Positions 1-40,047 of a DNA stretch of 40,047 nucleotides are shown piece after piece. The notes under the pieces were generated by a model. That model did no database searches, had not been told where the DNA came from, and worked only from the letters and a program-made list of their open reading frames with translations. Location of the stretch: positions 1 to 40,047 of the forward strand of contig DASRTO010000580.1 of assembly GCA_035655915.1 (NCBI GenBank). The letters run 5' to 3'. Source of the DNA: Anaeromyxobacteraceae bacterium (GTDB lineage Bacteria; Myxococcota; Myxococcia; Myxococcales; Anaeromyxobacteraceae). The stretch's first letter is position 1, and each line of letters starts with the position of its first letter. Both the position numbers and the translations under genes were made by a program.

Positions 1-33
1 CCGCGCGCCCGGGCCGCGGGCCGACCGTGCCGA

Positions 34-117
34 CCGTGGTGGAATCGGCGGGGGACGAGCCCCCGGCCTGCGGGTCGCCCGTGGTGGAATCGGCGGGGGA
101 CGAGCCCCCGCCCTACT
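34..117. repeat. Tandem pair of REP-like GC-rich palindromic elements (unit about 45 nt, core GTGGTGGAATCGGCGGGGGACGAGCCCCCGCC)
   Basis: Direct repeat 36-70 / 81-115 read in the sequence. The core hairpin GGCGGGGG-ACGAG-CCCCCGCC has a perfect 8-bp stem at 92-112 and a 6-bp stem in the first copy. The second copy abuts the TAG stop (113-115, minus strand) of the neighbouring gene. The same core recurs at 35996-36016. Confidence 0.7.
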
Positions 118-1705
118 TGATCGATGGCACGCCGAAGAGGACGCCGCCGAAGATGAGCCAGGCCAGCAGCAGCGTCCAGAAGACGTTGAAGGCCTGGCCG
201 ATGAGGAAGGCGCCCGCCGGCCGGCCTCCCTCCATCTTGGTCAGCTCCCCGAACCTGGTCTCCAGGCCGATGCTGGCGAAGGCCAGCGCGAACCACCAGG
301 TCCTGAGGCCGGTCAGGGCTCCCTTGGTGGCCTCGACGGTCTTGGCGTCGACGATGAACGAGAACAGGATCGAGGCCGCGGCGAACCCCAGCACGAACTT
401 GGGGAAGCGGTGCCAGATCTCCATAGCGCCGGGCCGCTCCCGGCCGGCCGCGCCCGCCGTGCGCATGGTCCACACCACCGAGAGGATGAAGGCCGCCACC
501 CCGATGAGCACGTTCTGGGACATCTTGACGATGACGCCGGTCTTCATGGCCGTGTCGCTGATGAGCGCTCCCGCCGCCACCACCGAGCCGCTGGTGTCGA
601 GCGTCCCGCCGAGCCAGGCGCCGGCCACGATGTCGCTCATCCCTGCCCACTTGGCGATCATGGGCTGGAAGATCAGCATGGGGATGGCGCAGAGGAGCAC
701 GATGGAGGTCGTGTAGCTGATCTTCTTGCCGTCGGCCTTGATGGCGCCGCCGGTGGCGATGGCCGCCGAGACGCCGCAGATGGACACGGCGCTGGAGAGG
801 ACCGCCGCGAACTCGTCGTCGACCCGGAGCTTCCTCGCCACCCAGTAGGTGAAGTACCAGACCGCGATCACCACCAGCAGCCCCTGGACGATGCCGTAGG
901 CGCCGGCCTGCACGATCTCGCCGAAGAGGATCCCGGCGCCCAGCACCACCAGGCCGCTCTTGATGTAGAACTCGGTCCGCACCGCGGGCTTGAGCCAGGC
1001 CGGGACCCCGAGCACGTTGCTCACGAACAGGCCCAGGAACAGGCACCACAGGACGTACTCGACGCCGTAGTAGACCACGGTCGAGTTCCCGGCGATGAAC
1101 TGGGCCAGCCAGGCCAGCGCGAAGACCACCGGGAACCCCACCGCCAACTGCATGGCCTTCTGGCCCATGAGGCGCAGCGCCATCGTGGTCAGGACCAGGT
1201 AGGCGATGCCGATGTAGACGGCCCAGAGCAGGTTCTCGCCGGCGAAGATCCCGCCCACCCGGTTGCTCGCCTCGCCGCGCAGGTCCTTGGAGAGCTTCCC
1301 GGCCTTGCCCTTCAATCCAGCGTCCGGCGCGGCCTTGGCGCTGGCCTCGACCTTCTTGGCCGCCTCGGCCACCGCCTTGCGATCGGCCGAGGCCACGGCC
1401 GCCCGGAGGGCGCCCAGGTCGGCCTGCAGGGCCTTGGCGCCCTTCTCGGCCGCGCCCGACTCGAGCTTCTCGAGGAGGCCGGCGTCGCGCACCTCCGCCA
1501 CCCGCGCCGCAAAGGCGCCGTCGGTGGTCCACTTGAACTTGGGCAGCTTGACCGGGACGCCGGCCAGGACGAGGACGATCACCAGGAACCCGACCCAGAC
1601 CGCGAGCCAGTCCTCGGTCTTCCACAGGAGCGAGAGGCCGCTCGGCTGGGGCGGCGCCGCGGCGGGCGGCGCAGAGGGGCGAGCGGAGGTCACGGGCGCC
1701 TGCAT
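113..1705 (-). CDS. Polytopic membrane protein, YeiH/UPF0324-like (putative sulfate-exporter family), with an Ala/Lys-rich N-terminal extension
   Basis: 530-aa ORF with many hydrophobic segments. The C-terminal part (..FASIGLETRFGEL..GGRPAGAFLIGQ..) resembles the YeiH family. Overlapping ORFs 27..716, 410..1849 and 1263..2015 are low-complexity Arg/Pro/Gly shadows. Confidence 0.75.
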   Translation of the reverse strand: MQAPVTSARPSAPPAAAPPQPSGLSLLWKTEDWLAVWVGFLVIVLVLAGVPVKLPKFKWTTDGAFAARVAEVRDAGLLEKLESGAAEKGAKALQADLGALRAAVASADRKAVAEAAKKVEASAKAAPDAGLKGKAGKLSKDLRGEASNRVGGIFAGENLLWAVYIGIAYLVLTTMALRLMGQKAMQLAVGFPVVFALAWLAQFIAGNSTVVYYGVEYVLWCLFLGLFVSNVLGVPAWLKPAVRTEFYIKSGLVVLGAGILFGEIVQAGAYGIVQGLLVVIAVWYFTYWVARKLRVDDEFAAVLSSAVSICGVSAAIATGGAIKADGKKISYTTSIVLLCAIPMLIFQPMIAKWAGMSDIVAGAWLGGTLDTSGSVVAAGALISDTAMKTGVIVKMSQNVLIGVAAFILSVVWTMRTAGAAGRERPGAMEIWHRFPKFVLGFAAASILFSFIVDAKTVEATKGALTGLRTWWFALAFASIGLETRFGELTKMEGGRPAGAFLIGQAFNVFWTLLLAWLIFGGVLFGVPSIK

Positions 1706-1959
1706 GGCGACTCTCCTCGAACGGCGGGGAACGGAGCCGAGCCGCGGCTCGGCTCCGGCGATTCGCGGCTCCCGCCGTCCGGCTTCGCCAGGCGGCGAGG
1801 CCCCGGGTGGGGAGCGCCCGCCCGGAATCGTCCACCGCCGTCACGCTAGGCGATCGCGCTCCACCGGCCACCTGCGGATTCTTCGATGTGCCGATAAAGG
1901 GGATGGAAGTCTCGCCCGTCGGCCCGGAATCCGCGGGGTTAACAGCGACGATCAGACGA

Positions 1960-2304
1960 TCAGTAGACGCGGCCCAGGCGGTCCAGCACCGTGTCGGGGT
2001 CGCCGAGCTTCTTGAGCAGCTCCTGCGCCTCCGGGCCGAGGGTGGCCAGCACCTCGTGCGGGCCCCGCACCTCGCGGCCGCCAACCACGTAGACGGTCCG
2101 CCCCTGGTCGTCGAGGTACAGGCCATCCGGGGGAGCGACCGGCGCCAGCCCGGGATATTGCGCCGGGGCCTCGGGAGCGCGCACCAGCGCCCAGGCGGCG
2201 CGATCGAAGAGTAGGAGGTCGATCTTGTTCCCCCGGGAGTCGGCCTCCAGCGGCTTCCACCCCGGAGCCTCGGGGGGTCCCTTGAGCAGCCACAGTGGTT
2301 CCAT
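1960..2304 (-). CDS. Hypothetical protein (114 aa)
   Basis: Its amino-acid composition is balanced, unlike the overlapping Arg/Gly-rich frames. It lies divergent to the TauE-like gene. No family recognised. Confidence 0.5.
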   Translation of the reverse strand: MEPLWLLKGPPEAPGWKPLEADSRGNKIDLLLFDRAAWALVRAPEAPAQYPGLAPVAPPDGLYLDDQGRTVYVVGGREVRGPHEVLATLGPEAQELLKKLGDPDTVLDRLGRVY

Positions 2305-2340
2305 CGCCGTCCTCCTCGATCGCGCCGGCCGGGCGAGAGC

Positions 2341-3402
2341 ATGCCACAGAGCGGCCTGCCGCGTCCTCTGTCCCGCCCGGCCGCGGGTGGAAGGAATTCG
2401 TTGGGCCTGCTAGGGTTAGCGTCGAGGCGACGTGGCTCCCGCCTCGAGCGGCGCGAGCCCAGCGCCGCTCAAGAGGGCGCGGCCCTGTACCTGTTCCTTC
2501 CCATCGCGCAGGCGAGCGTGAGCATCCCGCTGGTGATCGCGGCCGGGGGCGTGGTGGGGCTGCTCTCCGGCCTGTTCGGCGTCGGGGGCGGCTTCCTGCT
2601 CACGCCGCTCCTCATGTTCTTCGGGATCTCGCCGCTGGTGGCGGCCGCCTCGGGATCGGCCGCCATCGTGGCGGCGGCCACCACCGGCACCTTCGAGCAC
2701 GCCCGGGCCAGCACCGTCGACTTCAAGATGGGGTTCACCCTCTTCGCGGGTGGGACGGTGGGCAGCATCGCCGGGGTCGAGCTGCTGCACTGGCTGAACC
2801 GCCTGGGCCCGGCCAACAGCGTCATCCGCGTCCTCTACGTGATCATGCTGGGGAGCATCGGTGGCCTCATGCTGGCCGAGTCGGTCCGGGCCTGGCGCCG
2901 GGGCATCTACATGTCCGAGCGCCGCTTCGAGCCCCTGCCCCGGCGCACCTGGCTGGACTCGCTCCCGGGCCGGATGCGGTTCCCGCGCTCCGAGATCGAG
3001 GTCTCCGTCCTGGTGCCGGTGGCCCTGGGCGTGCTCACCGGCGTCCTGGCGGCGATGATGGGGGTGGGGGGCGGCTTCGTCATGGTGCCGCTCATGCTTT
3101 ACGTGCTGCGGATGCGGATGCACATGGTGGCCGGGACGAGCCTCCTGCAGATCCTGTTCACCTGCATCCTGGTGACCATGCTCCAAGCGACCCAGAACCA
3201 CGCCGTCGACTTCGTGCTAGCGCTGCTCCTGGCGGCCGGCTCGACCGCCGGCGCTGTGCTGGGCGCGCGCTGGGGGCGCCGGCTGCGGGCCGACCAGCTC
3301 AAGATCCTCCTCGCCCTCGTCGTGCTCCTGGTGGCGGCCAAGGTGGCGGTGGACCTGGTGCGGACCCCCTCGGTCATGCTGTCTCACGTGGCGGGAGAAT
3401 GA
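2341..3402 (+). CDS. TauE/SafE-family anion permease (cassette 1)
   Basis: Shows the TauE signature GLLSGLFGVGGGFLLTPLL, a second half-repeat GVLAAMMGVGGGFVMVPLM, and about 8 TM segments. The true start is probably downstream of 2341: the conserved core begins near ..LYLFLPIAQASV.., with a possible CTG after AGAGGG. The stop overlaps the next start as ATGA (3399-3402). Confidence 0.85.
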   Translation: MPQSGLPRPLSRPAAGGRNSLGLLGLASRRRGSRLERREPSAAQEGAALYLFLPIAQASVSIPLVIAAGGVVGLLSGLFGVGGGFLLTPLLMFFGISPLVAAASGSAAIVAAATTGTFEHARASTVDFKMGFTLFAGGTVGSIAGVELLHWLNRLGPANSVIRVLYVIMLGSIGGLMLAESVRAWRRGIYMSERRFEPLPRRTWLDSLPGRMRFPRSEIEVSVLVPVALGVLTGVLAAMMGVGGGFVMVPLMLYVLRMRMHMVAGTSLLQILFTCILVTMLQATQNHAVDFVLALLLAAGSTAGAVLGARWGRRLRADQLKILLALVVLLVAAKVAVDLVRTPSVMLSHVAGE

Positions 3403-6400
3403 GGCGCATCCCCGCACACCGGCGCCGCTTCCCCCAGCTGCGGCCCGCCGGGCTCGGACTGCTCCTCGCCGCGGCCGCGGTCCCGGGCACGGCGGCGCCC
3501 GGATCCTTCTCCGCCGTCGAGCCGGCGCAGGTCGAGGCGGGGAGCTTCTACCACGGCGCCAGCCTTCACGTGAGCGGGACCGTCGGCGAGCGCTCGCAGG
3601 TGGCCATCCGGGTGACCGGCGCCTCGGAGCACCACACCTTCAACCGGCGGGGCAAGATCGGCGGCGTCATCTGGGGCGGAGTCGAGCACGTCACCTTCCG
3701 GCACGCGCCGAGCCTGTACGCGGTCTACTCCTCGGCGGCGCTGGCCGCGGTGGCGGCCCCGGAGCTCCGCGACCGGCTCCGGCTGGGCTACCGGTCGGTG
3801 GCGGCGCGAATGGAGGTCGAGGGAACGCGCGAAGACCGGGAGGAGATGATCTCGCACTTCGTGCGCCTCAAGGAGAGCGAGGGCCTCTACCGGGTGGCGC
3901 CCGGGTCGGTCCGGCTCGGGGACGTCGAGCGCGGGCGGCGCGCCTTCGAGGTGTCGATGCCCCTGCCCTCCACCGCCCCGCCCGGCGAGCTCGAGGTGGC
4001 GGTCCTGGAGCTAGCCGACGGAACCCTGCTGGGGGAGGACGTCGCCCGGGTCAGGCTCGACCGGGTGGGGATGCCGGCCTGGCTCTTCCGCCTGGCCCAC
4101 CGGCAGAGCGGCCTCTTCGGCCTCCTGGCGGTGTCGCTGCTCCTCGCCACTGGGGTGGCCGTGGATCTCCTGGGGAGCTGGCGCAGGGCGCGGCGGCCGC
4201 ACCCGGCGGTGGTGGTGCTGGCCGGGCTCGCCCGCGGGCTCGACGACGCGGTCCTGGCCTCACGGCGCCGGCCGCGGTCGGCGAAGGACGTCGAGCGCAT
4301 GCACGCGAGGTACCGGCTCTTCCGCGCCCTGCTCGCCGTGAACAACGAGCTGCTGGAACTGCTTGGGGAGCTGGAGGAGGAGTCGTCGTGGACCTCCTTC
4401 CGCCACGTGCGGGTGCGCATGGGGATCCGCGCCCTCTTCGACGGCACCGCCGACATGGTCCGGTTGCTCAACGAGCTCACCGGGGACCGGTACTTCGACC
4501 TGGCCAACGTGGTGACCAGCCTCCGGGCCGACGTCAACCAGCTCCTGGCCAGGTCGCCGGCGCGGGAGGAGTGGGACGCCACCGCCGGGCCGGCGCCGGA
4601 GGCGCCCCGCCTCGCCCTGGCCATGAAGGCCATCGACTCCAGGAACGCCGCCCTGGTCGGAGGCAAGGCGCTGGCCCTGGCCCGCATCGATTGCGACCTC
4701 GGCTACCGCGTCCCCGAGTTCTTCGCCGTCACCGTGGAGGCCTACCGCGAGTTCATCGAGGCCGGCGGCCTGGCCAGCTCGCTCCGCACCATCCTGGCGC
4801 CGGCGCGGCTCGACGCCCCGGACGACTTCCGGCGGCGCTGCGAGATGGCCCAGGACCTGGTCGGGGGCACCCCGGTGCCGCCTGCGGTGGCGGACGCCAT
4901 CGAGAGGGCCCACCGGGCCTCCGGGTTCCCCGCCGCCGAGGGCCTGGCCATCCGTTCCAGCGCCACCGGCGAGGGCAGCGAGCTTTCCTTCGCCGGGCAG
5001 TTCGAGACCTACCTGAACGTGCTCCCCGCGAGCCTGGTGGAAGCCTGGAAGGAGGTGGTGAGCAGCCGGTTCTCGGCGCGCGCCGTCTTCTACCGCAGGG
5101 CCGCCGGGCTGGCCGAGGTCGACACCCCCATGGCCGTGCTGGTGCAGCGCATGGTCCGCGCCCGGGCCTCGGGCGTGGCCTTCACGCGGCGCCCGGACGA
5201 CCCCAGGTCGCCGGCGCTCCTGATCTCGGCGGCCCGGGGCCTCGGCCCCGAGGTCTCGGCCGGAACCGCCAGCGCCGACCAGTTCGCGGTGTCCCGCGGC
5301 GCGCCCCACCGGATCCTGGAGCGCCGCGTGGCCAGGAAGCCCGGCCGCCTGGTCGAGGCGCCGGGAGGCGGCCTGGCTCGCGTCGACCTGCCGAGCGAGG
5401 AGCAGCTGCGCCCCGCCATCGACGACGGCGAGGTGGCGCGCCTGGCCGCGACGGCGCTGGCCATCGAGCGCTACTTCGGGTCGCCACAGGACGTCGAGTG
5501 GGCCCTCGACGCCGAGGGTCGGATCCTGGTCCTGCAGGCCCGGCCGCTCCGGGCGGAGCCGGCGGAGGCCGAGCCCGGCGAGCCGGCGCAGGCGGCGCCG
5601 CTCCTGGTGCGGGGCGGAGACCCGGTCTGGCCGGGGCGGTCCGTGGGCCCGGTCCACGCGGCGCGCACGCCCCGGGAGCTGGAGGAGACCCCCACCGGCT
5701 CGCTGCTGGTGGTCCCGCAGCTCCTCCCCGACTGCGTCCGCCTGCTGTCGCGGGTCTGCGGCATCGTGGTCGAGCGGGGCACGGTCACCGGCCACGCCGC
5801 CTCCATCCTGCGCGAGTTCCGGATGCCGAGCCTGTTCGGGGTGACCGGCGCCCTGTCGGCGCTGGTCCCGGGCCAGCTGGCGAGCCTGGACGTGGCGAGC
5901 CGCAGCGTCTTCGCCGGGGTCCTGTGGCCGGAGCTGGTGGGGCGCCTTCCGGTGGCGGTGCACGGCCGCCGCACCTCCGGCCTGCCGGGGCTGCTCGCCG
6001 GCAAGCTCACCAAGCTGAGCGGCAGCGCCTTCCTGGGCACCTGGGCGTGCCAGTCGCTCCACGACGTCATCCGCTTCGCCCACGAGATGGCGATCCAGTC
6101 GATGTTCGACATCGGCGACCGCCTGCTGGATTCGCCCGTCGGCGGCGTGAGGACCCTCGACTCGCCGCCGCCGCTCTCGGTCCACCTGGTCGACCTGGGC
6201 GGGGGCATCCGGGACGCCGCCTCCTCCAGGGAGCGGGTGGCTGCCGCCGAGGTCGCCTCGGTGCCCTTCCAGGCCCTGTGGCGCGGCCTGGCCGACCCGC
6301 GGTTCGAGCCGGGGCTGGGCGAGCGCCCGCCTCCGCTGGGCGCGGCTCGAGCCGCCTCGATGGTGACGGCCGGCGTCGGGTCCCCCAACTACGCCTGCAT

Positions 6401-6803
6401 CACCGAGGCCTACCTGAACCTGAGCTCGCGCCAGGCGTACCACTACGCCGTGGTCGACAGCTTCCTCTCCGACAACCCGAACAACAACCACGTCAGCCTG
6501 CGCCTCAAGGGCGGCGGCGCCGCTCCCTGGCAGCGCGCGCTCCGGGCCGAGGTGGTCGCCGAGATCCTGCGCCACCGCCACTTCTCGGTGAGCACCTCGG
6601 GCGACGTCCTCTCCGGCTGGCTCCGCGGGGTCGACCCCGAGGGCGGCGCCGCGGCGCTGGCGACGCTGGGGTACCTGCTCCGCTTCCTGCCCCGCCTGGA
6701 CCTGGCCATGAGCGGTCCCTCCGACGTCAAGCGCTACGTCGACGCCTTCGCCCGGGCCGAGGCCGCGGCCCGGGGCGGCGGACCGGTGGCCAGCCCGGCC
6801 TGA
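3399..6803 (+). CDS. Fusion protein of four parts: an Alph_Pro_TM/TIGR02186-like exported+TM module, a PEP/pyruvate-binding ATP-grasp (PPDK_N-like) domain, a phosphohistidine swivel domain, and an uncharacterised C-terminal domain
   Basis: ATG at 3399 lies in the frame of the 2295..6803 ORF, 4-nt-overlapping the TauE stop. The N-terminus has a signal-like LGLLLAAAAVPGTAAP, then a TIGR02186-like body ending in the TM segment LFGLLAVSLLLATGVAV. Next come ..ALVGGKALALARID..IRSSATGEGSELSFAGQFETYLNV.. (ATP-grasp) and ..VVERGTVTGHAASILREFRMPSLFGV.. (mobile His domain). The last ~350 aa are not a PEP-utilizer TIM barrel as far as I can recognise. Confidence 0.85.
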   Translation: MRRIPAHRRRFPQLRPAGLGLLLAAAAVPGTAAPGSFSAVEPAQVEAGSFYHGASLHVSGTVGERSQVAIRVTGASEHHTFNRRGKIGGVIWGGVEHVTFRHAPSLYAVYSSAALAAVAAPELRDRLRLGYRSVAARMEVEGTREDREEMISHFVRLKESEGLYRVAPGSVRLGDVERGRRAFEVSMPLPSTAPPGELEVAVLELADGTLLGEDVARVRLDRVGMPAWLFRLAHRQSGLFGLLAVSLLLATGVAVDLLGSWRRARRPHPAVVVLAGLARGLDDAVLASRRRPRSAKDVERMHARYRLFRALLAVNNELLELLGELEEESSWTSFRHVRVRMGIRALFDGTADMVRLLNELTGDRYFDLANVVTSLRADVNQLLARSPAREEWDATAGPAPEAPRLALAMKAIDSRNAALVGGKALALARIDCDLGYRVPEFFAVTVEAYREFIEAGGLASSLRTILAPARLDAPDDFRRRCEMAQDLVGGTPVPPAVADAIERAHRASGFPAAEGLAIRSSATGEGSELSFAGQFETYLNVLPASLVEAWKEVVSSRFSARAVFYRRAAGLAEVDTPMAVLVQRMVRARASGVAFTRRPDDPRSPALLISAARGLGPEVSAGTASADQFAVSRGAPHRILERRVARKPGRLVEAPGGGLARVDLPSEEQLRPAIDDGEVARLAATALAIERYFGSPQDVEWALDAEGRILVLQARPLRAEPAEAEPGEPAQAAPLLVRGGDPVWPGRSVGPVHAARTPRELEETPTGSLLVVPQLLPDCVRLLSRVCGIVVERGTVTGHAASILREFRMPSLFGVTGALSALVPGQLASLDVASRSVFAGVLWPELVGRLPVAVHGRRTSGLPGLLAGKLTKLSGSAFLGTWACQSLHDVIRFAHEMAIQSMFDIGDRLLDSPVGGVRTLDSPPPLSVHLVDLGGGIRDAASSRERVAAAEVASVPFQALWRGLADPRFEPGLGERPPPLGAARAASMVTAGVGSPNYACITEAYLNLSSRQAYHYAVVDSFLSDNPNNNHVSLRLKGGGAAPWQRALRAEVVAEILRHRHFSVSTSGDVLSGWLRGVDPEGGAAALATLGYLLRFLPRLDLAMSGPSDVKRYVDAFARAEAAARGGGPVASPA

Positions 6804-6893
6804 AGGGCTTGCCGGGGCACCCGGGTCCCCCGGGGCGCGAGGAGGGCAAGGGGCGGGAAGGGCCGCTCGAGCCCTGCCCCGCGGCACCTGGCC

Positions 6894-6944
6894 TAGTTGA
6901 CTTGAACCTGGATGATTCAGTTGTTATATGGCATCCATGCCGCC
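6894..6944 (+). promoter_or_regulatory. AT-rich island with a sigma-70-like promoter (TTGAAC-N17-TATATG, 6902-6930) overlapping a sigma-54-like element (TGGCAT-N5-CCGC, 6929-6944)
   Basis: This is the only AT-rich stretch in the 6804-7040 gap and lies about 100 nt upstream of the mini-ORF at 7041. The GG-N10-GC spacing is exact, but the -12 element is weak. Confidence 0.4.
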
Positions 6945-7040
6945 GGGAAGGCCATCCCAGGACGGGGCCGAGGGCGAGGTGCACCGCGGGAGCGCGGTGC
7001 TTATGCTGGAGACGAGGATCGAGGCGGCGCGAGGGCCATC

Positions 7041-7253
7041 ATGAGCCTGCTGGAGCGCATCGGGTACAGGCTGGCGGCGGCGGCGCTGGCCGAGGAAGGC
7101 GAGGTCGACGCCGCCCGGGCCATCGAGGCGGAGGTCGAGGACGACGAGGCCGGCCCGCGGGAGGGTCGTACCGGTCCTCCGGCGAGCCCGGCTGGTGGCA
7201 GCGCCGCCAGGGGCGGATCGGGCCCCGCCCCTACCCCCCGCCGGAGGCGGTGA
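7041..7253 (+). CDS. Mini-protein (70 aa) carrying the recurrent AAxxAEEGE module
   Basis: An ATG with GAGGG lies upstream. The N-terminus MSLLERIGYRLAAAALAEEGEVDAARAIEAE parallels the mini-ORF at 9413..9228 residue for residue. The last 23 nt overlap the convergent sulP 3' end. The track ORF start at 6912 was rejected. Confidence 0.55.
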   Translation: MSLLERIGYRLAAAALAEEGEVDAARAIEAEVEDDEAGPREGRTGPPASPAGGSAARGGSGPAPTPRRRR

Positions 7254-9198
7254 GCGCCGGGAGCGCCGGCTTCACCGGGAGACCGTCCGGCTTCTCCCGA
7301 GGCTGGCCAGGCGCCTCTTCGGCAGGGGCCTCCCCCATGATCTCCCTCGCCGACTCCATCTCGCCCTCCTCGGCGAAGGCCGCCGCGGCCATGGCGGCCG
7401 CGAGCCCGGGCCGGAGCGGCCGGCGCTCCTCAACCGCCGGCGCCAGGGCCCGGCAGCGCGCGAATACCTGCTTCCGGCAGGCCCGGCACACGGACTTGTC
7501 GAGCCGGGCGTCGATGGTCTCGATAGCGCGGTCGAGGTCGTCGAAGATGTTCCCCTCGCCGATCTCCTCGAGGTAGCCGCCCCGGCGCAGCACCTCCAGG
7601 GTGCGCCGCTTGACGCCGACGAGGTACAACCCTCCCCCCATGCGGCGGCGGCGCCGCGCCTCCTGCACCAGCATCTCGGCGCCGGCGACGTCGACGAAGT
7701 TGATGCTGTGAGCCACCACCAGCACGTGCTTCTGCTGCCGGTCGTCGGAGTCGCCGGCGTGCAGGACCTGCTGCACGTGGCTCACCGCCCCGAAGAACAG
7801 GGAGCCGTGGACCTCGACGATCTTGAGCTGGGCGCACTCCGGCTGCTCCGCCTCGCCGGGGAAGGGTCGGGGCGCCTGGTCTTGGGCTGGGACCATGGAG
7901 GCCACCAGCGGGCGGGAGGTGCGAGAGAGGTAGAAGCCCAGCGACAGGATCACCCCCACGTAGATGGCGAACTCCAGGTCCAGGAAGAGGGTGGAGAGGA
8001 AGGTGGCCGCCAGGATGACGGTCTCCGAGCGGCTGGCCCGAGCGATGGCGCGGATGTGGTGGAAGTCGATGAGCCCCCAGGCCACCAAGAAGAGGATCCC
8101 CGCCATGGCGGCGACCGGGAGGTAGGCGGCCAGGGGCGCCACGAGGATCAGGACCGCCGCCAGGAAGAGGGCCGCGAACACCGCCGCCAGCGGGGTCCTG
8201 GCCCCGGCCTCGTAGTTGAGTCCGCTGCGGTTGAAGGAGCCGCTGGAGGCGTAGCTGGAGAAGAAGCTCCCAACCATGTTGGAGAGCCCCTGGCCGATGA
8301 ACTCCTGGTTGCCGTCGATGCGCTGCTCCGAGCGCACCGCGATGGCGCGGGCGATGGACACCGCCTCGGTGAGGGCCAGCATGGTGATGGCGAAGGCGTT
8401 CCCGCCGAGCTGCTTCACCACCTCGGCCGAGAGCATCGGATGCGACAGCGGCGGCAGGGAGCGGGGGAGCGCCCCCACGGTGCGGATGCCGGTGACGGCC
8501 GGCCCGAAGATCCGATCCAGCACCACGCCGGCCAGGCTCCCCACCAGCATGGCCGCGATCATGTAGGGAAAGCGGCGGGCGTAGCGACGGACCAGGATGC
8601 CGGTGAGCAGCGTGATGGCGCCCACCGCGGTGACGTAGGGGCTCGCCTCCCCGGCCTGCGCCACCATGCCGCGCAGGATCTGGGCGAAGGAGGCGCCCCG
8701 GGGGATGGCGACGCCGAAGAAGTTCTTGAGCTGGCTGGCGGCGATGAGGATGGCGGCGCCGGCCGTGAAGCCGATGACCACCGTGTGGGAGATGAAGTTG
8801 ACGAGCGTCCCGAGCCGACCCAGCCCCATGGCCAGCTGCATGGCCCCCACCAGGAACGTCAGCGTGAGCGCCAGCGAGACGTAGTGGGCGCTCCCGGGCT
8901 CGGCCAGCGGGCTGATGGCGGCGAAGACCACGATGGAGATGGCGGTGGTGGGCCCCGAGACCAGGTGCCAGGAGGAGCCGAACAGCGCCGCCACCACCGC
9001 CGGCACCATGGCGGTGTACAGGCCGTACTCGGGCGGCAGGCCGGCGATGGTGGCGAAGGCCACCCCCTGCGGCAGCACGACGAGGGACCCGGTCAGCCCG
9101 GCGAGCAGGTCCGCGCGCAGCGAGGCGCCGTCGACCCTGGACCGCCAGCCCAGGAACGGGAGGGCGCCCCGCAGCCACGGGAAGCGCCGGTCGAGCAT
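7231..9198 (-). CDS. SulP-family anion transporter with a STAS domain and a C-terminal Cys-rich + AAAAFAEEGE tail
   Basis: 655 aa. The N-terminus ..LLAGLTGSLVVLPQGVAFATIAGLPPEYGLY.. is typical SulP. A STAS-like region follows (..IVEVHGSLFFGAVSHV..LYLVGVKRRTLEVLRRGG..). It is followed by CRACRKQVFARC and MAAAAFAEEGEMESAREIM (7336-7392). Confidence 0.9.
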   Translation of the reverse strand: MLDRRFPWLRGALPFLGWRSRVDGASLRADLLAGLTGSLVVLPQGVAFATIAGLPPEYGLYTAMVPAVVAALFGSSWHLVSGPTTAISIVVFAAISPLAEPGSAHYVSLALTLTFLVGAMQLAMGLGRLGTLVNFISHTVVIGFTAGAAILIAASQLKNFFGVAIPRGASFAQILRGMVAQAGEASPYVTAVGAITLLTGILVRRYARRFPYMIAAMLVGSLAGVVLDRIFGPAVTGIRTVGALPRSLPPLSHPMLSAEVVKQLGGNAFAITMLALTEAVSIARAIAVRSEQRIDGNQEFIGQGLSNMVGSFFSSYASSGSFNRSGLNYEAGARTPLAAVFAALFLAAVLILVAPLAAYLPVAAMAGILFLVAWGLIDFHHIRAIARASRSETVILAATFLSTLFLDLEFAIYVGVILSLGFYLSRTSRPLVASMVPAQDQAPRPFPGEAEQPECAQLKIVEVHGSLFFGAVSHVQQVLHAGDSDDRQQKHVLVVAHSINFVDVAGAEMLVQEARRRRRMGGGLYLVGVKRRTLEVLRRGGYLEEIGEGNIFDDLDRAIETIDARLDKSVCRACRKQVFARCRALAPAVEERRPLRPGLAAAMAAAAFAEEGEMESAREIMGEAPAEEAPGQPREKPDGLPVKPALPALTASGGG

Positions 9199-9227
9199 GG
9201 CGAGGCGAGCGCCCAGGAGACCGCCCC

Positions 9228-9413
9228 CTAGGCCCTAGAGGCCTTGGCGTGGGTGGGGACCAGGCGGGGCGGCCGGCGCATCGGCTTCTGCTCGTCGCCG
9301 GGCGCGTCCGCGTCGGTCTCCGCCAGCATCTCCCTCGCGGTCTCGACCTCGCCCTCCTCGGCGAACGCCGCGGCGGCCATGAGCGTCCCGATCTTCTCCC
9401 AAAGCTTCTTCAC
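9228..9413 (-). CDS. Mini-protein (61 aa) carrying the recurrent AAAAFAEEGE module
   Basis: A GTG at 9413 is preceded by GGGAGGG at 5-nt spacing. The product begins VKKLWEKIGTLMAAAAFAEEGEVETAREMLAE.., and the ORF ends 29 nt upstream of sulP. The longer 9228..9710 version was rejected because of its Arg/Pro-rich N-terminus. Confidence 0.6.
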   Translation of the reverse strand: MKKLWEKIGTLMAAAAFAEEGEVETAREMLAETDADAPGDEQKPMRRPPRLVPTHAKASRA

Positions 9414-9515
9414 GACCGCCCTCCCTGCTCGCGCCCACTGAAACGAGCTGGACACCCGCTGCGGCCCGGGCCCGGCGCGGCCGTCCTGGTTCCGGGTTCC
9501 ATGACCCGACGTCGT

Positions 9516-9531
9516 AGCAGGCCGCATGCCA
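9516..9531 (-). promoter_or_regulatory. Sigma-54-type promoter candidate TGGCATG-N4-CTGCT
   Basis: The minus-strand reading is TGGCATGCGGCCTGCT, with exact GG-N10-GC spacing. It lies about 100 nt upstream of the GTG at 9413 (mini-ORF + sulP). Confidence 0.55.
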
Positions 9532-9767
9532 CTGCCTTCCCGTGCCGTTCCGGGCGATTTTCCGGCCCCAGGCGGTGGCCGGGCGTGAAGGAGCGATGCG
9601 CGATGCAACAGCTCCCTCGGCCGGCGGCGGCCGCGCCCTCGCCTGAGGCCCTGGAAATGCCGTGGCGGAGCGTAAGACGTCCGGCTGAACCGGATAGTTG
9701 CAGTCTGCAACAGGCAGCGCCACGGGACGGCCCGGAAACCAGGCGGCTTTCGGACGGCCCGCCTCGT

Positions 9768-10265
9768 CTAGCGGTCGTCGAGGGTGAAGATGGGGACGCT
9801 CACGCCGGCGAAGCGGGTCCTGGGCGCGAGATCGGGCTCGATGAGCAGGAAGGCGATCCGCCGGAAGCGGCGCCTGGCCTCGGCGACGGCCCGCTCCGGG
9901 TCGCCGCTCCGGACGGCGTGGACGAAGGGAATGCCCCGCTCGGCCGCCCGGGCGCCGAACACCTCGCCCGGGAGCCAGTCGCCGCGCTCCCGCTCGCCTC
10001 CCAGCCTCGCCACCAGCCTCCTCACGGCCGTGGGCACGCTCAGGGCGACGAGGCCGAAGCGCAGCCGCTCGGCCATGCCCAGCGAATCCTCGACCATCCT
10101 CGGGGAGAAGCCGGAGGCCGCGCTCACGGCCAGGATCCGCTCCCTCCGCTCCGCCGCGTCGTCGGGAAACACCTCGGCGGCGATGCGCTTCGCCTGGTCC
10201 GTCTCCCCGGCTTCGGCGAAGGTCACCGCCTCCCAGAGGTCGTCGAACCTGTTCTTCCGCGACAT
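9768..10265 (-). CDS. Hypothetical protein with an N-terminal TFAEAGE module and a possible USP-like/Rossmann-like body
   Basis: 165 aa. The N-terminus is MSRKNRFDDLWEAVTFAEAGETDQAKRIAAE. The rest (..ILAVSAASGFS..VALSVP..GDPERAV..) is only weakly reminiscent of universal stress proteins. Confidence 0.6.
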   Translation of the reverse strand: MSRKNRFDDLWEAVTFAEAGETDQAKRIAAEVFPDDAAERRERILAVSAASGFSPRMVEDSLGMAERLRFGLVALSVPTAVRRLVARLGGERERGDWLPGEVFGARAAERGIPFVHAVRSGDPERAVAEARRRFRRIAFLLIEPDLAPRTRFAGVSVPIFTLDDR

Positions 10266-10319
10266 CCCTTCCGAGCCTCCTGGCCGGCACCGTGAACCGA
10301 GCCGTCCCGACCGTGGAGT

Positions 10320-10336
10320 AGCAAGAACGGGACCAG
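10320..10336 (-). promoter_or_regulatory. Sigma-54-type promoter candidate CTGGTCC-N5-TTGCT
   Basis: The minus-strand reading is CTGGTCCCGTTCTTGCT, with exact GG-N10-GC spacing and a perfect -12 TTGCT. It lies 55 nt upstream of the ATG at 10265. Confidence 0.55.
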
Positions 10337-10478
10337 TGCGGACACCCGCTCGAGTCCCAGACCTCGCGCATCAGGCCTCGGGCAGGGGCAGGCTACAGGC
10401 CTCGGACCTCGGGCTTCAGGAACAACCTGCCAGGGGCGCTTCTCGCGAGGCCTGATGCCAGATGTCTGAAGCCTGCCG

Positions 10479-11858
<1,380 letters not shown>

Positions 11859-11861
11859 GGC

Positions 11862-13370
11862 TCAGGCGCTCCCCTCCTGCGCCGTCCCGGCGCCCGGGGC
11901 GGCCGCGCCCGGCCGAAGGCGCGGCAGCGTGATGTGGAAGGTGGTGCCCTGGCCGGGCGCGCTCTCCACCCGGATGGTCCCCCCGTGCTGCTCCACGATG
12001 TGGTGGGTCAGGTACAGGCCCAGGCCGGTCCCCTCCCCCACGTCCTTGGTGGTGAAGAAGGGGTCGAAGATCCGGTCCAGGAGCGGGGCGGGGATGCCCG
12101 CGCCGGTGTCCCGGAACACCATCTCCACCCGGTCCCCGGCCGGCCGCGCCGAGATGGCGATCCGGCTCTCCCGGCCGGGGTCGCGCATGGCGTCGACGGA
12201 GTTGGTGACCAGGTTGATGAGGGCCTGCTCCAGCCGGGTCTTGTCCGCCGGGACCTCCAGGTCGGAGGGGACGTCCACCTCCACCGAGACGTGCGGCGGC
12301 ACCTCGCCGCGGCAGAGGATGAGCGAGCCGCGCACCGCCGAGAGGAGGTTGGTGGAACGGCGCTGGCCGTTCTCGCGGCTGAAGTCCAGGACGGTGCGGA
12401 TGATGTCTGTGGCCCGGTCGGTCTGGGAGACGATCTGGTCGATGAGCTCGCGACGCTCCCGCGGATCGGCCCGCTCGTTCTCCTCCTTGAGGATCTCGGC
12501 GGAGGTGGAGACGTTGGAGAGCGGGTTGTTGATCTCGTGGGCGATGCCCGCCAGCATGGTCCCCAGCGAGGCCAGCCGCTCCGACTGGATGGCGTCCTGC
12601 CGGTGCTCGAAGATCTCCCGGATCATCCGGTTGAAGGCCCGATTCATGGAGGAGATCTCGGCGGCGACCTTCCCCTCTGGGAGTAGCTGGTAGCCGCCGG
12701 AGGCGATCCGCTGCATCTGGGCCTCCAGCTCCCGGAGCGGGCGGATGGCGGTGGCGTGGACCAGGCGCGCCACGATGGCCGTCCCCACCAGGAAGACCAC
12801 CACCAGCACCACCAGGGCGCGCCGACCCGAGCGGAGCATCCCCTGGACGTTCCGGCCCTCCACCAGGGCCTGCCGCTCGGCGATCCCGGTGATGCGGCGG
12901 CCCAAGTCCCGGATGTCGGCCTCGAGCCCCGGCGCCGCCCGCGACCGGTCGCCGGCGGGACCGGCGCCGGCCTCGCGGAGGAGGGCGGCGTACCGCCCGA
13001 GGAGCGCCGTGGTTCGCTCCGGGGTGACCTGGTCCGGCCCGCCCTGGTCGGCGGAGGCGAAGAACCGAAGCCAGCGCGGCTGCCGCGAGGCCCCGGCCCG
13101 GGCCGTCGCCAGGGCGCTCGCCGACTCGGCGTACTTGATCGCCGCCTCCAGGTCGTCGCGCTGGCCGTAGAGAAGGTAGTTCTTCTCGTAGCGCCGCATC
13201 TCCAGCGCCATGTCGAGGAAGCGCGAGACCCCGAAGTAGGACTCCACCTCCTCCTCGGCCACGCTCAGGCTCACGAACAGGAGCGAGGCCACCGCCAGGA
13301 GGACGAGGAAGCTCAGGGCGTAGCCGGTCGCGATCTTGCCGCGGATGCTGGTCATCCTGGGGAGCATCAC
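11862..13370 (-). CDS. Sensor histidine kinase (2 TM, HAMP, HisKA, HATPase_c)
   Basis: H-box LAGIAHEINNPL. The N, G1 and G2 boxes are LINLVTNSVDA, DTGAGI and GTGLGL. Its stop lies 3 nt from the downstream EBP start. Confidence 0.9.
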   Translation of the reverse strand: MMLPRMTSIRGKIATGYALSFLVLLAVASLLFVSLSVAEEEVESYFGVSRFLDMALEMRRYEKNYLLYGQRDDLEAAIKYAESASALATARAGASRQPRWLRFFASADQGGPDQVTPERTTALLGRYAALLREAGAGPAGDRSRAAPGLEADIRDLGRRITGIAERQALVEGRNVQGMLRSGRRALVVLVVVFLVGTAIVARLVHATAIRPLRELEAQMQRIASGGYQLLPEGKVAAEISSMNRAFNRMIREIFEHRQDAIQSERLASLGTMLAGIAHEINNPLSNVSTSAEILKEENERADPRERRELIDQIVSQTDRATDIIRTVLDFSRENGQRRSTNLLSAVRGSLILCRGEVPPHVSVEVDVPSDLEVPADKTRLEQALINLVTNSVDAMRDPGRESRIAISARPAGDRVEMVFRDTGAGIPAPLLDRIFDPFFTTKDVGEGTGLGLYLTHHIVEQHGGTIRVESAPGQGTTFHITLPRLRPGAAAPGAGTAQEGSA

Positions 13371-13455
13371 TTGCTGGGGAGCATCGACCTGCCCTCGCCG
13401 GTTCGCCTGTTGCCGGGTGCAGCGGTGATTCTACGCGAAGGCAGTTGCATTTCGC

Positions 13456-13471
13456 AGCAGGCCTGGTGCCC
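13456..13471 (-). promoter_or_regulatory. Sigma-54-type promoter candidate GGGCACC-N4-CTGCT
   Basis: The minus-strand reading is GGGCACCAGGCCTGCT, with exact GG-N10-GC spacing and the same -12 (GGCCTGCT) as the 9516 element. It lies about 85 nt upstream of the kinase start at 13370. Confidence 0.5.
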
Positions 13472-13492
13472 CCGGGGAAGCCCGGCGGCGCA

Positions 13493-13882
13493 TCAGGCCC
13501 GGCCGGCGCGCCCGCCGCTGGCCGCCGCGCTTCGGATCTTCTCCACCAGCTCGCCGATGTCCACCGGCTTGACGAGATAGTCGAAGAGCCCGCGCTGCAT
13601 GCCCTCGACGGCGGCGCCGGCCGACCCGTGGCCCGTGATCAGGATGGCCTCGAACGGCGGCGCCTCCTGCTTGAGCAGGGTCAGCGTGGCCAGCCCGTCG
13701 ATCCCCGGCATCTTGAGGTCGAGGAGGATCACCTGGGGCGCGAACCCGGCGCGGATCCGTTCCACGGCCTCGTCGGCCCCGCTCGCGGCCTGGGCGTCGA
13801 AGCCCCGCAACTGGAGCCGCTCCGCCAGCGCGGCGGCGAAGTCGACCTCGTCGTCCACGATGAGCACCCGCACCTTACCCAC
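13493..13882 (-). CDS. Stand-alone response-regulator receiver protein
   Basis: 129 aa with canonical receiver residues: VLIVDDE, ILLDLKMPGIDG, AILITGHG and DYLVKPV. Confidence 0.9.
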   Translation of the reverse strand: MGKVRVLIVDDEVDFAAALAERLQLRGFDAQAASGADEAVERIRAGFAPQVILLDLKMPGIDGLATLTLLKQEAPPFEAILITGHGSAGAAVEGMQRGLFDYLVKPVDIGELVEKIRSAAASGGRAGRA

Positions 13883-15605
13883 TCTGGCCGCTCCCCGCCT
13901 CGCCCGGTGGCAGCGGGAAGGTGACCGTGAAGACCGTCCCGCTTCCGGCCTCCGCGCCTGACACGCTGATCTCGCCTCCCAGCTTCTTCACCAGGCCGTA
14001 GGTGATGGACAGGCCCAGGCCGGCGCCGTGGCGCTCGGTCCCCTTCTTGGTGGTGAAGAAGGGCTCGAAGATCTTCTGCCGGATCTCCGCCGGGATGCCG
14101 TGGCCGTCGTCCCGGACGTCGATGCGGACCGAGTGATCCGCCCGGCGCGACGCGATCTGGATCAGGCCTCCCCGGTCCACGGCGTCGATGGCGTTGTTCA
14201 CGATGTTGAGGAAGATCTGCTGCAGCTGTCCGGTGTCGCTCTCGATGGGCGGGAGGCCGGCGTCGAGCGCCTGCTCGATGCGGATGCCGCGGAACATGGC
14301 CTCCCGGTCGAGGAATCCGACCACCTCGCGGATCACGTCGTTCACCTGGACCTGCTGGAGCCGGACGTCCATGCGCCGGGCGAACCCGAGCAGCCGGTGG
14401 GTGATGACCCGGGCTCGACCCACCGCGGCCTCGAGGTCGCCCAGCTCCCGGGCGAACTTCTCGCGGTGGGGCATCTCCTGGGAGAGGTCGACGAGGTCCT
14501 TCATCAGCCCCGCCTTCTCCTTGATGACCGCCAGGGGGTTGTTGATCTCGTGGGCCACGCCGGCGGCCAGGCGGCCGATGGAGGCGAGCTTGCCGGTGTG
14601 CTCCGACTCCTTGATCAGGGATTCCCGCGCCTCCTCCGCCTCGCGGATCCGGTTGGCCAGCGGCTTGGCCATGCCCACCACCAGCAGGCCGACCGCCAGC
14701 GCCGTCACCAGCGACACCGCCAGGAGTTGGGTCCGGAAGGCGGACCAGAGCCGGCTCTCGCCCCGCTCCAGCACCAGGATCCACGGCGTGCCCTGGACGT
14801 GGCTGGTCGACCGCAGGACCGCCTCGCCGCCGCGCATGACGCGGGCCACGTCGGTCCCGCGCTTTCCCGGCAGCGAGGGGAGCGCGAACCCGGAGGAGGC
14901 CCTCCCGTAGTAGCGCGAGGAGCTCTGGAGGACGCCGTCGTCGCTGACGAGGAAGATGTCGTCGAGCAGGTCCGAGCTGATGGTCTTGAGGTAGTGGTCC
15001 AGGGTCTCGGCATCGACGCTGGCGCGGACCACCCACGTCCCCTGCGCCGTGCCCTTGCTGGCGGCGATGACGAAGTGCGGGACGTTCCGGAAGCCCATGA
15101 AGACCTCGCTCAAGTGCACCTTGCGGACCAGCGTCTTGTTGAACCAGGGGCTGGCGCTGTAGTCCTTGCCGGCGAGGCGGTAGGGTCCGGCGTAGGCGAT
15201 CTGGATGCCCTCCGGGTCCACCAGGCTCAGGTCGACGAACGACCGGTGCTCCTCCTTGAGCCGGGAGAGGATCCGGGCCAGCCGCTCCTGGTCCGACAGC
15301 TCGGCCACCGTGTAGCCGGCCGAGGTCTCCACCACGCCGTGCCTGAGGCTGTCGAGGTACATCTCCAGGGAGTGAAGCGCCCGCTCGCCATGCCAGCGCA
15401 GGTGGTTCATCTCCTCCTGGTTCACCAGGCTCCGGAACTGGAAGTACCCGAAGCTGGCGGCCACCCCCAGCGGGACCAGGGCCACGCAGACCATGATGAG
15501 GAGCAGGCTCCGGCTGAGGACCGGCCGGCGCCAGTCCACGCCGGAGGCGCCCTTCCTCCCGCTCCGGGATGGGGATCCATCGCTCCTGGGCGTCCCTGGG
15601 CTCAT
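13875..15605 (-). CDS. Sensor histidine kinase with a periplasmic Cache-like domain
   Basis: The start is taken at the ATG at 15605 (MSPGTPR..), which overlaps the upstream stop as ATGA. The product has two TM segments, a Cache-like region (..PWFNKTL..HLSEVFMGFRNVPHFVIAA..), the H-box AAGVAHEINNPL and an HATPase (GAGLGL). Its 3' end overlaps the receiver gene by 8 nt. Confidence 0.85.
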   Translation of the reverse strand: MSPGTPRSDGSPSRSGRKGASGVDWRRPVLSRSLLLIMVCVALVPLGVAASFGYFQFRSLVNQEEMNHLRWHGERALHSLEMYLDSLRHGVVETSAGYTVAELSDQERLARILSRLKEEHRSFVDLSLVDPEGIQIAYAGPYRLAGKDYSASPWFNKTLVRKVHLSEVFMGFRNVPHFVIAASKGTAQGTWVVRASVDAETLDHYLKTISSDLLDDIFLVSDDGVLQSSSRYYGRASSGFALPSLPGKRGTDVARVMRGGEAVLRSTSHVQGTPWILVLERGESRLWSAFRTQLLAVSLVTALAVGLLVVGMAKPLANRIREAEEARESLIKESEHTGKLASIGRLAAGVAHEINNPLAVIKEKAGLMKDLVDLSQEMPHREKFARELGDLEAAVGRARVITHRLLGFARRMDVRLQQVQVNDVIREVVGFLDREAMFRGIRIEQALDAGLPPIESDTGQLQQIFLNIVNNAIDAVDRGGLIQIASRRADHSVRIDVRDDGHGIPAEIRQKIFEPFFTTKKGTERHGAGLGLSITYGLVKKLGGEISVSGAEAGSGTVFTVTFPLPPGEAGSGQSG

Positions 15606-15958
15606 GGCGTCCGGCCGGCGACGCTCCACGGGCCCGGGACGACCTCGCCCGCGCGCAGCTCGCTGGAGAGGAGCAGCCGCAGAGCACCCTCCCAGTTTCC
15701 GATGACCCTGTCCACCACCTGGACCTTCTTCCAGGTCAGGTACTGGTAGTGGACGTCCTCGATCCCGCCGCACACCACGTGGGTGATGCGCTCGGAGAGG
15801 ACCAGGCGACAGATCTCCTCCGCCGATGGGCCGGGCAGCAGCACCACCCGGGGCTCGGCGGTGAGCCGCCCCTTCCGGGCGCGGGCGATGAGCACCTCCC
15901 TGGCGAGATCGAAGCGAGGCGCCACCGTCTCCCCGAGCAGGGGGACGAGGAGGTTCAG
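15602..15958 (-). CDS. Small NifB/NifX-like (dinitrogenase Fe-Mo cofactor family fold) protein, start uncertain
   Basis: This is the C-terminal part of the 15602..17284 frame: LNLLVPLLGETVAPRFDLAREVLIA..THVVCGGIEDVHYQYLTWKKVQVVDRVIG.., which matches the PF02579-type pattern. There is no ATG; candidate starts are CTG 15958 or GTG 15925. Confidence 0.5.
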   Translation of the reverse strand: MNLLVPLLGETVAPRFDLAREVLIARARKGRLTAEPRVVLLPGPSAEEICRLVLSERITHVVCGGIEDVHYQYLTWKKVQVVDRVIGNWEGALRLLLSSELRAGEVVPGPWSVAGRTP

Positions 15959-15972
15959 GCTCCTCGAGCCGC

Positions 15973-17367
15973 TCAGGCCATCCCGTGCCGTCTCATCTTT
16001 CGCCACAGGGTGCTCCGTCCCCAGCCGAGCTTCCTCGCCGCCTCGCCGCGGTGTCCGCGGCACTCGACCAGCGCCTCCATGATCATCCTTCTCTCCACCT
16101 CGCTCCAGGTCGCCTTGCCCGGGAGGCCGCCCAGGCCCCCCCGCGCTCCGTCCAGGCCGCCTGCGCTGGAGCCGGCGCTCGCCGGCGGCTCGACGGGCTC
16201 CGGCGCCGCCCCCCGCAGGACGTAGTCGGGAAGATCCCCGGGCCGGACCAGCTCCTGGCGGCAGACGGTGGCCGCGTGCTCCACGATGTTCCGAAGCTCG
16301 CGCACGTTTCCCGGGTAGGCGTAGCGCTCGAGGACCGCCAGGGCCTGCGGCGACAGGCCCTTCACGGCCTTGCCGAGCCCCCTGGCGAATCGCTCCAGGA
16401 AGTGGTCGGTCAGGAGGCGGACGTCCCCTTCCCGTTCTCGCAGCGGGGGCAGGTGGATGCCGAGGACGTTCAGGCGAAAGTAGAGGTCCTGCCTGAAGCG
16501 TTCGCGGGCCACCAGCTCCTTGAGGTCCCGGTGCGTGCCGGCGATGACCCTCACGTCCACCTCGACCTGCCTCGAGCTGCCGAGCGGGTAGAAAGCCCGG
16601 TCGTCGAGCGCGGTGAGGAGCTTGCCTTGGAGCGGAAGGGGCAGGTCGCCGATCTCGGTAAGGAAGATGGTGCCTCCCTGGGCCAGCCGGAACATGCCGG
16701 GCTTGTCCGCGTGCGCGCCGGTGAAGGCCCCTCGGGAATGCCCGAAGAGCTCGGACTCGAGGAGGCTCTCGGGCAACGCGCCGCAGTTCACCTTCACGAA
16801 CGGGGACTTGGCTCTCCGCGATGCTCGATGGACGGCCTCGGCCAGGAGGTCCTTGCCCGTGCCGGTCTCCCCGGTGATGAGGAGCGTGGCGTCGGTGTTG
16901 GCCACCACCGGCACGAACTCGAGGACCTCCTGCATCCGCGGGCTGCTGGCCACGAGGTCGGGAAGCGAGCGCGGCCCCTGCGCCAGGGCGTCCAGCTTCT
17001 GGATGACCGAGACGTCCTCCACGAAGAGGAGGATCGCCGCCGGGCTCGGGCCCGGCCCCTTGAGCGGGGCGGCGGTGATCCGCACCGGCACGCGCCTCCG
17101 GTCGGCGCTCACCACGTCCGACTCCATCGAGACCGGCGCCCCGGTGCGGATGGGCTCGCCGAAGGGAGACCGCTCGTGACTCGATCGGTTCCGGATGACG
17201 TGGCCGCCCGGGACGCCCGCCACGTCCTCGGAGGCGTGGCCCGTCAGGGCTTCCAGGCGGCTGTTCATGGCCAGCAGCCGGCACTCGCCGTCGAGGAGGG
17301 CCGCGCCGTGGGGCAGCCCGTTCAGGATCTCGAGCGACTCGCGAGCCACGCTTTCAAAACGTTTCAT
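15973..17367 (-). CDS. Sigma-54 enhancer-binding protein with an N-terminal PAS sensor (no receiver domain)
   Basis: The start is taken at ATG 17367, with GGAG 5 nt upstream. The PAS-like N-terminus is ..LNGLPHGAALLDGECRLLAMNSRLEALTG... The AAA+ domain has GETGTGKD and RGAFTGA. The HTH is RGEAARKLGWGRSTLWRKMRRHG. Confidence 0.9.
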   Translation of the reverse strand: MKRFESVARESLEILNGLPHGAALLDGECRLLAMNSRLEALTGHASEDVAGVPGGHVIRNRSSHERSPFGEPIRTGAPVSMESDVVSADRRRVPVRITAAPLKGPGPSPAAILLFVEDVSVIQKLDALAQGPRSLPDLVASSPRMQEVLEFVPVVANTDATLLITGETGTGKDLLAEAVHRASRRAKSPFVKVNCGALPESLLESELFGHSRGAFTGAHADKPGMFRLAQGGTIFLTEIGDLPLPLQGKLLTALDDRAFYPLGSSRQVEVDVRVIAGTHRDLKELVARERFRQDLYFRLNVLGIHLPPLREREGDVRLLTDHFLERFARGLGKAVKGLSPQALAVLERYAYPGNVRELRNIVEHAATVCRQELVRPGDLPDYVLRGAAPEPVEPPASAGSSAGGLDGARGGLGGLPGKATWSEVERRMIMEALVECRGHRGEAARKLGWGRSTLWRKMRRHGMA

Positions 17368-17537
17368 TGAGTCTCCACTATCCAGATCCCCCGCTCCCGC
17401 GTCAAGCGCCGCCACTGCTCCAGCTCCATCCCACCGAAAGAAGGCCAGCTCACGCTGGCCGAGCATGGCCCGAGCCTGGTCCGGCTGGCGTAGCACCCGC
17501 CAGCTCGGAAGCGGCTGAGCTGAGCCGCGTAGCACAC

Positions 17538-17556
17538 GAATCAATCATTTTGATTC
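17538..17556. promoter_or_regulatory. Perfect 7-bp inverted repeat GAATCAA-N5-TTGATTC in an AT-rich island (candidate operator/UAS)
   Basis: Read directly in the sequence. It lies in the divergent region between the EBP gene (17367, minus) and the plus-strand operon starting at 17716, about 80 nt upstream of the sigma-54-like element. Confidence 0.4.
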
Positions 17557-17630
17557 ATTGCGTCTCGGCCGAGTCTAGCTAGCCCGGTCGCGATCTGCTC
17601 AACCTGCCGGAATCCCAAGGGCCGCGCCAC

Positions 17631-17647
17631 CTGGCACGGAGCGCGCT
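17631..17647 (+). promoter_or_regulatory. Sigma-54-type promoter candidate CTGGCACGG-N3-GCGCT
   Basis: It has a perfect -24 TGGCACG, exact GG-N10-GC spacing and a weak -12. It lies 69 nt upstream of the ATG at 17716. Confidence 0.5.
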
Positions 17648-17715
17648 TTGGCGGGGGCGAGCAGGAACCGGCGTCGGGGGGACGTGGACACCGGGCCGCG
17701 GAGGGAGGGACCTCG

Positions 17716-17973
17716 ATGGCGGGCACCCATGCCGGGGAGACGAGGGTGAGTCGAGCGCACCGACGCCGCCGGGGATCGTGGCTGGCGTGGGTCGAACGGC
17801 AGCTCCTGGCGGCGGCATTCGCCGAGGAGGGGCTGCACCGGGAGGCCCGACGACTCAGCGGCGGCGACGGGGCGTCCGGGGGCGACGAGGCGCTCCAGCT
17901 GCTCCTGGGGGCGCACGGAGTCCGGATGTTCTGCGGCTCCCTCTCGCCGGCGGCCCTGGCGGCGCGGCGCTGA
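17716..17973 (+). CDS. Mini-protein (85 aa) carrying the AAAFAEEG module
   Basis: A strong RBS (GGAGGGAGGGA) lies 5 nt upstream. The module ..SWLAWVERQLLAAAFAEEGLHREARRL.. is encoded at 17803-17856. This is the first gene of an 8-gene plus-strand operon. Confidence 0.55.
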   Translation: MAGTHAGETRVSRAHRRRRGSWLAWVERQLLAAAFAEEGLHREARRLSGGDGASGGDEALQLLLGAHGVRMFCGSLSPAALAARR

Positions 17974-17986
17974 GCCCGCGAAGGCC

Positions 17987-18517
17987 ATGCCATCCAGGGT
18001 CCACATCGTGTCGCCGGACGTCGCGTTCGCCGGGTCGATCGGGAGCCGGCTCGCGAGCTGGGGCCTGTCGGTCGCATGCGAGAGCGACTTCGGGAGGGTG
18101 ACGCCGTCCCTGGTCCAGCAGGAGCAGGTGGACGTCATCCTCCTCGACGTGCGACGGCCCGAGGGGGGGATCCTCCGATGGCTCTCCGCCTTGAAGGGAG
18201 CGCTCCCCTCGCTCGAGGTCATCCTCCTCGGCATGGCCGGGGAGATCGGCGTCTCGATCGAGGGCATGAAGGCGGGGGCGTCCTACGAGCTGTCGGTCCC
18301 GTTCGACACTGCGGCCCTGCGGAACGCCGTCTCGTCCGCCCTGCGCCGCCGCAACAAGAGGCTTCCAGCCGCCAGGCCATCCCTGCGGGAGATGTTCGAG
18401 CGAGCCATGACCGCGGCCACCTTCGCGCAGGCCGGCGAGTTCGAGACGGCGCGCCAGATCCTCGAGGAAGGCGGGGCCGGGCCAGGTCGACCCGGCCCGA
18501 AGGCGGGCCCGCAGTAG
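17987..18517 (+). CDS. Degenerate (pseudo-)receiver domain protein with a C-terminal TFAQAGE module
   Basis: It has a receiver-like fold (HIVSPD.., ILLDVRRPEGG, EVILLGMAG, YELSVPF). The conserved Thr/Ser and Lys positions read G and S. The tail MTAATFAQAGEFETARQIL is encoded at 18407-18463. Confidence 0.7.
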   Translation: MPSRVHIVSPDVAFAGSIGSRLASWGLSVACESDFGRVTPSLVQQEQVDVILLDVRRPEGGILRWLSALKGALPSLEVILLGMAGEIGVSIEGMKAGASYELSVPFDTAALRNAVSSALRRRNKRLPAARPSLREMFERAMTAATFAQAGEFETARQILEEGGAGPGRPGPKAGPQ

Positions 18518-18553
18518 GGCCCGGTGCAGCGTTCCACCAGCGAAGGAGGGGTC

Positions 18554-18997
18554 ATGGACGACATCCGGATACTGCTCGTCGACGACGAGGAGGAGTTCGT
18601 GCAGGCGCTGTCCGAGCGGCTCGGTCTCCGGGACCTCTCGAGCCAGACCGCCTTCGACGGCGAGGAGGCCTTGAGGTTCGTGGACGCCAACGCCCCCCAC
18701 ATCATGGTGCTCGACCTCAAGATGCCCGGGACCAGCGGCCTGGACGTGCTCCGCCTGGTGAAGAAGCAGCACCCCGCCCTCCAGGTCATCGTCCTCACCG
18801 GCCACGGCAACGACCTCGACGAGGCCGAGGCCCGGTCGATCGGGATCTTCGACTACCTGCGCAAGCCGGTCGACATCGAGGTCCTGGTGGGTCGCATCCG
18901 CGCCGCCTACCAGGAAGGCCGGAAGGGCACCTCCCTCACCGCTGCGGCCTTCGCCGAGGCCGGCGAGCTCGACACCGCCAGGCGCATCCTCGAATGA
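18554..18997 (+). CDS. Response-regulator receiver protein with a C-terminal AAAFAEAGE module
   Basis: ATG 18554 follows GAAGGAGGGG. The REC domain is canonical (ILLVDDEEE, VLDLKMPGTSG, VIVLTGHG, DYLRKPV). The tail LTAAAFAEAGELDTARRILE is encoded at 18935-18994. Confidence 0.85.
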   Translation: MDDIRILLVDDEEEFVQALSERLGLRDLSSQTAFDGEEALRFVDANAPHIMVLDLKMPGTSGLDVLRLVKKQHPALQVIVLTGHGNDLDEAEARSIGIFDYLRKPVDIEVLVGRIRAAYQEGRKGTSLTAAAFAEAGELDTARRILE

Positions 18998-19043
18998 GGA
19001 CCGCCGGACGCCAGGGGAGCGGCCCCGCCGGGCCGGGTCGCCC

Positions 19044-20774
19044 ATGAGAGTCCACACCGCGACCATCCCGGCCGAGGCGCTGCGCATCCAGCCGCGCGAG
19101 GCCTACTACGCACGGCAGAAGCGCCTCTTCGCGCTGGCGTTCATCCTGGTGTCACTGGTCCCGCTGGCGCTCCTGAACTACGAGGCCTCCCGCTTCTACC
19201 AGGCCTCCTGGATGGAGAAGACCACCCTGGAGCTGGCGGGGATGGCGGCCAGCCGGCGGGAGCTCATCGACCTCTTCCTCCGGACCCAGGAGGCCCAGCT
19301 GGCGAGCCTGGTGGAGACGCACACCCAGGCCGAGCTGACCCGCGAGCCCAGGCTGCAGGATCTGTTCCGGGCGGTGAGCCGGAACGGCGTCATCACCGAC
19401 CTGGGGGTCATCGACCGCGAGGGTCGCCACCTCGCCTACGCCGGGCCCTTCCAGCGGGAGCTGGCGGGCCGGAACTACGCCGGCGCCGAGTGGTTCGCCG
19501 AGGTCATGAGGACCGGCCGCTACGTGAGCGACGTGTTCCCCGGCTACCGGAACGTGCCCCACATCATCGTGGCCGTGACCGACGCCCGCAAGGACTGGAT
19601 CCTGCGGGCCACCATCGATTCCGGGCTGTTCAACGGCCTGGTGGCCAGCGCCAACGTGGGCCCCGGGGGCGACGCCTACATCATCGACCTGCAGGGGCGG
19701 CTCCAGACGCCGAGCCGCCATGGCCACCAGCGCATCCCCCCGGAGGAGGTCCGGCCCATCGCCCGCCTGGCGGACGGCGGCCGGATGTCCGACGCCATCG
19801 GCGGAAGCCTGTTCGCCGCCGCCCGGCTGAACGGCGGCACGTGGCTGCTGGTCCTCGAGACCAACGTCGACTCCTCGCTGGCCGCCTATCACCGGGCGCG
19901 GCAGCGGAACGGCCTCATCATCCTGGCGGCGGCGGTGGCCATCGTCCTGGTGGCCGTGCTGCTCACGCGCTCCATGGTGGATCGCCTCGCCCGGGCGGAC
20001 GGCCAGCGGGCGGCCCTCTCCGAGCGGGTGCGGCACGTCGAGAAGATGGCCCTGGTGGGACGGCTGGCGGCCAGCGTGGCCCACGAGATCAACAACCCGC
20101 TCCAGAACATCTCGGAGCACGCCGGCCTGGTGGACGAGATCCTCCGCGGCGGGGCGCCCGCGGGCGGGGCCGACCTGGAGGAGTGCCACCGGTCGCTCCA
20201 GAAGATCCGCGACCAGGTGACGCGGGCCTCGGCCATCACCCACCGCCTGCTGGGCTTCTCGCGCGCCCCGGATCGCCCGCGCGAGCCAGCCGACTTGAAC
20301 CGGGCCGTGGAGGACACCATCGCCCTCCTGGAGGGTGAGGCCAGGCGCCACCGGATCGCCATCGCCCGAGATTTCCAGTCGGACCTGGCGCCGGTCGGGA
20401 CCGACCCCGGCCAGCTCCAGCAGGTGGTCCTGAACGTCCTCGGCAACGCCATGGACGCCATCGGCTCCGGCGGGGAGATCCGGGTCGCCACCCGCGCCGA
20501 CGGGCCCTGGCTGCGCATCGACGTCCTGGACAGCGGGCCCGGCCTCCCGGCGGAGGCCCTGGCGCGCATGTTCGATCCCTTCTTCACCACCAAGCGAAAC
20601 GGGAAGGGCACCGGCCTCGGGCTCTTCGTGTCCCGCAACATCATGGAGCGGCTGGGAGGCGATCTCACCGCCTCGAACCGCGCCGGGGGCGGTTCGGTCT
20701 TCACCATCCGGCTCCCGGCCCCGGGCCCGCACCATGCCCCCCCTCCTCTCGACGCCCAACCAGGGAGACCCTGA
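19044..20774 (+). CDS. Sensor histidine kinase with a periplasmic Cache-like domain
   Basis: It has two TM segments and a Cache-like region (..AEWFAEVMRTGRYVSDVFPGYRNVPHIIVAV..) paralogous to the 13875..15605 kinase. The H-box is AASVAHEINNPL and the HATPase shows GTGLGL. Confidence 0.9.
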   Translation: MRVHTATIPAEALRIQPREAYYARQKRLFALAFILVSLVPLALLNYEASRFYQASWMEKTTLELAGMAASRRELIDLFLRTQEAQLASLVETHTQAELTREPRLQDLFRAVSRNGVITDLGVIDREGRHLAYAGPFQRELAGRNYAGAEWFAEVMRTGRYVSDVFPGYRNVPHIIVAVTDARKDWILRATIDSGLFNGLVASANVGPGGDAYIIDLQGRLQTPSRHGHQRIPPEEVRPIARLADGGRMSDAIGGSLFAAARLNGGTWLLVLETNVDSSLAAYHRARQRNGLIILAAAVAIVLVAVLLTRSMVDRLARADGQRAALSERVRHVEKMALVGRLAASVAHEINNPLQNISEHAGLVDEILRGGAPAGGADLEECHRSLQKIRDQVTRASAITHRLLGFSRAPDRPREPADLNRAVEDTIALLEGEARRHRIAIARDFQSDLAPVGTDPGQLQQVVLNVLGNAMDAIGSGGEIRVATRADGPWLRIDVLDSGPGLPAEALARMFDPFFTTKRNGKGTGLGLFVSRNIMERLGGDLTASNRAGGGSVFTIRLPAPGPHHAPPPLDAQPGRP

Positions 20775-20776
20775 CC

Positions 20777-22102
20777 ATGACATGGCTACGACGCTTCCAC
20801 GACGGGATGGTCCTCGGCGCGCGCGCCTACGCTCGGTGGGACATCTCGACCTCCAGGCGGATCCTCGGCGATCGCCGCAGGCTCCTGGCGCTGGTCCTGC
20901 TCCTGCTCCCCATCGCGCTCGGCGGCTGGGCCTTCGCCGGCGAGATCGGGGAGGCGCTCCCGGCGCTCCTCGGCGGCAAGCAGGCCTACGGGCCGGCCCA
21001 CTACACCACCGCCATCTTCCTGGCCTCGACCGCAGTCGGCGTGGTGGCCGGCCTCATCACCGGGTGCATCGGCGCCGGCGGCGGCTTCATCATCGCCCCG
21101 GCCCTGATGAGCGCGGGGGTGAAGGGCATCCTGGCGGTGGGCACCGACCTCTTCCACATCTTCGCCAAGGCCATCATGGGGAGCGTGCTCCACCGCAAGC
21201 TGGGGAACATCTCGGTCTCCCTGGCCAGCATCTTCCTGGTGGGCTCGATCGGCGGCGCCACCCTGGGCGGCTACGTCAACCGCACCCTGTACGAGGCGAA
21301 CCCCATCCTCTCCGACGCCTTCATCACCTCGATCTACGTCTTCATCCTCGGCTTCCTCGGCTTCTACGGGATGGCCGACTACCTCCGGTCCCGCAAGGCC
21401 AGGGCCCTCCCGTCGCGCCCCTCCAAGAGCGGGAGGAAGGCCTCCGCGGTCGAGGACACGACCGGGCTGGCCAGGAAGCTCCAGGCGATCCACCTGCCCC
21501 CCATGCTCTCCTTCGACCAGGGCGTGGTCCCGGGCGGGCGGAGGATCTCGGCCGTCTTCCTGGTCATGAGCGGCGGGCTGGTGGGCCTGGCCGCGGCCAT
21601 CATGGGCGTGGGCGGCGGCTTCCTCACCTTCCCCATCTTCGTCTACGTGCTGGGCGTCTCGTCGGCCACCACGGTGGGGACCGACATCTTCCAGATCGTC
21701 TTCACGGCCGGGTACGCCGGCATCAGCCAGTACGCGGTCTACGGCTTCATCTTCTACACCCTGGCCATGGGCATGCTCCTCGGATCCCTCATCGGCATCC
21801 AGGTCGGGACCCTGGTGACCAAGGTGGTCCCGGGCCCGACCATCCGGGGCTTCTACGCGCTGGCGGTCATGTCCGCCTTCGTCAACCGAGTCTTCGCCCT
21901 GCCCGGGAAGCTGGTGGGGCTCGAGGTGCTCCCCATCTCGGCGGACGCGGCCAGGGTCGTCGAGAGCGCCGGCATGTACACCTTCTTCATCGTGCTCGGC
22001 AGCTTCGCCCTCTGGGTGTTCTGGACCTTCTTCACCAACGTCCGGACCCTGAAGGGCGAGCCCGAGGAGGTCTACGCGGCCACGGAGGAGATCCAGGCAT
22101 GA
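20777..22102 (+). CDS. TauE/SafE-family anion permease, long form (cassette 2)
   Basis: 441 aa with two TauE half-signatures, GLITGCIGAGGGFIIAPALM and GLAAAIMGVGGGFLTFPIFV. It starts 3 nt after the kinase stop, and its own stop overlaps the next start as ATGA. Confidence 0.85.
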   Translation: MTWLRRFHDGMVLGARAYARWDISTSRRILGDRRRLLALVLLLLPIALGGWAFAGEIGEALPALLGGKQAYGPAHYTTAIFLASTAVGVVAGLITGCIGAGGGFIIAPALMSAGVKGILAVGTDLFHIFAKAIMGSVLHRKLGNISVSLASIFLVGSIGGATLGGYVNRTLYEANPILSDAFITSIYVFILGFLGFYGMADYLRSRKARALPSRPSKSGRKASAVEDTTGLARKLQAIHLPPMLSFDQGVVPGGRRISAVFLVMSGGLVGLAAAIMGVGGGFLTFPIFVYVLGVSSATTVGTDIFQIVFTAGYAGISQYAVYGFIFYTLAMGMLLGSLIGIQVGTLVTKVVPGPTIRGFYALAVMSAFVNRVFALPGKLVGLEVLPISADAARVVESAGMYTFFIVLGSFALWVFWTFFTNVRTLKGEPEEVYAATEEIQA

Positions 22103-22788
22103 TTCACGACAAGAGAGAGTTCGCGATCGGGGCGGCGCTGACCGCGGTCTTCCTGGCCGGGCTGGGGGTCGTCTTCAGCCCCATCTTCGAGAACGGCCGG
22201 AACACCCTCGACTTCCTGGACGGCGTCTTCAACTCCATCTCCAAGGCCTCCGCCTACTACGTCCCGGCCTCGAGGGAGAAGGCGAGGCGGCTCGAGGGCC
22301 GGGCCGTCTCGGTCGCCATCAAGCTGAAGGACGCCGACCAGGCGTCCCTGGCGGCCCTGCTGCTCGGCTCGTCCGGCGCCGCCGTCGGGGTCGAGGGGAC
22401 ACGACTCGCGGTGTCGGGCGACCTCGGCCGGATCCTGGCCACGGCCCTGACGGACGCCGATGCCATGTTCGAGAACGACGGCGCCAGCGTCTCGGGACGG
22501 TACCGGGTCGAGGGGCGGCGAGTGCTCCACGCCTGGCACGCGGCGCTGGGGGAGGCCATGAAGGACCTGAACCGGCAGGGGATGTTCAGGGAGGCCGCCG
22601 TCGTCAGGGACTCCATCACCAAGGCCATCGAGCCGGCCTACAACTACTACGGGGTGAAGGCCGTCCCCATGAAGGACATGGGCGGGATCGCCCTGCTGGC
22701 CCTGATCGGCTACGTGGTCTATACGGTCTGGTACGGCTACGCGATCCTGTTCCTCTTCGAGGGCTGGGGCCTGAAGCTCGAGCATTGA
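22099..22788 (+). CDS. Hypothetical bitopic membrane protein (229 aa; N- and C-terminal TM helices flanking a soluble domain)
   Basis: The ATG at 22099 overlaps the TauE stop (ATGA). TM1 is FAIGAALTAVFLAGLGVVF and the C-terminal TM is IALLALIGYVVYTVWYGYAILFLF. No family recognised. Confidence 0.7.
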   Translation: MIHDKREFAIGAALTAVFLAGLGVVFSPIFENGRNTLDFLDGVFNSISKASAYYVPASREKARRLEGRAVSVAIKLKDADQASLAALLLGSSGAAVGVEGTRLAVSGDLGRILATALTDADAMFENDGASVSGRYRVEGRRVLHAWHAALGEAMKDLNRQGMFREAAVVRDSITKAIEPAYNYYGVKAVPMKDMGGIALLALIGYVVYTVWYGYAILFLFEGWGLKLEH

Positions 22789-22876
22789 CGGCGGCGCGGC
22801 CTTGGCCCGGGCCCCGCCAGGGCCGCGGCCGGTTTCCCAACGCGACGGGATCCTGGGAGAATTCCCGCCAGCGCCG

Positions 22877-25429
22877 ATGGCCTGGCTCCTGAAAGCCCTG
22901 TCGCAGCTGTTCCGGCCGGCGCCGAAGCCGGGCGCCGCGGAGCTCCAGGCCGCCTTCCGCTCCCGGTACCGGAGCTTCCGCTCCCTCATCACCGCCAACA
23001 ACGCCGCGCTCGAGACCATGGCCGAGATGGAGGCCGCCCTCCACTCGGGCAAGCCCTTCGGCATGGCCTTCGTCCGGGGACAGTGCACCGCCCTGGGCGT
23101 GAACGTGTACAAGATGATCCAGGGACTCCGGGAGCTCTCGGACGGCCGCTACCGGGACCTCCCGGAGCGCTTCGGGCTCGTCACCGGACGCATCGAGGCC
23201 ATCCTCTCCCGGCAGCCCGAGGCGGTCGGCTCGAGCTACGTGCTCCCCCTGGAGGAGATCGACCGCCGCGCCGTGGACCAGGTCGGTGCCAAGCTGGCCA
23301 ACCTGGGGGAGGTCCGGAACCGCCTCGGCCTGCGGGTCCCGGAGGGATTCGCCATCACCGCGGCCGCCTCGCGGCACTTCCTGGAGTCCACCCATCTCCA
23401 GGACGAGATCAACCGCCGGCTGAAGACGCTGGACCTGGACGATCTCGAGGCCCTCTTCCGGACCAGCACCGCCATCCAGAAGCTCATCGGGTCCGCTCCG
23501 CTCCCGGAGGACCTCGAGCGGGCGATCCAGGACCAGTATCGCCGCCTGGCCGGGAAGGCCGGCGGGGCGCCGCTGCTCTCGGTTCGCTCCAGCGCGCTCG
23601 GGGAGGACGGCCGGCAGGCCTCCTTCGCCGGGCAGTACCGGACCCGGCTGAACGTGAGCCCGGAGCTCCTCGCCCATGCCTACAGGGGAATCGTGGCCGG
23701 CAAGTATCGCAGCCAGGCCATCGCCTACCGCCAGGAGCGCGGCTACCGCCACCAGGACGTGCTCATGTGCGTGGGCTGCCTGGTGATGGTGGACGCCGTC
23801 GCCAGCGGGGTGGCCTTCTCCCGGCCGCCGGACCAGCCCCGCAGCCCCTGGATCCTGATCTTCGCGGCGCCCGGCCTCGGGACCCAGGTGGTGGAGGGGC
23901 GCTCCCCCAGCGACGTGTTCCGGATCTCGCGCGACCCGCCTCACCCAATCGCCTCCCGCCAGGTCGCGAGCGCTGGCGGCGACGCCTGCCTTCCCGACGA
24001 GCAGGCCCGCGAGCTGGCCGCCGCTGCCGCGCGGATCGAGGATCACTTCGGGGCGCCCCAGGACATCGAGTGGGCCCTCGACCAGGCCGGCCGGATCGTC
24101 ATCCTCCAGGCCAGGCCAATCGGGAGGGCGGCGCCGCAGCCGGAGAGCGCCCCGTCGCCCGACCCGGACCAGGCCGAGGGACCGCCGCCGCTGCTCGCGG
24201 GCGGCGTCACCGCTAGTCGAGGGGCAGCCTGCGGCCCGGTGTTCACGGTGCGCTCCGGGGTGGACGCGGTCCATTTCCCTAGGGGAGCGGTACTGGTGGT
24301 GGAAACCCCCTACCCGGATTGGACCGTGCTCCTCAACCGGGCCGCCGCGGTGCTCAGCGCCTCGGGCCAGATCGCCACGCACCTGGCCACGGTGGCCCGG
24401 GAGTTCGCCCTGCCCGCCATCTTCGACCTGCCCGGCCTCCTGGAGCAGGTGACCGACGGCCAGATCGTGACCGTGGATGCCACCTCGCGCCGGGTCTACC
24501 CGGGCCGCGTCGAGGCCCTGCTGCGCTCGCCCCCAGCCCGGCCTAACCTCATGGAGGGGAGCCCCATCCACCGCCTCCTCAAGGAGACGCTCGGCCTGGT
24601 CACGCCCCTCCACCTGACCGCCCCGGGCTCGCCGTTCTTCAGGGCCTCGTCGTGCCGGACCCTGCACGACATCACCCGCTTCTGCCACGAGAAGGCCGTG
24701 GCCGAGATGTTCGACTTCGGGAGGCGGCACGGGTTCAGCGACCGCGCGGCCAAGCGGTTGGTCGTCGCCGAGGCGCCCTCGCAGTGGTGGGTCATCGACC
24801 TGGACGACGGGTTCCGGGAGGGCCTCGACACCTCGAGCCCCTTCGTCCGGGTCGAGGACGTCGTCTCGGCGCCCATGCGCGCCATCTGGAGGGGCATGAC
24901 CGCCGTCCCCTGGCACGGACCGCCGCCGGTGAGCCTTCGCGGCTTCGGCGCCATCGTGGTCCAGTCGACCATGAACCCCCGCCTCGATCCGGCGGTGCGC
25001 TCGAGCCTGGCCGGCCGGAACTACTTCCTGGTCTCGCGGAGCTTCTGCAATCTGAGCGTCCGGCTGGGCTACCACTTCGCCCTGGCGGAGGCGAACCTGT
25101 CCGATCTACTCGCCGAGTCCTACGTCAACTTCCAGTTCAAGGGGGGCGCCGCCGACGAGCCCCGGCGCCTGGGACGAGTGCAGCTCCTCGCCGAGACCCT
25201 GCGGGCCATGGACTTCCGGGTCGAGATGACCGGCGACGCCCTCACCGCCCGCATCGAGAAGAAGCCGGTGCCCTACCTCCGGGAGCGGCTGGTGGTGCTG
25301 GGATACCTGCTCATCCACGCGCGGCAGATCGACATGGTCATGGACGACGAGGCCTTCGTGGAGCGGTACCTCGAGAAGATCCATGCCGACATCCGGATGA
25401 TCCGCGAGCGGCTCGCCGAGGAGGTGTGA
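22877..25429 (+). CDS. PEP-synthase-like protein: helical N-region, ATP-grasp (PPDK_N-like) domain, phosphohistidine swivel domain, uncharacterised C-terminal domain; paralog of 3399..6803
   Basis: The start is taken at ATG 22877 (MAWLLK..). Domain signatures are ..VGAKLANLGEV.., VRSSALGEDGRQASFAGQYRTRLNV and the His domain SGQIATHLATVAREFALPAIFDL. The C-terminal region (..CRTLHDITRFCHEKAVAEMFDFG..NFQFKGGAAD..) is collinear with the C-terminus of the 3399..6803 product. Confidence 0.85.
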   Translation: MAWLLKALSQLFRPAPKPGAAELQAAFRSRYRSFRSLITANNAALETMAEMEAALHSGKPFGMAFVRGQCTALGVNVYKMIQGLRELSDGRYRDLPERFGLVTGRIEAILSRQPEAVGSSYVLPLEEIDRRAVDQVGAKLANLGEVRNRLGLRVPEGFAITAAASRHFLESTHLQDEINRRLKTLDLDDLEALFRTSTAIQKLIGSAPLPEDLERAIQDQYRRLAGKAGGAPLLSVRSSALGEDGRQASFAGQYRTRLNVSPELLAHAYRGIVAGKYRSQAIAYRQERGYRHQDVLMCVGCLVMVDAVASGVAFSRPPDQPRSPWILIFAAPGLGTQVVEGRSPSDVFRISRDPPHPIASRQVASAGGDACLPDEQARELAAAAARIEDHFGAPQDIEWALDQAGRIVILQARPIGRAAPQPESAPSPDPDQAEGPPPLLAGGVTASRGAACGPVFTVRSGVDAVHFPRGAVLVVETPYPDWTVLLNRAAAVLSASGQIATHLATVAREFALPAIFDLPGLLEQVTDGQIVTVDATSRRVYPGRVEALLRSPPARPNLMEGSPIHRLLKETLGLVTPLHLTAPGSPFFRASSCRTLHDITRFCHEKAVAEMFDFGRRHGFSDRAAKRLVVAEAPSQWWVIDLDDGFREGLDTSSPFVRVEDVVSAPMRAIWRGMTAVPWHGPPPVSLRGFGAIVVQSTMNPRLDPAVRSSLAGRNYFLVSRSFCNLSVRLGYHFALAEANLSDLLAESYVNFQFKGGAADEPRRLGRVQLLAETLRAMDFRVEMTGDALTARIEKKPVPYLRERLVVLGYLLIHARQIDMVMDDEAFVERYLEKIHADIRMIRERLAEEV

Positions 25430-25432
25430 GAG

Positions 25433-25810
25433 ATGGAACGGGCGCTTCGCATCCTCCTGGTGGACGACGAGGAGGACTTCCTGGAGCCGACCTCGAAGCG
25501 GCTGCGGCGGCGCGGCTTCGAGGTGAAGACCGCCAGGCGCTGCCAGGAGGCCATGTCCGAGGTGGCAGCCGGCTGGCCCGAGGTGGTGGTCCTCGACGTG
25601 ATGCTCCCGGACACCGACGGCCTGGAGTGCCTGCGGCGGATCAGGCGAGCCTCGCCCCTTCTGCCGGTGGTCATCCTCAGCGCCCACGCCTCCATGCAGG
25701 CCGGGGTCCAGGGAATCGAGCTGGGCGCCAGCGACTACTGCCTGAAGCCCATCGAGCTCGACGAGCTCGTCGAGAAGATCCAGATCGCGCTCAAGGAGGC
25801 GGGGCGCTGA
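25433..25810 (+). CDS. Stand-alone response-regulator receiver protein
   Basis: 125 aa with canonical receiver residues: ILLVDDEED, VVLDVMLPDTDG, VVILSAHAS and DYCLKPI. It starts 4 nt after the upstream stop. Confidence 0.9.
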   Translation: MERALRILLVDDEEDFLEPTSKRLRRRGFEVKTARRCQEAMSEVAAGWPEVVVLDVMLPDTDGLECLRRIRRASPLLPVVILSAHASMQAGVQGIELGASDYCLKPIELDELVEKIQIALKEAGR

Positions 25811-25861
25811 CGGCCGCCCGGGGGCGGCGGCACCCGGGATGGCGCGAACCGGTCCCCGCGA

Positions 25862-26842
25862 TCAGTTCCACACCTCGAATCCCTTGAGGAGCGCCCTCAG
25901 GGAGGCGAAGAGGAGGAGGGCGATCACCATGCTGCGGATGGCTGCCGGCCTGGTCCGGGCCAGGATGCGGACCCCGGTGATCGACCCCAGCATGATGCCG
26001 ATGATGGACGGCACCACCAGGATGGGGAGGACCGCCCCGTTGTTCACGTAGATCCAGGCCGCCGAGGTGTCGGTGATGGAGAGGAGGAACTTGCTGGTGG
26101 CCACCGACACCTTGAGCGGCACCCCCATGAGCAGGTTCAGCACCGGGACGTTGGCCCATCCGGCGCCCAGGCCGAACATCCCGGCCATGACGCCGATGAC
26201 CACGAAGGCGGCCAGCCCCTGGGGCGTGCGGTGGATCTTCCAGTCGACGTCCCGGCCGGTCGAGGCCTCGTGGTAGATGCCGCTGATGCGCAGCGCGGTG
26301 GAGAGGCGGTCGGCCCGCGGCACGTCCGGGTACTCGGACTTCTTGGCCGTGAACATGATGGCGACGATGCCGAGGATGGTGAACCCGAGCGCGATCTGCA
26401 CCACCTTGGTCGGCAGGGCCAGCCCCACCATGGCCCCCACGATGGCGCAGGCGGAGGCGATGAGCGCCACCGGGATGGCGAGCCTGAGATCCGCCAGCCC
26501 CTTGCGCAGCAGGCCGGGGCCGGCGGCCAGCGCCCCGGCCAGCGCCACCAGCAGGCCGGCACCCCTGACGAAGTCGAGGTGGAACGGGAAGAACCCGCCG
26601 ATGATGGGGACGAAGAGGACGCCGCCGCCCACCCCGCCCAGCACCGCCACGATCCCCAGGAGGAACGTCACCACCAGGAGGATGGCCGGCCAGGCCCACC
26701 AGGGCATGGCCGAGCCGTGGGCCATCCCGGCCGCGGCCGGCACGGCGGACGGGTCGGCCCAAGCCAGGGCGATGGCCGCCGGCAGCCAGGGGGCGGACGC
26801 CGCCAGAACCAGCGCCACGGCGATCGTCGCGCGTCGGGTCAT
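25862..26842 (-). CDS. TauE/SafE-family anion permease (third copy)
   Basis: 326 aa with the signatures GIVAVLGGVGGGVLFVPIIGG and GVMAGMFGLGAGWANVPVLN. Confidence 0.85.
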   Translation of the reverse strand: MTRRATIAVALVLAASAPWLPAAIALAWADPSAVPAAAGMAHGSAMPWWAWPAILLVVTFLLGIVAVLGGVGGGVLFVPIIGGFFPFHLDFVRGAGLLVALAGALAAGPGLLRKGLADLRLAIPVALIASACAIVGAMVGLALPTKVVQIALGFTILGIVAIMFTAKKSEYPDVPRADRLSTALRISGIYHEASTGRDVDWKIHRTPQGLAAFVVIGVMAGMFGLGAGWANVPVLNLLMGVPLKVSVATSKFLLSITDTSAAWIYVNNGAVLPILVVPSIIGIMLGSITGVRILARTRPAAIRSMVIALLLFASLRALLKGFEVWN

Positions 26843-26854
26843 GGGGCCGGCGCC

Positions 26855-27331
26855 TCAGTGACCGCCGACGGACAGGACCCCGGACGCGGCCAGCCCCAGC
26901 ACCAGCACCTCGGCCACCGTGAGCCAGGCGTAGACCCGGTCGCTCTTCCGGAAGAAGATGGGGCTGATGGCCAGGTAGCAGGCGACGGTCACGCCGGAGA
27001 GGAAGGCGATGCCGACGAAGTTGAGGAAGTCGCCGCGGTGGAGCATGAAGACCCAGTTCCAGCCCGGCTCGATCCCGGTGGCGGCCAGGTACTGCTTGAC
27101 GGGAAGGGACCAGTACCGGGGGAGCTCGCCGAGCGGCACGTGAGGCCTGACCAGGCCCAGCAGGTAGGCCGCGGCGGAGAGGAGGAGCAGCAGGAGCCCG
27201 GTCCTCATCCCGCTGTCGAGCCACCGCGCGTAGGCGAGCTGCTCCTCCGCCAGCCCCTCCCCGGCGGCGGCGATCGCCGCCGGGGGGACGGCGGCGACGA
27301 CGGCGCGCCCGGTCACCTCGATCTGGCTCAC
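26855..27331 (-). CDS. Small polytopic membrane protein upstream of TauE (possibly DUF1634-like)
   Basis: 158 aa with three or four hydrophobic segments, ending 12 nt from the TauE start. The family assignment is a weak recollection that DUF1634 proteins pair with TauE. Confidence 0.6.
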   Translation of the reverse strand: MSQIEVTGRAVVAAVPPAAIAAAGEGLAEEQLAYARWLDSGMRTGLLLLLLSAAAYLLGLVRPHVPLGELPRYWSLPVKQYLAATGIEPGWNWVFMLHRGDFLNFVGIAFLSGVTVACYLAISPIFFRKSDRVYAWLTVAEVLVLGLAASGVLSVGGH

Positions 27332-27683
27332 CCTTCCTCTCCTCTCCGCCCGCCCACGGGGGCGCGCTCCTCACACGCGCGACAGGCGGAGCCGCCGCGC
27401 TCCCGCTCGGGTGCGACCGTTGGTGCGACGCGCACGGCCCACCGTGGCACGGGCCCGCCGGACGGGTCAAAGCGAGAATTTCAATGCCGCCGATAAACGA
27501 GATCAAGGGTCGCGCCGATCGCCGGCGACCGTCGAACGGCTCGCAAAGCCGCCAGCGTCAGCAGCGAGGCGGGCCAGCCAGCCGGGCCCTCGCCGTCCGT
27601 CCCGCGCCGGCGACCCCTCGCCGCGCACCGGCTCCGGTGAGGGAAACGGGGCGCCTCTCCTCGGGGCGCCACCTCCGCCCCAG

Positions 27684-27701
27684 ACTTGACGCGCATCAAG
27701 T
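27684..27701. promoter_or_regulatory. Inverted repeat ACTTGA-N6-TCAAGT in the long divergent intergenic region
   Basis: Read directly in the sequence. It lies within the ~600-nt non-coding gap (27332-27932) between the TauE/membrane operon and the yeeE-like gene. The function is unknown. Confidence 0.3.
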
Positions 27702-27932
27702 ACGGGAGCCGGGCGCCAGGTGCGCCCGCCCGCGCGGTGGGGCGCGAGAGGCTCGATCGCATCAATCCGCTTTATCGAAGCATTCAAGGTCTGTGAGTTG
27801 ACACTCCGCCCTGGGGTACGCACAACATGCGCCCACGATCATGCACGACGAGACCAGCGTCGACTCGCAGATCCGGGCGGCCAGCGGGCCCGGGCCCATT
27901 CCAGGGCACCTTAGGCGGTCGCGGAAGGACGG

Positions 27933-29405
27933 GTGAACATGGACGCAGCCCAGGCGACCCTCGCCGTCCCGAAGGAGCGCTTCGGTACCCACGAGCGCTG
28001 GGCGTTGGCGGTGACGGGGTTCTTCATCGTCGTCAGCGCCTCCGTCTATGCCGCCAACGAGCTCTACGTGTATCTGGTGGCGTATCTCTGGTTCGGGTTC
28101 ATCTATGGGATGTGCCTGCAGGGGGGCAGGTTCTGCTTCTCCTCGGCGTTCCGGGACCTCTTCGCCGTCGGCGTGCCCAGGATGGTCGTTGGGATCGTGA
28201 TCGCGTGCGTCCTCTTCGGGGTCACCTCCGCCTTCGTCACCGCGACCGGCATGAGCGCCTTCCACCCGGCGACCTGGGGCATCCACAACGTCATCGCCGG
28301 CGCCGTCTTTGGCGTGGGGATGGTCGTCGCCGGCGGTTGCGCCTCGAGCTCTCTCTACAAGACCGGAGAGGGCAACATGGCGTCGGCGCTGGTCATCCTC
28401 TCCATCAGCGTGACGCAGGCCGTCTTCGTGGCCATACGCGGGTGGAGCAACAAGCTCGTCCCGCAATCCTGGCACCAGGCGGCGGTGGCAAGAGGATTGC
28501 CCGACGCCATCAACGCCGGCGACGGCTGGATGGACCAGTACCTCGCGGGCTACGTGTGGAACCAGCCCAAGGGCACGTATGCGGACTTGCTCGGCGCCCC
28601 CAACGAGTCCTTCCTCGGGGCCTTCGTCGGCAACTTCCTGCTGGGCGTGGTCGTCCCCGCGGCGCTGCTGCTCGGCCTCGTCTACCTGTTCTGGGTCAGG
28701 AAAGGCTTCCTGAAGAAGTGGAAGCGCGATGGGAAGCCGGGGGGCTTGCGGGCCGACCTGGCCGGCTTCTGGGGGATGGTGGCGTCGTCGAAGAGGACCG
28801 CCGTCGCCGGCCTGATCCTGGGAATCGCCGCCGGCCTGCACATGTACGTCATGATGGGGATCCGGCAGAAGTTCGGAATCGAGAATGCCGCGCAGATCCT
28901 CAGGGCCATCGGGCAGGATTTCGGCATCTCGGTCAAGAACACGGTGTTCGACCCCGGCTACTGGTACGTGACCACCCAGGAGGCGCAGTGGGTGGGCTGG
29001 GTGTTCCAGAAGCTGGGCTGGAACAACATGGACAACATCTTCTTCGGGCTCAACAACGGCATCCCCAATCCGCTGTGGAACCCGGCGGACTGGATGTCGG
29101 TGGCCCTGATCGGCGGGGCCTGCGTCATGGCTCTCGTCCACAACGAGTTCAAGTTCAAGGTTCCCTCCCTCGAGGTCGCGACGTGGGCGATCATCGGTGG
29201 CTTCTTCATGGGGGTGGGCTCGCGGCTCGGGCTGGGCTGCAACGTGGGGGCGTTCTTCGTACGCACCGCCAACGGGGACTTCTCGGGATGGCTGTTCGGG
29301 CTCGGGATGGTAGGAGGCGCTTACCTGGGCGTGAAGTTCTTCAGTTGGTGGACGGAGCGGAAGATGGCGAAGGAGATGGCGGCGGCGCCCGATCTCCAAC
29401 TCTAG
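27933..29405 (+). CDS. YeeE/YedE-family sulfur (thiosulfate)/selenium-compound transporter
   Basis: 490 aa and polytopic. It has the three family-typical Cys-loop motifs GGRFCFSSAFRDLF, AGGCASSSLYKTGEGN and LGLGCNVGAFF. Confidence 0.85.
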   Translation: MNMDAAQATLAVPKERFGTHERWALAVTGFFIVVSASVYAANELYVYLVAYLWFGFIYGMCLQGGRFCFSSAFRDLFAVGVPRMVVGIVIACVLFGVTSAFVTATGMSAFHPATWGIHNVIAGAVFGVGMVVAGGCASSSLYKTGEGNMASALVILSISVTQAVFVAIRGWSNKLVPQSWHQAAVARGLPDAINAGDGWMDQYLAGYVWNQPKGTYADLLGAPNESFLGAFVGNFLLGVVVPAALLLGLVYLFWVRKGFLKKWKRDGKPGGLRADLAGFWGMVASSKRTAVAGLILGIAAGLHMYVMMGIRQKFGIENAAQILRAIGQDFGISVKNTVFDPGYWYVTTQEAQWVGWVFQKLGWNNMDNIFFGLNNGIPNPLWNPADWMSVALIGGACVMALVHNEFKFKVPSLEVATWAIIGGFFMGVGSRLGLGCNVGAFFVRTANGDFSGWLFGLGMVGGAYLGVKFFSWWTERKMAKEMAAAPDLQL

Positions 29406-29422
29406 AGGCAGGAGGATCAACC

Positions 29423-29674
29423 GTGGCGATGAAGTTCGAGAAGATCGGCGAAGGCGCCTATTCCCTGGACGTGAAGGGCTACGTTTGTCCGCATCCGCAG
29501 CTCTACACCAAGAGCGCCCTGTCGAAGATAAGGCCCGGCGACACGCTGCGGCTGCTCTTCGACAACCCCTCCTCCGGGGAGTCCATCGCCTCGATGTGCG
29601 ACAAGAACGGCGACGAGATCCTTGAGCAGATCACCGACGCCGGATCGTTCCGGTGGCTCATCAAGAAGTCCTGA
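29423..29674 (+). CDS. TusA/YedF/YeeD-like sulfurtransferase (SirA fold)
   Basis: A GTG at 29423 lies 6 nt after AGGAGGA (alternative ATG at 29429). It has the CPxP active-site motif in LDVKGYVCPHPQL and sits immediately downstream of yeeE-like, as in yeeE-yeeD pairs. Confidence 0.85.
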   Translation: MAMKFEKIGEGAYSLDVKGYVCPHPQLYTKSALSKIRPGDTLRLLFDNPSSGESIASMCDKNGDEILEQITDAGSFRWLIKKS

Positions 29675-29711
29675 GCGCCCCGGGCGCCGTGGCGAGGAGG
29701 ACCGGGCCGTC

Positions 29712-30068
29712 ATGAAGACCAGCCTTTGGATCGTCGTGGTGATGATAGCGGGGTTCGTCGGGTTCCTGATCGGCTACAGCGTTTCGTCGCACACCGGGAC
29801 GCGCGGCCTCGAGACCATTGTGGCCACTTCGCAGAAGCCGGCCGCGCCCGCCGCCGCGCCGGCGGGGGGCTACGCCGAGAAGCCCACCGCCCCCACGAGC
29901 GGCTACGGCGAGAAGCCGGCCGCGCCGACCCCGGCGGCCACGCCTCAGTCGAAGCCGTCGGCCCAGGCGTCCTCGGCCGGCGCGACGCCCGAGAAACCCG
30001 CCCCACCGAAGCAGGCCGCCCCGCGCGCGGCCCCCAGCAAGGCCGGCAGCTCCACGGCCGGATACTAG
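29712..30068 (+). CDS. Membrane-anchored Pro/Ala-rich low-complexity protein with a tandem GY(A/G)EKPxAP repeat
   Basis: ATG 29712 follows GAGGAGGA. It has an N-terminal TM (LWIVVVMIAGFVGFLIGY) and a 33-nt tandem repeat at 29868-29933. The protein ends in ..STAGY. Confidence 0.6.
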   Translation: MKTSLWIVVVMIAGFVGFLIGYSVSSHTGTRGLETIVATSQKPAAPAAAPAGGYAEKPTAPTSGYGEKPAAPTPAATPQSKPSAQASSAGATPEKPAPPKQAAPRAAPSKAGSSTAGY

Positions 30069-30150
30069 TGTCGCTACCCATGCGGCGGCTCTAAAGACGC
30101 GCCGCCAGCGGGCGAGTCCGGCTCGTTGCCGCGTTGCGCCGAGGAGGCGA

Positions 30151-31092
30151 ATGCCCATGAGACCAAGACTCGCAGTGCTGCTCCTCCTGGCCGCTCCGCT
30201 CGCCGCAGCCCAGGCGCCGGCGGCCAAGAAGGCCAAGACCATCGACCAGCTGGCGGCCATGTTCGACTCCGCCAGGTGCAAGCAGTGCCACGGGGAAATC
30301 TACGCGCAGTGGGAGAAGTCGCACCACGCCCGCCCCTTCATGGGCGTGGCCGGGGGGCTGATGCTCATCCCGGTGGTGCGCTCCAGCGCCTTCCAGGTGA
30401 AGAGCCCCAAGGAGGCGACCCTCAAGACCTTCCCCTGCTTCAAGTGCCACCTCCCCCAGGCGGTCACCCACGCCGAGGACTCGGTGGCGGTGGAGCTGGC
30501 CGAGGCCCTCTTCACCGCCTCGGACAAGGACAAGCCTGACAAGGACAAGGCGGCCGCCAAGGCCAAGGTGGCCAGGCTTCAGATCACCTGCATCGTCTGC
30601 CACAACGAGAAGGCCATCGCCCACAAGCTGGTCCTCGGTCCGCCGCAGGCCGACGTCATCTACGGCTCCCGCGACCTCTCGCCCCACGGGGACCCCCCGG
30701 ACCGCGTCTTCAAGTCGGTGAAGAAGAGCGCCATCCTCAACCAGCCCGTCTTCTGCGGGCAGTGCCACGGGACCGGCCCGAACTTCGAGTTCGACTACCC
30801 CATCCAGTGCGCCACCCTCTACGGGAGCTACCAGCACAACTACCTCTCGAAGGGCGGCTTCCAGACCTGCCAGGAGTGCCACATGCGCAAGGTGGGCAAG
30901 GTGGCCGACCACACCTTCCCGCCGAACTGGGACGACAAGGAGTCCACCTCGAAGATGCTGGCGGACAACATCTCGCTGGACGTCCAGACCCTGGGCTACC
31001 AGTGGCTGCGCAAGGCTGGGGCCCTCACCCCCATGATCGTGGTGAACACCAAGATCGGGAACCGGGCCGGCCACCGCATCCCGGATGGCTGA
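30151..31092 (+). CDS. Secreted multihaem c-type cytochrome (5 CXXCH), reading frame interrupted by TGA at 31090-31092
   Basis: The signal peptide is MPMRPRLAVLLLLAAPLAAAQA. The five haem motifs are CKQCH, CFKCH, CIVCH, CGQCH and CQECH. The frame ends ..NRAGHRIPDG-TGA and stays open in the same frame to 31413. The start could be 30151 or 30157. Confidence 0.85.
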   Translation: MPMRPRLAVLLLLAAPLAAAQAPAAKKAKTIDQLAAMFDSARCKQCHGEIYAQWEKSHHARPFMGVAGGLMLIPVVRSSAFQVKSPKEATLKTFPCFKCHLPQAVTHAEDSVAVELAEALFTASDKDKPDKDKAAAKAKVARLQITCIVCHNEKAIAHKLVLGPPQADVIYGSRDLSPHGDPPDRVFKSVKKSAILNQPVFCGQCHGTGPNFEFDYPIQCATLYGSYQHNYLSKGGFQTCQECHMRKVGKVADHTFPPNWDDKESTSKMLADNISLDVQTLGYQWLRKAGALTPMIVVNTKIGNRAGHRIPDG

Positions 31093-31107
31093 CCGTCCCA
31101 CAACCGA

Positions 31108-31127
31108 GCGGTCCTGGAAGTGACCGC
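31108..31127 (+). other. Hairpin GCGGTC-CUGGAAGU-GACCGC located 15 nt after the in-frame TGA (SECIS-like candidate)
   Basis: A perfect 6-bp stem with an 8-nt loop containing GG, read directly in the sequence. The spacing from UGA to the loop falls within the range generally described for bacterial SECIS elements. Confidence 0.35.
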
Positions 31128-31413
31128 CAAGAGCGCCGAGGGCAAGGATCTCTTCAGGGACGAGCGCCACTACCACCCGCAGGCCACCAGCTGCCTCAAC
31201 GAGAAGATGGTCTACGGCGCCCAGAACAAGTCGTCCTACGTCCGCGACACCAGCCTGCAGCCCTTCGAGTCGAAGGACGAGACCTTCGAGATCAAGCTGC
31301 CGGAAGGGGTGCGCGCCGCCGATGTCACCGTGGAGCTGGTCTACGAGGTGCACAATCCCGAGAACAGGGTTCCCATCCACAAGGTCACTCGGCGCGTCTC
31401 GCTGGACCGCTAG
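31120..31413 (+). CDS. Same-frame continuation of the cytochrome (C-terminal beta-rich domain); either a read-through/Sec extension or a separate ORF from GTG 31120
   Basis: It is in frame with 30151..31092. The sequence ..PSHNRAVLEVTAKSAEGKDLF..ETFEIKLPEGVRAADVTVELVYEV.. looks like the domain that normally follows the GHxxPxG motif in this cytochrome family. That identification is from recollection and has not been searched. Confidence 0.55.
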   Translation: MTAKSAEGKDLFRDERHYHPQATSCLNEKMVYGAQNKSSYVRDTSLQPFESKDETFEIKLPEGVRAADVTVELVYEVHNPENRVPIHKVTRRVSLDR

Positions 31414-31418
31414 GGCGA

Positions 31419-32882
31419 ATGAGGTGCGCGCTGGTCATCCCGTCGTGGGCCCCGGAGGACCTCTTCCCCGCGAAGACGGCCGGGTCCCAGCTCAACTACT
31501 GGCAACCCCTGGGCACGCTCTACGTGGCCGCCAGCCTCCAGCGGGCCGGCCACGAGGTCCGCTTCCTCGACGGCGCCTTCCTGTCACGCCAAGCGATCCT
31601 GGACCAGCTCTCCGCCTTCCGGCCGGAGTGGGTCGGCATCTACGCCACGGCCTTCGGCTGGCCGCGCGCCGAGCGCACCGCCGCCGACGTCACCGAGCGC
31701 CTCCCGGAGTCCTACCTGTGCGCCGGAGGCCCCTACCCCATCGCCGAGGGCGAGCGGTGTCTCGACTACGCCCGCGCCTTCGACGCCGCCGTCACCGGCG
31801 AGGGAGAGCAGACGGCGGTGGAGATGGTGGAGCGGCTCGAGCGCCGCGAGTCGCTGGAGGGCGTCTCCGGACTGGTCTACCGGCAGGGGGACGAGGTGAA
31901 GGCGAATCCGCCCCGCCCCCTGCTGCGGAACCTGGACCAGCTCCCCTTCCCCGACCGGCGCCTGCTGGGCGACCCCGACCGCTACCTGCCGCCCCCGGCC
32001 ACCTGGCGCCGCAAGCCGGTGGCGGTGGTGCTGACCTCCCGCGGGTGCAACCGCCACTGCATCTTCTGCTTCCAGATGGACAAGAGCCGCCGCAGCGGCA
32101 TCCGCTACCGCAGCGTGGAGAACGTGCTCGAGGAGATCGAGCTGTGCCTGCGGCAGGGGTTCCGCGAGATCAAGTTCATCGACGACACCTTCGCCGAGGA
32201 CCGCGCCCGCGCCATGCGCCTGGCCGGCGAGATCCGGCGGCGGCGGCTCGACTTCACCTGGTTCGCGTCCGCCTGCGCCAACCAGGTTGACCCGGAGATG
32301 CTGCGCGCCTTCAAGGAGGCGGGGTGCTGGGCCATCCTCTTCGGCGTCGAGAGCGGCGTGCAGCGGAACCTCAACACGCTGCGCAAGGGGATCACCCTGG
32401 ACCAGGCGAGGCGGGCGGTGGCCTGGGCGCGGGAGGCGGGACTCTCGGTGCAGACCACCTTCATGTTCGGGATCCCGGGCGAGACCTTCGAGGACGGGCT
32501 GCGGACGATCGACTTCGCCTGCGAGCTCGACGCCGACTGGGCCAGCTTCCACGCCATCGTCCCCTTTCCGGGTACGGTGCTCCACGATCGCGCCGCCGGG
32601 CTCGGCACCCTCTCCGAGGACCTGCAGGACTTCACCTACCAGGGAGCGGCCTTCGTCCCCTCCACCATGACCCGGGACCAGATCGTCGAGCTCAGGCAGC
32701 GCGCCTACCGCGCCTTCTACAGCCGGCCCAGGTTCCTGCTCCGCAAGCTCGCCGGGCTGGGGAACCGGCACCACCGCGCCGCGGCGCTGCGGAGCGCCCG
32801 CTCCTTCTTCTGGCTCTGGGCCGGGAAGGACGTCTTCCGCCCCGCTTCCGCCGGCCACCGGCCGGACCCGAGGGAGGGCTGA
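31419..32882 (+). CDS. B12-binding-domain radical SAM enzyme (class B rSAM)
   Basis: The N-terminal Rossmann-like B12 region reads MRCALVIPSW..YVAASLQRAGHEVRFLDG... The radical SAM cluster motif is CNRHCIFC, followed by ..FGVESG.. and a TIM-barrel-like remainder. Confidence 0.85.
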   Translation: MRCALVIPSWAPEDLFPAKTAGSQLNYWQPLGTLYVAASLQRAGHEVRFLDGAFLSRQAILDQLSAFRPEWVGIYATAFGWPRAERTAADVTERLPESYLCAGGPYPIAEGERCLDYARAFDAAVTGEGEQTAVEMVERLERRESLEGVSGLVYRQGDEVKANPPRPLLRNLDQLPFPDRRLLGDPDRYLPPPATWRRKPVAVVLTSRGCNRHCIFCFQMDKSRRSGIRYRSVENVLEEIELCLRQGFREIKFIDDTFAEDRARAMRLAGEIRRRRLDFTWFASACANQVDPEMLRAFKEAGCWAILFGVESGVQRNLNTLRKGITLDQARRAVAWAREAGLSVQTTFMFGIPGETFEDGLRTIDFACELDADWASFHAIVPFPGTVLHDRAAGLGTLSEDLQDFTYQGAAFVPSTMTRDQIVELRQRAYRAFYSRPRFLLRKLAGLGNRHHRAAALRSARSFFWLWAGKDVFRPASAGHRPDPREG

Positions 32883-32887
32883 AGGCC

Positions 32888-33967
32888 GTGACCGGTGCCG
32901 CGGCGCGGATCGAGCGGGCCGTCCCGCCCCCGGGCTCGCCCCCGGAGCGGTTCATCTCGGTGGTGGTGCCCAACCGCAACGGGGCGGCCACCATCGGACG
33001 GTGTCTCGAGGCCGCCCTGGCCTCGGACTACCGGCGCTTCGAGGTGGTGGTGGTGGACGACGGCTCCGAGGACGCCTCGGTGGAGATCATCCGCGGCTTC
33101 CCCTGCCGCCTGGTCCGCCTGCCGCGGCGCGCCGGCGTCTCGCGGGCGCGCAACGCCGGGGCCCGGGCGGCCTCGGGGGACCTGCTCCTCTTCATCGACT
33201 CCGACTGCCTGGTGCGGCGCGACACCCTGGCGGTGGCCAACGCCTCCTACGGCGAGCGCCGCGACCGCGTCCTGGGTGGCACCTACACGCCGATCCCGCA
33301 CGACCGCGACTTCTTCAGCGCCTTCCAGTCGGCCTTCATCCACCACTTCGAGACCAAGCGGCGCGAACCCGACTACGTGGCGGCCCACGCCATGGTCATC
33401 GACGCCGTGCTGTTCCGGCGCTCGGGCGGATTCGTCGAGGACTCCTTCATCGGGGTGGCCGCCAGCGTGGAGGACGTCGAGTTCAGCCACCGCCTGCGCC
33501 GCCAGGGCTGCCGGCTGGCCATGGACCCGCATCTCCGGGTGACGCACGTCTTCCGCTTCTCGCTGCGCCGGTCGCTCTCGAACGCCGTCAGGAAGGCCCG
33601 CACCTGGACCCGGTACTCCCTCGCCAACCGCGACCTCCTCCGGGACTCGGGCGCCGCCTCGCTGGAGCTCAAGGCCAACGTGCTGTGCGCCCTGCTGGCG
33701 GCCGGCCTGGCCGTCGCCGGCCTGGCCCGGGGAGCCGCCTGGCCGCTCGCGGCCCTCCCGCCCCTCCTGGCCCTCGACCTCCTCGTGAACCGGCGGCTGG
33801 TCGCCGCCTGGCTCGGGGCCGGCGGCCCGGGCTTCGCGGCCCTGGCGGTCCTCTACTACCTGACCCTCTACGCGGCGGCGGTGGCGGTCGGGGCGGCCCT
33901 GGGCACCGCGCAGTACCTGTGGAGCATCCGCCTGCTGGGGCGATACCGGCCATGCACACCCCGCTAG
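32888..33967 (+). CDS. Family 2 glycosyltransferase with a C-terminal membrane region
   Basis: The start is GTG. The GT-A signatures are ISVVVPNRNGAATI, VVVVDDGSED and FIDSDC (DxD). The C-terminus has three or four TM segments. Confidence 0.8.
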   Translation: MTGAAARIERAVPPPGSPPERFISVVVPNRNGAATIGRCLEAALASDYRRFEVVVVDDGSEDASVEIIRGFPCRLVRLPRRAGVSRARNAGARAASGDLLLFIDSDCLVRRDTLAVANASYGERRDRVLGGTYTPIPHDRDFFSAFQSAFIHHFETKRREPDYVAAHAMVIDAVLFRRSGGFVEDSFIGVAASVEDVEFSHRLRRQGCRLAMDPHLRVTHVFRFSLRRSLSNAVRKARTWTRYSLANRDLLRDSGAASLELKANVLCALLAAGLAVAGLARGAAWPLAALPPLLALDLLVNRRLVAAWLGAGGPGFAALAVLYYLTLYAAAVAVGAALGTAQYLWSIRLLGRYRPCTPR

Positions 33968-35082
33968 CGCACGCGCGGTCCCTCTTCTGGAAGAGGCGAC
34001 CCGTCCACCTGACCCTCTTCGTCACCGGGAGCTGCAACCTCCGCTGCCCGTTCTGCTTCCACCGGCGGGCCCCGGAGGCGCCGGACCCCGCCCCCGAGCT
34101 CTCCCTGGACGAGATCGGCCGGGTGGCCCGGTCGATGGACTCCCTGCTGTGGCTCCTGTTCTCGGGTGGCGAGCCGTTCCTGCGCCGCGACCTGGTCGAG
34201 GTGAGCGCCCTCTTCCACCAGGTGAACCGGCCGGCCTTCCTCACCTACCCGACCAACGGCTGGTTTCCGGAGGTGATCGCCGATCGGACCGAGGAGATCC
34301 TGAGGAGCTGCCCGGAGAGCGTGGTGGTGGTGAAGGTCTCCCTGGACGGCGTGGGCGCCGACCACGACGCGCTGCGGCGAGCCCCGGGCGGCTTCGAGCG
34401 GGTGGTGCGCACCCTGGAGCGGCTGGCCTCGCTGGCCGGGCGTCACCGGCGGCTCGAGGTCGGGGTGAACACCCTCTTCTGCCGGGAGAACCAGGAGCGC
34501 ATGGAGGCCATCGTCGACTTCGTGGCCGGGCTCGACGGGGTGCGGTCCCACACGCTCACCGTGGCCCGCCCGGTCCCGGGCGTCGCCACCGCCGCGGGCG
34601 TCGACCCCGCGCTCTACCGGAGGGCTGGCCTGCACCTCGAGGCCCGCTGGCGCGCCCGCCGGCACGGCTCCCACCGCTTCGCCGGGGCGGGCCTCAAGTC
34701 GGCGCAGGATCGGCTGCAGCGGCGGCTCGTCCACCGCACGCTGCTGGAGCGGCGGAGGGTCGTCCCCTGCTACGCCGGGCGCCTCGACCTGGTGCTCTCC
34801 GAGAGCGGGGACCTCTACCCGTGCGAGGGGCGCTGGGACGCCTCCTTCGGCAACGTGCGCCAGGCCGGCTACGACGTGCCGGGGATGCTCCGCTCCGCCC
34901 GGGCCCGGCGCGTCTTCGAGGCGCTGGAGAACGGGGAATGCCACTGCACCAACGAGTGCAACTTCCTCGTGAACATCCTCTTCAACCCCCGGATGCACCC
35001 CGGGCTCCTGCGCCACTGCGCGGGGCTGCCCCCGGCGTGGCCCGGGAGGGACGAGGCCCCGCGCCAGGCCGGCGCCGGCTGA
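33952..35082 (+). CDS. Radical SAM enzyme with a SPASM/twitch-like Cys-rich C-terminal domain
   Basis: ATG 33952 overlaps the GT2 end by 16 nt. The cluster motif is CNLRCPFC, followed by SGGEPFLR. The C-terminal cysteines lie in ..VVPCYAGRLDLVLSESGDLYPCE..GECHCTNEC... Confidence 0.8.
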   Translation: MHTPLAHARSLFWKRRPVHLTLFVTGSCNLRCPFCFHRRAPEAPDPAPELSLDEIGRVARSMDSLLWLLFSGGEPFLRRDLVEVSALFHQVNRPAFLTYPTNGWFPEVIADRTEEILRSCPESVVVVKVSLDGVGADHDALRRAPGGFERVVRTLERLASLAGRHRRLEVGVNTLFCRENQERMEAIVDFVAGLDGVRSHTLTVARPVPGVATAAGVDPALYRRAGLHLEARWRARRHGSHRFAGAGLKSAQDRLQRRLVHRTLLERRRVVPCYAGRLDLVLSESGDLYPCEGRWDASFGNVRQAGYDVPGMLRSARARRVFEALENGECHCTNECNFLVNILFNPRMHPGLLRHCAGLPPAWPGRDEAPRQAGAG

Positions 35083-35125
35083 AGGTGGACCAGGTGAACG
35101 TCGATCGAGCCAGGAGGTGGATCCG

Positions 35126-35440
35126 ATGAGCGATACGCTGGGAATCTGCGTGGCGACCAGGAACTCGATGCAGCACGTGGTCGGCCTGGCCAAGGCGGCC
35201 AGGGCCGCGGGCAAGGAGGTCAAGGTCTTCTTCACCGGAGAGGGGGTACACGCCACCCAGGACCCTCGCTTCGCCGAGCTGCTCGAGCTGGGGGTGGGCA
35301 AGGTGGCGGTGTGCGAGGTCAGCTACATCGCCAACGGGTTCAAGGGGAAGCCGCTGCCCGGGATGCGCGACAAGGACTTCGTCACCCAGGGGCGAAACGC
35401 CGAGATGGTCGAGGACTGCGGGCGCTACGTCGTCCTCTAG
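35126..35440 (+). CDS. DsrE/TusD-like sulfur-relay protein
   Basis: 104 aa, with AGGAGG 8 nt upstream. It shows the DsrE-family pattern (..LGICVATRNS..VKVFFTGEGV..) and a Cys in VAVCEVS (CxxS) at the expected active-site position. Confidence 0.7.
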   Translation: MSDTLGICVATRNSMQHVVGLAKAARAAGKEVKVFFTGEGVHATQDPRFAELLELGVGKVAVCEVSYIANGFKGKPLPGMRDKDFVTQGRNAEMVEDCGRYVVL

Positions 35441-35453
35441 GAGGGAACACGTC

Positions 35454-35747
35454 ATGGGCACCGGCAAGAGAGTGGCCGTCCTCATCAAGGACAAGGAGCG
35501 ACAGTACGAGGGGCTCCGCTCCAGCCTCGGCCTGCTCCTGGAGAAGCACGTCATCAGCATGTTCGTGCTGAACCACGAGATCGACATGACCGAGGAGTAC
35601 TCGGACAACATGGGTTTCATCGACGAGATGGGGGGCGCCCGCTACAGCAACGTCCCGGCCAACGTCGAGAAGTACGGGTTCAAGGCGGTGACGCTGGACG
35701 ATCTCCCCGCCAGGCTCAAAGAGAGCGAGCTCGTGATCGCCTACTGA
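35454..35747 (+). CDS. DsrF/TusC-like (Cys-less DsrE-family) protein
   Basis: 97 aa. It begins ..KRVAVLIKDKERQYEGLRSSLGLLLEKHVISMFVL.. and lies 13 nt after the previous gene. Confidence 0.6.
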   Translation: MGTGKRVAVLIKDKERQYEGLRSSLGLLLEKHVISMFVLNHEIDMTEEYSDNMGFIDEMGGARYSNVPANVEKYGFKAVTLDDLPARLKESELVIAY

Positions 35748-35770
35748 CCGCTTCGGGAAACGAGGACCAC

Positions 35771-35944
35771 ATGAAGATCCTTCACATCGTCCGCTCCGAG
35801 CCCGACGACCTCACGCGGCGCCTCGTCAAGGGACTCTCCCAGGGCGAGAGCAGCACCGAGGTCCCCCTCTACAAGGGCCCGGTGGATTACGCCAAGCTCG
35901 TCGCCAGCATCTTCGAGGCCGACCGGGTCATCTGCTGGTGGTAG
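35771..35944 (+). CDS. Small protein (57 aa), possibly a truncated DsrH/TusB-like third subunit
   Basis: This ORF is not in the track because it is under 60 aa; I read it directly as MKILHIVRSEPDDLTRRLVKGLSQGESSTEVPLYKGPVDYAKLVASIFEADRVICWW. GAGGA lies upstream. Its N-terminus resembles DsrH starts. Confidence 0.5.
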   Translation: MKILHIVRSEPDDLTRRLVKGLSQGESSTEVPLYKGPVDYAKLVASIFEADRVICWW

Positions 35945-35977
35945 GAGGCGGCGCGGCCGGCGCGCGGCCGTCCTCCT
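35943..35977 (+). terminator. Long imperfect GC-rich hairpin immediately after the last gene of the plus-strand cluster
   Basis: The outer arms are AGGAGG ... CCTCCT, with further inner pairing and two bulges. It overlaps the TAG stop. There is no U-tract, so it is a terminator or RNA-stabiliser candidate only. Confidence 0.35.
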
Positions 35978-35989
35978 CCGCACCCGATG

Positions 35990-36106
35990 CCTCCCGGCGG
36001 GGGACGAGCCCCCGCCCTACGGACCCCGCGGAGCCCCGGAGCGGGGGGCGAGCCCCGGCCCTACAGACCCCGGAGCCTCGGGGCGGGGGACGATCCCCCC
36101 CTCCGA
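35990..36106. repeat. Three REP-like palindromic elements (one perfect, two degenerate) related to 34..117
   Basis: The perfect core GGCGGGGGACGAGCCCCCGCC at 35996-36016 is followed by CTAC, identical to 92-116. Degenerate copies lie near 36038-36064 and 36080-36106. The perfect copy abuts the TAG stop (36017-36019) of the minus-strand gene, and the degenerate copies lie inside that gene's 3' end. Confidence 0.65.
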
Positions 36107-37885
36107 CGCCGGAGTCCGGGCGCGGTAGACCGCGACCAGCGGCCGGTCGCGGAACACGCCGTCGTCGGCCGCGAACGTCCGCGCCGGGCGCAAGCCCCGC
36201 AGACGGTCCGTCACCTCCGGCGGCAGGGGCGCGTCCAGGTCGTAGGCCAGGAGCGCCACCGCCGCGTCGCCTCCGGCGTCCCCCTGGTACCAGTCCGGGT
36301 TCTGGTACTCCCAGGTGAAGCGCAACGGGGAGGTCCGCGCCCGCTCCCTCGCTTCGGCGGGCACTCCTGGGTAGGCGTAGCGAAGGGTCTTGCGCGTGTA
36401 GAGGTCGAGCACGGGGACCCACACCGCCGGGTTCACGTCCGCCTCCGGGCGCGGCAGCGTGACGACCAGGGCCTGCGCCTCGCCGATCGAGTCCAGGTAC
36501 GCGCCGGCCGCCTTGAGGTTCCCGGCGCTGGTCCCCCGCAGGAACGGGAGGTACCCGTAGAGCGCCACCGCGAGCGAGGTGGCCACCGCGCAGCCGGCGG
36601 CGAGGCGGCGCAGCTCCGGGCTCCGGATCCGCTGGAGCCCGTAGGCCGCCATGAGCGCCACCATGGGGAAGGCCGGGAGGAGGTAGCGGATGCGCTGCAC
36701 CCGCAGCAGGAGCAGGAGCGCCACCGGCCAGAGGACCACGGCGTATCTCGGGTCCCGCCTCTCGACGGCCACCCAGGCCGAGAGCAGCGCCGCGCCGGCG
36801 ACGAAGGGATGGATCTGGAAGAGGAAGGTCGAGGCGAGGCTCTCCCCCCAGCGCCGGAGCCCGGGGGCCTGGTAGGACAGCAGCAGGGCGAGCTGCTCCC
36901 GGTGGATGTCCAGGCGCGGCAGCGCGGCGGAGAGGACCAGGGTCGCCGAAAGCAGCGCCACCGCGAGGCCGGTCCGCAGCGGCCGGGGTCCGTCCCGTCG
37001 GACCACCCCGATCACCGGCAGCACGGTGAGGAGCAGCCAGGCGGAGTACTTGCTGAAGCAGGCCAGGGCCACCGCCAGCGACGCCAGGAGGATCCGCCCC
37101 GGGCCGCCCCGCCGGAAGGCCTCCTCGACCGCCACCACCGCCAGCAGGAGGAAGAACATGGTGGGGACGTCCACCAGCATGCTGGGCACCTGGGCGAGCA
37201 GGTAGGGCATGGCCAGCAGCAGGGCGCCGGCGGTGAACCCCACCTCCTCGTCCCACAGCGCCTTGCCGAGGCGACAGGTCAGGGCCACGGCGCCGCCGAA
37301 GAAGAGGGTGCCCAGCGCCTGCACCACCAGCCGCGACTCCCCGAGGAGCCTGAAGAAGAGGCCGTGCAGGAGCGGGACCAGCGGCAGGTCGGTCCAGGCC
37401 GGGACGGCCCGGCCCCAGTCCGCCAGGAAGGAGCCGAGGCCGTGCAATTCCAGATATTTGGCCTGGGCGAAGTAGCGGGACGCGTCCACGATGACCTCGG
37501 GCGCGCGCCAGAACGGGACCACCGCCCCGCACGCGGCGGCGAAGAGCAGCGCCGCGGGCCGCCGCGGCAGCGGGAGCCTCGCCAGGAAGACGGCCGCGGC
37601 GACGCCCGCCGCCGAGAGGGCGTAGAGCCGAAGCGGATCGGCCTCGGCGAAGACCCAGCGCCAGCTGGTGAGGCGGTTGTCGTCCCAGGCGCGAAGGACG
37701 TGGAGGGCGGCGACCACTCCCACGGCGGTCAGCGAAACCGCCAGCCGCTCCAACGCCCCGGCCGCGGCCGCGCCGGCAGGTGCCTCCACGCGCGCTGGGG
37801 CTTGCGCCTCGGGCCAGGGCTCCACGGGGTTGGACGGCGCCGGCCGAGGTCGGCCGCGCCGCCGCTCCTCGGGACACGATAGCAC
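36017..37885 (-). CDS. GT-C fold membrane glycosyltransferase (GT39 / ArnT / PMT_2-like)
   Basis: 622 aa with more than 10 TM segments. The pattern ..DASRYFAQAKYL..PLVPLLHGLFFRLLGES..ALGTLFFGGAVALTCRLG.. is typical of ArnT/PMT-like enzymes. The GTG start at 37885 is uncertain. The C-terminal ~30 aa are encoded by REP-like repeats. Confidence 0.75.
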   Translation of the reverse strand: MLSCPEERRRGRPRPAPSNPVEPWPEAQAPARVEAPAGAAAAGALERLAVSLTAVGVVAALHVLRAWDDNRLTSWRWVFAEADPLRLYALSAAGVAAAVFLARLPLPRRPAALLFAAACGAVVPFWRAPEVIVDASRYFAQAKYLELHGLGSFLADWGRAVPAWTDLPLVPLLHGLFFRLLGESRLVVQALGTLFFGGAVALTCRLGKALWDEEVGFTAGALLLAMPYLLAQVPSMLVDVPTMFFLLLAVVAVEEAFRRGGPGRILLASLAVALACFSKYSAWLLLTVLPVIGVVRRDGPRPLRTGLAVALLSATLVLSAALPRLDIHREQLALLLSYQAPGLRRWGESLASTFLFQIHPFVAGAALLSAWVAVERRDPRYAVVLWPVALLLLLRVQRIRYLLPAFPMVALMAAYGLQRIRSPELRRLAAGCAVATSLAVALYGYLPFLRGTSAGNLKAAGAYLDSIGEAQALVVTLPRPEADVNPAVWVPVLDLYTRKTLRYAYPGVPAEARERARTSPLRFTWEYQNPDWYQGDAGGDAAVALLAYDLDAPLPPEVTDRLRGLRPARTFAADDGVFRDRPLVAVYRARTPASEGGIVPRPEAPGSVGPGLAPRSGAPRGP

Positions 37886-37928
37886 GCGGCGGAGCCCGGG
37901 CGGGATCGCCGGCCGCGACGCCCGGAGC

Positions 37929-39068
37929 CTACCGCGGGCCCTCCCCGAACGCCGGGCGCGCCGCCTCGATGAAGGCGCGGGCGTTCTGGCGGTGGGCCGC
38001 TTTGTGCGCCCGCAGCTCCCGCACCAGCTCGAGGCCGGTCCGGCCGCAGGGCGGGAGGTCGGCGTCGCTCGCGCCGAGCGGCAGGGTCCGCTCCCCCCAC
38101 CGGACCAGGTGGGCGCACAGGGAGAGCCCGGCCCCGAAGCTCGGCAGGAGCAGGTGGTCTCCCGGCCGGACCCGCCCCTCCTCCAGCGCCTCCACCAGCG
38201 CCACCGGTACGGTGGCCGCCGACATGTTGGCGTAGCGGTGCACGTTCACGAACACCTTGCCGGGGTCGATGCCGACGCGCCTGCCGACGGCGTCGATGAT
38301 GCGCCGGTTGGCCTGGTGCGGCACCATGAGGTCCACGTCGACGATGGAGAGGCCGCGCCGGGCGAGCGCCTGCCGGCAGGCCCGGGCCATGCCCACCACC
38401 GCCCGCCTGAAGATCTCCTGGCCGTCGAAGATCCAGCGGGTGTGGCCGTAGGGGACGCCCAGGTTGGCGTAGCGCGCGCCCGCCCCACGGATGTCCAGGG
38501 CGCCGCGCGCGTCGGCGTAGCAGCCGAGCTGCTCCGCGAGCAGCCCCTCCTCCCGCTCGCTGGCCTGCACCACCGCCGCGCCGCAGCCGTCGCCGAAGAG
38601 GACGGCCGTGTTGCGGTCCTCCCAGTCGACGAACGGGGAGGGCACCTCGGCCCCGACCACCAGCGCCGTCCGCACCACCCCGGTGCGGATGAGGGCGGTG
38701 GCCGTGGAGAGGCCGTAGAGGAAGCTGGTGCAGGCGGTGTTCACGTCCATGGAGGCGGCGTTGGCCGCGCCCAGGCGCGCCTGCACGCCGGAGGCGACGT
38801 TGGGGGCGAGCTCGTCGCCCAGGGTGCTGCCCACCACGACGAGGTCGAGCGACTCGGCGGTCAGGCCGGCGCAGGCCAGCGCCCGCGCCGCGGCCACGTA
38901 CGCCAGCTCTCCCAGGGGCACGTGCGAGATGCGCCGCTCCTTCATGCCGGTGCGGCTCACGATCCACTCGTCGTCGGTGTCGAGGAAGGTGGCCAGGTCG
39001 TCGTTGGTCAGCACCGCCGGAGGCAGGCACTTCCCCCAGCCGGTGATGGCGGCGTGCGGCATCGGCAT
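37929..39068 (-). CDS. 3-oxoacyl-ACP synthase III (FabH-like KAS III) with a ~50-aa C-terminal extension
   Basis: The start is taken at ATG 39068 (MPMPHAAITGWG..), overlapping the upstream stop as ATGA. The catalytic triad context is NTACTSFLYGL (Cys), VPHQANRRI (His) and HRYANMSAATVP (Asn). The longer 37929..39404 version was rejected. Confidence 0.85.
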   Translation of the reverse strand: MPMPHAAITGWGKCLPPAVLTNDDLATFLDTDDEWIVSRTGMKERRISHVPLGELAYVAAARALACAGLTAESLDLVVVGSTLGDELAPNVASGVQARLGAANAASMDVNTACTSFLYGLSTATALIRTGVVRTALVVGAEVPSPFVDWEDRNTAVLFGDGCGAAVVQASEREEGLLAEQLGCYADARGALDIRGAGARYANLGVPYGHTRWIFDGQEIFRRAVVGMARACRQALARRGLSIVDVDLMVPHQANRRIIDAVGRRVGIDPGKVFVNVHRYANMSAATVPVALVEALEEGRVRPGDHLLLPSFGAGLSLCAHLVRWGERTLPLGASDADLPPCGRTGLELVRELRAHKAAHRQNARAFIEAARPAFGEGPR

Positions 39069-39868
39069 CACCGCCCGCCCGCGGGCTTGCGCGGCAGGAA
39101 GCCCGGGGGGCGCGGCGGCGGGGCGTCGTCGGGAGCGGGCCGGAACTCCACCTGCGCCGGCGGCGGGGAGAGGATGGCGGCCTTGAGCCGCTTGGCCCGC
39201 GCGTGGTCCGGGCTCGAGAGGAGTAGCTCGTCGAGTGCCGCCAGGGCCGCCTCCCTCCGGCCCAGGTCGAGGAGCGTCCGGGCGAGCATCAGGCGTGGCC
39301 GGCCCAGGGCGGGGTGCGAGGCCACGAAGGCGGACAGGGTGGGCACCGATCCTTCCCGGCCCGCCGCTCCGGCCTGGGCCACCATCTCCGCGAAGTCGAT
39401 CCATGGGTCCGGCCCCCCATTGGCCCGGGCCCGAGCCACGAGCCTCGCCGTCTCCGGCAGGTTGCCGTCCAGCCCGGAGTAGACCGCCAGCGCCCTCACC
39501 ACCGCCGGGTCGGACGGGTGGGAGCGCACGAGCGGCCTGAGCTCCTCGAGGGCCTGCTCGCGGAGATCCCGGCCGCTCCGCAGCAGGGTCGCGCCGTCCT
39601 CGAGCCGCGTCGCCTCGTCGCGCCGCGCCGCCCCGTCGAGCAGCTCGACCAGGGCCAGGTCCGCCCGCGCCTGCCAGAGGCCCGGGTCGACCCGGGCCGC
39701 CTCCTGGAGCAGCGCAGCCGCCCGCGCCAGCCCGGCCTCGTCGTCGAGAGCCAGGAGCTCCATCGCCTCGCCGCGCAGGGCCGAGACGCGTTCGCCCTGC
39801 GCCGTCACGGCGGCGGCCGGGGCCGCGGTGGTGAGGAGAGCCGTCGCCAGGGAGAGGGTCGAGAGCAC
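39068..39868 (-). CDS. Secreted Ala/Leu-rich helical-repeat (TPR-like) protein
   Basis: 266 aa from a GTG start, with the signal-like N-terminus MLSTLSLATALLTTAAPAAA. It has repeated helical hairpin-like segments and a Pro-rich C-terminus. It is translationally coupled to the FabH-like gene. Confidence 0.6.
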   Translation of the reverse strand: MLSTLSLATALLTTAAPAAAVTAQGERVSALRGEAMELLALDDEAGLARAAALLQEAARVDPGLWQARADLALVELLDGAARRDEATRLEDGATLLRSGRDLREQALEELRPLVRSHPSDPAVVRALAVYSGLDGNLPETARLVARARANGGPDPWIDFAEMVAQAGAAGREGSVPTLSAFVASHPALGRPRLMLARTLLDLGRREAALAALDELLLSSPDHARAKRLKAAILSPPPAQVEFRPAPDDAPPPRPPGFLPRKPAGGR

Positions 39869-40047
39869 GTCGCCAGCCTACCAGTCGTCGCCCCTCCTTG
39901 GGAGCAACCCTGGCTTCTCCACGGCCCGAGCGGCTCGGCGCGCCCGCACCTCACGCAAATCCTGCCGGTCGCGTCCGGGCTTTGCGCCCTCCCGAGCGAG
40001 GGGCGGGTAGTGGTCGGCGCGGTCGAGGGGCTGGAAAACGCCCTCGC

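What the first reader, a model, noticed from the sequence alone, without database searches (positions are those of the whole stretch)
7041..18997. Seven copies of a ~20-aa 'AAxFAE(E/A)GExxxAR' peptide module, occurring as mini-ORFs and as terminal tails on unrelated proteins
I read seven instances directly in the translations.
1. 7071-7124 (+): LAAAALAEEGEVDAARAI, in a 70-aa mini-ORF.
2. 7336-7392 (-): MAAAAFAEEGEMESAREIM, the extreme C-terminal tail of the SulP-STAS transporter.
3. 9324-9383 (-): LMAAAAFAEEGEVETAREML, in a 61-aa mini-ORF.
4. 10179-10238 (-): LWEAVTFAEAGETDQAKRIA, the N-terminus of a 165-aa protein.
5. 17803-17856 (+): LLAAAFAEEGLHREARRL, in an 85-aa mini-ORF.
6. 18407-18463 (+): MTAATFAQAGEFETARQIL, the tail of a degenerate receiver.
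7. 18935-18994 (+): LTAAAFAEAGELDTARRILE, the tail of a canonical receiver.

Five copies are preceded by a related amphipathic stretch: LLERIGYRL, LWEKIGTL, LAWVERQL, FDDLWEAV and LREMFERAM. The copies lie on both strands and their codons differ, so the conservation is at the protein level rather than a DNA repeat.

One short module grafted onto a transporter STAS tail, two receiver domains and stand-alone mini-proteins suggests a shared docking or partner-switch peptide tying transport to the local sigma-54/two-component circuitry. I do not recognise it as a named domain.
Basis: seen in the sequence. Interest (0 to 1): 0.85.

Follow-up and report, generated by a model that had tools for sequence, protein, structure and literature searches.

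The report
Uncatalogued helical-hairpin module on transport regulators
The seven peptide copies are real instances of a widespread, unnamed ~30-residue helix-turn-helix module. It occurs as tiny stand-alone proteins and as an add-on to stress-protein-like domains, response regulators and a transporter tail, in sigma-54-controlled sulfur-anion transport gene clusters of three bacterial phyla.

Summary
A core pattern hits exactly 7 times in the six-frame translation of the 40-kb window, against 0.07-0.13 in shuffles.

The motif is the core of a ~30-residue module, h-x3-h-[ED]-x-h-M-x-A-h-T-F-A-E-A-G-E-x-[ED]-x-A-x-[ED]-h-h. I found 222 copies in 80 related loci plus this window (Anaeromyxobacteraceae, Desulfobacterota, Nitrospirota). 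It matches 1,615 protein clusters (50% identity) in a 1.8-billion-protein library.

No Pfam, NCBIfam or PDB entry covers it. There are only sub-threshold TPR and FimV-C-terminal hits, so it is TPR-like but uncatalogued.

Hosts:
- 50-75-aa mini-proteins
- USP-like proteins
- single receiver domains (C-terminal tail kept in 117 of 120 homologues)
- SulP tails (Anaeromyxobacter only)
- a TauE-adjacent protein
- a PPDK-like protein

The mini-ORFs are real genes: dN/dS is 0.22-0.30, and they have ribosome-binding sites and cross-phylum conservation. They typically lie first behind a sigma-54-type promoter; 52 of 101 such sites in 1.05 Mb lie within 300 nt upstream of a module.

My best reading is inferred, not shown. 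The module is a protein-protein docking hairpin that links regulators of DASS/SulP/TauE anion transporters, with the mini-proteins as stand-alone copies.

The parts
7041..7253 (+). mini-ORF 1 (70 aa); module at 7044-7139; acidic then Arg-rich tail; its 3' end overlaps the SulP 3' end convergently
   Evidence: Orthologues in L001, L003, L006. dN/dS 0.30 against L001.
7231..9198 (-). SulP-STAS anion transporter (655 aa) with the module in its C-terminal tail (7327-7416). The module follows a conserved C-x2-C-x7-C stretch and is followed by ~31 residues.
   Evidence: Pfam Sulfate_transp 1e-94 and STAS 8e-11; TIGR00815. The tail module is conserved in L001-L006.
9228..9413 (-). mini-ORF 3 (61 aa, GTG start, GGGAGGG ribosome-binding site); module at 9315-9407; first gene of the mini-SulP operon
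   Evidence: GC by codon position 0.69/0.50/0.97. Orthologues in all six Anaeromyxobacter loci. dN/dS 0.22.
9516..9531 (-). sigma-54-type -24/-12 promoter candidate TGGCATGCGGCCTGCT, ~100 nt upstream of mini-ORF 3
   Evidence: Equivalent sites in L001-L006.
9768..10265 (-). 165-aa protein ('p165'): N-terminal module (10173-10256) plus a USP-like alpha/beta domain lacking the ATP-binding glycine motif
   Evidence: 166 homologues. The module is the most invariant part. AF2 model plus Foldseek best hit TeaD USP 3hgm, E 2e-4. No G-x2-G-x9-G[ST].
10320..10335 (-). weaker sigma-54-type promoter candidate TGGTCCCGTTCTTGCT upstream of p165
   Evidence: read. It resembles the sites upstream of p165 in L003, L005 and L006.
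10479..11858 (-). NtrC-type sigma-54 activator (receiver + AAA+ with GAFTGA + HTH); conserved neighbour
   Evidence: GAFTGA read in the translation. Family present in 64 of 81 loci. Pfam domains of homologues.
11862..13370 (-). sensor histidine kinase; conserved neighbour
17632..17647 (+). sigma-54-type promoter candidate TGGCACGGAGCGCGCT, ~70 nt upstream of mini-ORF 5
17716..17973 (+). mini-ORF 5 (85 aa, GGAGGGAGGG ribosome-binding site); module of the 'AFAEEGLHxEA' subtype at 17776-17856; C-terminal part related to the 'FLxxVGLxxVRxxYG' subfamily
   Evidence: The same order, mini then divergent receiver then receiver, recurs in L073 and L079.
17987..18517 (+). divergent receiver-domain protein (176 aa) with the module as C-terminal tail (18380-18472)
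   Evidence: Pfam Response_reg 5e-9. Module score 51.5 bits. Orthologous architecture in L073 and L079.
18554..18997 (+). canonical single-domain response regulator (147 aa from the ATG at 18554) with the module as C-terminal tail (18932-18991)
   Evidence: Pfam Response_reg 7e-25. 117 of 120 best homologues keep the tail. In the AF2 model, alpha5 continues into the module's first helix.
19044..20774 (+). sensor histidine kinase downstream of the receiver pair; start of an HK-TauE-PPDK-like-receiver block
   Evidence: Resemblance to the Desulfovibrio 'nitrate cluster' (PMC4001038).

Best explanation
The motif is the core of a ~30-residue helix-turn-helix hairpin that resembles a TPR repeat. 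The first helix is long and amphipathic and ends in A-x-T-F-A-E-A. The turn is at G. The second helix is short and begins E-x-[ED]-x-A.

I propose it is a protein-protein docking module. It would bring together the accessory regulators of sigma-54-controlled anion-transport operons (SulP here; DASS/SLC13 and TauE elsewhere). These regulators are USP-like proteins, single-domain response regulators and, in Anaeromyxobacter, the transporter's own STAS tail.

The N-terminal half of the first helix cannot be covered by the short second helix of the same hairpin. A lone copy should therefore need a partner surface, either another hairpin (giving a four-helix bundle) or a partner domain.

The 50-85-aa mini-proteins are stand-alone copies made first from the same sigma-54 promoters. 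I infer they act as competitors or bridges for the module-bearing regulators, so that transporter activity is tuned after induction.

Shown: the module exists, is conserved, is mobile between hosts, comes in sets, and sits in this genomic and promoter context.

Inferred: that it mediates binding, what it binds, and the effect on transport.
For: - Strict position-specific conservation over 199 unique copies: A-3 in 195, F0 in 187, A+1 in 198, E+2 in 185, G+4 in 182, A+9 in 195, with a heptad-like hydrophobic stripe upstream.
- Only weak similarity to protein-interaction hairpins: TPR_4/6/14 and FimV_Cterm.
- Predicted helix-turn-helix in both models. In the receiver, alpha5 runs straight into the module's first helix, so the hairpin projects from the alpha4-beta5-alpha5 signalling face.
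- Mobility between N-terminal, internal and C-terminal positions on USP-like, REC, STAS-tail, TauE-adjacent and PPDK-like hosts, and REC-module-REC proteins.
- Copies come in sets. In 53 of 57 loci, 2 to 4 modules lie within one 2.6-kb same-strand stretch. Many proteins carry 2-4 tandem copies.
- The mini-proteins consist of the module plus a disordered tail. They are constrained and usually lie first behind a sigma-54-type promoter.
- Constant neighbourhood of transporter, USP, histidine kinase and sigma-54 activator, also in loci found through mini-proteins alone.
- Precedent from the best structural match: TeaD, whose PDB title places it with the TeaABC TRAP transporter. From my own knowledge, not checked here, TeaD modulates that transporter's activity.
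Against: - No interaction was tested, and the tools fold single chains only.
- The hairpin in the p165 model has pLDDT below 50 and no confident packing.
- Most invariant residues (F, A, A, G, capping E) can be explained by hairpin folding alone, so they say nothing about a partner.
- The 80 loci were collected through p165, which biases the neighbourhood statistics. Only five loci are independent of it.
- Sigma-54 promoters are pattern matches only.
- The conserved basic tails and C-terminal [LM]RA-type endings of the mini-proteins are not explained by a pure docking role.
Confidence: 0.42

Rival explanations
1. The module is a recognition tag or adaptor-binding element for regulated proteolysis. 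Module-bearing proteins, above all the mini-proteins with their basic tails and conserved C-terminal endings, would be substrates or adaptors of an AAA+ protease. In Desulfobacterota that would be the receiver-Lon fusion encoded divergently next to the operon. Phosphorylation would then gate their turnover.
For: - A Lon protease carrying a receiver domain occurs in 30 loci. In 23 of them it lies within 600 bp of, and divergent from, a module gene.
- Mini-proteins end in basic, disordered tails with recurrent endings such as RPxLRA, LRAPSIRR and PSRA.
Against: - No receiver-Lon gene is in this window or in the Anaeromyxobacter loci fetched.
- A folded, strongly conserved hairpin is unusual for a degron.
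- The module also sits internally in USP domains and between two receivers.
- This rival is compatible with the docking idea rather than exclusive of it.
Confidence: 0.15
2. The hairpin is a structural cap or in-cis regulatory lid for its host domain (USP-like, receiver), with no role in bringing different proteins together. The mini-proteins would then supply the same lid in trans to USP-like proteins.
For: - The commonest hosts are USP-like. 14 of 31 larger multi-module proteins hit Pfam Usp. In about 40 loci the module replaces the alpha2 region inside a USP domain.
- In the receiver model it is simply an extension of alpha5.
Against: - The hosts are structurally unrelated (REC, STAS tail, membrane protein, PPDK-like).
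- In p165 the hairpin is joined by a variable linker and is not confidently packed on the domain.
- Tandem arrays of 2-4 modules exist without any other domain.
Confidence: 0.13
3. The acidic hairpin binds a small ligand or cation, or the Arg-rich tails of the mini-proteins, and so acts as a sensor element rather than a docking element.
For: Conserved acidic positions (E+2, E/D+5, E/D+7, E/D+11, E/D-8) and frequent His at +6 in Desulfobacterota. Some mini-proteins carry a CxxC stretch after the module.
Against: - His+6 and the Cys motifs are not conserved across lineages. The window copies have V/M/T/L/F at +6.
- The acidic residues sit at helix-capping positions.
- No similarity to known metal-binding motifs was found.
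Confidence: 0.08
4. The mini-ORFs are leader peptides (cis-acting upstream ORFs) whose translation controls the downstream transporter genes. Their resemblance to tails on larger proteins would be secondary.
For: They are the first short ORF behind the promoter of long operons.
Against: - Amino-acid-level constraint (dN/dS 0.22-0.30).
- The same 30-residue profile occurs in large proteins and in tandem arrays.
- Own ribosome-binding sites and coding-type GC3.
- Some mini-genes are not upstream of anything, e.g. mini-ORF 1, which is convergent with SulP.
Confidence: 0.04
5. Chance or low-complexity Ala/Glu-rich matches in a 71% G+C genome.
For: High G+C inflates Ala, Gly and Glu in all frames.
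Against: 7 observed against 0.07-0.13 expected. 222 copies in related loci with near-invariant positions. 1,615 clusters at E<=1e-3 in a 1.8-billion-protein library.
Confidence: 0.01

Closest known systems
Tetratricopeptide (TPR) repeats and the FimV/HubP C-terminal TPR-like motif (TIGR03504)
   Same: A helix-turn-helix hairpin of about 30 residues. Small or aromatic packing residues fall where TPR has G/A8, Y11, G15 and A20, with a hydrophobic residue at 24. Recurrent weak hits to TPR_4/6/14 and FimV_Cterm. TPR hairpins are used for protein-protein contacts.
   Different: - All hits are far below curated cut-offs (13-20 bits against 23.5-30.65).
- The second helix is short and lacks A27 and P32.
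- Copies are mostly single, or separated by basic linkers at irregular 30-58-residue spacing, not contiguous 34-residue arrays.
- The F-A-E-A-G-E signature is not a TPR signature.
Transporter-associated universal stress proteins such as TeaD of the TeaABC TRAP transporter (PDB 3hgm)
   Same: p165 and the ~170-aa neighbours have a USP-type alpha/beta fold and are encoded next to a secondary transporter. TeaD is the best structural match (E 2e-4).
   Different: - p165 and its relatives lack the G-x2-G-x9-G[ST] ATP-binding motif.
- Window p165 does not reach the Pfam Usp threshold.
- The hairpin module is an extra element that TeaD lacks.
- TM-scores are only 0.46-0.56.
microProteins (stand-alone interaction domains such as LITTLE ZIPPER or Id proteins of eukaryotes) - a comparison from my own knowledge
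   Same: Very small proteins that consist of little more than a module also found in larger multi-domain regulators encoded nearby.
   Different: No evidence yet that they titrate their larger relatives. They carry an extra conserved basic tail. The setting is bacterial and operon-encoded.
DASS-type sulfate-transporter gene cluster of Desulfobacteraceae (PMC11887813) and the Desulfovibrio 'nitrate cluster' DVU0251-0245 (PMC4001038)
   Same: The same kinds of neighbours: DASS or TauE transporter, several two-component systems, CBS protein, PPDK-like protein, single receiver.
   Different: In the passages I read and searched, those papers describe the transporters and two-component systems, not the hairpin module or the mini-proteins. 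PMC11887813 calls its response regulators WalR type, whereas here they are sigma-54 activators. Identity of the clusters was not tested.
STAS partner-switching modules (SpoIIAA/RsbV type)
   Same: A STAS domain is present on SulP, and a short appended element could mediate regulatory contacts.
   Different: The module lies outside the STAS domain. It occurs mostly in loci whose transporter has no STAS domain. No anti-sigma kinase or phosphatase partner was looked for or seen.

Membership tests
TPR repeat (Pfam TPR_1..TPR_19) | Profile match above the curated gathering score | tested here: not met
   Best hits: TPR_14 at 13-20 bits (cut-off 23.5), TPR_4 at 15.3 (27), TPR_6 at 12-17 (26.3)..
TPR repeat (Pfam TPR_1..TPR_19) | Consensus packing positions (G/A8, Y/F11, A20, hydrophobic 24, A27, P32) | tested here: inconclusive
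   By-eye register on the profile. A at 8, F at 11, G at 15, A at 20 and I/L/M at 23-24 fit. A27 and P32 are absent.
TPR repeat (Pfam TPR_1..TPR_19) | Contiguous tandem arrays of 34-residue units | tested here: not met
   Mostly single copies. Tandem copies are spaced irregularly, at about 30-58 residues in the small proteins and up to about 180 in the larger ones, with basic linkers.
FimV/HubP C-terminal domain (TIGR03504) | Profile match above the curated cut-off (30.65 bits) | tested here: not met
   13.6-14.4 bits for three mini-proteins.
Universal stress protein (PF00582), for p165 | Profile match above the gathering score (24 bits) | tested here: not met
   No hit for window p165 at E<=1. 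A Nitrospirota relative scores 16.5 bits. A relative in L085 is listed as 'Usp (weak)'. The ~170-aa neighbour family does pass (34.3 bits).
Universal stress protein (PF00582), for p165 | USP/HUP-type alpha/beta fold | tested here: met
   AF2 model with pLDDT 67.5. Foldseek top hits are USPs (3hgm at E 2e-4; 4wny, 2gm3, 6hcd) with TM 0.44-0.56. Confidence is moderate.
Universal stress protein (PF00582), for p165 | ATP-binding motif G-x2-G-x9-G[ST] (UspFG class) | tested here: not met
   0 of 20 in A1, 1 of 74 p165 relatives, 0 of 41 USP-with-insert relatives.
Response-regulator receiver domain (PF00072), for the two tail-bearing proteins | Profile match above the gathering score | tested here: met
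   87.8 bits (18524-18997) and 36.7 bits (17987-18517), cut-off 30.2.
SulP/STAS transporter | Sulfate_transp and STAS domains; TIGR00815 | tested here: met
   317.9 and 42 bits; TIGR00815 at 390.9 (cut-off 380.45)..
Sigma-54-dependent operon | -24 GG / -12 GC promoter (TGGCAC-N5-TTGCW) upstream, and an activator with GAFTGA nearby | tested here: met
   Pattern level only. Window sites at 9516-9531(-) and 17632-17647(+), and 10320-10335(-) which is weaker. 52 of 101 sites in 1.05 Mb lie within 300 nt upstream of a module, a zone holding 3% of positions. GAFTGA is present in the 10479-11858 product.
microProtein concept | Small protein made essentially of an interaction module shared with larger regulators | tested here: met
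   Mini-proteins of 45-77 aa are the module plus a tail. The same module is on USP-like, REC and SulP proteins.
microProtein concept | Acts by sequestering or bridging its larger relatives | not testable with these tools
   Needs interaction assays or multimer prediction.
STAS partner-switching module | Cognate anti-sigma kinase or PP2C phosphatase, and a phosphorylatable STAS serine | not tested
   Not examined. The module lies outside the STAS domain, and most loci have a DASS or TauE transporter without STAS.

The most novel reading that the evidence does not exclude
The mini-proteins are bacterial microProteins. They would be stand-alone copies of a docking hairpin, produced first from sigma-54 promoters, that compete with or bridge the hairpin-bearing USP-like proteins, single-domain response regulators and transporter tails. 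They would be cleared by a phosphorylation-gated receiver-Lon protease. Together this would form a previously unrecognised post-translational switch on sulfate, sulfite or thiosulfate uptake in sulfate reducers, Nitrospirota and Anaeromyxobacter.
Probability: 0.2. Interest if true: 0.8.

Novelty: new variant of a known kind. Interest (0 to 1): 0.62.

Why it matters
Sulfate, sulfite and thiosulfate uptake is the entry step of dissimilatory sulfur metabolism. How these transporters are regulated after transcription is largely unknown.

This work defines a widespread, easily recognised and so far unannotated module. It marks a whole set of 'hypothetical' small proteins and accessory regulators around DASS, SulP and TauE transporter genes. 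It ties together USP-like proteins, single-domain response regulators and sigma-54 control.

It gives annotators a new family to name. It gives experimentalists short, specific targets: 30-residue peptides and 60-aa proteins for interaction, uptake and proteolysis assays.

If the stand-alone copies do act on their larger relatives, this would be a clear bacterial case of microProtein-type regulation.

Tried and rejected
- A literature search for the peptide strings FAEAGE, FAEEGE and TFAEAG found one unrelated paper.
- The comparative paper on sulfate transporters (PMC5840216) has nothing on neighbours.
- A first profile search failed because the 32-aa query was under the 40-aa minimum. The 44-aa profile returned mini-proteins almost exclusively, so hosts were classified from the loci and from the representative search instead.
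- A profile search against PDB sequences gave only an insignificant hit to a designed helical repeat.
- The sigma-70 scan found no promoter for mini-ORF 1. The AT-rich TTGAAC-N16-TTATAT island I read by eye does not meet the tool's criteria, so I do not claim it.
- The gene caller I wrote merges or misses genes in the high-G+C loci, for example SulP called at 799-1003 aa. Counts that depend on it are approximate.
- I first filed the ~668-aa neighbour as a sigma-54 activator. Pfam showed it is a receiver-Lon protease.
- I considered that the conserved Thr before Phe might be a phosphosite for the PPDK-like protein. I dropped this because Thr is replaced by Ala in 39 of 199 copies, including most window copies.

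Full report
**Observation**

The window is about 71% G+C. The nearest public relative of its 165-aa protein is from an Anaeromyxobacteraceae MAG (92% identity).

The short pattern [FL]A[EQ][EA]G[EL] occurs exactly seven times in the six-frame translation of the whole 40 kb, and nowhere else. Shuffles give 0.07 (dinucleotide) and 0.13 (residue) hits. The longer pattern is expected 0.01 times. So this is not an Ala/Glu-rich artefact.

The host ORFs are as described. The one correction is that the SulP copy is followed by about 31 more residues.

The three mini-ORFs look like genes:
- GC by codon position is 0.69/0.50/0.97 for the 61-aa ORF. GC3 is 0.86-0.87 for the other two.
- Purine-rich ribosome-binding sites precede the starts.
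- Orthologues exist in other Anaeromyxobacter contigs.
- dN/dS against L001 is 0.22 and 0.30, compared with 0.15 for the 165-aa protein.

**What the motif is**

The 165-aa protein ('p165') has 166 homologues. Its N-terminal DDLxEAxTFAEAGExxxA is its most invariant stretch.

A scan of one genome per species with that family gave 80 loci from Anaeromyxobacter, Nitrospirota and many Desulfobacterota. An HMM built from the motif finds 222 copies of at least 14 bits in these loci plus the window.

Over 199 unique copies the profile is sharp:
- A at -3 (195), F at 0 (187), A at +1 (198), E at +2 (185), G at +4 (182), A at +9 (195).
- Acidic residues at -8, +5, +7 and +11.
- Hydrophobic residues at -13, -9, -6, -5, +12 and +13.

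The unit is therefore about 30 residues: a long amphipathic helix, a turn at G, and a short second helix. Both AlphaFold models predict exactly this.

A profile search of 1.84 billion representative proteins finds 1,615 clusters at E<=1e-3 and 235 at E<=1e-10. Many of these have two to four copies in tandem.

**Is it a known domain?**

Pfam-A and NCBIfam give nothing above threshold, either for the window proteins or for consensus-like copies. The only recurrent hits are sub-threshold TPR_4/6/14 and the FimV/HubP C-terminal motif, at 13-20 bits against cut-offs of 23.5-30.65.

A profile search of all PDB sequences finds nothing significant. Public sources call the mini-proteins 'hypothetical protein'. 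A full-text search for the peptide strings finds nothing relevant.

By eye the module fits TPR positions 2-24 (A at 8, F at 11, G at 15, A at 20) but lacks A27 and P32, and it does not form contiguous arrays. I file it as TPR-like, not as a TPR.

**Hosts**

- (a) p165-type proteins: one to three N-terminal modules plus a USP-like domain. The AF2 model has pLDDT 67.5. The best Foldseek hit is the transporter-associated USP TeaD (3hgm, E 2e-4). The ATP-binding glycine motif is absent.
- (b) Proteins of about 170 aa that pass Pfam Usp and carry the module inside the domain.
- (c) Mini-proteins of 45-85 aa: the module plus a disordered tail. The tail is Arg/Lys/Pro-rich in the commonest subfamily, with recurrent endings RPxLRA, LRAPSIRR or PSRA. 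A second subfamily, to which window mini-ORF 5 belongs, ends in FLxxVGLxxVRxxYG.
- (d) Single-domain response regulators with the module as C-terminal tail. Of the 120 best homologues of the window's canonical receiver, 117 keep it, including proteins from Thermodesulfobacteriota. REC-module-REC proteins also exist.
- (e) SulP C-terminal tails, only in Anaeromyxobacter.
- (f) A ~160-aa protein directly upstream of TauE, a membrane protein, and a PPDK-like protein.

The window's order of mini-ORF 5, divergent receiver with tail, then receiver with tail recurs in two Desulfobacterota loci (L073, L079).

**Context**

The conserved neighbourhood is: sigma-54-type promoter, mini, USP with insert, p165, anion transporter, cytidylate-kinase-like protein, histidine kinase, NtrC-type activator. 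The transporter is DASS/SLC13 with TrkA_C in 49 of 74 cases, otherwise TauE or SulP. TauE, PPDK_N/PEP-utilizers proteins, CBS proteins and YeeE/TusA-like genes lie nearby.

Five loci retrieved through mini-proteins alone show the same company: TauE or DASS, Usp, sigma-54 activator, histidine kinase.

Of 101 matches to TGGCAC-N5-TTGCW (at least 10 of 12 positions) in 1.05 Mb, 52 lie within 300 nt upstream of a module. That zone holds 3% of positions. The window has such sites upstream of mini-ORF 3 and mini-ORF 5, and a weaker one upstream of p165.

In 53 of 57 loci with enough upstream DNA, two to four modules lie within one 2.6-kb stretch.

Published work describes similar clusters without mentioning the module, in the parts I read or searched:
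- A DASS sulfate-transporter cluster with many two-component systems and CBS proteins in Desulfobacteraceae (PMC11887813).
- The Desulfovibrio 'nitrate cluster' (TauE, kinase, receiver, PPDK-like), proposed to be a leaky thiosulfate transporter (PMC4001038).

**Mechanism**

What is shown is anatomy, conservation, mobility, clustering and promoter context. What follows is inference.

The short second helix cannot bury the hydrophobic stripe of the N-terminal half of the first helix. A lone hairpin should therefore need a partner surface. Copies come in sets on different proteins of one operon. In the receiver the hairpin is a direct extension of alpha5, on the face that changes on phosphorylation.

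I therefore favour a docking module that assembles USP-like regulators, single-domain receivers and (here) the SulP tail, with the mini-proteins as stand-alone competitors or bridges. My confidence is about 0.4.

A proteolysis-tag role is a serious partial rival. In Desulfobacterota a Lon protease carrying a receiver domain is encoded divergently beside the operon in 23 loci, and the mini-proteins have degron-like tails. That protease is absent from the window.

Other rivals are less likely:
- an in-cis lid for USP domains
- an acidic ligand-binding hairpin
- a leader-peptide role

Chance is excluded.

**Verdict**

The link between the module, transport and sigma-54/two-component signalling is real. 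The docking function is untested, and a STAS partner switch is not indicated.
- The module is an uncatalogued, TPR-like hairpin family with an unusual deployment as mini-proteins plus add-ons. I rate it a new variant of a known kind, of moderate to high interest.

**Limits**

- Locus sampling is biased by p165.
- My gene calls in high-G+C loci are crude.
- Promoters are pattern matches.
- Model confidence for the p165 hairpin is low.
- No multimer prediction or experiment was possible.

Noticed in passing
L081 9220-11226 (-); L085 5705-7723 (-); about 30 of the loci L001-L080 (e.g. L063 6849-8852): A ~668-aa Lon protease with a receiver domain placed before its AAA+ module (Pfam Response_reg + AAA + Lon_lid + Lon_C). 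In 23 loci it is encoded divergently within 600 bp of a module gene. It is absent from the window.
   Followed up: partly
window 19044-25810: A block of histidine kinase, TauE-like permease, 851-aa PPDK_N/PEP-utilizers protein and single receiver. It resembles the Desulfovibrio 'nitrate cluster' (DVU0251-0245), whose mutants resist nitrate and which was proposed to be a leaky thiosulfate transporter (PMC4001038). A second PPDK-like gene ends at 6803.
   Followed up: partly
window 7417-7470 (-), and the SulP tails of L001, L002, L004, L005 and L006: A conserved C-x2-C-x7-C stretch (CRACRKQVFARC here) lies between the STAS domain and the module in the Anaeromyxobacter SulP tails. A few mini-proteins (P0148, P0174) carry CPHCG after the module.
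   Followed up: no
window 7231-7253: Mini-ORF 1 (+) and SulP (-) are convergent, and their 3' ends overlap by about 22 nt.
   Followed up: no
window 6895-6935: An AT-rich island in a 73% G+C region (…TTGACTTGAACCTGGATGATTCAGTTGTTATATGGCAT…) lies upstream of mini-ORF 1. It reads as TTGAAC-N16-TTATAT, but the sigma-70 scan does not accept it.
   Followed up: partly
window 7327-7386 (-) versus 9315-9374 (-): At nucleotide level the seven copies range from 54% to 83% identity. By eye the closest pair is the SulP-tail copy and the adjacent mini-ORF 3 copy, which hints at recent duplication or gene conversion between neighbours.
   Followed up: no
window 25862-29405, and L001/L003/L005: TauE with a 141-160-aa membrane protein, plus a YeeE/YedE-like permease, are encoded nearby in the window. 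L001 and L003 pair that permease with an 83-84-aa TusA-like protein carrying a CPxP motif. I identified these by eye from the sequences, not by a profile search. The whole window looks like a sulfur-oxyanion transport island.
   Followed up: no
mini-proteins P0122-P0196; L033 9452-9865; L071 9171-9368: The basic tails of the mini-proteins end in recurrent short motifs (RPxLRA, [LM]RAPS[IM]RR, PSRA/PARS). This is a second conserved element that no explanation here accounts for.
   Followed up: partly
L081 5539-6018, L082 5051-5575, L083 491-994, L084 8206-8685: A ~160-170-aa protein family with no Pfam hit: an N-terminal module plus an unknown domain, always directly upstream of a 427-444-aa TauE, a ~240-aa protein and a 285-aa tandem USP.
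   Followed up: no
window 2295-6803 (+), 4388-7576 (+), 7195-9231 (+) and others: Very long ORFs in shadow frames (up to 1,502 aa) are artefacts of the high G+C content. Frame choice needs GC3 or homology.
   Followed up: yes

Follow-up and report, generated by a model that had tools for sequence, protein, structure and literature searches.

Genes for sulfur uptake and relay are co-inherited with radical SAM and glycosyltransferase genes in sulfur-cycling anaerobes

The closest described relative of the locus analysed here is the YTD cluster (Umezawa et al. 2020, known here through citing papers; ISME J 2026, PMC13293266), or yeeE-tusA-dsrEFH type II, in which the DsrEFH type II genes form an operon with tusA and yeeE lies adjacent. 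Transfer of sulfur in vitro from TusA to Cys67 of DsrE and on to DsrC has been demonstrated for this system (PMC13293266), a response of YTD proteins to thiosulfate or S0 disproportionation is on record, and the Myxococcota are listed among the phyla with DsrEFH type II. A second described system is MccSep (ExtKL) of Geobacter sulfurreducens (GSU2937-2936; PDB 9wt8), a polysulfide reductase whose family has been placed mainly in Desulfobacterota and Nitrospirota (bioRxiv 10.1101/2025.11.18.688581); the words 'Myxococcota' and 'Anaeromyxobacter' do not occur in the main text of that paper. MccSep also reduces selenite in vitro, and the Geobacter ext cluster influences both selenite and tellurite reduction. 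Radical SAM (rSAM) enzymes are not mentioned in the YTD and DsrEFH type II papers that we checked, nor are glycosyltransferases in two of them or in a third paper, on sulfur disproportionation (PMC12998232), and a literature search returned no paper on an association between a sulfur relay and rSAM and glycosyltransferase genes.

The window, a stretch of 40,047 nucleotides from an Anaeromyxobacteraceae-like organism, contains such an association. All ten genes of the preliminary description, which had claimed a tightly spaced co-directional string, are present on the plus strand (Table 1), with intergenic distances from yeeE to the last gene of 23, 37, 82, 5 and 5 nt, a 16-nt overlap, and then 34, 13 and 23 nt. 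Most of its gene assignments stood; the end of the cytochrome gene did not, and the label given to the third gene has been refined. The identities and synteny are direct observations, and they show that the YeeE-TusA-DsrEFH type II genes, a selenocysteine-containing cytochrome and the rSAM and glycosyltransferase set are co-inherited in many sulfur-cycling anaerobes. This co-inheritance suggests that sulfur metabolism has a branch not yet described. The region may, as a tentative assignment, be a single conserved functional unit for the uptake and processing of zero-valent (sulfane) sulfur. The window is also rich in sulfate- and sulfite-type transporters.

Table 1. Features of the cluster and its downstream neighbour (positions counted from the first nucleotide of the window)
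Feature	Position	Strand	Family or other basis
YeeE/YedE-family membrane channel, 490 aa, putative thiosulfate/sulfane sulfur importer	27933..29405	+	PF04143
TusA-like sulfur carrier, 81 aa, presumed persulfide site Cys20 in VCPHP	29429..29674	+	PF01206
Membrane-tethered periplasmic repeat protein, 118 aa, degenerate GGYG-type repeats	29712..30068	+	family in 43/83 loci
MccSep/ExtKL-type pentahaem c-type cytochrome selenoprotein, 420 aa, Sec314 at TGA 31090-31092	30151..31413	+	NF040886
SECIS-like hairpin, GCGGUC-CUGGAAGU-GACCGC, 16 nt past UGA	31108..31127	+	six pairs
Class B (B12-binding domain) radical SAM enzyme, 487 aa	31419..32882	+	PF02310 + PF04055
GT2 glycosyltransferase with C-terminal membrane tail, 359 aa	32888..33967	+	PF00535
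Radical SAM enzyme with Cys-rich C-terminal (twitch / partial SPASM) domain, 376 aa	33952..35082	+	PF04055
DsrE-like sulfurtransferase subunit, active-site-type Cys66 in VCEVS	35117..35440	+	PF02635
Conserved 97-aa protein, DsrF position, 'CHP' of YTD cluster	35454..35747	+	family in 33 loci
Conserved 57-aa protein, DsrH position, 'CHP' of YTD cluster, MKILHI...VICWW	35771..35944	+	family in 44 loci
PMT_2-family GT-C membrane glycosyltransferase, 622 aa, convergent with cluster	36017..37885	-	PF13231

The published YTD cluster has its counterparts here in YeeE, TusA, DsrE and the two small proteins. The channel (120 bits to its Pfam family, at least eight transmembrane segments) shares three conserved cysteines with the YTD importer, and C68, C136 and C436 are invariant among 39 homologues; its scores fall under the cut-offs of both the selenium-YedE and the thiosulfate-TsuA NCBIfam models. 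The TusA-like protein (59.6 bits; NCBIfam YedF and TusA matches, both under cut-off) shares the CPxP motif, whose cysteine is kept in 97% of 39 homologues. The DsrE-like protein, of 107 aa from a GTG start or 104 aa from the ATG at 35126, scored 26.2 bits, and its VCEVS cysteine is invariant in 24/24 homologues. Compared with the DsrE encoded by the tusA-dsrE-dsrF-dsrH operon of one Desulfobulbaceae genome (L078), it shows 38% identity in alignment A4 and 37% by tblastn. As in the YTD cluster, a DsrE of about 100 aa with one invariant cysteine at about position 63-67 is followed by two small conserved proteins, and the trio in the window, about 258 aa in all, is close to the 33-kDa heterotrimer reported. 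Unlike the published arrangement, the cluster here is split, with 5.4 kb and five other proteins between tusA and dsrE.

For the two small proteins, the labels 'DsrF-like' and 'DsrH-like' agree with the positions given in the published YTD work, on which they rest, but our own sequence and structure tests lent them no support. Searches of Pfam and NCBIfam with the 97-aa protein gave no match, its AF2 model (pLDDT 86) has a generic Rossmann-like fold with no significant PDB match, so that a DsrF fold was not confirmed, and its hhalign probability against the DsrE family was 15%. In Nitrospirota the gene for this family adjoins GT2, away from dsrE/dsrH. The 57-aa protein had no family or PDB match, and its single-sequence AF2 model (pLDDT 56) was unusable; a dsrE-like gene is, however, always close by in the 44 loci with this family.

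The cytochrome was identified as the periplasmic, polysulfide-reducing selenoenzyme MccSep/ExtKL, and not, as had been proposed, as an electron supplier or sink for the rSAM enzymes, beside which it is found in only 6/39 loci. A gene model ending at 31092 was rejected; the in-frame TGA is read through to 31413. The product, in which a signal peptide precedes five CxxCH motifs, scores 491 bits against the NCBIfam equivalog model (cut-off 250) over residues 12-418, in an alignment that crosses the TGA. It matches PDB 9wt8/9wt9 with E = 7e-75, and the DG-U-P loop with its selenocysteine and the haem-2 cysteine ligand (C220 here, C239 in Geobacter) align with those structures. GC3 3' of the TGA is 0.92, and TGA occupies the Sec position in 10/10 MccSep homologues of the loci. 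The six pairs of the SECIS-like hairpin, a feature shared with Geobacter, form in 10/10 homologues, one pair being seen as C-G, U-A and U.G; covariation in this coding region was no higher than in shuffle controls, and the folding stability of a 66-nt stretch was not unusual. In Geobacter the gene belongs to extHIJKLMNOPQS, where its neighbours include a rhodanese, a porin and additional cytochromes; here it lies inside a YeeE-TusA-DsrEFH cluster, which MccSep has joined independently, in two arrangements.

Neither rSAM enzyme reaches the cut-off of any curated family, membership of a well-characterised one having been named earlier as counting against the proposal. For the class B enzyme the best NCBIfam scores were to HpnJ (189 bits, cut-off 578) and BchE (159 bits, cut-off 481), and the nearest PDB entry was the sugar diol-dehydratase AprD4 (E = 5.6e-26). 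Besides C210/C214/C217 it has five conserved cysteines (C3, C114, C243, C286 and C303), which would fit an auxiliary Fe-S cluster or a site that accepts persulfide. The second rSAM enzyme (59 bits; Pfam SPASM 16.7 bits, under the 21.5 cut-off) has a CX3CX2C motif and five conserved C-terminal cysteines, the conserved set being C28/C32/C35, C120, C273, C291, C330, C332 and C336; it scored 50-59 bits against AhbD, NirJ and MftC, well under their cut-offs, and its PDB matches (SkfB, MoaA, BlsE) were weak. HpnJ, BchE and AprD4 carry out sulfur-independent chemistry, as do all characterised relatives of both enzymes, which counts against a use of sulfur; the similarity lies under the family cut-offs.

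The GT2 gene, whose 3' end provides the overlap noted above, is translationally coupled to the second rSAM gene. Its product (102 bits; transmembrane segments at 259-277 and 304-322) has MftF as its best NCBIfam match (107 bits, cut-off 280), near full length with E = 1e-30. The GT39-like gene just downstream, earlier suggested as an envelope-linked partner, encodes the PMT_2 protein (32.7 bits, cut-off 26.1; at least eight transmembrane segments; conserved acidic residues E130, D134 and D166), and is conserved beside the cluster in 25/39 loci; a PDB sequence search found no relative of it. Two further partners are newly recognised. One is the protein first labelled simply as Pro/Ala-rich and anchored, a label we replaced because it belongs, in degenerate form, to a conserved family of GGYG-repeat proteins. 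It has an N-terminal transmembrane helix (residues 3-21) and a Pro/Ala/Thr/Ser-rich tail ending in AGY, and matched nothing in Pfam or NCBIfam. Its family is encoded directly 3' of tusA in the 43 loci of Table 1; in Nitrospirota its members have 3-15 GGYG(A)P repeats, and the C-terminus is GY, GYx or GYGx in 32/44 members. The repeat domain is taken to be periplasmic because some variants bear a lipoprotein signal in place of the helix. The other partner is a flavoenzyme that matches eukaryotic-type UDP-galactopyranose mutases (UGM) over its full length (E about 2e-21); its gene is absent from the window.

Co-occurrence was counted in 39 loci whose flanking DNA reached at least 8 kb upstream and at least 5 kb downstream; they belong to Myxococcota, Desulfobacterota and Nitrospirota. 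The preliminary description had staked its reading on homologous rSAM clusters keeping company with sulfur-relay genes, and they do: beside the class B rSAM gene were YeeE in 38 loci, the UGM-like flavoenzyme in 36, a TusA-like carrier in 34 and DsrE/F/H in 32, followed by the GY-repeat protein (22), SPASM rSAM (20) and GT2 (18). GT2 is always paired with the SPASM rSAM and always comes first, and in about half of the loci GT2, SPASM rSAM and PMT_2 are absent within 10 kb. The bracketing of rSAM and glycosyltransferase genes by relay genes recurs in two unrelated gene orders, one with DsrEFH collinear (Myxococcota and Desulfarculaceae) and one in which dsrF adjoins GT2 (Nitrospirota). Four loci (L045, L055, L056 and L068) hold a self-contained four-gene unit of YeeE, a small TusA-like protein with a Cys-Cys tail, the flavoenzyme and the rSAM enzyme, which looks like an operon of importer, carrier and enzymes; no glycosyltransferase or repeat protein was found near these units, L056 and L068 being checked for small ORFs, and the L056 flanks that were checked hold housekeeping genes.

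Our best guess, to which we give a probability of about 0.4, is that the rSAM pathway draws on the imported sulfane sulfur. Polysulfide would be cleaved outside the cytoplasm by MccSep, and the YeeE-type channel would import polysulfide, sulfane sulfur or thiosulfate, to be captured as a persulfide on Cys20 of TusA and passed to Cys66 of the DsrEFH type II complex. These steps follow the published biochemistry of homologues, and the flow as far as DsrE is presumed by analogy with it; every step beyond DsrE we infer. The relayed sulfur may be a substrate or co-substrate of the co-inherited enzymes, of which the class B rSAM and the UGM-like flavoenzyme would, in most genomes, make a modified sugar or small molecule, probably sulfur-bearing. 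In larger clusters, the window included, GT2, the coupled Cys-rich rSAM and PMT_2 would add three steps, moving the product across the membrane and attaching it to an envelope acceptor, for which the best candidate is the protein encoded right after tusA. Sugar chemistry is suggested by the kinship of the rSAM enzyme with HpnJ and AprD4, the UGM-like flavoenzyme, the membrane tail of GT2 beside a GT-C enzyme, and the periplasmic repeat protein. The earlier idea of a persulfide (or selenium) relay feeding an rSAM-dependent envelope modification keeps its gene co-occurrence and its PMT_2 partner, and loses the role given to the cytochrome.

The same genes could instead form an envelope module independent of sulfur, which we regard as unlikely, with the rSAM enzymes, GT2, GT-C and, elsewhere, the UGM-like enzyme building an ordinary glycoconjugate. 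In one form, the GGYG / Pro-Ala-Thr-Ser-rich protein would be O-glycosylated via a polyprenyl-phosphate sugar; the glycoconjugate would assist the cell in binding or mobilising insoluble sulfur where the YeeE channel opens, with TusA-DsrEFH serving dissimilatory or assimilatory acceptors only. The periplasmic tail in the window resembles protein O-mannosyltransferase substrates, a membrane-tailed GT2 joined by a GT-C enzyme is the classic arrangement for a two-step, lipid-carrier route, and characterised rSAM relatives work on sugars without sulfur. In Nitrospirota, PMT_2 lies within the cluster, with dsrE/dsrH on one side and yeeE on the other, and LPS-heptosyltransferase-like genes are adjacent in 9/39 loci. 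However, the minimal units have neither glycosyltransferase nor repeat protein nearby, GT2 and PMT_2 co-occur in only 13/39 loci, no flippase was found, and the five extra rSAM cysteines would go unexplained. Against the use of relayed sulfur by the rSAM enzymes, the relay itself needs no rSAM module, because DsrEFH type II is far commoner (985 genomes by the published count, against class B rSAM relatives encoded in 358 matching stretches scanned here from a one-genome-per-species collection) and has an acceptor in DsrC. Mere chance proximity, with the rSAM and glycosyltransferase genes inserted into a YTD cluster without shared function, is very unlikely already: although the YTD genes are interrupted in the window and MccSep and the flavoenzyme vary between lineages, the association is kept across three phyla, with protein identities of 60-87% and under more than one gene order, and its recurrence in dozens of species argues against chance.

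That selenium takes the place of sulfur, imported and carried by YeeE/YedE and a YedF-like TusA, with MccSep reducing selenite and the rSAM and glycosyltransferase genes making a selenium sugar or supplying selenium for selenoproteins, seems quite unlikely. The best NCBIfam matches of channel and carrier are indeed the YedE/FdhT and YedF models, but both are under cut-off and the thiosulfate/TusA models score similarly, also under theirs. MccSep is itself a selenoprotein with selenite reductase activity, the ext cluster affects selenite and tellurite, and a rhodanese in some loci partly matches ExtH; on the other hand, the YTD response to sulfur disproportionation, sulfur transfer by DsrEFH type II, the classical sulfur-cycling taxa that carry the cluster and the sulfate- and sulfite-type transporters speak for sulfur, and the window has no selD, selA, selB or tRNA-Sec. 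We think it distinctly improbable that the GGYG-repeat protein is the substrate of both rSAM enzymes and an MftF-like GT2 before export, in a RiPP- or mycofactocin-like system (Tyr cross-linking, decarboxylation or O-glycosylation, for example, with sulfur perhaps added as a thio-modification). The near full-length MftF match, the weak matches of the second rSAM to MftC and sactipeptide maturases, the match of the class B enzyme to the RiPP enzyme ApyD (126 bits) and the many tyrosines in a fixed GGYG context, with the recurrent GY ending, would fit it. All these scores, however, lie far under family cut-offs, nothing corresponding to a RiPP recognition element, a peptidase, MftB, MftD or MftE was seen, and the repeat protein is exported, membrane- or lipid-anchored and absent from minimal units.

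Among systems with related chemistry, HpnJ and the aminoglycoside dehydratase AprD4 use radical chemistry to rearrange or deoxygenate a sugar, and the HpnI/HpnJ step of hopanoid cyclitol-ether synthesis shares with the locus a GT2 next to a B12-domain rSAM. HpnJ is the best curated match and AprD4 the best PDB match, but scores are far under the equivalog cut-offs (189 against 578 and 106 against 500 bits), hopanoid and aminoglycoside genes are missing from the neighbourhood, and the extra conserved cysteines and sulfur-relay context belong to the present cluster and not to those systems. In the methylthioxylose capping of mycobacterial lipoarabinomannan, a membrane GT2 and a GT-C enzyme put a sulfur-containing furanose on an envelope glycan via a polyprenyl-phosphate carrier; its sulfur is supplied by a methylthio group derived from methionine, not by a persulfide relay, and no rSAM enzymes are known to take part. 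As to known TusA/DsrE relays beside rSAM genes, the preliminary description leaves out of account the sHdr-LbpA sulfur-oxidation clusters of sulfur-metabolising prokaryotes, which combine TusA and DsrE3 with two rSAM lipoate-assembly enzymes (LipS1/LipS2-type lipoyl synthases acting on LbpA). The cluster here shares TusA and DsrE-family genes beside two rSAM genes, but has no Hdr, LbpA or lipoate ligase genes, and its rSAM enzymes, which belong to the class B and SPASM/twitch types, are accompanied by glycosyltransferases. Mycofactocin maturation (MftC, MftF) likewise shares a membrane-tailed GT2, a SPASM-type rSAM and a small Tyr-bearing protein nearby; scores are under cut-off and MftA, MftB, MftD and MftE have no equivalents here, where the candidate substrate is instead an exported, membrane-anchored repeat protein.

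The ten genes of the cluster, in a window of about 72% G+C, are separated by 23, 37, 82, 5 and 5 nt, then by a 16-nt overlap, and then by 34, 13 and 23 nt. Domain labels were checked with Pfam and NCBIfam. Those of the preliminary description held for the YeeE-type importer (PF04143), the TusA-like carrier (PF01206, motif VCPHP), the class B radical SAM enzyme (PF02310 plus PF04055), the GT2 enzyme with a membrane tail (PF00535, with C-terminal TM segments by hydropathy), the DsrE-like protein (PF02635, motif VCEVS) and, downstream, the GT39-like gene, which matches PMT_2 with 32.7 bits (cut-off 26.1). The second radical SAM enzyme has a Cys-rich C-terminus, but its SPASM match falls below the cut-off, and the 97-aa and 57-aa genes named DsrF-like and DsrH-like are both present but match no Pfam or NCBIfam family. 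Scans of the window for tRNAs and Rfam families found nothing. Matches to the sigma-54 consensus were rarer than expected by chance, with none upstream of yeeE, and sigma-70 promoter and terminator scans stayed at background level.

The fourth gene had been described as a five-haem cytochrome. Its five CxxCH motifs (CKQCH, CFKCH, CIVCH, CGQCH and CQECH) are indeed there, together with a signal peptide whose hydrophobic N-terminus ends in AAAQA, but the stop of its ORF at 31092 is a TGA, beyond which the frame stays open as far as 31413. With 491 bits, the read-through protein lies above the cut-off of 250 for NCBIfam NF040886 ('multiheme c-type cytochrome (seleno)protein ExtKL'), and the match covers residues 12–418 of 420, spanning the TGA. 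It also aligns with the solved MccSep structures 9wt8 and 9wt9 (E = 7e-75); the TGA falls on residue 325 (U325 of the D-G-U-P loop, as in the U325A structure) and C220 aligns with the haem-2 ligand C239. A TGA stands at the Sec position in all ten homologues from related loci. Downstream of the UGA, comparison of these homologues, and that comparison only, detects a short six-pair hairpin, a candidate SECIS-like element, all pairs of which form in 10/10 sequences; its covariation in these ten coding-region sequences was not significant and not above controls, and the fold of the 66 nt after the TGA is not unusually stable (z = +1.4). We regard the cytochrome as an MccSep/ExtKL selenoprotein, the whole-protein match, the haem motifs, the signal peptide, the Sec loop and the haem-2 Cys all fitting this assignment. 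The Geobacter gene has a rhodanese and a porin as neighbours in the ext cluster. Its product acts in the periplasm as a polysulfide reductase, is essential for S0 respiration and also reduces selenite; both reductase activities have been demonstrated for the Geobacter enzyme only, and the authors of the MccSep study regard the route of polysulfide into and out of the periplasm as unclear (bioRxiv 10.1101/2025.11.18.688581).

Homologues of the class B radical SAM enzyme number more than 2000 at E < 1e-30, the best 120 at 64% identity or above, and a scan of one genome per species returned 358 stretches encoding a relative, of which the 80 most similar loci were fetched and examined. Most are from Nitrospirota (Thermodesulfovibrionia, Dissulfurispiraceae, Ca. 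Sulfobium), and the rest include Anaeromyxobacteraceae, Desulfarculaceae and Desulfobulbaceae. These are mostly metagenome-assembled genomes, many of the loci being truncated, and partner counts, made by tblastn and ORF clustering, were limited to the 39 loci whose flanks extend for 8 kb or more upstream and 5 kb or more downstream. The counts for YeeE, TusA-like and DsrE/F/H genes, tabulated below, show that relay genes are common beside the class B enzyme, and so the association proposed in the preliminary description survived the test of whether such clusters never occur with relay genes.

Features of the window and of homologous loci in other genomes (handles beginning with L), with the number of the 39 counted loci in which a gene lies beside the class B radical SAM enzyme
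Feature	Sequence	Position (strand)	Loci
Ten-gene cluster	Window	27933-35944 (+)	
In-frame TGA of MccSep	Window	31090-31092	
Hairpin downstream of UGA	Window	31108-31127	
YeeE			38/39
UGM-like flavoenzyme	L003; L056; 70 other loci	5701-7053; 8577-10016	36/39
TusA-like			34/39
Any DsrE/F/H gene			32/39
PMT_2	Window	36017-37885 (-)	25/39
GY-repeat (GGYG-repeat) protein			22/39
SPASM radical SAM			20/39
GT2			18/39
Usp			15/39
Rhodanese			9/39
Heptosyltransferase-like			9/39
MccSep			6/39
FabH-like gene and overlapping ORF preceding it	Window	37929-39404 (-), 39068-39868 (-)	
Sulfur-anion-type transporters	Window	113-1705 (-), 7231-9198 (-), 20777-22102 (+), 25862-26842 (-), 26855-27331 (-)	
PPDK_N + PEP-utilizer mobile domain proteins	Window	2295-6803 (+), 22802-25429 (+)	
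Response regulator, 3 nt after the second PPDK_N protein	Window	25433-25810 (+)	
Sigma-54 and two-component genes	Window	10479-17544 (-), 18524-20774 (+)	
75-76-aa carrier	L001; L024; L056; L068; others	8037-8267; 8294-8524; 8313-8543; 8318-8545	
LpqE/PCuAC-like gene (PF04314)	L003; L002; 7 other loci	10718-11146; 20518-20958	
Detached dsrF-like gene with MccSep	L034, L037, L039, L044, L074	~14-21 kb in each	

Gene order in the Myxococcota and Desulfarculaceae loci is collinear with the window. The typical Nitrospirota order is dsrE-dsrH-PMT_2-yeeE-tusA-GY-usp-flavoenzyme-rSAM, followed by a convergent SPASM-GT2 pair, dsrF and sometimes MccSep. In five Nitrospirota loci the dsrF-like gene is detached from dsrE and dsrH and adjoins GT2, and a TGA-containing MccSep homologue lies 0.4–4.4 kb downstream of it; this layout is a second, independent arrangement joining MccSep to the cluster. 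Four loci (L045, L055, L056 and L068) hold a stand-alone unit of four genes, in which the flavoenzyme and the radical SAM enzyme are joined by a short YeeE and by a TusA-like protein of 76 aa that ends in Cys-Cys; the unit in L056 is flanked by housekeeping genes, small ORFs having been checked there and in L068. Wherever YeeE is short (353 aa), the carrier gene encodes a protein of 75–76 aa, which lacks the CPxP Cys and gave a sub-threshold TusA-like match in one of three copies tested. Its C-terminus has a conserved Cys-Cys or C-x-C (PCCV, ICCG, SCGCA) and recalls the C-terminal arm of DsrC.

The window holds a known sulfur-relay cluster to which a conserved, uncharacterised enzyme module has been added, here joined to a known selenoenzyme. 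Within the open-access and bioRxiv literature we found no report that pairs the YTD (DsrEFH type II) set with genes for radical SAM enzymes or glycosyltransferases, no description of MccSep next to YeeE or TusA, and none of an association of TusA, DsrE, YeeE or YedE with radical SAM, glycosyltransferase, thiosugar or UGM genes.

The class B enzyme carries an N-terminal B12-binding domain (53.8 bits) and a radical SAM domain (88.8 bits) in which the CX3CX2C cysteines C210, C214 and C217 are invariant. Its nearest characterised relatives, HpnJ (best in NCBIfam) and AprD4 (best in the PDB), are sugar-modifying radical enzymes, and the matches to both fall far below the family cut-offs (189 bits against 578 and 106 against 500); identification as BchE (159 against 481) or ApyD (126 against 750) was rejected likewise, as was membership of the cluster in the hopanoid HpnJ, BchE and AprD4 systems. 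Outside the CX3CX2C motif, C3, C114, C243, C286 and C303 are conserved in 97–100% of 80 homologues, which suggests an auxiliary Fe-S cluster or else a catalytic or persulfide-accepting site; we would not expect such a cluster or site in class B enzymes. The second radical SAM enzyme matches Pfam SPASM with 16.7 bits (cut-off 21.5) and conserves only five C-terminal cysteines (C273, C291, C330, C332 and C336), plus C120, where the SPASM motif has seven that bind two auxiliary clusters, suggesting a twitch or partial SPASM domain. Its relatives are generic or weak (AhbD, NirJ, MftC, SkfB), as is MftF for GT2. Judged by these scores, neither radical SAM enzyme falls in a curated family. Mycofactocin was rejected (MftF 107 bits against 280, MftC 52 against 265, other Mft genes not in the window), and so was the arsenosugar system (GT2 match 76 bits against 182).

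GT2 and the GT-C enzyme PMT_2 are both present in the window; they occur together in 13 of the 39 loci, while 12 have only PMT_2 and five only GT2. The layout was compared with two-step lipid-carrier glycosylation of the ArnC/ArnT or Ppm1/Pmt type; GT2 itself is no closer to DPM/ArnC-type enzymes than to other GT2s. No flippase to go with the pair was found, nor a PDB relative of PMT_2 by sequence. Upstream of PMT_2 on the same strand is a FabH-like ketoacyl-ACP synthase III gene, a pairing shared with the closest relative, L005.

The third gene of the string, previously described as a Pro/Ala-rich anchored protein, is anchored and rich in Pro and Ala as stated, and also in Thr and Ser, and is in addition a degenerate member of a GGYG-repeat family whose genes directly follow tusA in 43 loci. 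A single TM helix, replaced in variants by a lipoprotein signal, precedes 1–15 GGYG-type repeats, which places the repeat domain in the periplasm. Elsewhere the module includes a flavoenzyme (NCBIfam PRK07208, 'hypothetical protein') lying directly upstream of the class B enzyme, whose full-length match is to UDP-galactopyranose mutases of the eukaryotic type (E about 2e-21); it is absent from the window and from the nearest Anaeromyxobacter relatives (L002, L005, L010 and L011).

The window is also rich in sulfur-anion-type transporters, including a PF03601 (YeiH-like) membrane protein, a SulP/STAS permease and two TauE/SafE-family proteins. One of the latter, with a 158-aa three-TM partner, is divergent from yeeE, and in L002 and L010, two Anaeromyxobacter loci, yeeE likewise adjoins such a pair. 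Of the two large PPDK_N proteins, one also has Alph_Pro_TM, and the second is followed by a single-domain response regulator. Regulatory genes are dense, with two sigma-54 activators and three histidine kinases, two of the latter carrying dCache domains, besides further single-domain response regulators; the L002 cluster is likewise flanked by a sigma-54 two-component pair. In nine loci an LpqE/PCuAC-like gene lies within 6–9 kb of the cluster, accompanied in L003 by NosL and MacB-type ABC genes, and is possibly a copper-handling neighbour.

From published work on homologues, polysulfide would be reduced by MccSep in the periplasm, a sulfur species imported through the YeeE-type channel and carried as a persulfide by TusA, and DsrE type II would accept the sulfur from TusA. 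Beyond DsrE, the gene anatomy suggests that sulfur may be handed directly to the radical SAM pathway. In the larger clusters the product may be lipid-carried and attached outside the cytoplasm, as suggested by GT2, the coupled second radical SAM enzyme, GT-C and the periplasmic repeat protein. The functional links throughout rest on synteny, and we put the probability that sulfur feeds the radical SAM pathway at about 0.4. A more specific form of this reading is tentative and somewhat less probable: a chalcogen would be inserted by a cobalamin-domain radical SAM enzyme of a new kind, equipped with an auxiliary site rich in Cys, and GT2 and GT-C would mount the product on the periplasmic GGYG-repeat protein or the envelope. 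If true, the product would be a previously unknown chalcogen-containing glycoconjugate on which anaerobes that respire, oxidise or disproportionate sulfur depend for handling elemental sulfur, and the YTD cluster's role, so far unexplained, would be accounted for in part.

The radical SAM enzymes, the glycosyltransferases and, elsewhere, the UGM-like flavoenzyme could instead form a module that builds envelope without sulfur. We consider this unlikely, and favour direct hand-over of sulfur over a purely envelope-building role by about two to one, because YeeE and TusA accompany the radical SAM enzyme almost everywhere, because minimal units of importer, carrier and enzymes exist, and because of the additional cysteines. 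Less likely again is that the relay carries selenium, with which the selenite reduction by Geobacter MccSep would agree, the published steps for the relay homologues being concerned with sulfur. Modification of a peptide, for which the GGYG repeats and the weak SkfB and MftC resemblances might speak and the rejected mycofactocin assignment does not, is a little less probable still. That the genes are neighbours without a shared function seems very improbable, the association recurring in three phyla; the remainder goes to something else.

The role of the YTD / DsrEFH type II cluster is debated between a marker of sulfur disproportionation and a reverse-Dsr route of sulfur oxidation, and the uptake of insoluble elemental sulfur by cells still awaits an explanation. 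Here a periplasmic polysulfide reductase stands beside a candidate importer and relay and a widely conserved gene set without assigned function (two radical SAM enzymes, GT2, a GT-C enzyme and a GGYG-repeat periplasmic protein, with the UGM-like flavoenzyme elsewhere). This offers concrete genes, a candidate acceptor protein and possible new radical-SAM sulfur chemistry, and extends the range of MccSep and DsrEFH type II to Anaeromyxobacteraceae. Should DsrC be missing from the host, sulfur from the relay may go to another acceptor in this organism.

Of the known relays, the tRNA-thiolation TusBCD and sHdr-LbpA systems were considered and rejected, and the 40-kb window holds no dsr genes other than the cluster's own. 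For the 97-aa and 57-aa proteins, family profiles gave only noise against PDB sequences and hhalign against the DsrE family a probability of 13–15%; the AF2 model of the former (pLDDT 86) had no significant Foldseek match, only generic Rossmann-like folds, and the single-sequence model of the latter was unusable. With no support from these fold tests, the DsrF and DsrH labels rest on homology to the published set, the trio being 37%, 29% and 45% identical to DsrE, DsrF and DsrH of a Desulfobulbaceae tusA-dsrE-dsrF-dsrH operon (L078). Homologue searches with DsrE and the 97-aa protein gave at least 66% identity among the 120 matches listed, a range too close to include the proteins of cable bacteria. 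The published list of phyla with DsrEFH type II includes Myxococcota, and the trio has the same order as that set and similar sizes. The one invariant Cys of the window DsrE, Cys66 (Cys63 from the ATG; 24/24 homologues), compares with the functional Cys67 of Electronema, and the YeeE and TusA genes, 23 nt apart, retain their conserved Cys. YeeE, TusA and DsrE all agree with the YTD / DsrEFH type II set, whereas contiguity does not: tusA-dsrE-dsrF-dsrH run together next to yeeE in YTD, and in the window five genes separate the end of tusA (29674) from the start of dsrE (35117).

Follow-up and report, generated by a model that had tools for sequence, protein, structure and literature searches.

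Closest described systems

The closest described counterpart of the gene considered here is MccSep of Geobacter sulfurreducens PCA, which is the same protein as ExtKL (GSU2937-GSU2936), is represented by PDB entries 9wt8-9wtc and corresponds to the curated NCBIfam equivalog model NF040886. The MccSep/ExtKL family was first predicted as a selenoprotein in 2007 (PMC1914089), was shown in 2026 by structure and enzymology to be a polysulfide reductase on which sulfur respiration depends (PMC13510729), and is listed among the known selenoproteins in a 2026 review of prokaryotic selenoproteomes (PMC13188914); as a selenoprotein family it is already known, and the present locus adds little new to it. 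The Geobacter enzyme is a periplasmic homotetramer from which a 25-aa signal peptide is cleaved, and it reduces polysulfide and, more weakly, selenite (PMC13510729). Mass spectrometry has identified its selenocysteine (Sec) peptide, HAGHSIPDGUPTPNR, and the protein contains 0.96 Se per subunit; U325 and C239 are both essential, and the U325C variant is severely impaired (PMC13510729). In the structure, Sec is borne by a C-terminal Ig-like beta-sandwich, H122 and C239 are the proximal and distal ligands of the active-site haem 2, and Lys372 and Arg83 are catalytically important, Arg83 without being described as family-invariant (PMC13510729).

Two further systems invite comparison with the family, namely TsdA and SoxAX, in which a c-type haem with His/Cys ligation is likewise the site of S-S bond chemistry (PMC13510729). 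They differ, however, in having no Sec, another haem count and an oxidative direction of reaction, and no sequence relationship to them was detected.

Gene organisation and family assignment

The window, by which is meant the whole 40,047-bp stretch analysed, is an entire metagenome contig. With a probability of roughly 0.92, a single gene at positions 30157-31413 encodes a periplasmic selenoprotein of the MccSep/ExtKL family, a cytochrome c with five haems in which UGA stands for Sec. Comparative statements below refer to 81 sequences, i.e., the window's gene and 80 recovered homologous genome loci. The features of the gene, with the evidence for each in brackets, are as follows:

30141..30147, + strand: Shine-Dalgarno-like GAGGAGG, 9 nt 5' of ATG 30157 and 3 nt 5' of ATG 30151 (read from sequence)
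30157..31413, + strand: single CDS, predicted MccSep/ExtKL-family pentahaem selenoprotein (translation, NF040886, PDB 9wt9)
30157..30216, + strand: probable Sec-type signal peptide, MRPRLAVLLLLAAPLAAAQA (sequence inspection)
30277..30291, + strand: haem-binding motif 1, CKQCH (invariant in 81 loci)
30436..30450, + strand: haem-binding motif 2, CFKCH, active-site haem by MccSep alignment (invariant in 81 loci)
30589..30603, + strand: haem-binding motif 3, CIVCH (invariant in 81 loci)
30754..30768, + strand: haem-binding motif 4, CGQCH (invariant in 81 loci)
30808..30810, + strand: codon of Cys220, in QCATLY (C218 in the 418-aa numbering; aligned to C239 of 9wt9)
30868..30882, + strand: haem-binding motif 5, CQECH (invariant in 81 loci)
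31090..31092, + strand: probable UGA selenocysteine codon, motif GHRIPDG-U-PSHNR (TGA in 81/81 loci; aligns with U325 of MccSep)
31093..31410, + strand: predicted C-terminal beta-rich (Ig-like) domain, after Sec (dN/dS, 9wt9 alignment, AF2 model)

The reading frame opens at ATG 30151, and a second ATG at 30157 has the better spacing to GAGGAGG, which presumably acts as a Shine-Dalgarno sequence; the public gene call P0001 (311 aa) begins there. From ATG 30157 to the stop codon, TAG 31411-31413, the product comprises 418 aa including Sec (420 aa from the alternative ATG 30151), so that the UGA is residue 312 or 314, depending on the numbering. Around this codon the frame reads ...IGNRAGHRIPDG-TGA(31090-31092)-PSHNRAVLEVTAKSAEGKDLF... 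and is open on both sides, with 106 sense codons between the TGA and the TAG (107 with the stop). The N-terminus, MRPRLAVLLLLAAPLAAAQA, resembles a Sec-type signal peptide and on inspection holds no lipobox Cys; hence, a soluble periplasmic protein is expected, and by analogy with the Geobacter enzyme the protein would be located in the periplasm and act as a polysulfide reductase.

The read-through protein scores 491 bits against NF040886, "multiheme c-type cytochrome (seleno)protein ExtKL" (cutoff 250, E 2.3e-147), the match spanning residues 12-418 of 420 and profile positions 15-422 of 423. It also matches the MccSep crystal structure 9wt9 with E 7e-75 and 41.7% identity over 348 residues (9wt8 and 9wt9 both give about 1e-74), and in this alignment H100, C220, the TGA and K360 fall on H122, C239, U325 and K372. 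Judged by profile and alignment, the gene belongs to the MccSep/ExtKL family. It has in common with Geobacter MccSep five CxxCH motifs, a Sec motif of the form G-H-x-I-P-D-G-U-P, the His and Cys of haem 2 and the equivalent of Lys372 (K360, invariant across the family alignment), as well as a probable signal peptide, a predicted C-terminal beta domain bearing Sec, and a UGA followed by a stem-loop. Outside the five CxxCH, exactly four His (H59, H158, H254, H308) and C220 are invariant in the 81 sequences, a set that would supply the ligands of four haems of bis-His type and of one haem of His/Cys type; C220 is present in the Cys-type homologues as well.

At the same time, several features set the window's gene apart from Geobacter MccSep. 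It falls in another clade, alongside sequences from Nitrospirota, Desulfurivibrio and Desulfomonile; Arg83, functionally important in Geobacter, lies in a 2-residue deletion of the window's clade; Arg309 (in GHRIPDGU; 420-aa numbering) is invariant where Geobacter has Ser; and the window's sub-clade carries an extra conserved Cys348. It is conceivable, if rather doubtful, that these three differences (Arg83 lost, Arg309 invariant, Cys348 gained) reflect a substrate unlike that of the Geobacter enzyme.

The domain that follows the TGA aligns with 9wt9 up to residue 385 and contains the codon of Lys360 (31228-31230), equivalent to K372 of MccSep; when these 106 aa were modelled with AF2, four long strands were predicted, with a pLDDT of 73. 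A Foldseek search of this model against a PDB library reaching to 2026-04-08, apparently before the 9wt8 series, returned nothing significant. Ranked 23rd among its weak matches was the pentahaem cytochrome c552 of Thermochromatium tepidum (PDB 5ze8), which is of similar length (435 aa) and has weak N-terminal similarity to the protein (E 3.3e-7, residues 20-105, the first haem region only); unlike the window's protein, it has no match to the Sec/Cys motif, and it is not known to share the function of MccSep.

Conservation of the in-frame TGA

All 80 homologous loci, which are 44-87% identical to the window's gene, have TGA at the codon in question, and none has TAA, TAG or a sense codon there. 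These loci represent four or more phyla (Anaeromyxobacteraceae, Nitrospirota, Desulfobulbales, Rokubacteria and Desulfomonile), and each continues for 104-112 in-frame codons after the TGA. Each of the best 120 protein matches stops at ...GHRIPDG, and a word-index search with the C-terminal domain found, among the 120 matches listed, only split ORFs of 97-118 aa. Homologues with Cys in place of Sec surfaced only by exhaustive profile search; the unsplit distant homologues of 421 and 455 aa have Cys at the TGA column, and by alignment Cys occupies the U325-equivalent site in P0280 and in the unsplit P0254 and P0273. Moreover, the codons 3' of the TGA have a dN/dS of 0.08-0.17 in comparison with six relatives and are under purifying selection. 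From these sequence comparisons, by far the likeliest reading of the TGA at 31090-31092 is a selenocysteine codon within one gene.

The sequence-only reading of this DNA had described the five-haem cytochrome frame, the in-frame TGA at 31090-31092, the open frame to 31413 and the hairpin at 31108-31127 just as they are found here. Its proposal that the TGA splits one protein instead of separating two genes is borne out by the end-to-end NF040886 match, the 9wt9 alignment and the dN/dS of 0.08-0.17, and its selenocysteine assignment agrees with the alignment of the TGA to the proven Sec325 of Geobacter MccSep. The homologue alignment that it had called for, in order to see whether the position holds Cys or TGA, gave TGA in 81 of 81 sequences and Cys in the unsplit distant homologues; the beta-rich domain that it had placed after the GHxxPxG motif has its counterpart in the C-terminal Ig-like beta-sandwich of the MccSep structure (PMC13510729). 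Two other in-frame TGAs of the window, at 25427 and 11862, were considered as recoding sites and rejected, being ordinary gene junctions.

The stem-loop downstream of the TGA

Two RNA elements are placed at the start of the downstream part:

31108..31127, + strand: putative SECIS apical stem-loop, arms 31108-31113 and 31122-31127 (pairing kept in 81/81)
31092..31143, + strand: possible lower SECIS helix, 31092-31098 with 31137-31143 (family pairing)

The hairpin, GCGGUC/GACCGC, has 6 bp and the loop CUGGAAGU and lies 15 nt 3' of the TGA. Taken from the window sequence alone it is no more than chance, as a perfect 6-bp hairpin is expected at a rate of about 0.15 per 25 nt in a window of 71.7% G+C. 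The 28-nt hairpin by itself folds at -10.4 kcal/mol (z -2.15), and its 61-66 nt context (31090-31150 and 31085-31150) folds no better than shuffled sequences (z +0.37 and +1.38); thermodynamics alone give no support for a SECIS in so G+C-rich a sequence, and the folding of 31085-31150, put forward earlier as a check of the SECIS proposal, did not favour it. Rfam searches, of the whole window at gathering thresholds and of 31040-31200 at permissive E-values, gave chance-level matches and no SECIS model.

Comparison, by contrast, places the hairpin beyond chance. All six pairs are retained in 81/81 sequences, with both-side changes from GC to AU at two pairs (6 sequences) and a third pair that alternates between UG, UA and CG, and the covariation score exceeds those of 500/500 shuffles and of all slid controls. 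The loop U-G-G is invariant or near-invariant family-wide, codons +6, +7, +8, +10 and +11 never vary at their third position, and of the seven codon columns (among 301) with essentially zero third-position entropy, five sit in the hairpin arms. One TGC-type homologue, by contrast, has no equivalent hairpin. Pairing, covariation and synonymous constraint thus support the earlier suggestion that the stem-loop at 31108-31127 is a bacterial SECIS, kept by selection and predicted to bind SelB. The possible lower helix has 72% of its cells paired across the family and both-side changes at two pairs; it is weak in the window (4/7 pairs), whose own fold can do without it, and well formed in many homologues, being seen in the folds of loci L005 and L031.

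The arrangement resembles the fdhF-type SECIS/SelB recoding of E. coli in its in-frame UGA, in a stem-loop that follows a few codons on and lies inside the coding sequence, and in an apical loop with conserved G/U bases; it differs in its sequence and its loop, YUGGNNGU or a U-G-closed GGAA tetraloop, which are specific to the MccSep/ExtKL family. In the window's family the loop begins 21-23 nt after the UGA, inside the range of 16-37 nt used by bSECISearch.

Alternative explanations

Automatic gene callers end the cytochrome at the TGA and annotate the rest as a separate 97-aa hypothetical protein, as would be the result if the gene were a nonsense-mutated pseudogene or if 31090-31092 held a sequencing or assembly error. 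The probability of such an accident is next to negligible, and the comparative data refute it: the same TGA, never a TAA, a TAG or a sense codon, is shared by 80 independent assemblies from several phyla, the downstream frame is intact everywhere with a dN/dS of 0.08-0.17, and the position is that of the proven Sec in Geobacter. The split annotation (P0001 of 311 aa and P0121 of 97 aa) might instead reflect two genuine polypeptides, a 311-aa pentahaem cytochrome (ExtK) ending at the UGA and a 97-aa ExtL started at GTG 31120; this GTG does exist and is where the callers begin the second ORF, and a truncated by-product is likely in any case, since UGA/SECIS recoding is never fully efficient, as is generally known and as PMC4513850 indicates. 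However, the ten codons from the TGA to the GTG (PSHNRAVLEV) belong to the best-conserved stretches of the protein, the internal start chosen by the callers varies between homologues, and the unsplit Cys-type homologues are single chains; in Geobacter, an antibody against the C-terminal part sees just one band, of 49 kDa, and the crystallised protein is a single chain whose Sec lies where the domains join (PMC13510729). The conserved codons across the gap, the single-chain Cys homologues and the Geobacter data lead to rejection of the two-gene reading, which is very improbable.

About equally improbable is a read-through that bypasses the Sec machinery, with a near-cognate tRNA(Trp) or tRNA(Cys), say, decoding the UGA; it would yield the full-length protein devoid of selenium. 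In its favour, the contig of 40,047 bp carries no selA, selB, selC or selD, there being no sel gene among its annotated ORFs and no tRNA, so that Sec machinery is not demonstrable genome-wide. Against it stand the strictly conserved hairpin with its invariant loop bases, the synonymous constraint and the absence of the hairpin from the TGC-type homologue; leaky read-through would need none of this. The severe impairment of the Geobacter U325C variant also argues against a selenium-free product (PMC13510729), as does the decoding of Sec by Anaeromyxobacter, the closest named lineage: 11 selenoproteins are known from A. dehalogenans, which belongs to the same family as the closest named relative of the window (PMC1794560). 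By analogy with the Geobacter enzyme, Sec insertion would be expected in the window's organism too.

Genomic neighbourhood

Upstream of the cytochrome gene, on the same strand and with short gaps, lie the following context genes:

27933..30068, + strand: YeeE/YedE permease, TusA-like and small membrane protein genes, comprising the next three
27933-29405, + strand: YeeE/YedE-family permease (Pfam PF04143)
29441-29674, + strand: TusA-like protein (Pfam PF01206)
29712-30068, + strand: membrane-anchored Pro/Ala-rich protein, 118 aa (context gene)

From their arrangement, the YeeE, TusA-like, small-protein and cytochrome genes may be co-transcribed. A scan of 27300-35400 for promoters and terminators and a search for the sigma-54 consensus gave results at chance level, so that operon boundaries could not be set. 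The sequence-only reading had seen yedE/yedF-like genes here and connected them with selenium utilisation; the family assignments hold, and the selenium link is not supported. The selenium-specific models for YedE (NF033796, 123.9 against a cutoff of 350; TIGR04112, 55.2 against 200) and for YedF (NF008242, 44.4 against 79; TIGR03527, 27.4 against 110) all score under cutoff, as do the thiosulfate models TsuA and TsuB, and the context genes lie below all NCBIfam cutoffs. The adjacency of YeeE and TusA is found in the four closest relatives only (L001, L003, L081 and partly L002). Because the scores are under cutoff and the adjacency is not family-wide, the YeeE/TusA neighbours are no evidence for selenium use.

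Around the cytochrome gene lie YeeE, TusA, the small membrane protein, a B12-radical SAM enzyme, a GT2 glycosyltransferase, a radical SAM enzyme, TauE and a PPDK-like protein. This differs from the extHIJKLMNOPQS cluster described for Geobacter (PMC5877670): rhodanese (ExtH), porin (ExtI), further multihaem cytochromes and Rieske/cytochrome b are absent at the window's locus, i.e., there are no extH/I/J or extM-S cytochrome/bc genes, and YeeE, TusA and TauE permeases are present instead. Since the ext-type neighbours are absent, the substrate and the electron donor may differ from those of Geobacter. When the 1,738 ORFs around the 81 loci were clustered, no neighbour proved conserved everywhere, and the commonest were housekeeping genes (KsgA, PdxA, an ABC transporter and sensor kinases).

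Proposed mechanism and implications

In the mechanism proposed for the selenoprotein, the UGA at 31090-31092 would be decoded as selenocysteine during translation, SelB bringing Sec-tRNA(Sec) after being recruited by the mRNA stem-loop at 31108-31127, and the ribosome would go on through the 106-codon C-terminal beta-sandwich domain. By homology with the Geobacter enzyme, Sec would sit on the DG-U-P loop beside haem 2, whose distal ligand would be Cys220 and not His. The selenolate would then attack polysulfide or, less well, selenite, and the Se-S(n)-S(Cys) adduct would be reduced by electrons passing down the haem chain, with release of sulfide. The gene also hints that its Anaeromyxobacteraceae-like host may respire or detoxify polysulfide or selenite.

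The linkage to YeeE, TusA and TauE transporters offers a modest lead on the movement of sulfur species around the enzyme. It is conceivable, if rather doubtful, that this lineage and its closest relatives possess a dedicated operon, made up of the YeeE-type permease, TusA, the Pro/Ala-rich membrane protein and MccSep beside two TauE exporters, which would couple periplasmic polysulfide/selenite reduction to inner-membrane S/Se transport. If this were true, the operon would be a candidate for the "additional sulfur-transfer components" left unidentified by the 2026 MccSep paper (PMC13510729).

A more immediate value lies in annotation: in hundreds of metagenome records, standard callers give the gene as two, a "cytochrome" of 311 aa and a "hypothetical protein" of 97 aa, and the combined signature of TGA, hairpin and synonymous constraint picks out these split records cleanly.

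Gene structure and family assignment

On re-reading the window, the frame, the motifs, the TGA and the hairpin of the cytochrome gene were found as the sequence-only reading had described them. In translation, the frame has an N-terminus resembling a signal peptide and five CxxCH motifs, and after the in-frame TGA it stays open for a further 106 sense codons. The features concerned are as follows (residue numbers below refer to the 420-aa form from the first ATG).

30141-30147, +: GAGGAGG, 9 nt upstream of the ATG at 30157
30151, +: first ATG of the cytochrome frame (sequence reading)
30157, +: second ATG, the start taken by the public gene call P0001 (311 aa)
31090-31092, +: in-frame TGA, preceded by IGNRAGHRIPDG and followed by PSHNRAVLEVTAKSAEGKDLF
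31092-31098 with 31137-31143, +: possible lower helix, 72% of cells paired in the family
31108-31127, +: hairpin GCGGUC-CUGGAAGU-GACCGC (sequence reading)
31411-31413, +: TAG ending the post-TGA frame

NCBIfam NF040886, entitled 'multiheme c-type cytochrome (seleno)protein ExtKL', aligns end to end with the 420-aa product (TGA translated as Cys) at 491 bits (E 2.3e-147; curated cutoff 250 bits), and Pfam returns weak generic cytochrome signals and nothing further. The earlier interpretation of the TGA as a selenocysteine (Sec) codon with a downstream SECIS is correct and strongly supported by comparative tests, and a Sec-type MccSep/ExtKL decoded through a SECIS is assigned a probability of about 0.92. 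The finding is a rediscovery of what is already known; this selenoprotein family had been catalogued before, given a curated annotation model and, recently, characterised.

A 2007 screen for stop-codon read-through picked out the Geobacter sulfurreducens pair GSU2937+GSU2936 as a candidate selenoprotein (PMC1914089). The pair received the name ExtKL within the extHIJKLMNOPQS cluster (PMC5877670), and a 2026 review of selenoproteins in prokaryotes lists it under NF040886 (PMC13188914). As MccSep, it was purified by Mihara et al. (Sci Adv 2026, PMC13510729) as a periplasmic homotetramer with five haems and 0.96 Se per subunit, from which mass spectrometry identified the peptide VEMTNHAGHSIPDGUPTPNR. 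In its structure, a haem cap forms the N-terminal part and an Ig-like beta-sandwich the C-terminal part, whose Sec loop extends to the His/Cys-ligated haem 2; the beta-rich domain that the earlier reading placed after GHxxPxG is therefore borne out. The enzyme is a polysulfide reductase with weaker activity on selenite, in which U325 and C239 are essential both in vitro and for S0 respiration in vivo, and the same study reported 637 homologues, Cys-type ones among them, as well as SECIS-like stem-loops (PMC13510729).

Conservation of the TGA codon

The best 120 protein matches (58–100% identity) are all 250–323 aa long and all end exactly at ...GHRIPDG, gene callers stopping at the same codon throughout, and a protein search with the C-terminal 106 aa retrieves the corresponding set of 96–118-aa 'hypothetical proteins'. 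Automatic annotation splits the selenoprotein into a 'mono/diheme cytochrome c' of ~300 aa and a 'hypothetical protein' of ~97 aa throughout the retrieved JGI, ENA, Logan and NCBI records (P0001-P0240; 10001-11260 of the homologous locus L081). One NCBI record of an Anaeromyxobacteraceae homologue (P0006) is already titled 'multiheme c-type cytochrome ExtKL'.

A genome scan with one genome per species gave 319 relatives, the best 80 loci of which were analysed; these come from Anaeromyxobacteraceae (87% identity), Nitrospirota/Thermodesulfovibrionales, Desulfobulbales/Desulfurivibrio, Rokubacteria and Desulfomonile (identity down to 44%), and all match through to residue 417-420. Together with the window, they have TGA as the codon after GHR[IVL]PDG in 81/81 sequences (TAA, TAG, TGC or TGT in 0/81), five CxxCH motifs upstream of it in 81/81, and 104–112 in-frame codons downstream, again in 81/81. 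Against six relatives, the 106 post-TGA codons have a dN/dS of 0.08–0.17 and are therefore translated. Positions that do not vary among the 81 sequences include all five CxxCH motifs, C220, K360 and the Sec column. Beyond the motifs, exactly four His are invariant (H59, H158, H254, H308); together with C220 they agree with the published MccSep ligation, in which four haems are bis-His and one is His/Cys.

Unsplit homologues emerged when the C-terminal domain served as query in an exhaustive profile search; two of them, P0254 (421 aa, 40% identity to the window protein) and P0273 (455 aa, 38%), have five CxxCH motifs each. Whether the TGA column aligns with Cys had been posed as a check, and Cys stands there in both (GHRFPDG-C-PS and GHPLPDG-C-PT, respectively); such Sec/Cys pairing across homologues is a classical selenoprotein criterion.

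The probable SECIS hairpin

Judged on the window sequence alone, the hairpin is unremarkable: at 71.7% G+C, ~0.15 perfect 6-bp hairpins are expected by chance in any 25 nt of the window, the surrounding 61–66 nt fold no better than shuffles, and the hairpin by itself (28 nt) reaches −10.4 kcal/mol (z −2.15). An Rfam search of the window returned no family matching it. In a gap-free alignment of 67-nt segments around the TGA, the apical stem (31108-31113 with 31122-31127) is paired in 81/81 sequences, with G-C replaced by A-U on both sides (five sequences at one pair, one sequence at a different pair), and with a third pair switching among U-G, U-A and C-G. Of 76 distinct sequences, 31 extend the stem by two further pairs that close a GGAA tetraloop; among the loop bases, U32 and G33 never vary and G34 hardly does. 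All 500 column shuffles and every slid control fall below the observed alignment both in covariation score and in percentage of paired cells.

The strongest SECIS evidence is synonymous constraint. Over the 301 codon columns in which one amino acid dominates, third-position entropy averages 1.28 bits and seven columns are essentially invariant at the third position, five of which are codons +6, +7, +8, +10 and +11 after Sec, that is, both hairpin arms. The possible lower helix covaries at two third-codon positions in the family alignment and forms 4/7 pairs in the window. As a negative control of one sequence, no comparable in-register hairpin is present in the TGC-type homologue L082, whose local fold reaches −3.2 kcal/mol versus −10.4 in the window. 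The loop starts 21–23 nt after the UGA, inside the 16–37 nt range of the bSECISearch model.

Alternative explanations

A pseudogene or a sequencing error at the TGA is excluded, because the same codon is kept across the best 80 of 319 loci with the frame open downstream and because that downstream stretch has so low a dN/dS. Some truncated by-product from UGA termination is likely, as is expected in any UGA/SECIS system. Two separate polypeptides, the second restarting at GTG 31120, do not fit the data: the ten codons between the TGA and this GTG are extremely conserved, the internal start chosen by callers for the ~97-aa piece differs between records and homologues, each Cys-type homologue is a single chain, and Geobacter produces one 49-kDa product (PMC13510729). 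Read-through of the UGA independent of a SECIS is formally possible in the window organism, as the annotation of the complete 40,047-bp metagenome contig includes no sel genes and no tRNA; however, a hairpin under selection argues for SelB, and Anaeromyxobacter dehalogenans, of the family of the window's closest named relative, has 11 selenoproteins (PMC1794560).

Comparison with Geobacter MccSep

The best PDB sequence matches of the Sec-type window protein are G. sulfurreducens MccSep entries 9wt8-9wtc (2026; E about 1e-74), with 41.7% identity across 348 aligned residues. The exact alignment partner of the TGA is residue 325, which is selenocysteine in MccSep and Ala in the U325A crystal form. 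His100 aligns with His122 (proximal haem 2 ligand), Cys220 (30808-30810) with Cys239 (distal haem 2 ligand), and Lys360 with Lys372, whereas the functionally important Arg83 falls in a two-residue gap and is deleted in the window clade. Arg309 (31075-31077, GHRIPDGU) is invariant in 81/81 sequences but Ser in the Geobacter enzyme, and Cys348 (31192-31194, HYHPQATxC) is invariant in 26/26 close homologues (alignment A3), though not across the whole family, and Ala in Geobacter. The window protein is probably a polysulfide reductase specifically, held with lower confidence because this claim is drawn from homology alone; the 41.7% identity, the missing Arg83 and the presence of Arg309 and Cys348 leave room for another anion-binding arrangement or substrate in the window clade.

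Neighbouring genes

The cytochrome gene lies among the following genes.

27933-29405, +: YeeE/YedE-family permease, 490 aa (Pfam Sulf_transp)
29441-29674, +: TusA-like protein
29712-30068, +: 118-aa membrane-anchored Pro/Ala-rich protein with an N-terminal transmembrane helix
31419-32882, +: B12-binding radical SAM enzyme, HpnJ/BchE-like (below cutoffs)
32900-33967, +: GT2 glycosyltransferase
33985-35082, +: second radical SAM enzyme
36017-38245, -: PMT_2 membrane glycosyltransferase

The order YeeE-TusA-small protein-mccSep-rSAM-GT2-rSAM recurs in the closest relatives, the homologous loci L081 (88% identity), L001 and L003, and L002 keeps it as far as its contig reaches; at the remaining 76 loci, the mccSep neighbours are variable, mostly housekeeping genes. 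The window has none of the genes that accompany ext in Geobacter (rhodanese, porin, further cytochromes, bc-type complex). L001, L002, L003 and L081 also have the 118-aa protein between TusA and the cytochrome; it has no Pfam or NCBIfam match, and its Pro/Ala-rich tail carries repeated GY[AG]EKP[TA]AP-like motifs. The B12-binding enzyme begins 5 nt past the cytochrome stop. The rSAM-GT2-rSAM trio is syntenic in L002, L003 and L081, and homologues of it lie <6 kb from mccSep in Nitrospirota L018, L069, L028, L005, L046 and L051, sometimes on the opposite strand.

The YeeE and TusA neighbours had been offered as evidence for selenium use; both score far below the curated NCBIfam cutoffs of the selenium-specific YedE/YedF models, and therefore lend that interpretation no specific support, and also far below those of the thiosulfate TsuA/TsuB models. 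Given the enzyme's known substrate, a role in sulfur trafficking may, as speculation, be at least as plausible. The permease is ~90–100 aa longer than the Sulf_transp span (residues 65-465 cover profile positions 2-310). According to a 2026 review, the YeeE/YedE family itself includes some selenoproteins (GUxSG); the window permease has Cys instead.

The rest of the window includes the following genes.

2286-6803: larger Alph_Pro_TM + PPDK_N + PEP-utilizers protein
7231-9234: SulP/STAS sulfate-permease-family gene
10479-11861 and 15973-17544: sigma-54 activators
20339-22102, +: TauE/SafE permease
22775-25429: PPDK_N + PEP-utilizers protein, between the two TauE/SafE permeases
25430-25810: response regulator, between the same permeases
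25862-26854, -: TauE/SafE permease

A search for the sigma-54 promoter consensus gave chance-level matches and nothing more. The region 7231-20774, adjoining the SulP/STAS gene, is rich in regulators: besides three histidine kinases, of which two have dCache domains, it holds several receiver domains that stand alone; a YeiH-family protein is encoded elsewhere in the window. Two other in-frame TGAs with coding-like sequence on either side, at 25427-25429 (+) and 11862-11864 (-), are ordinary same-frame junctions, from the PPDK-like protein to the response regulator and from a histidine kinase to a sigma-54 activator, respectively, and are no recoding candidates. The TauE/SafE permeases and PPDK-like proteins lie upstream of the cytochrome gene cluster, and the TauE / PPDK-like / Alph_Pro_TM arrangement is also found in L081.
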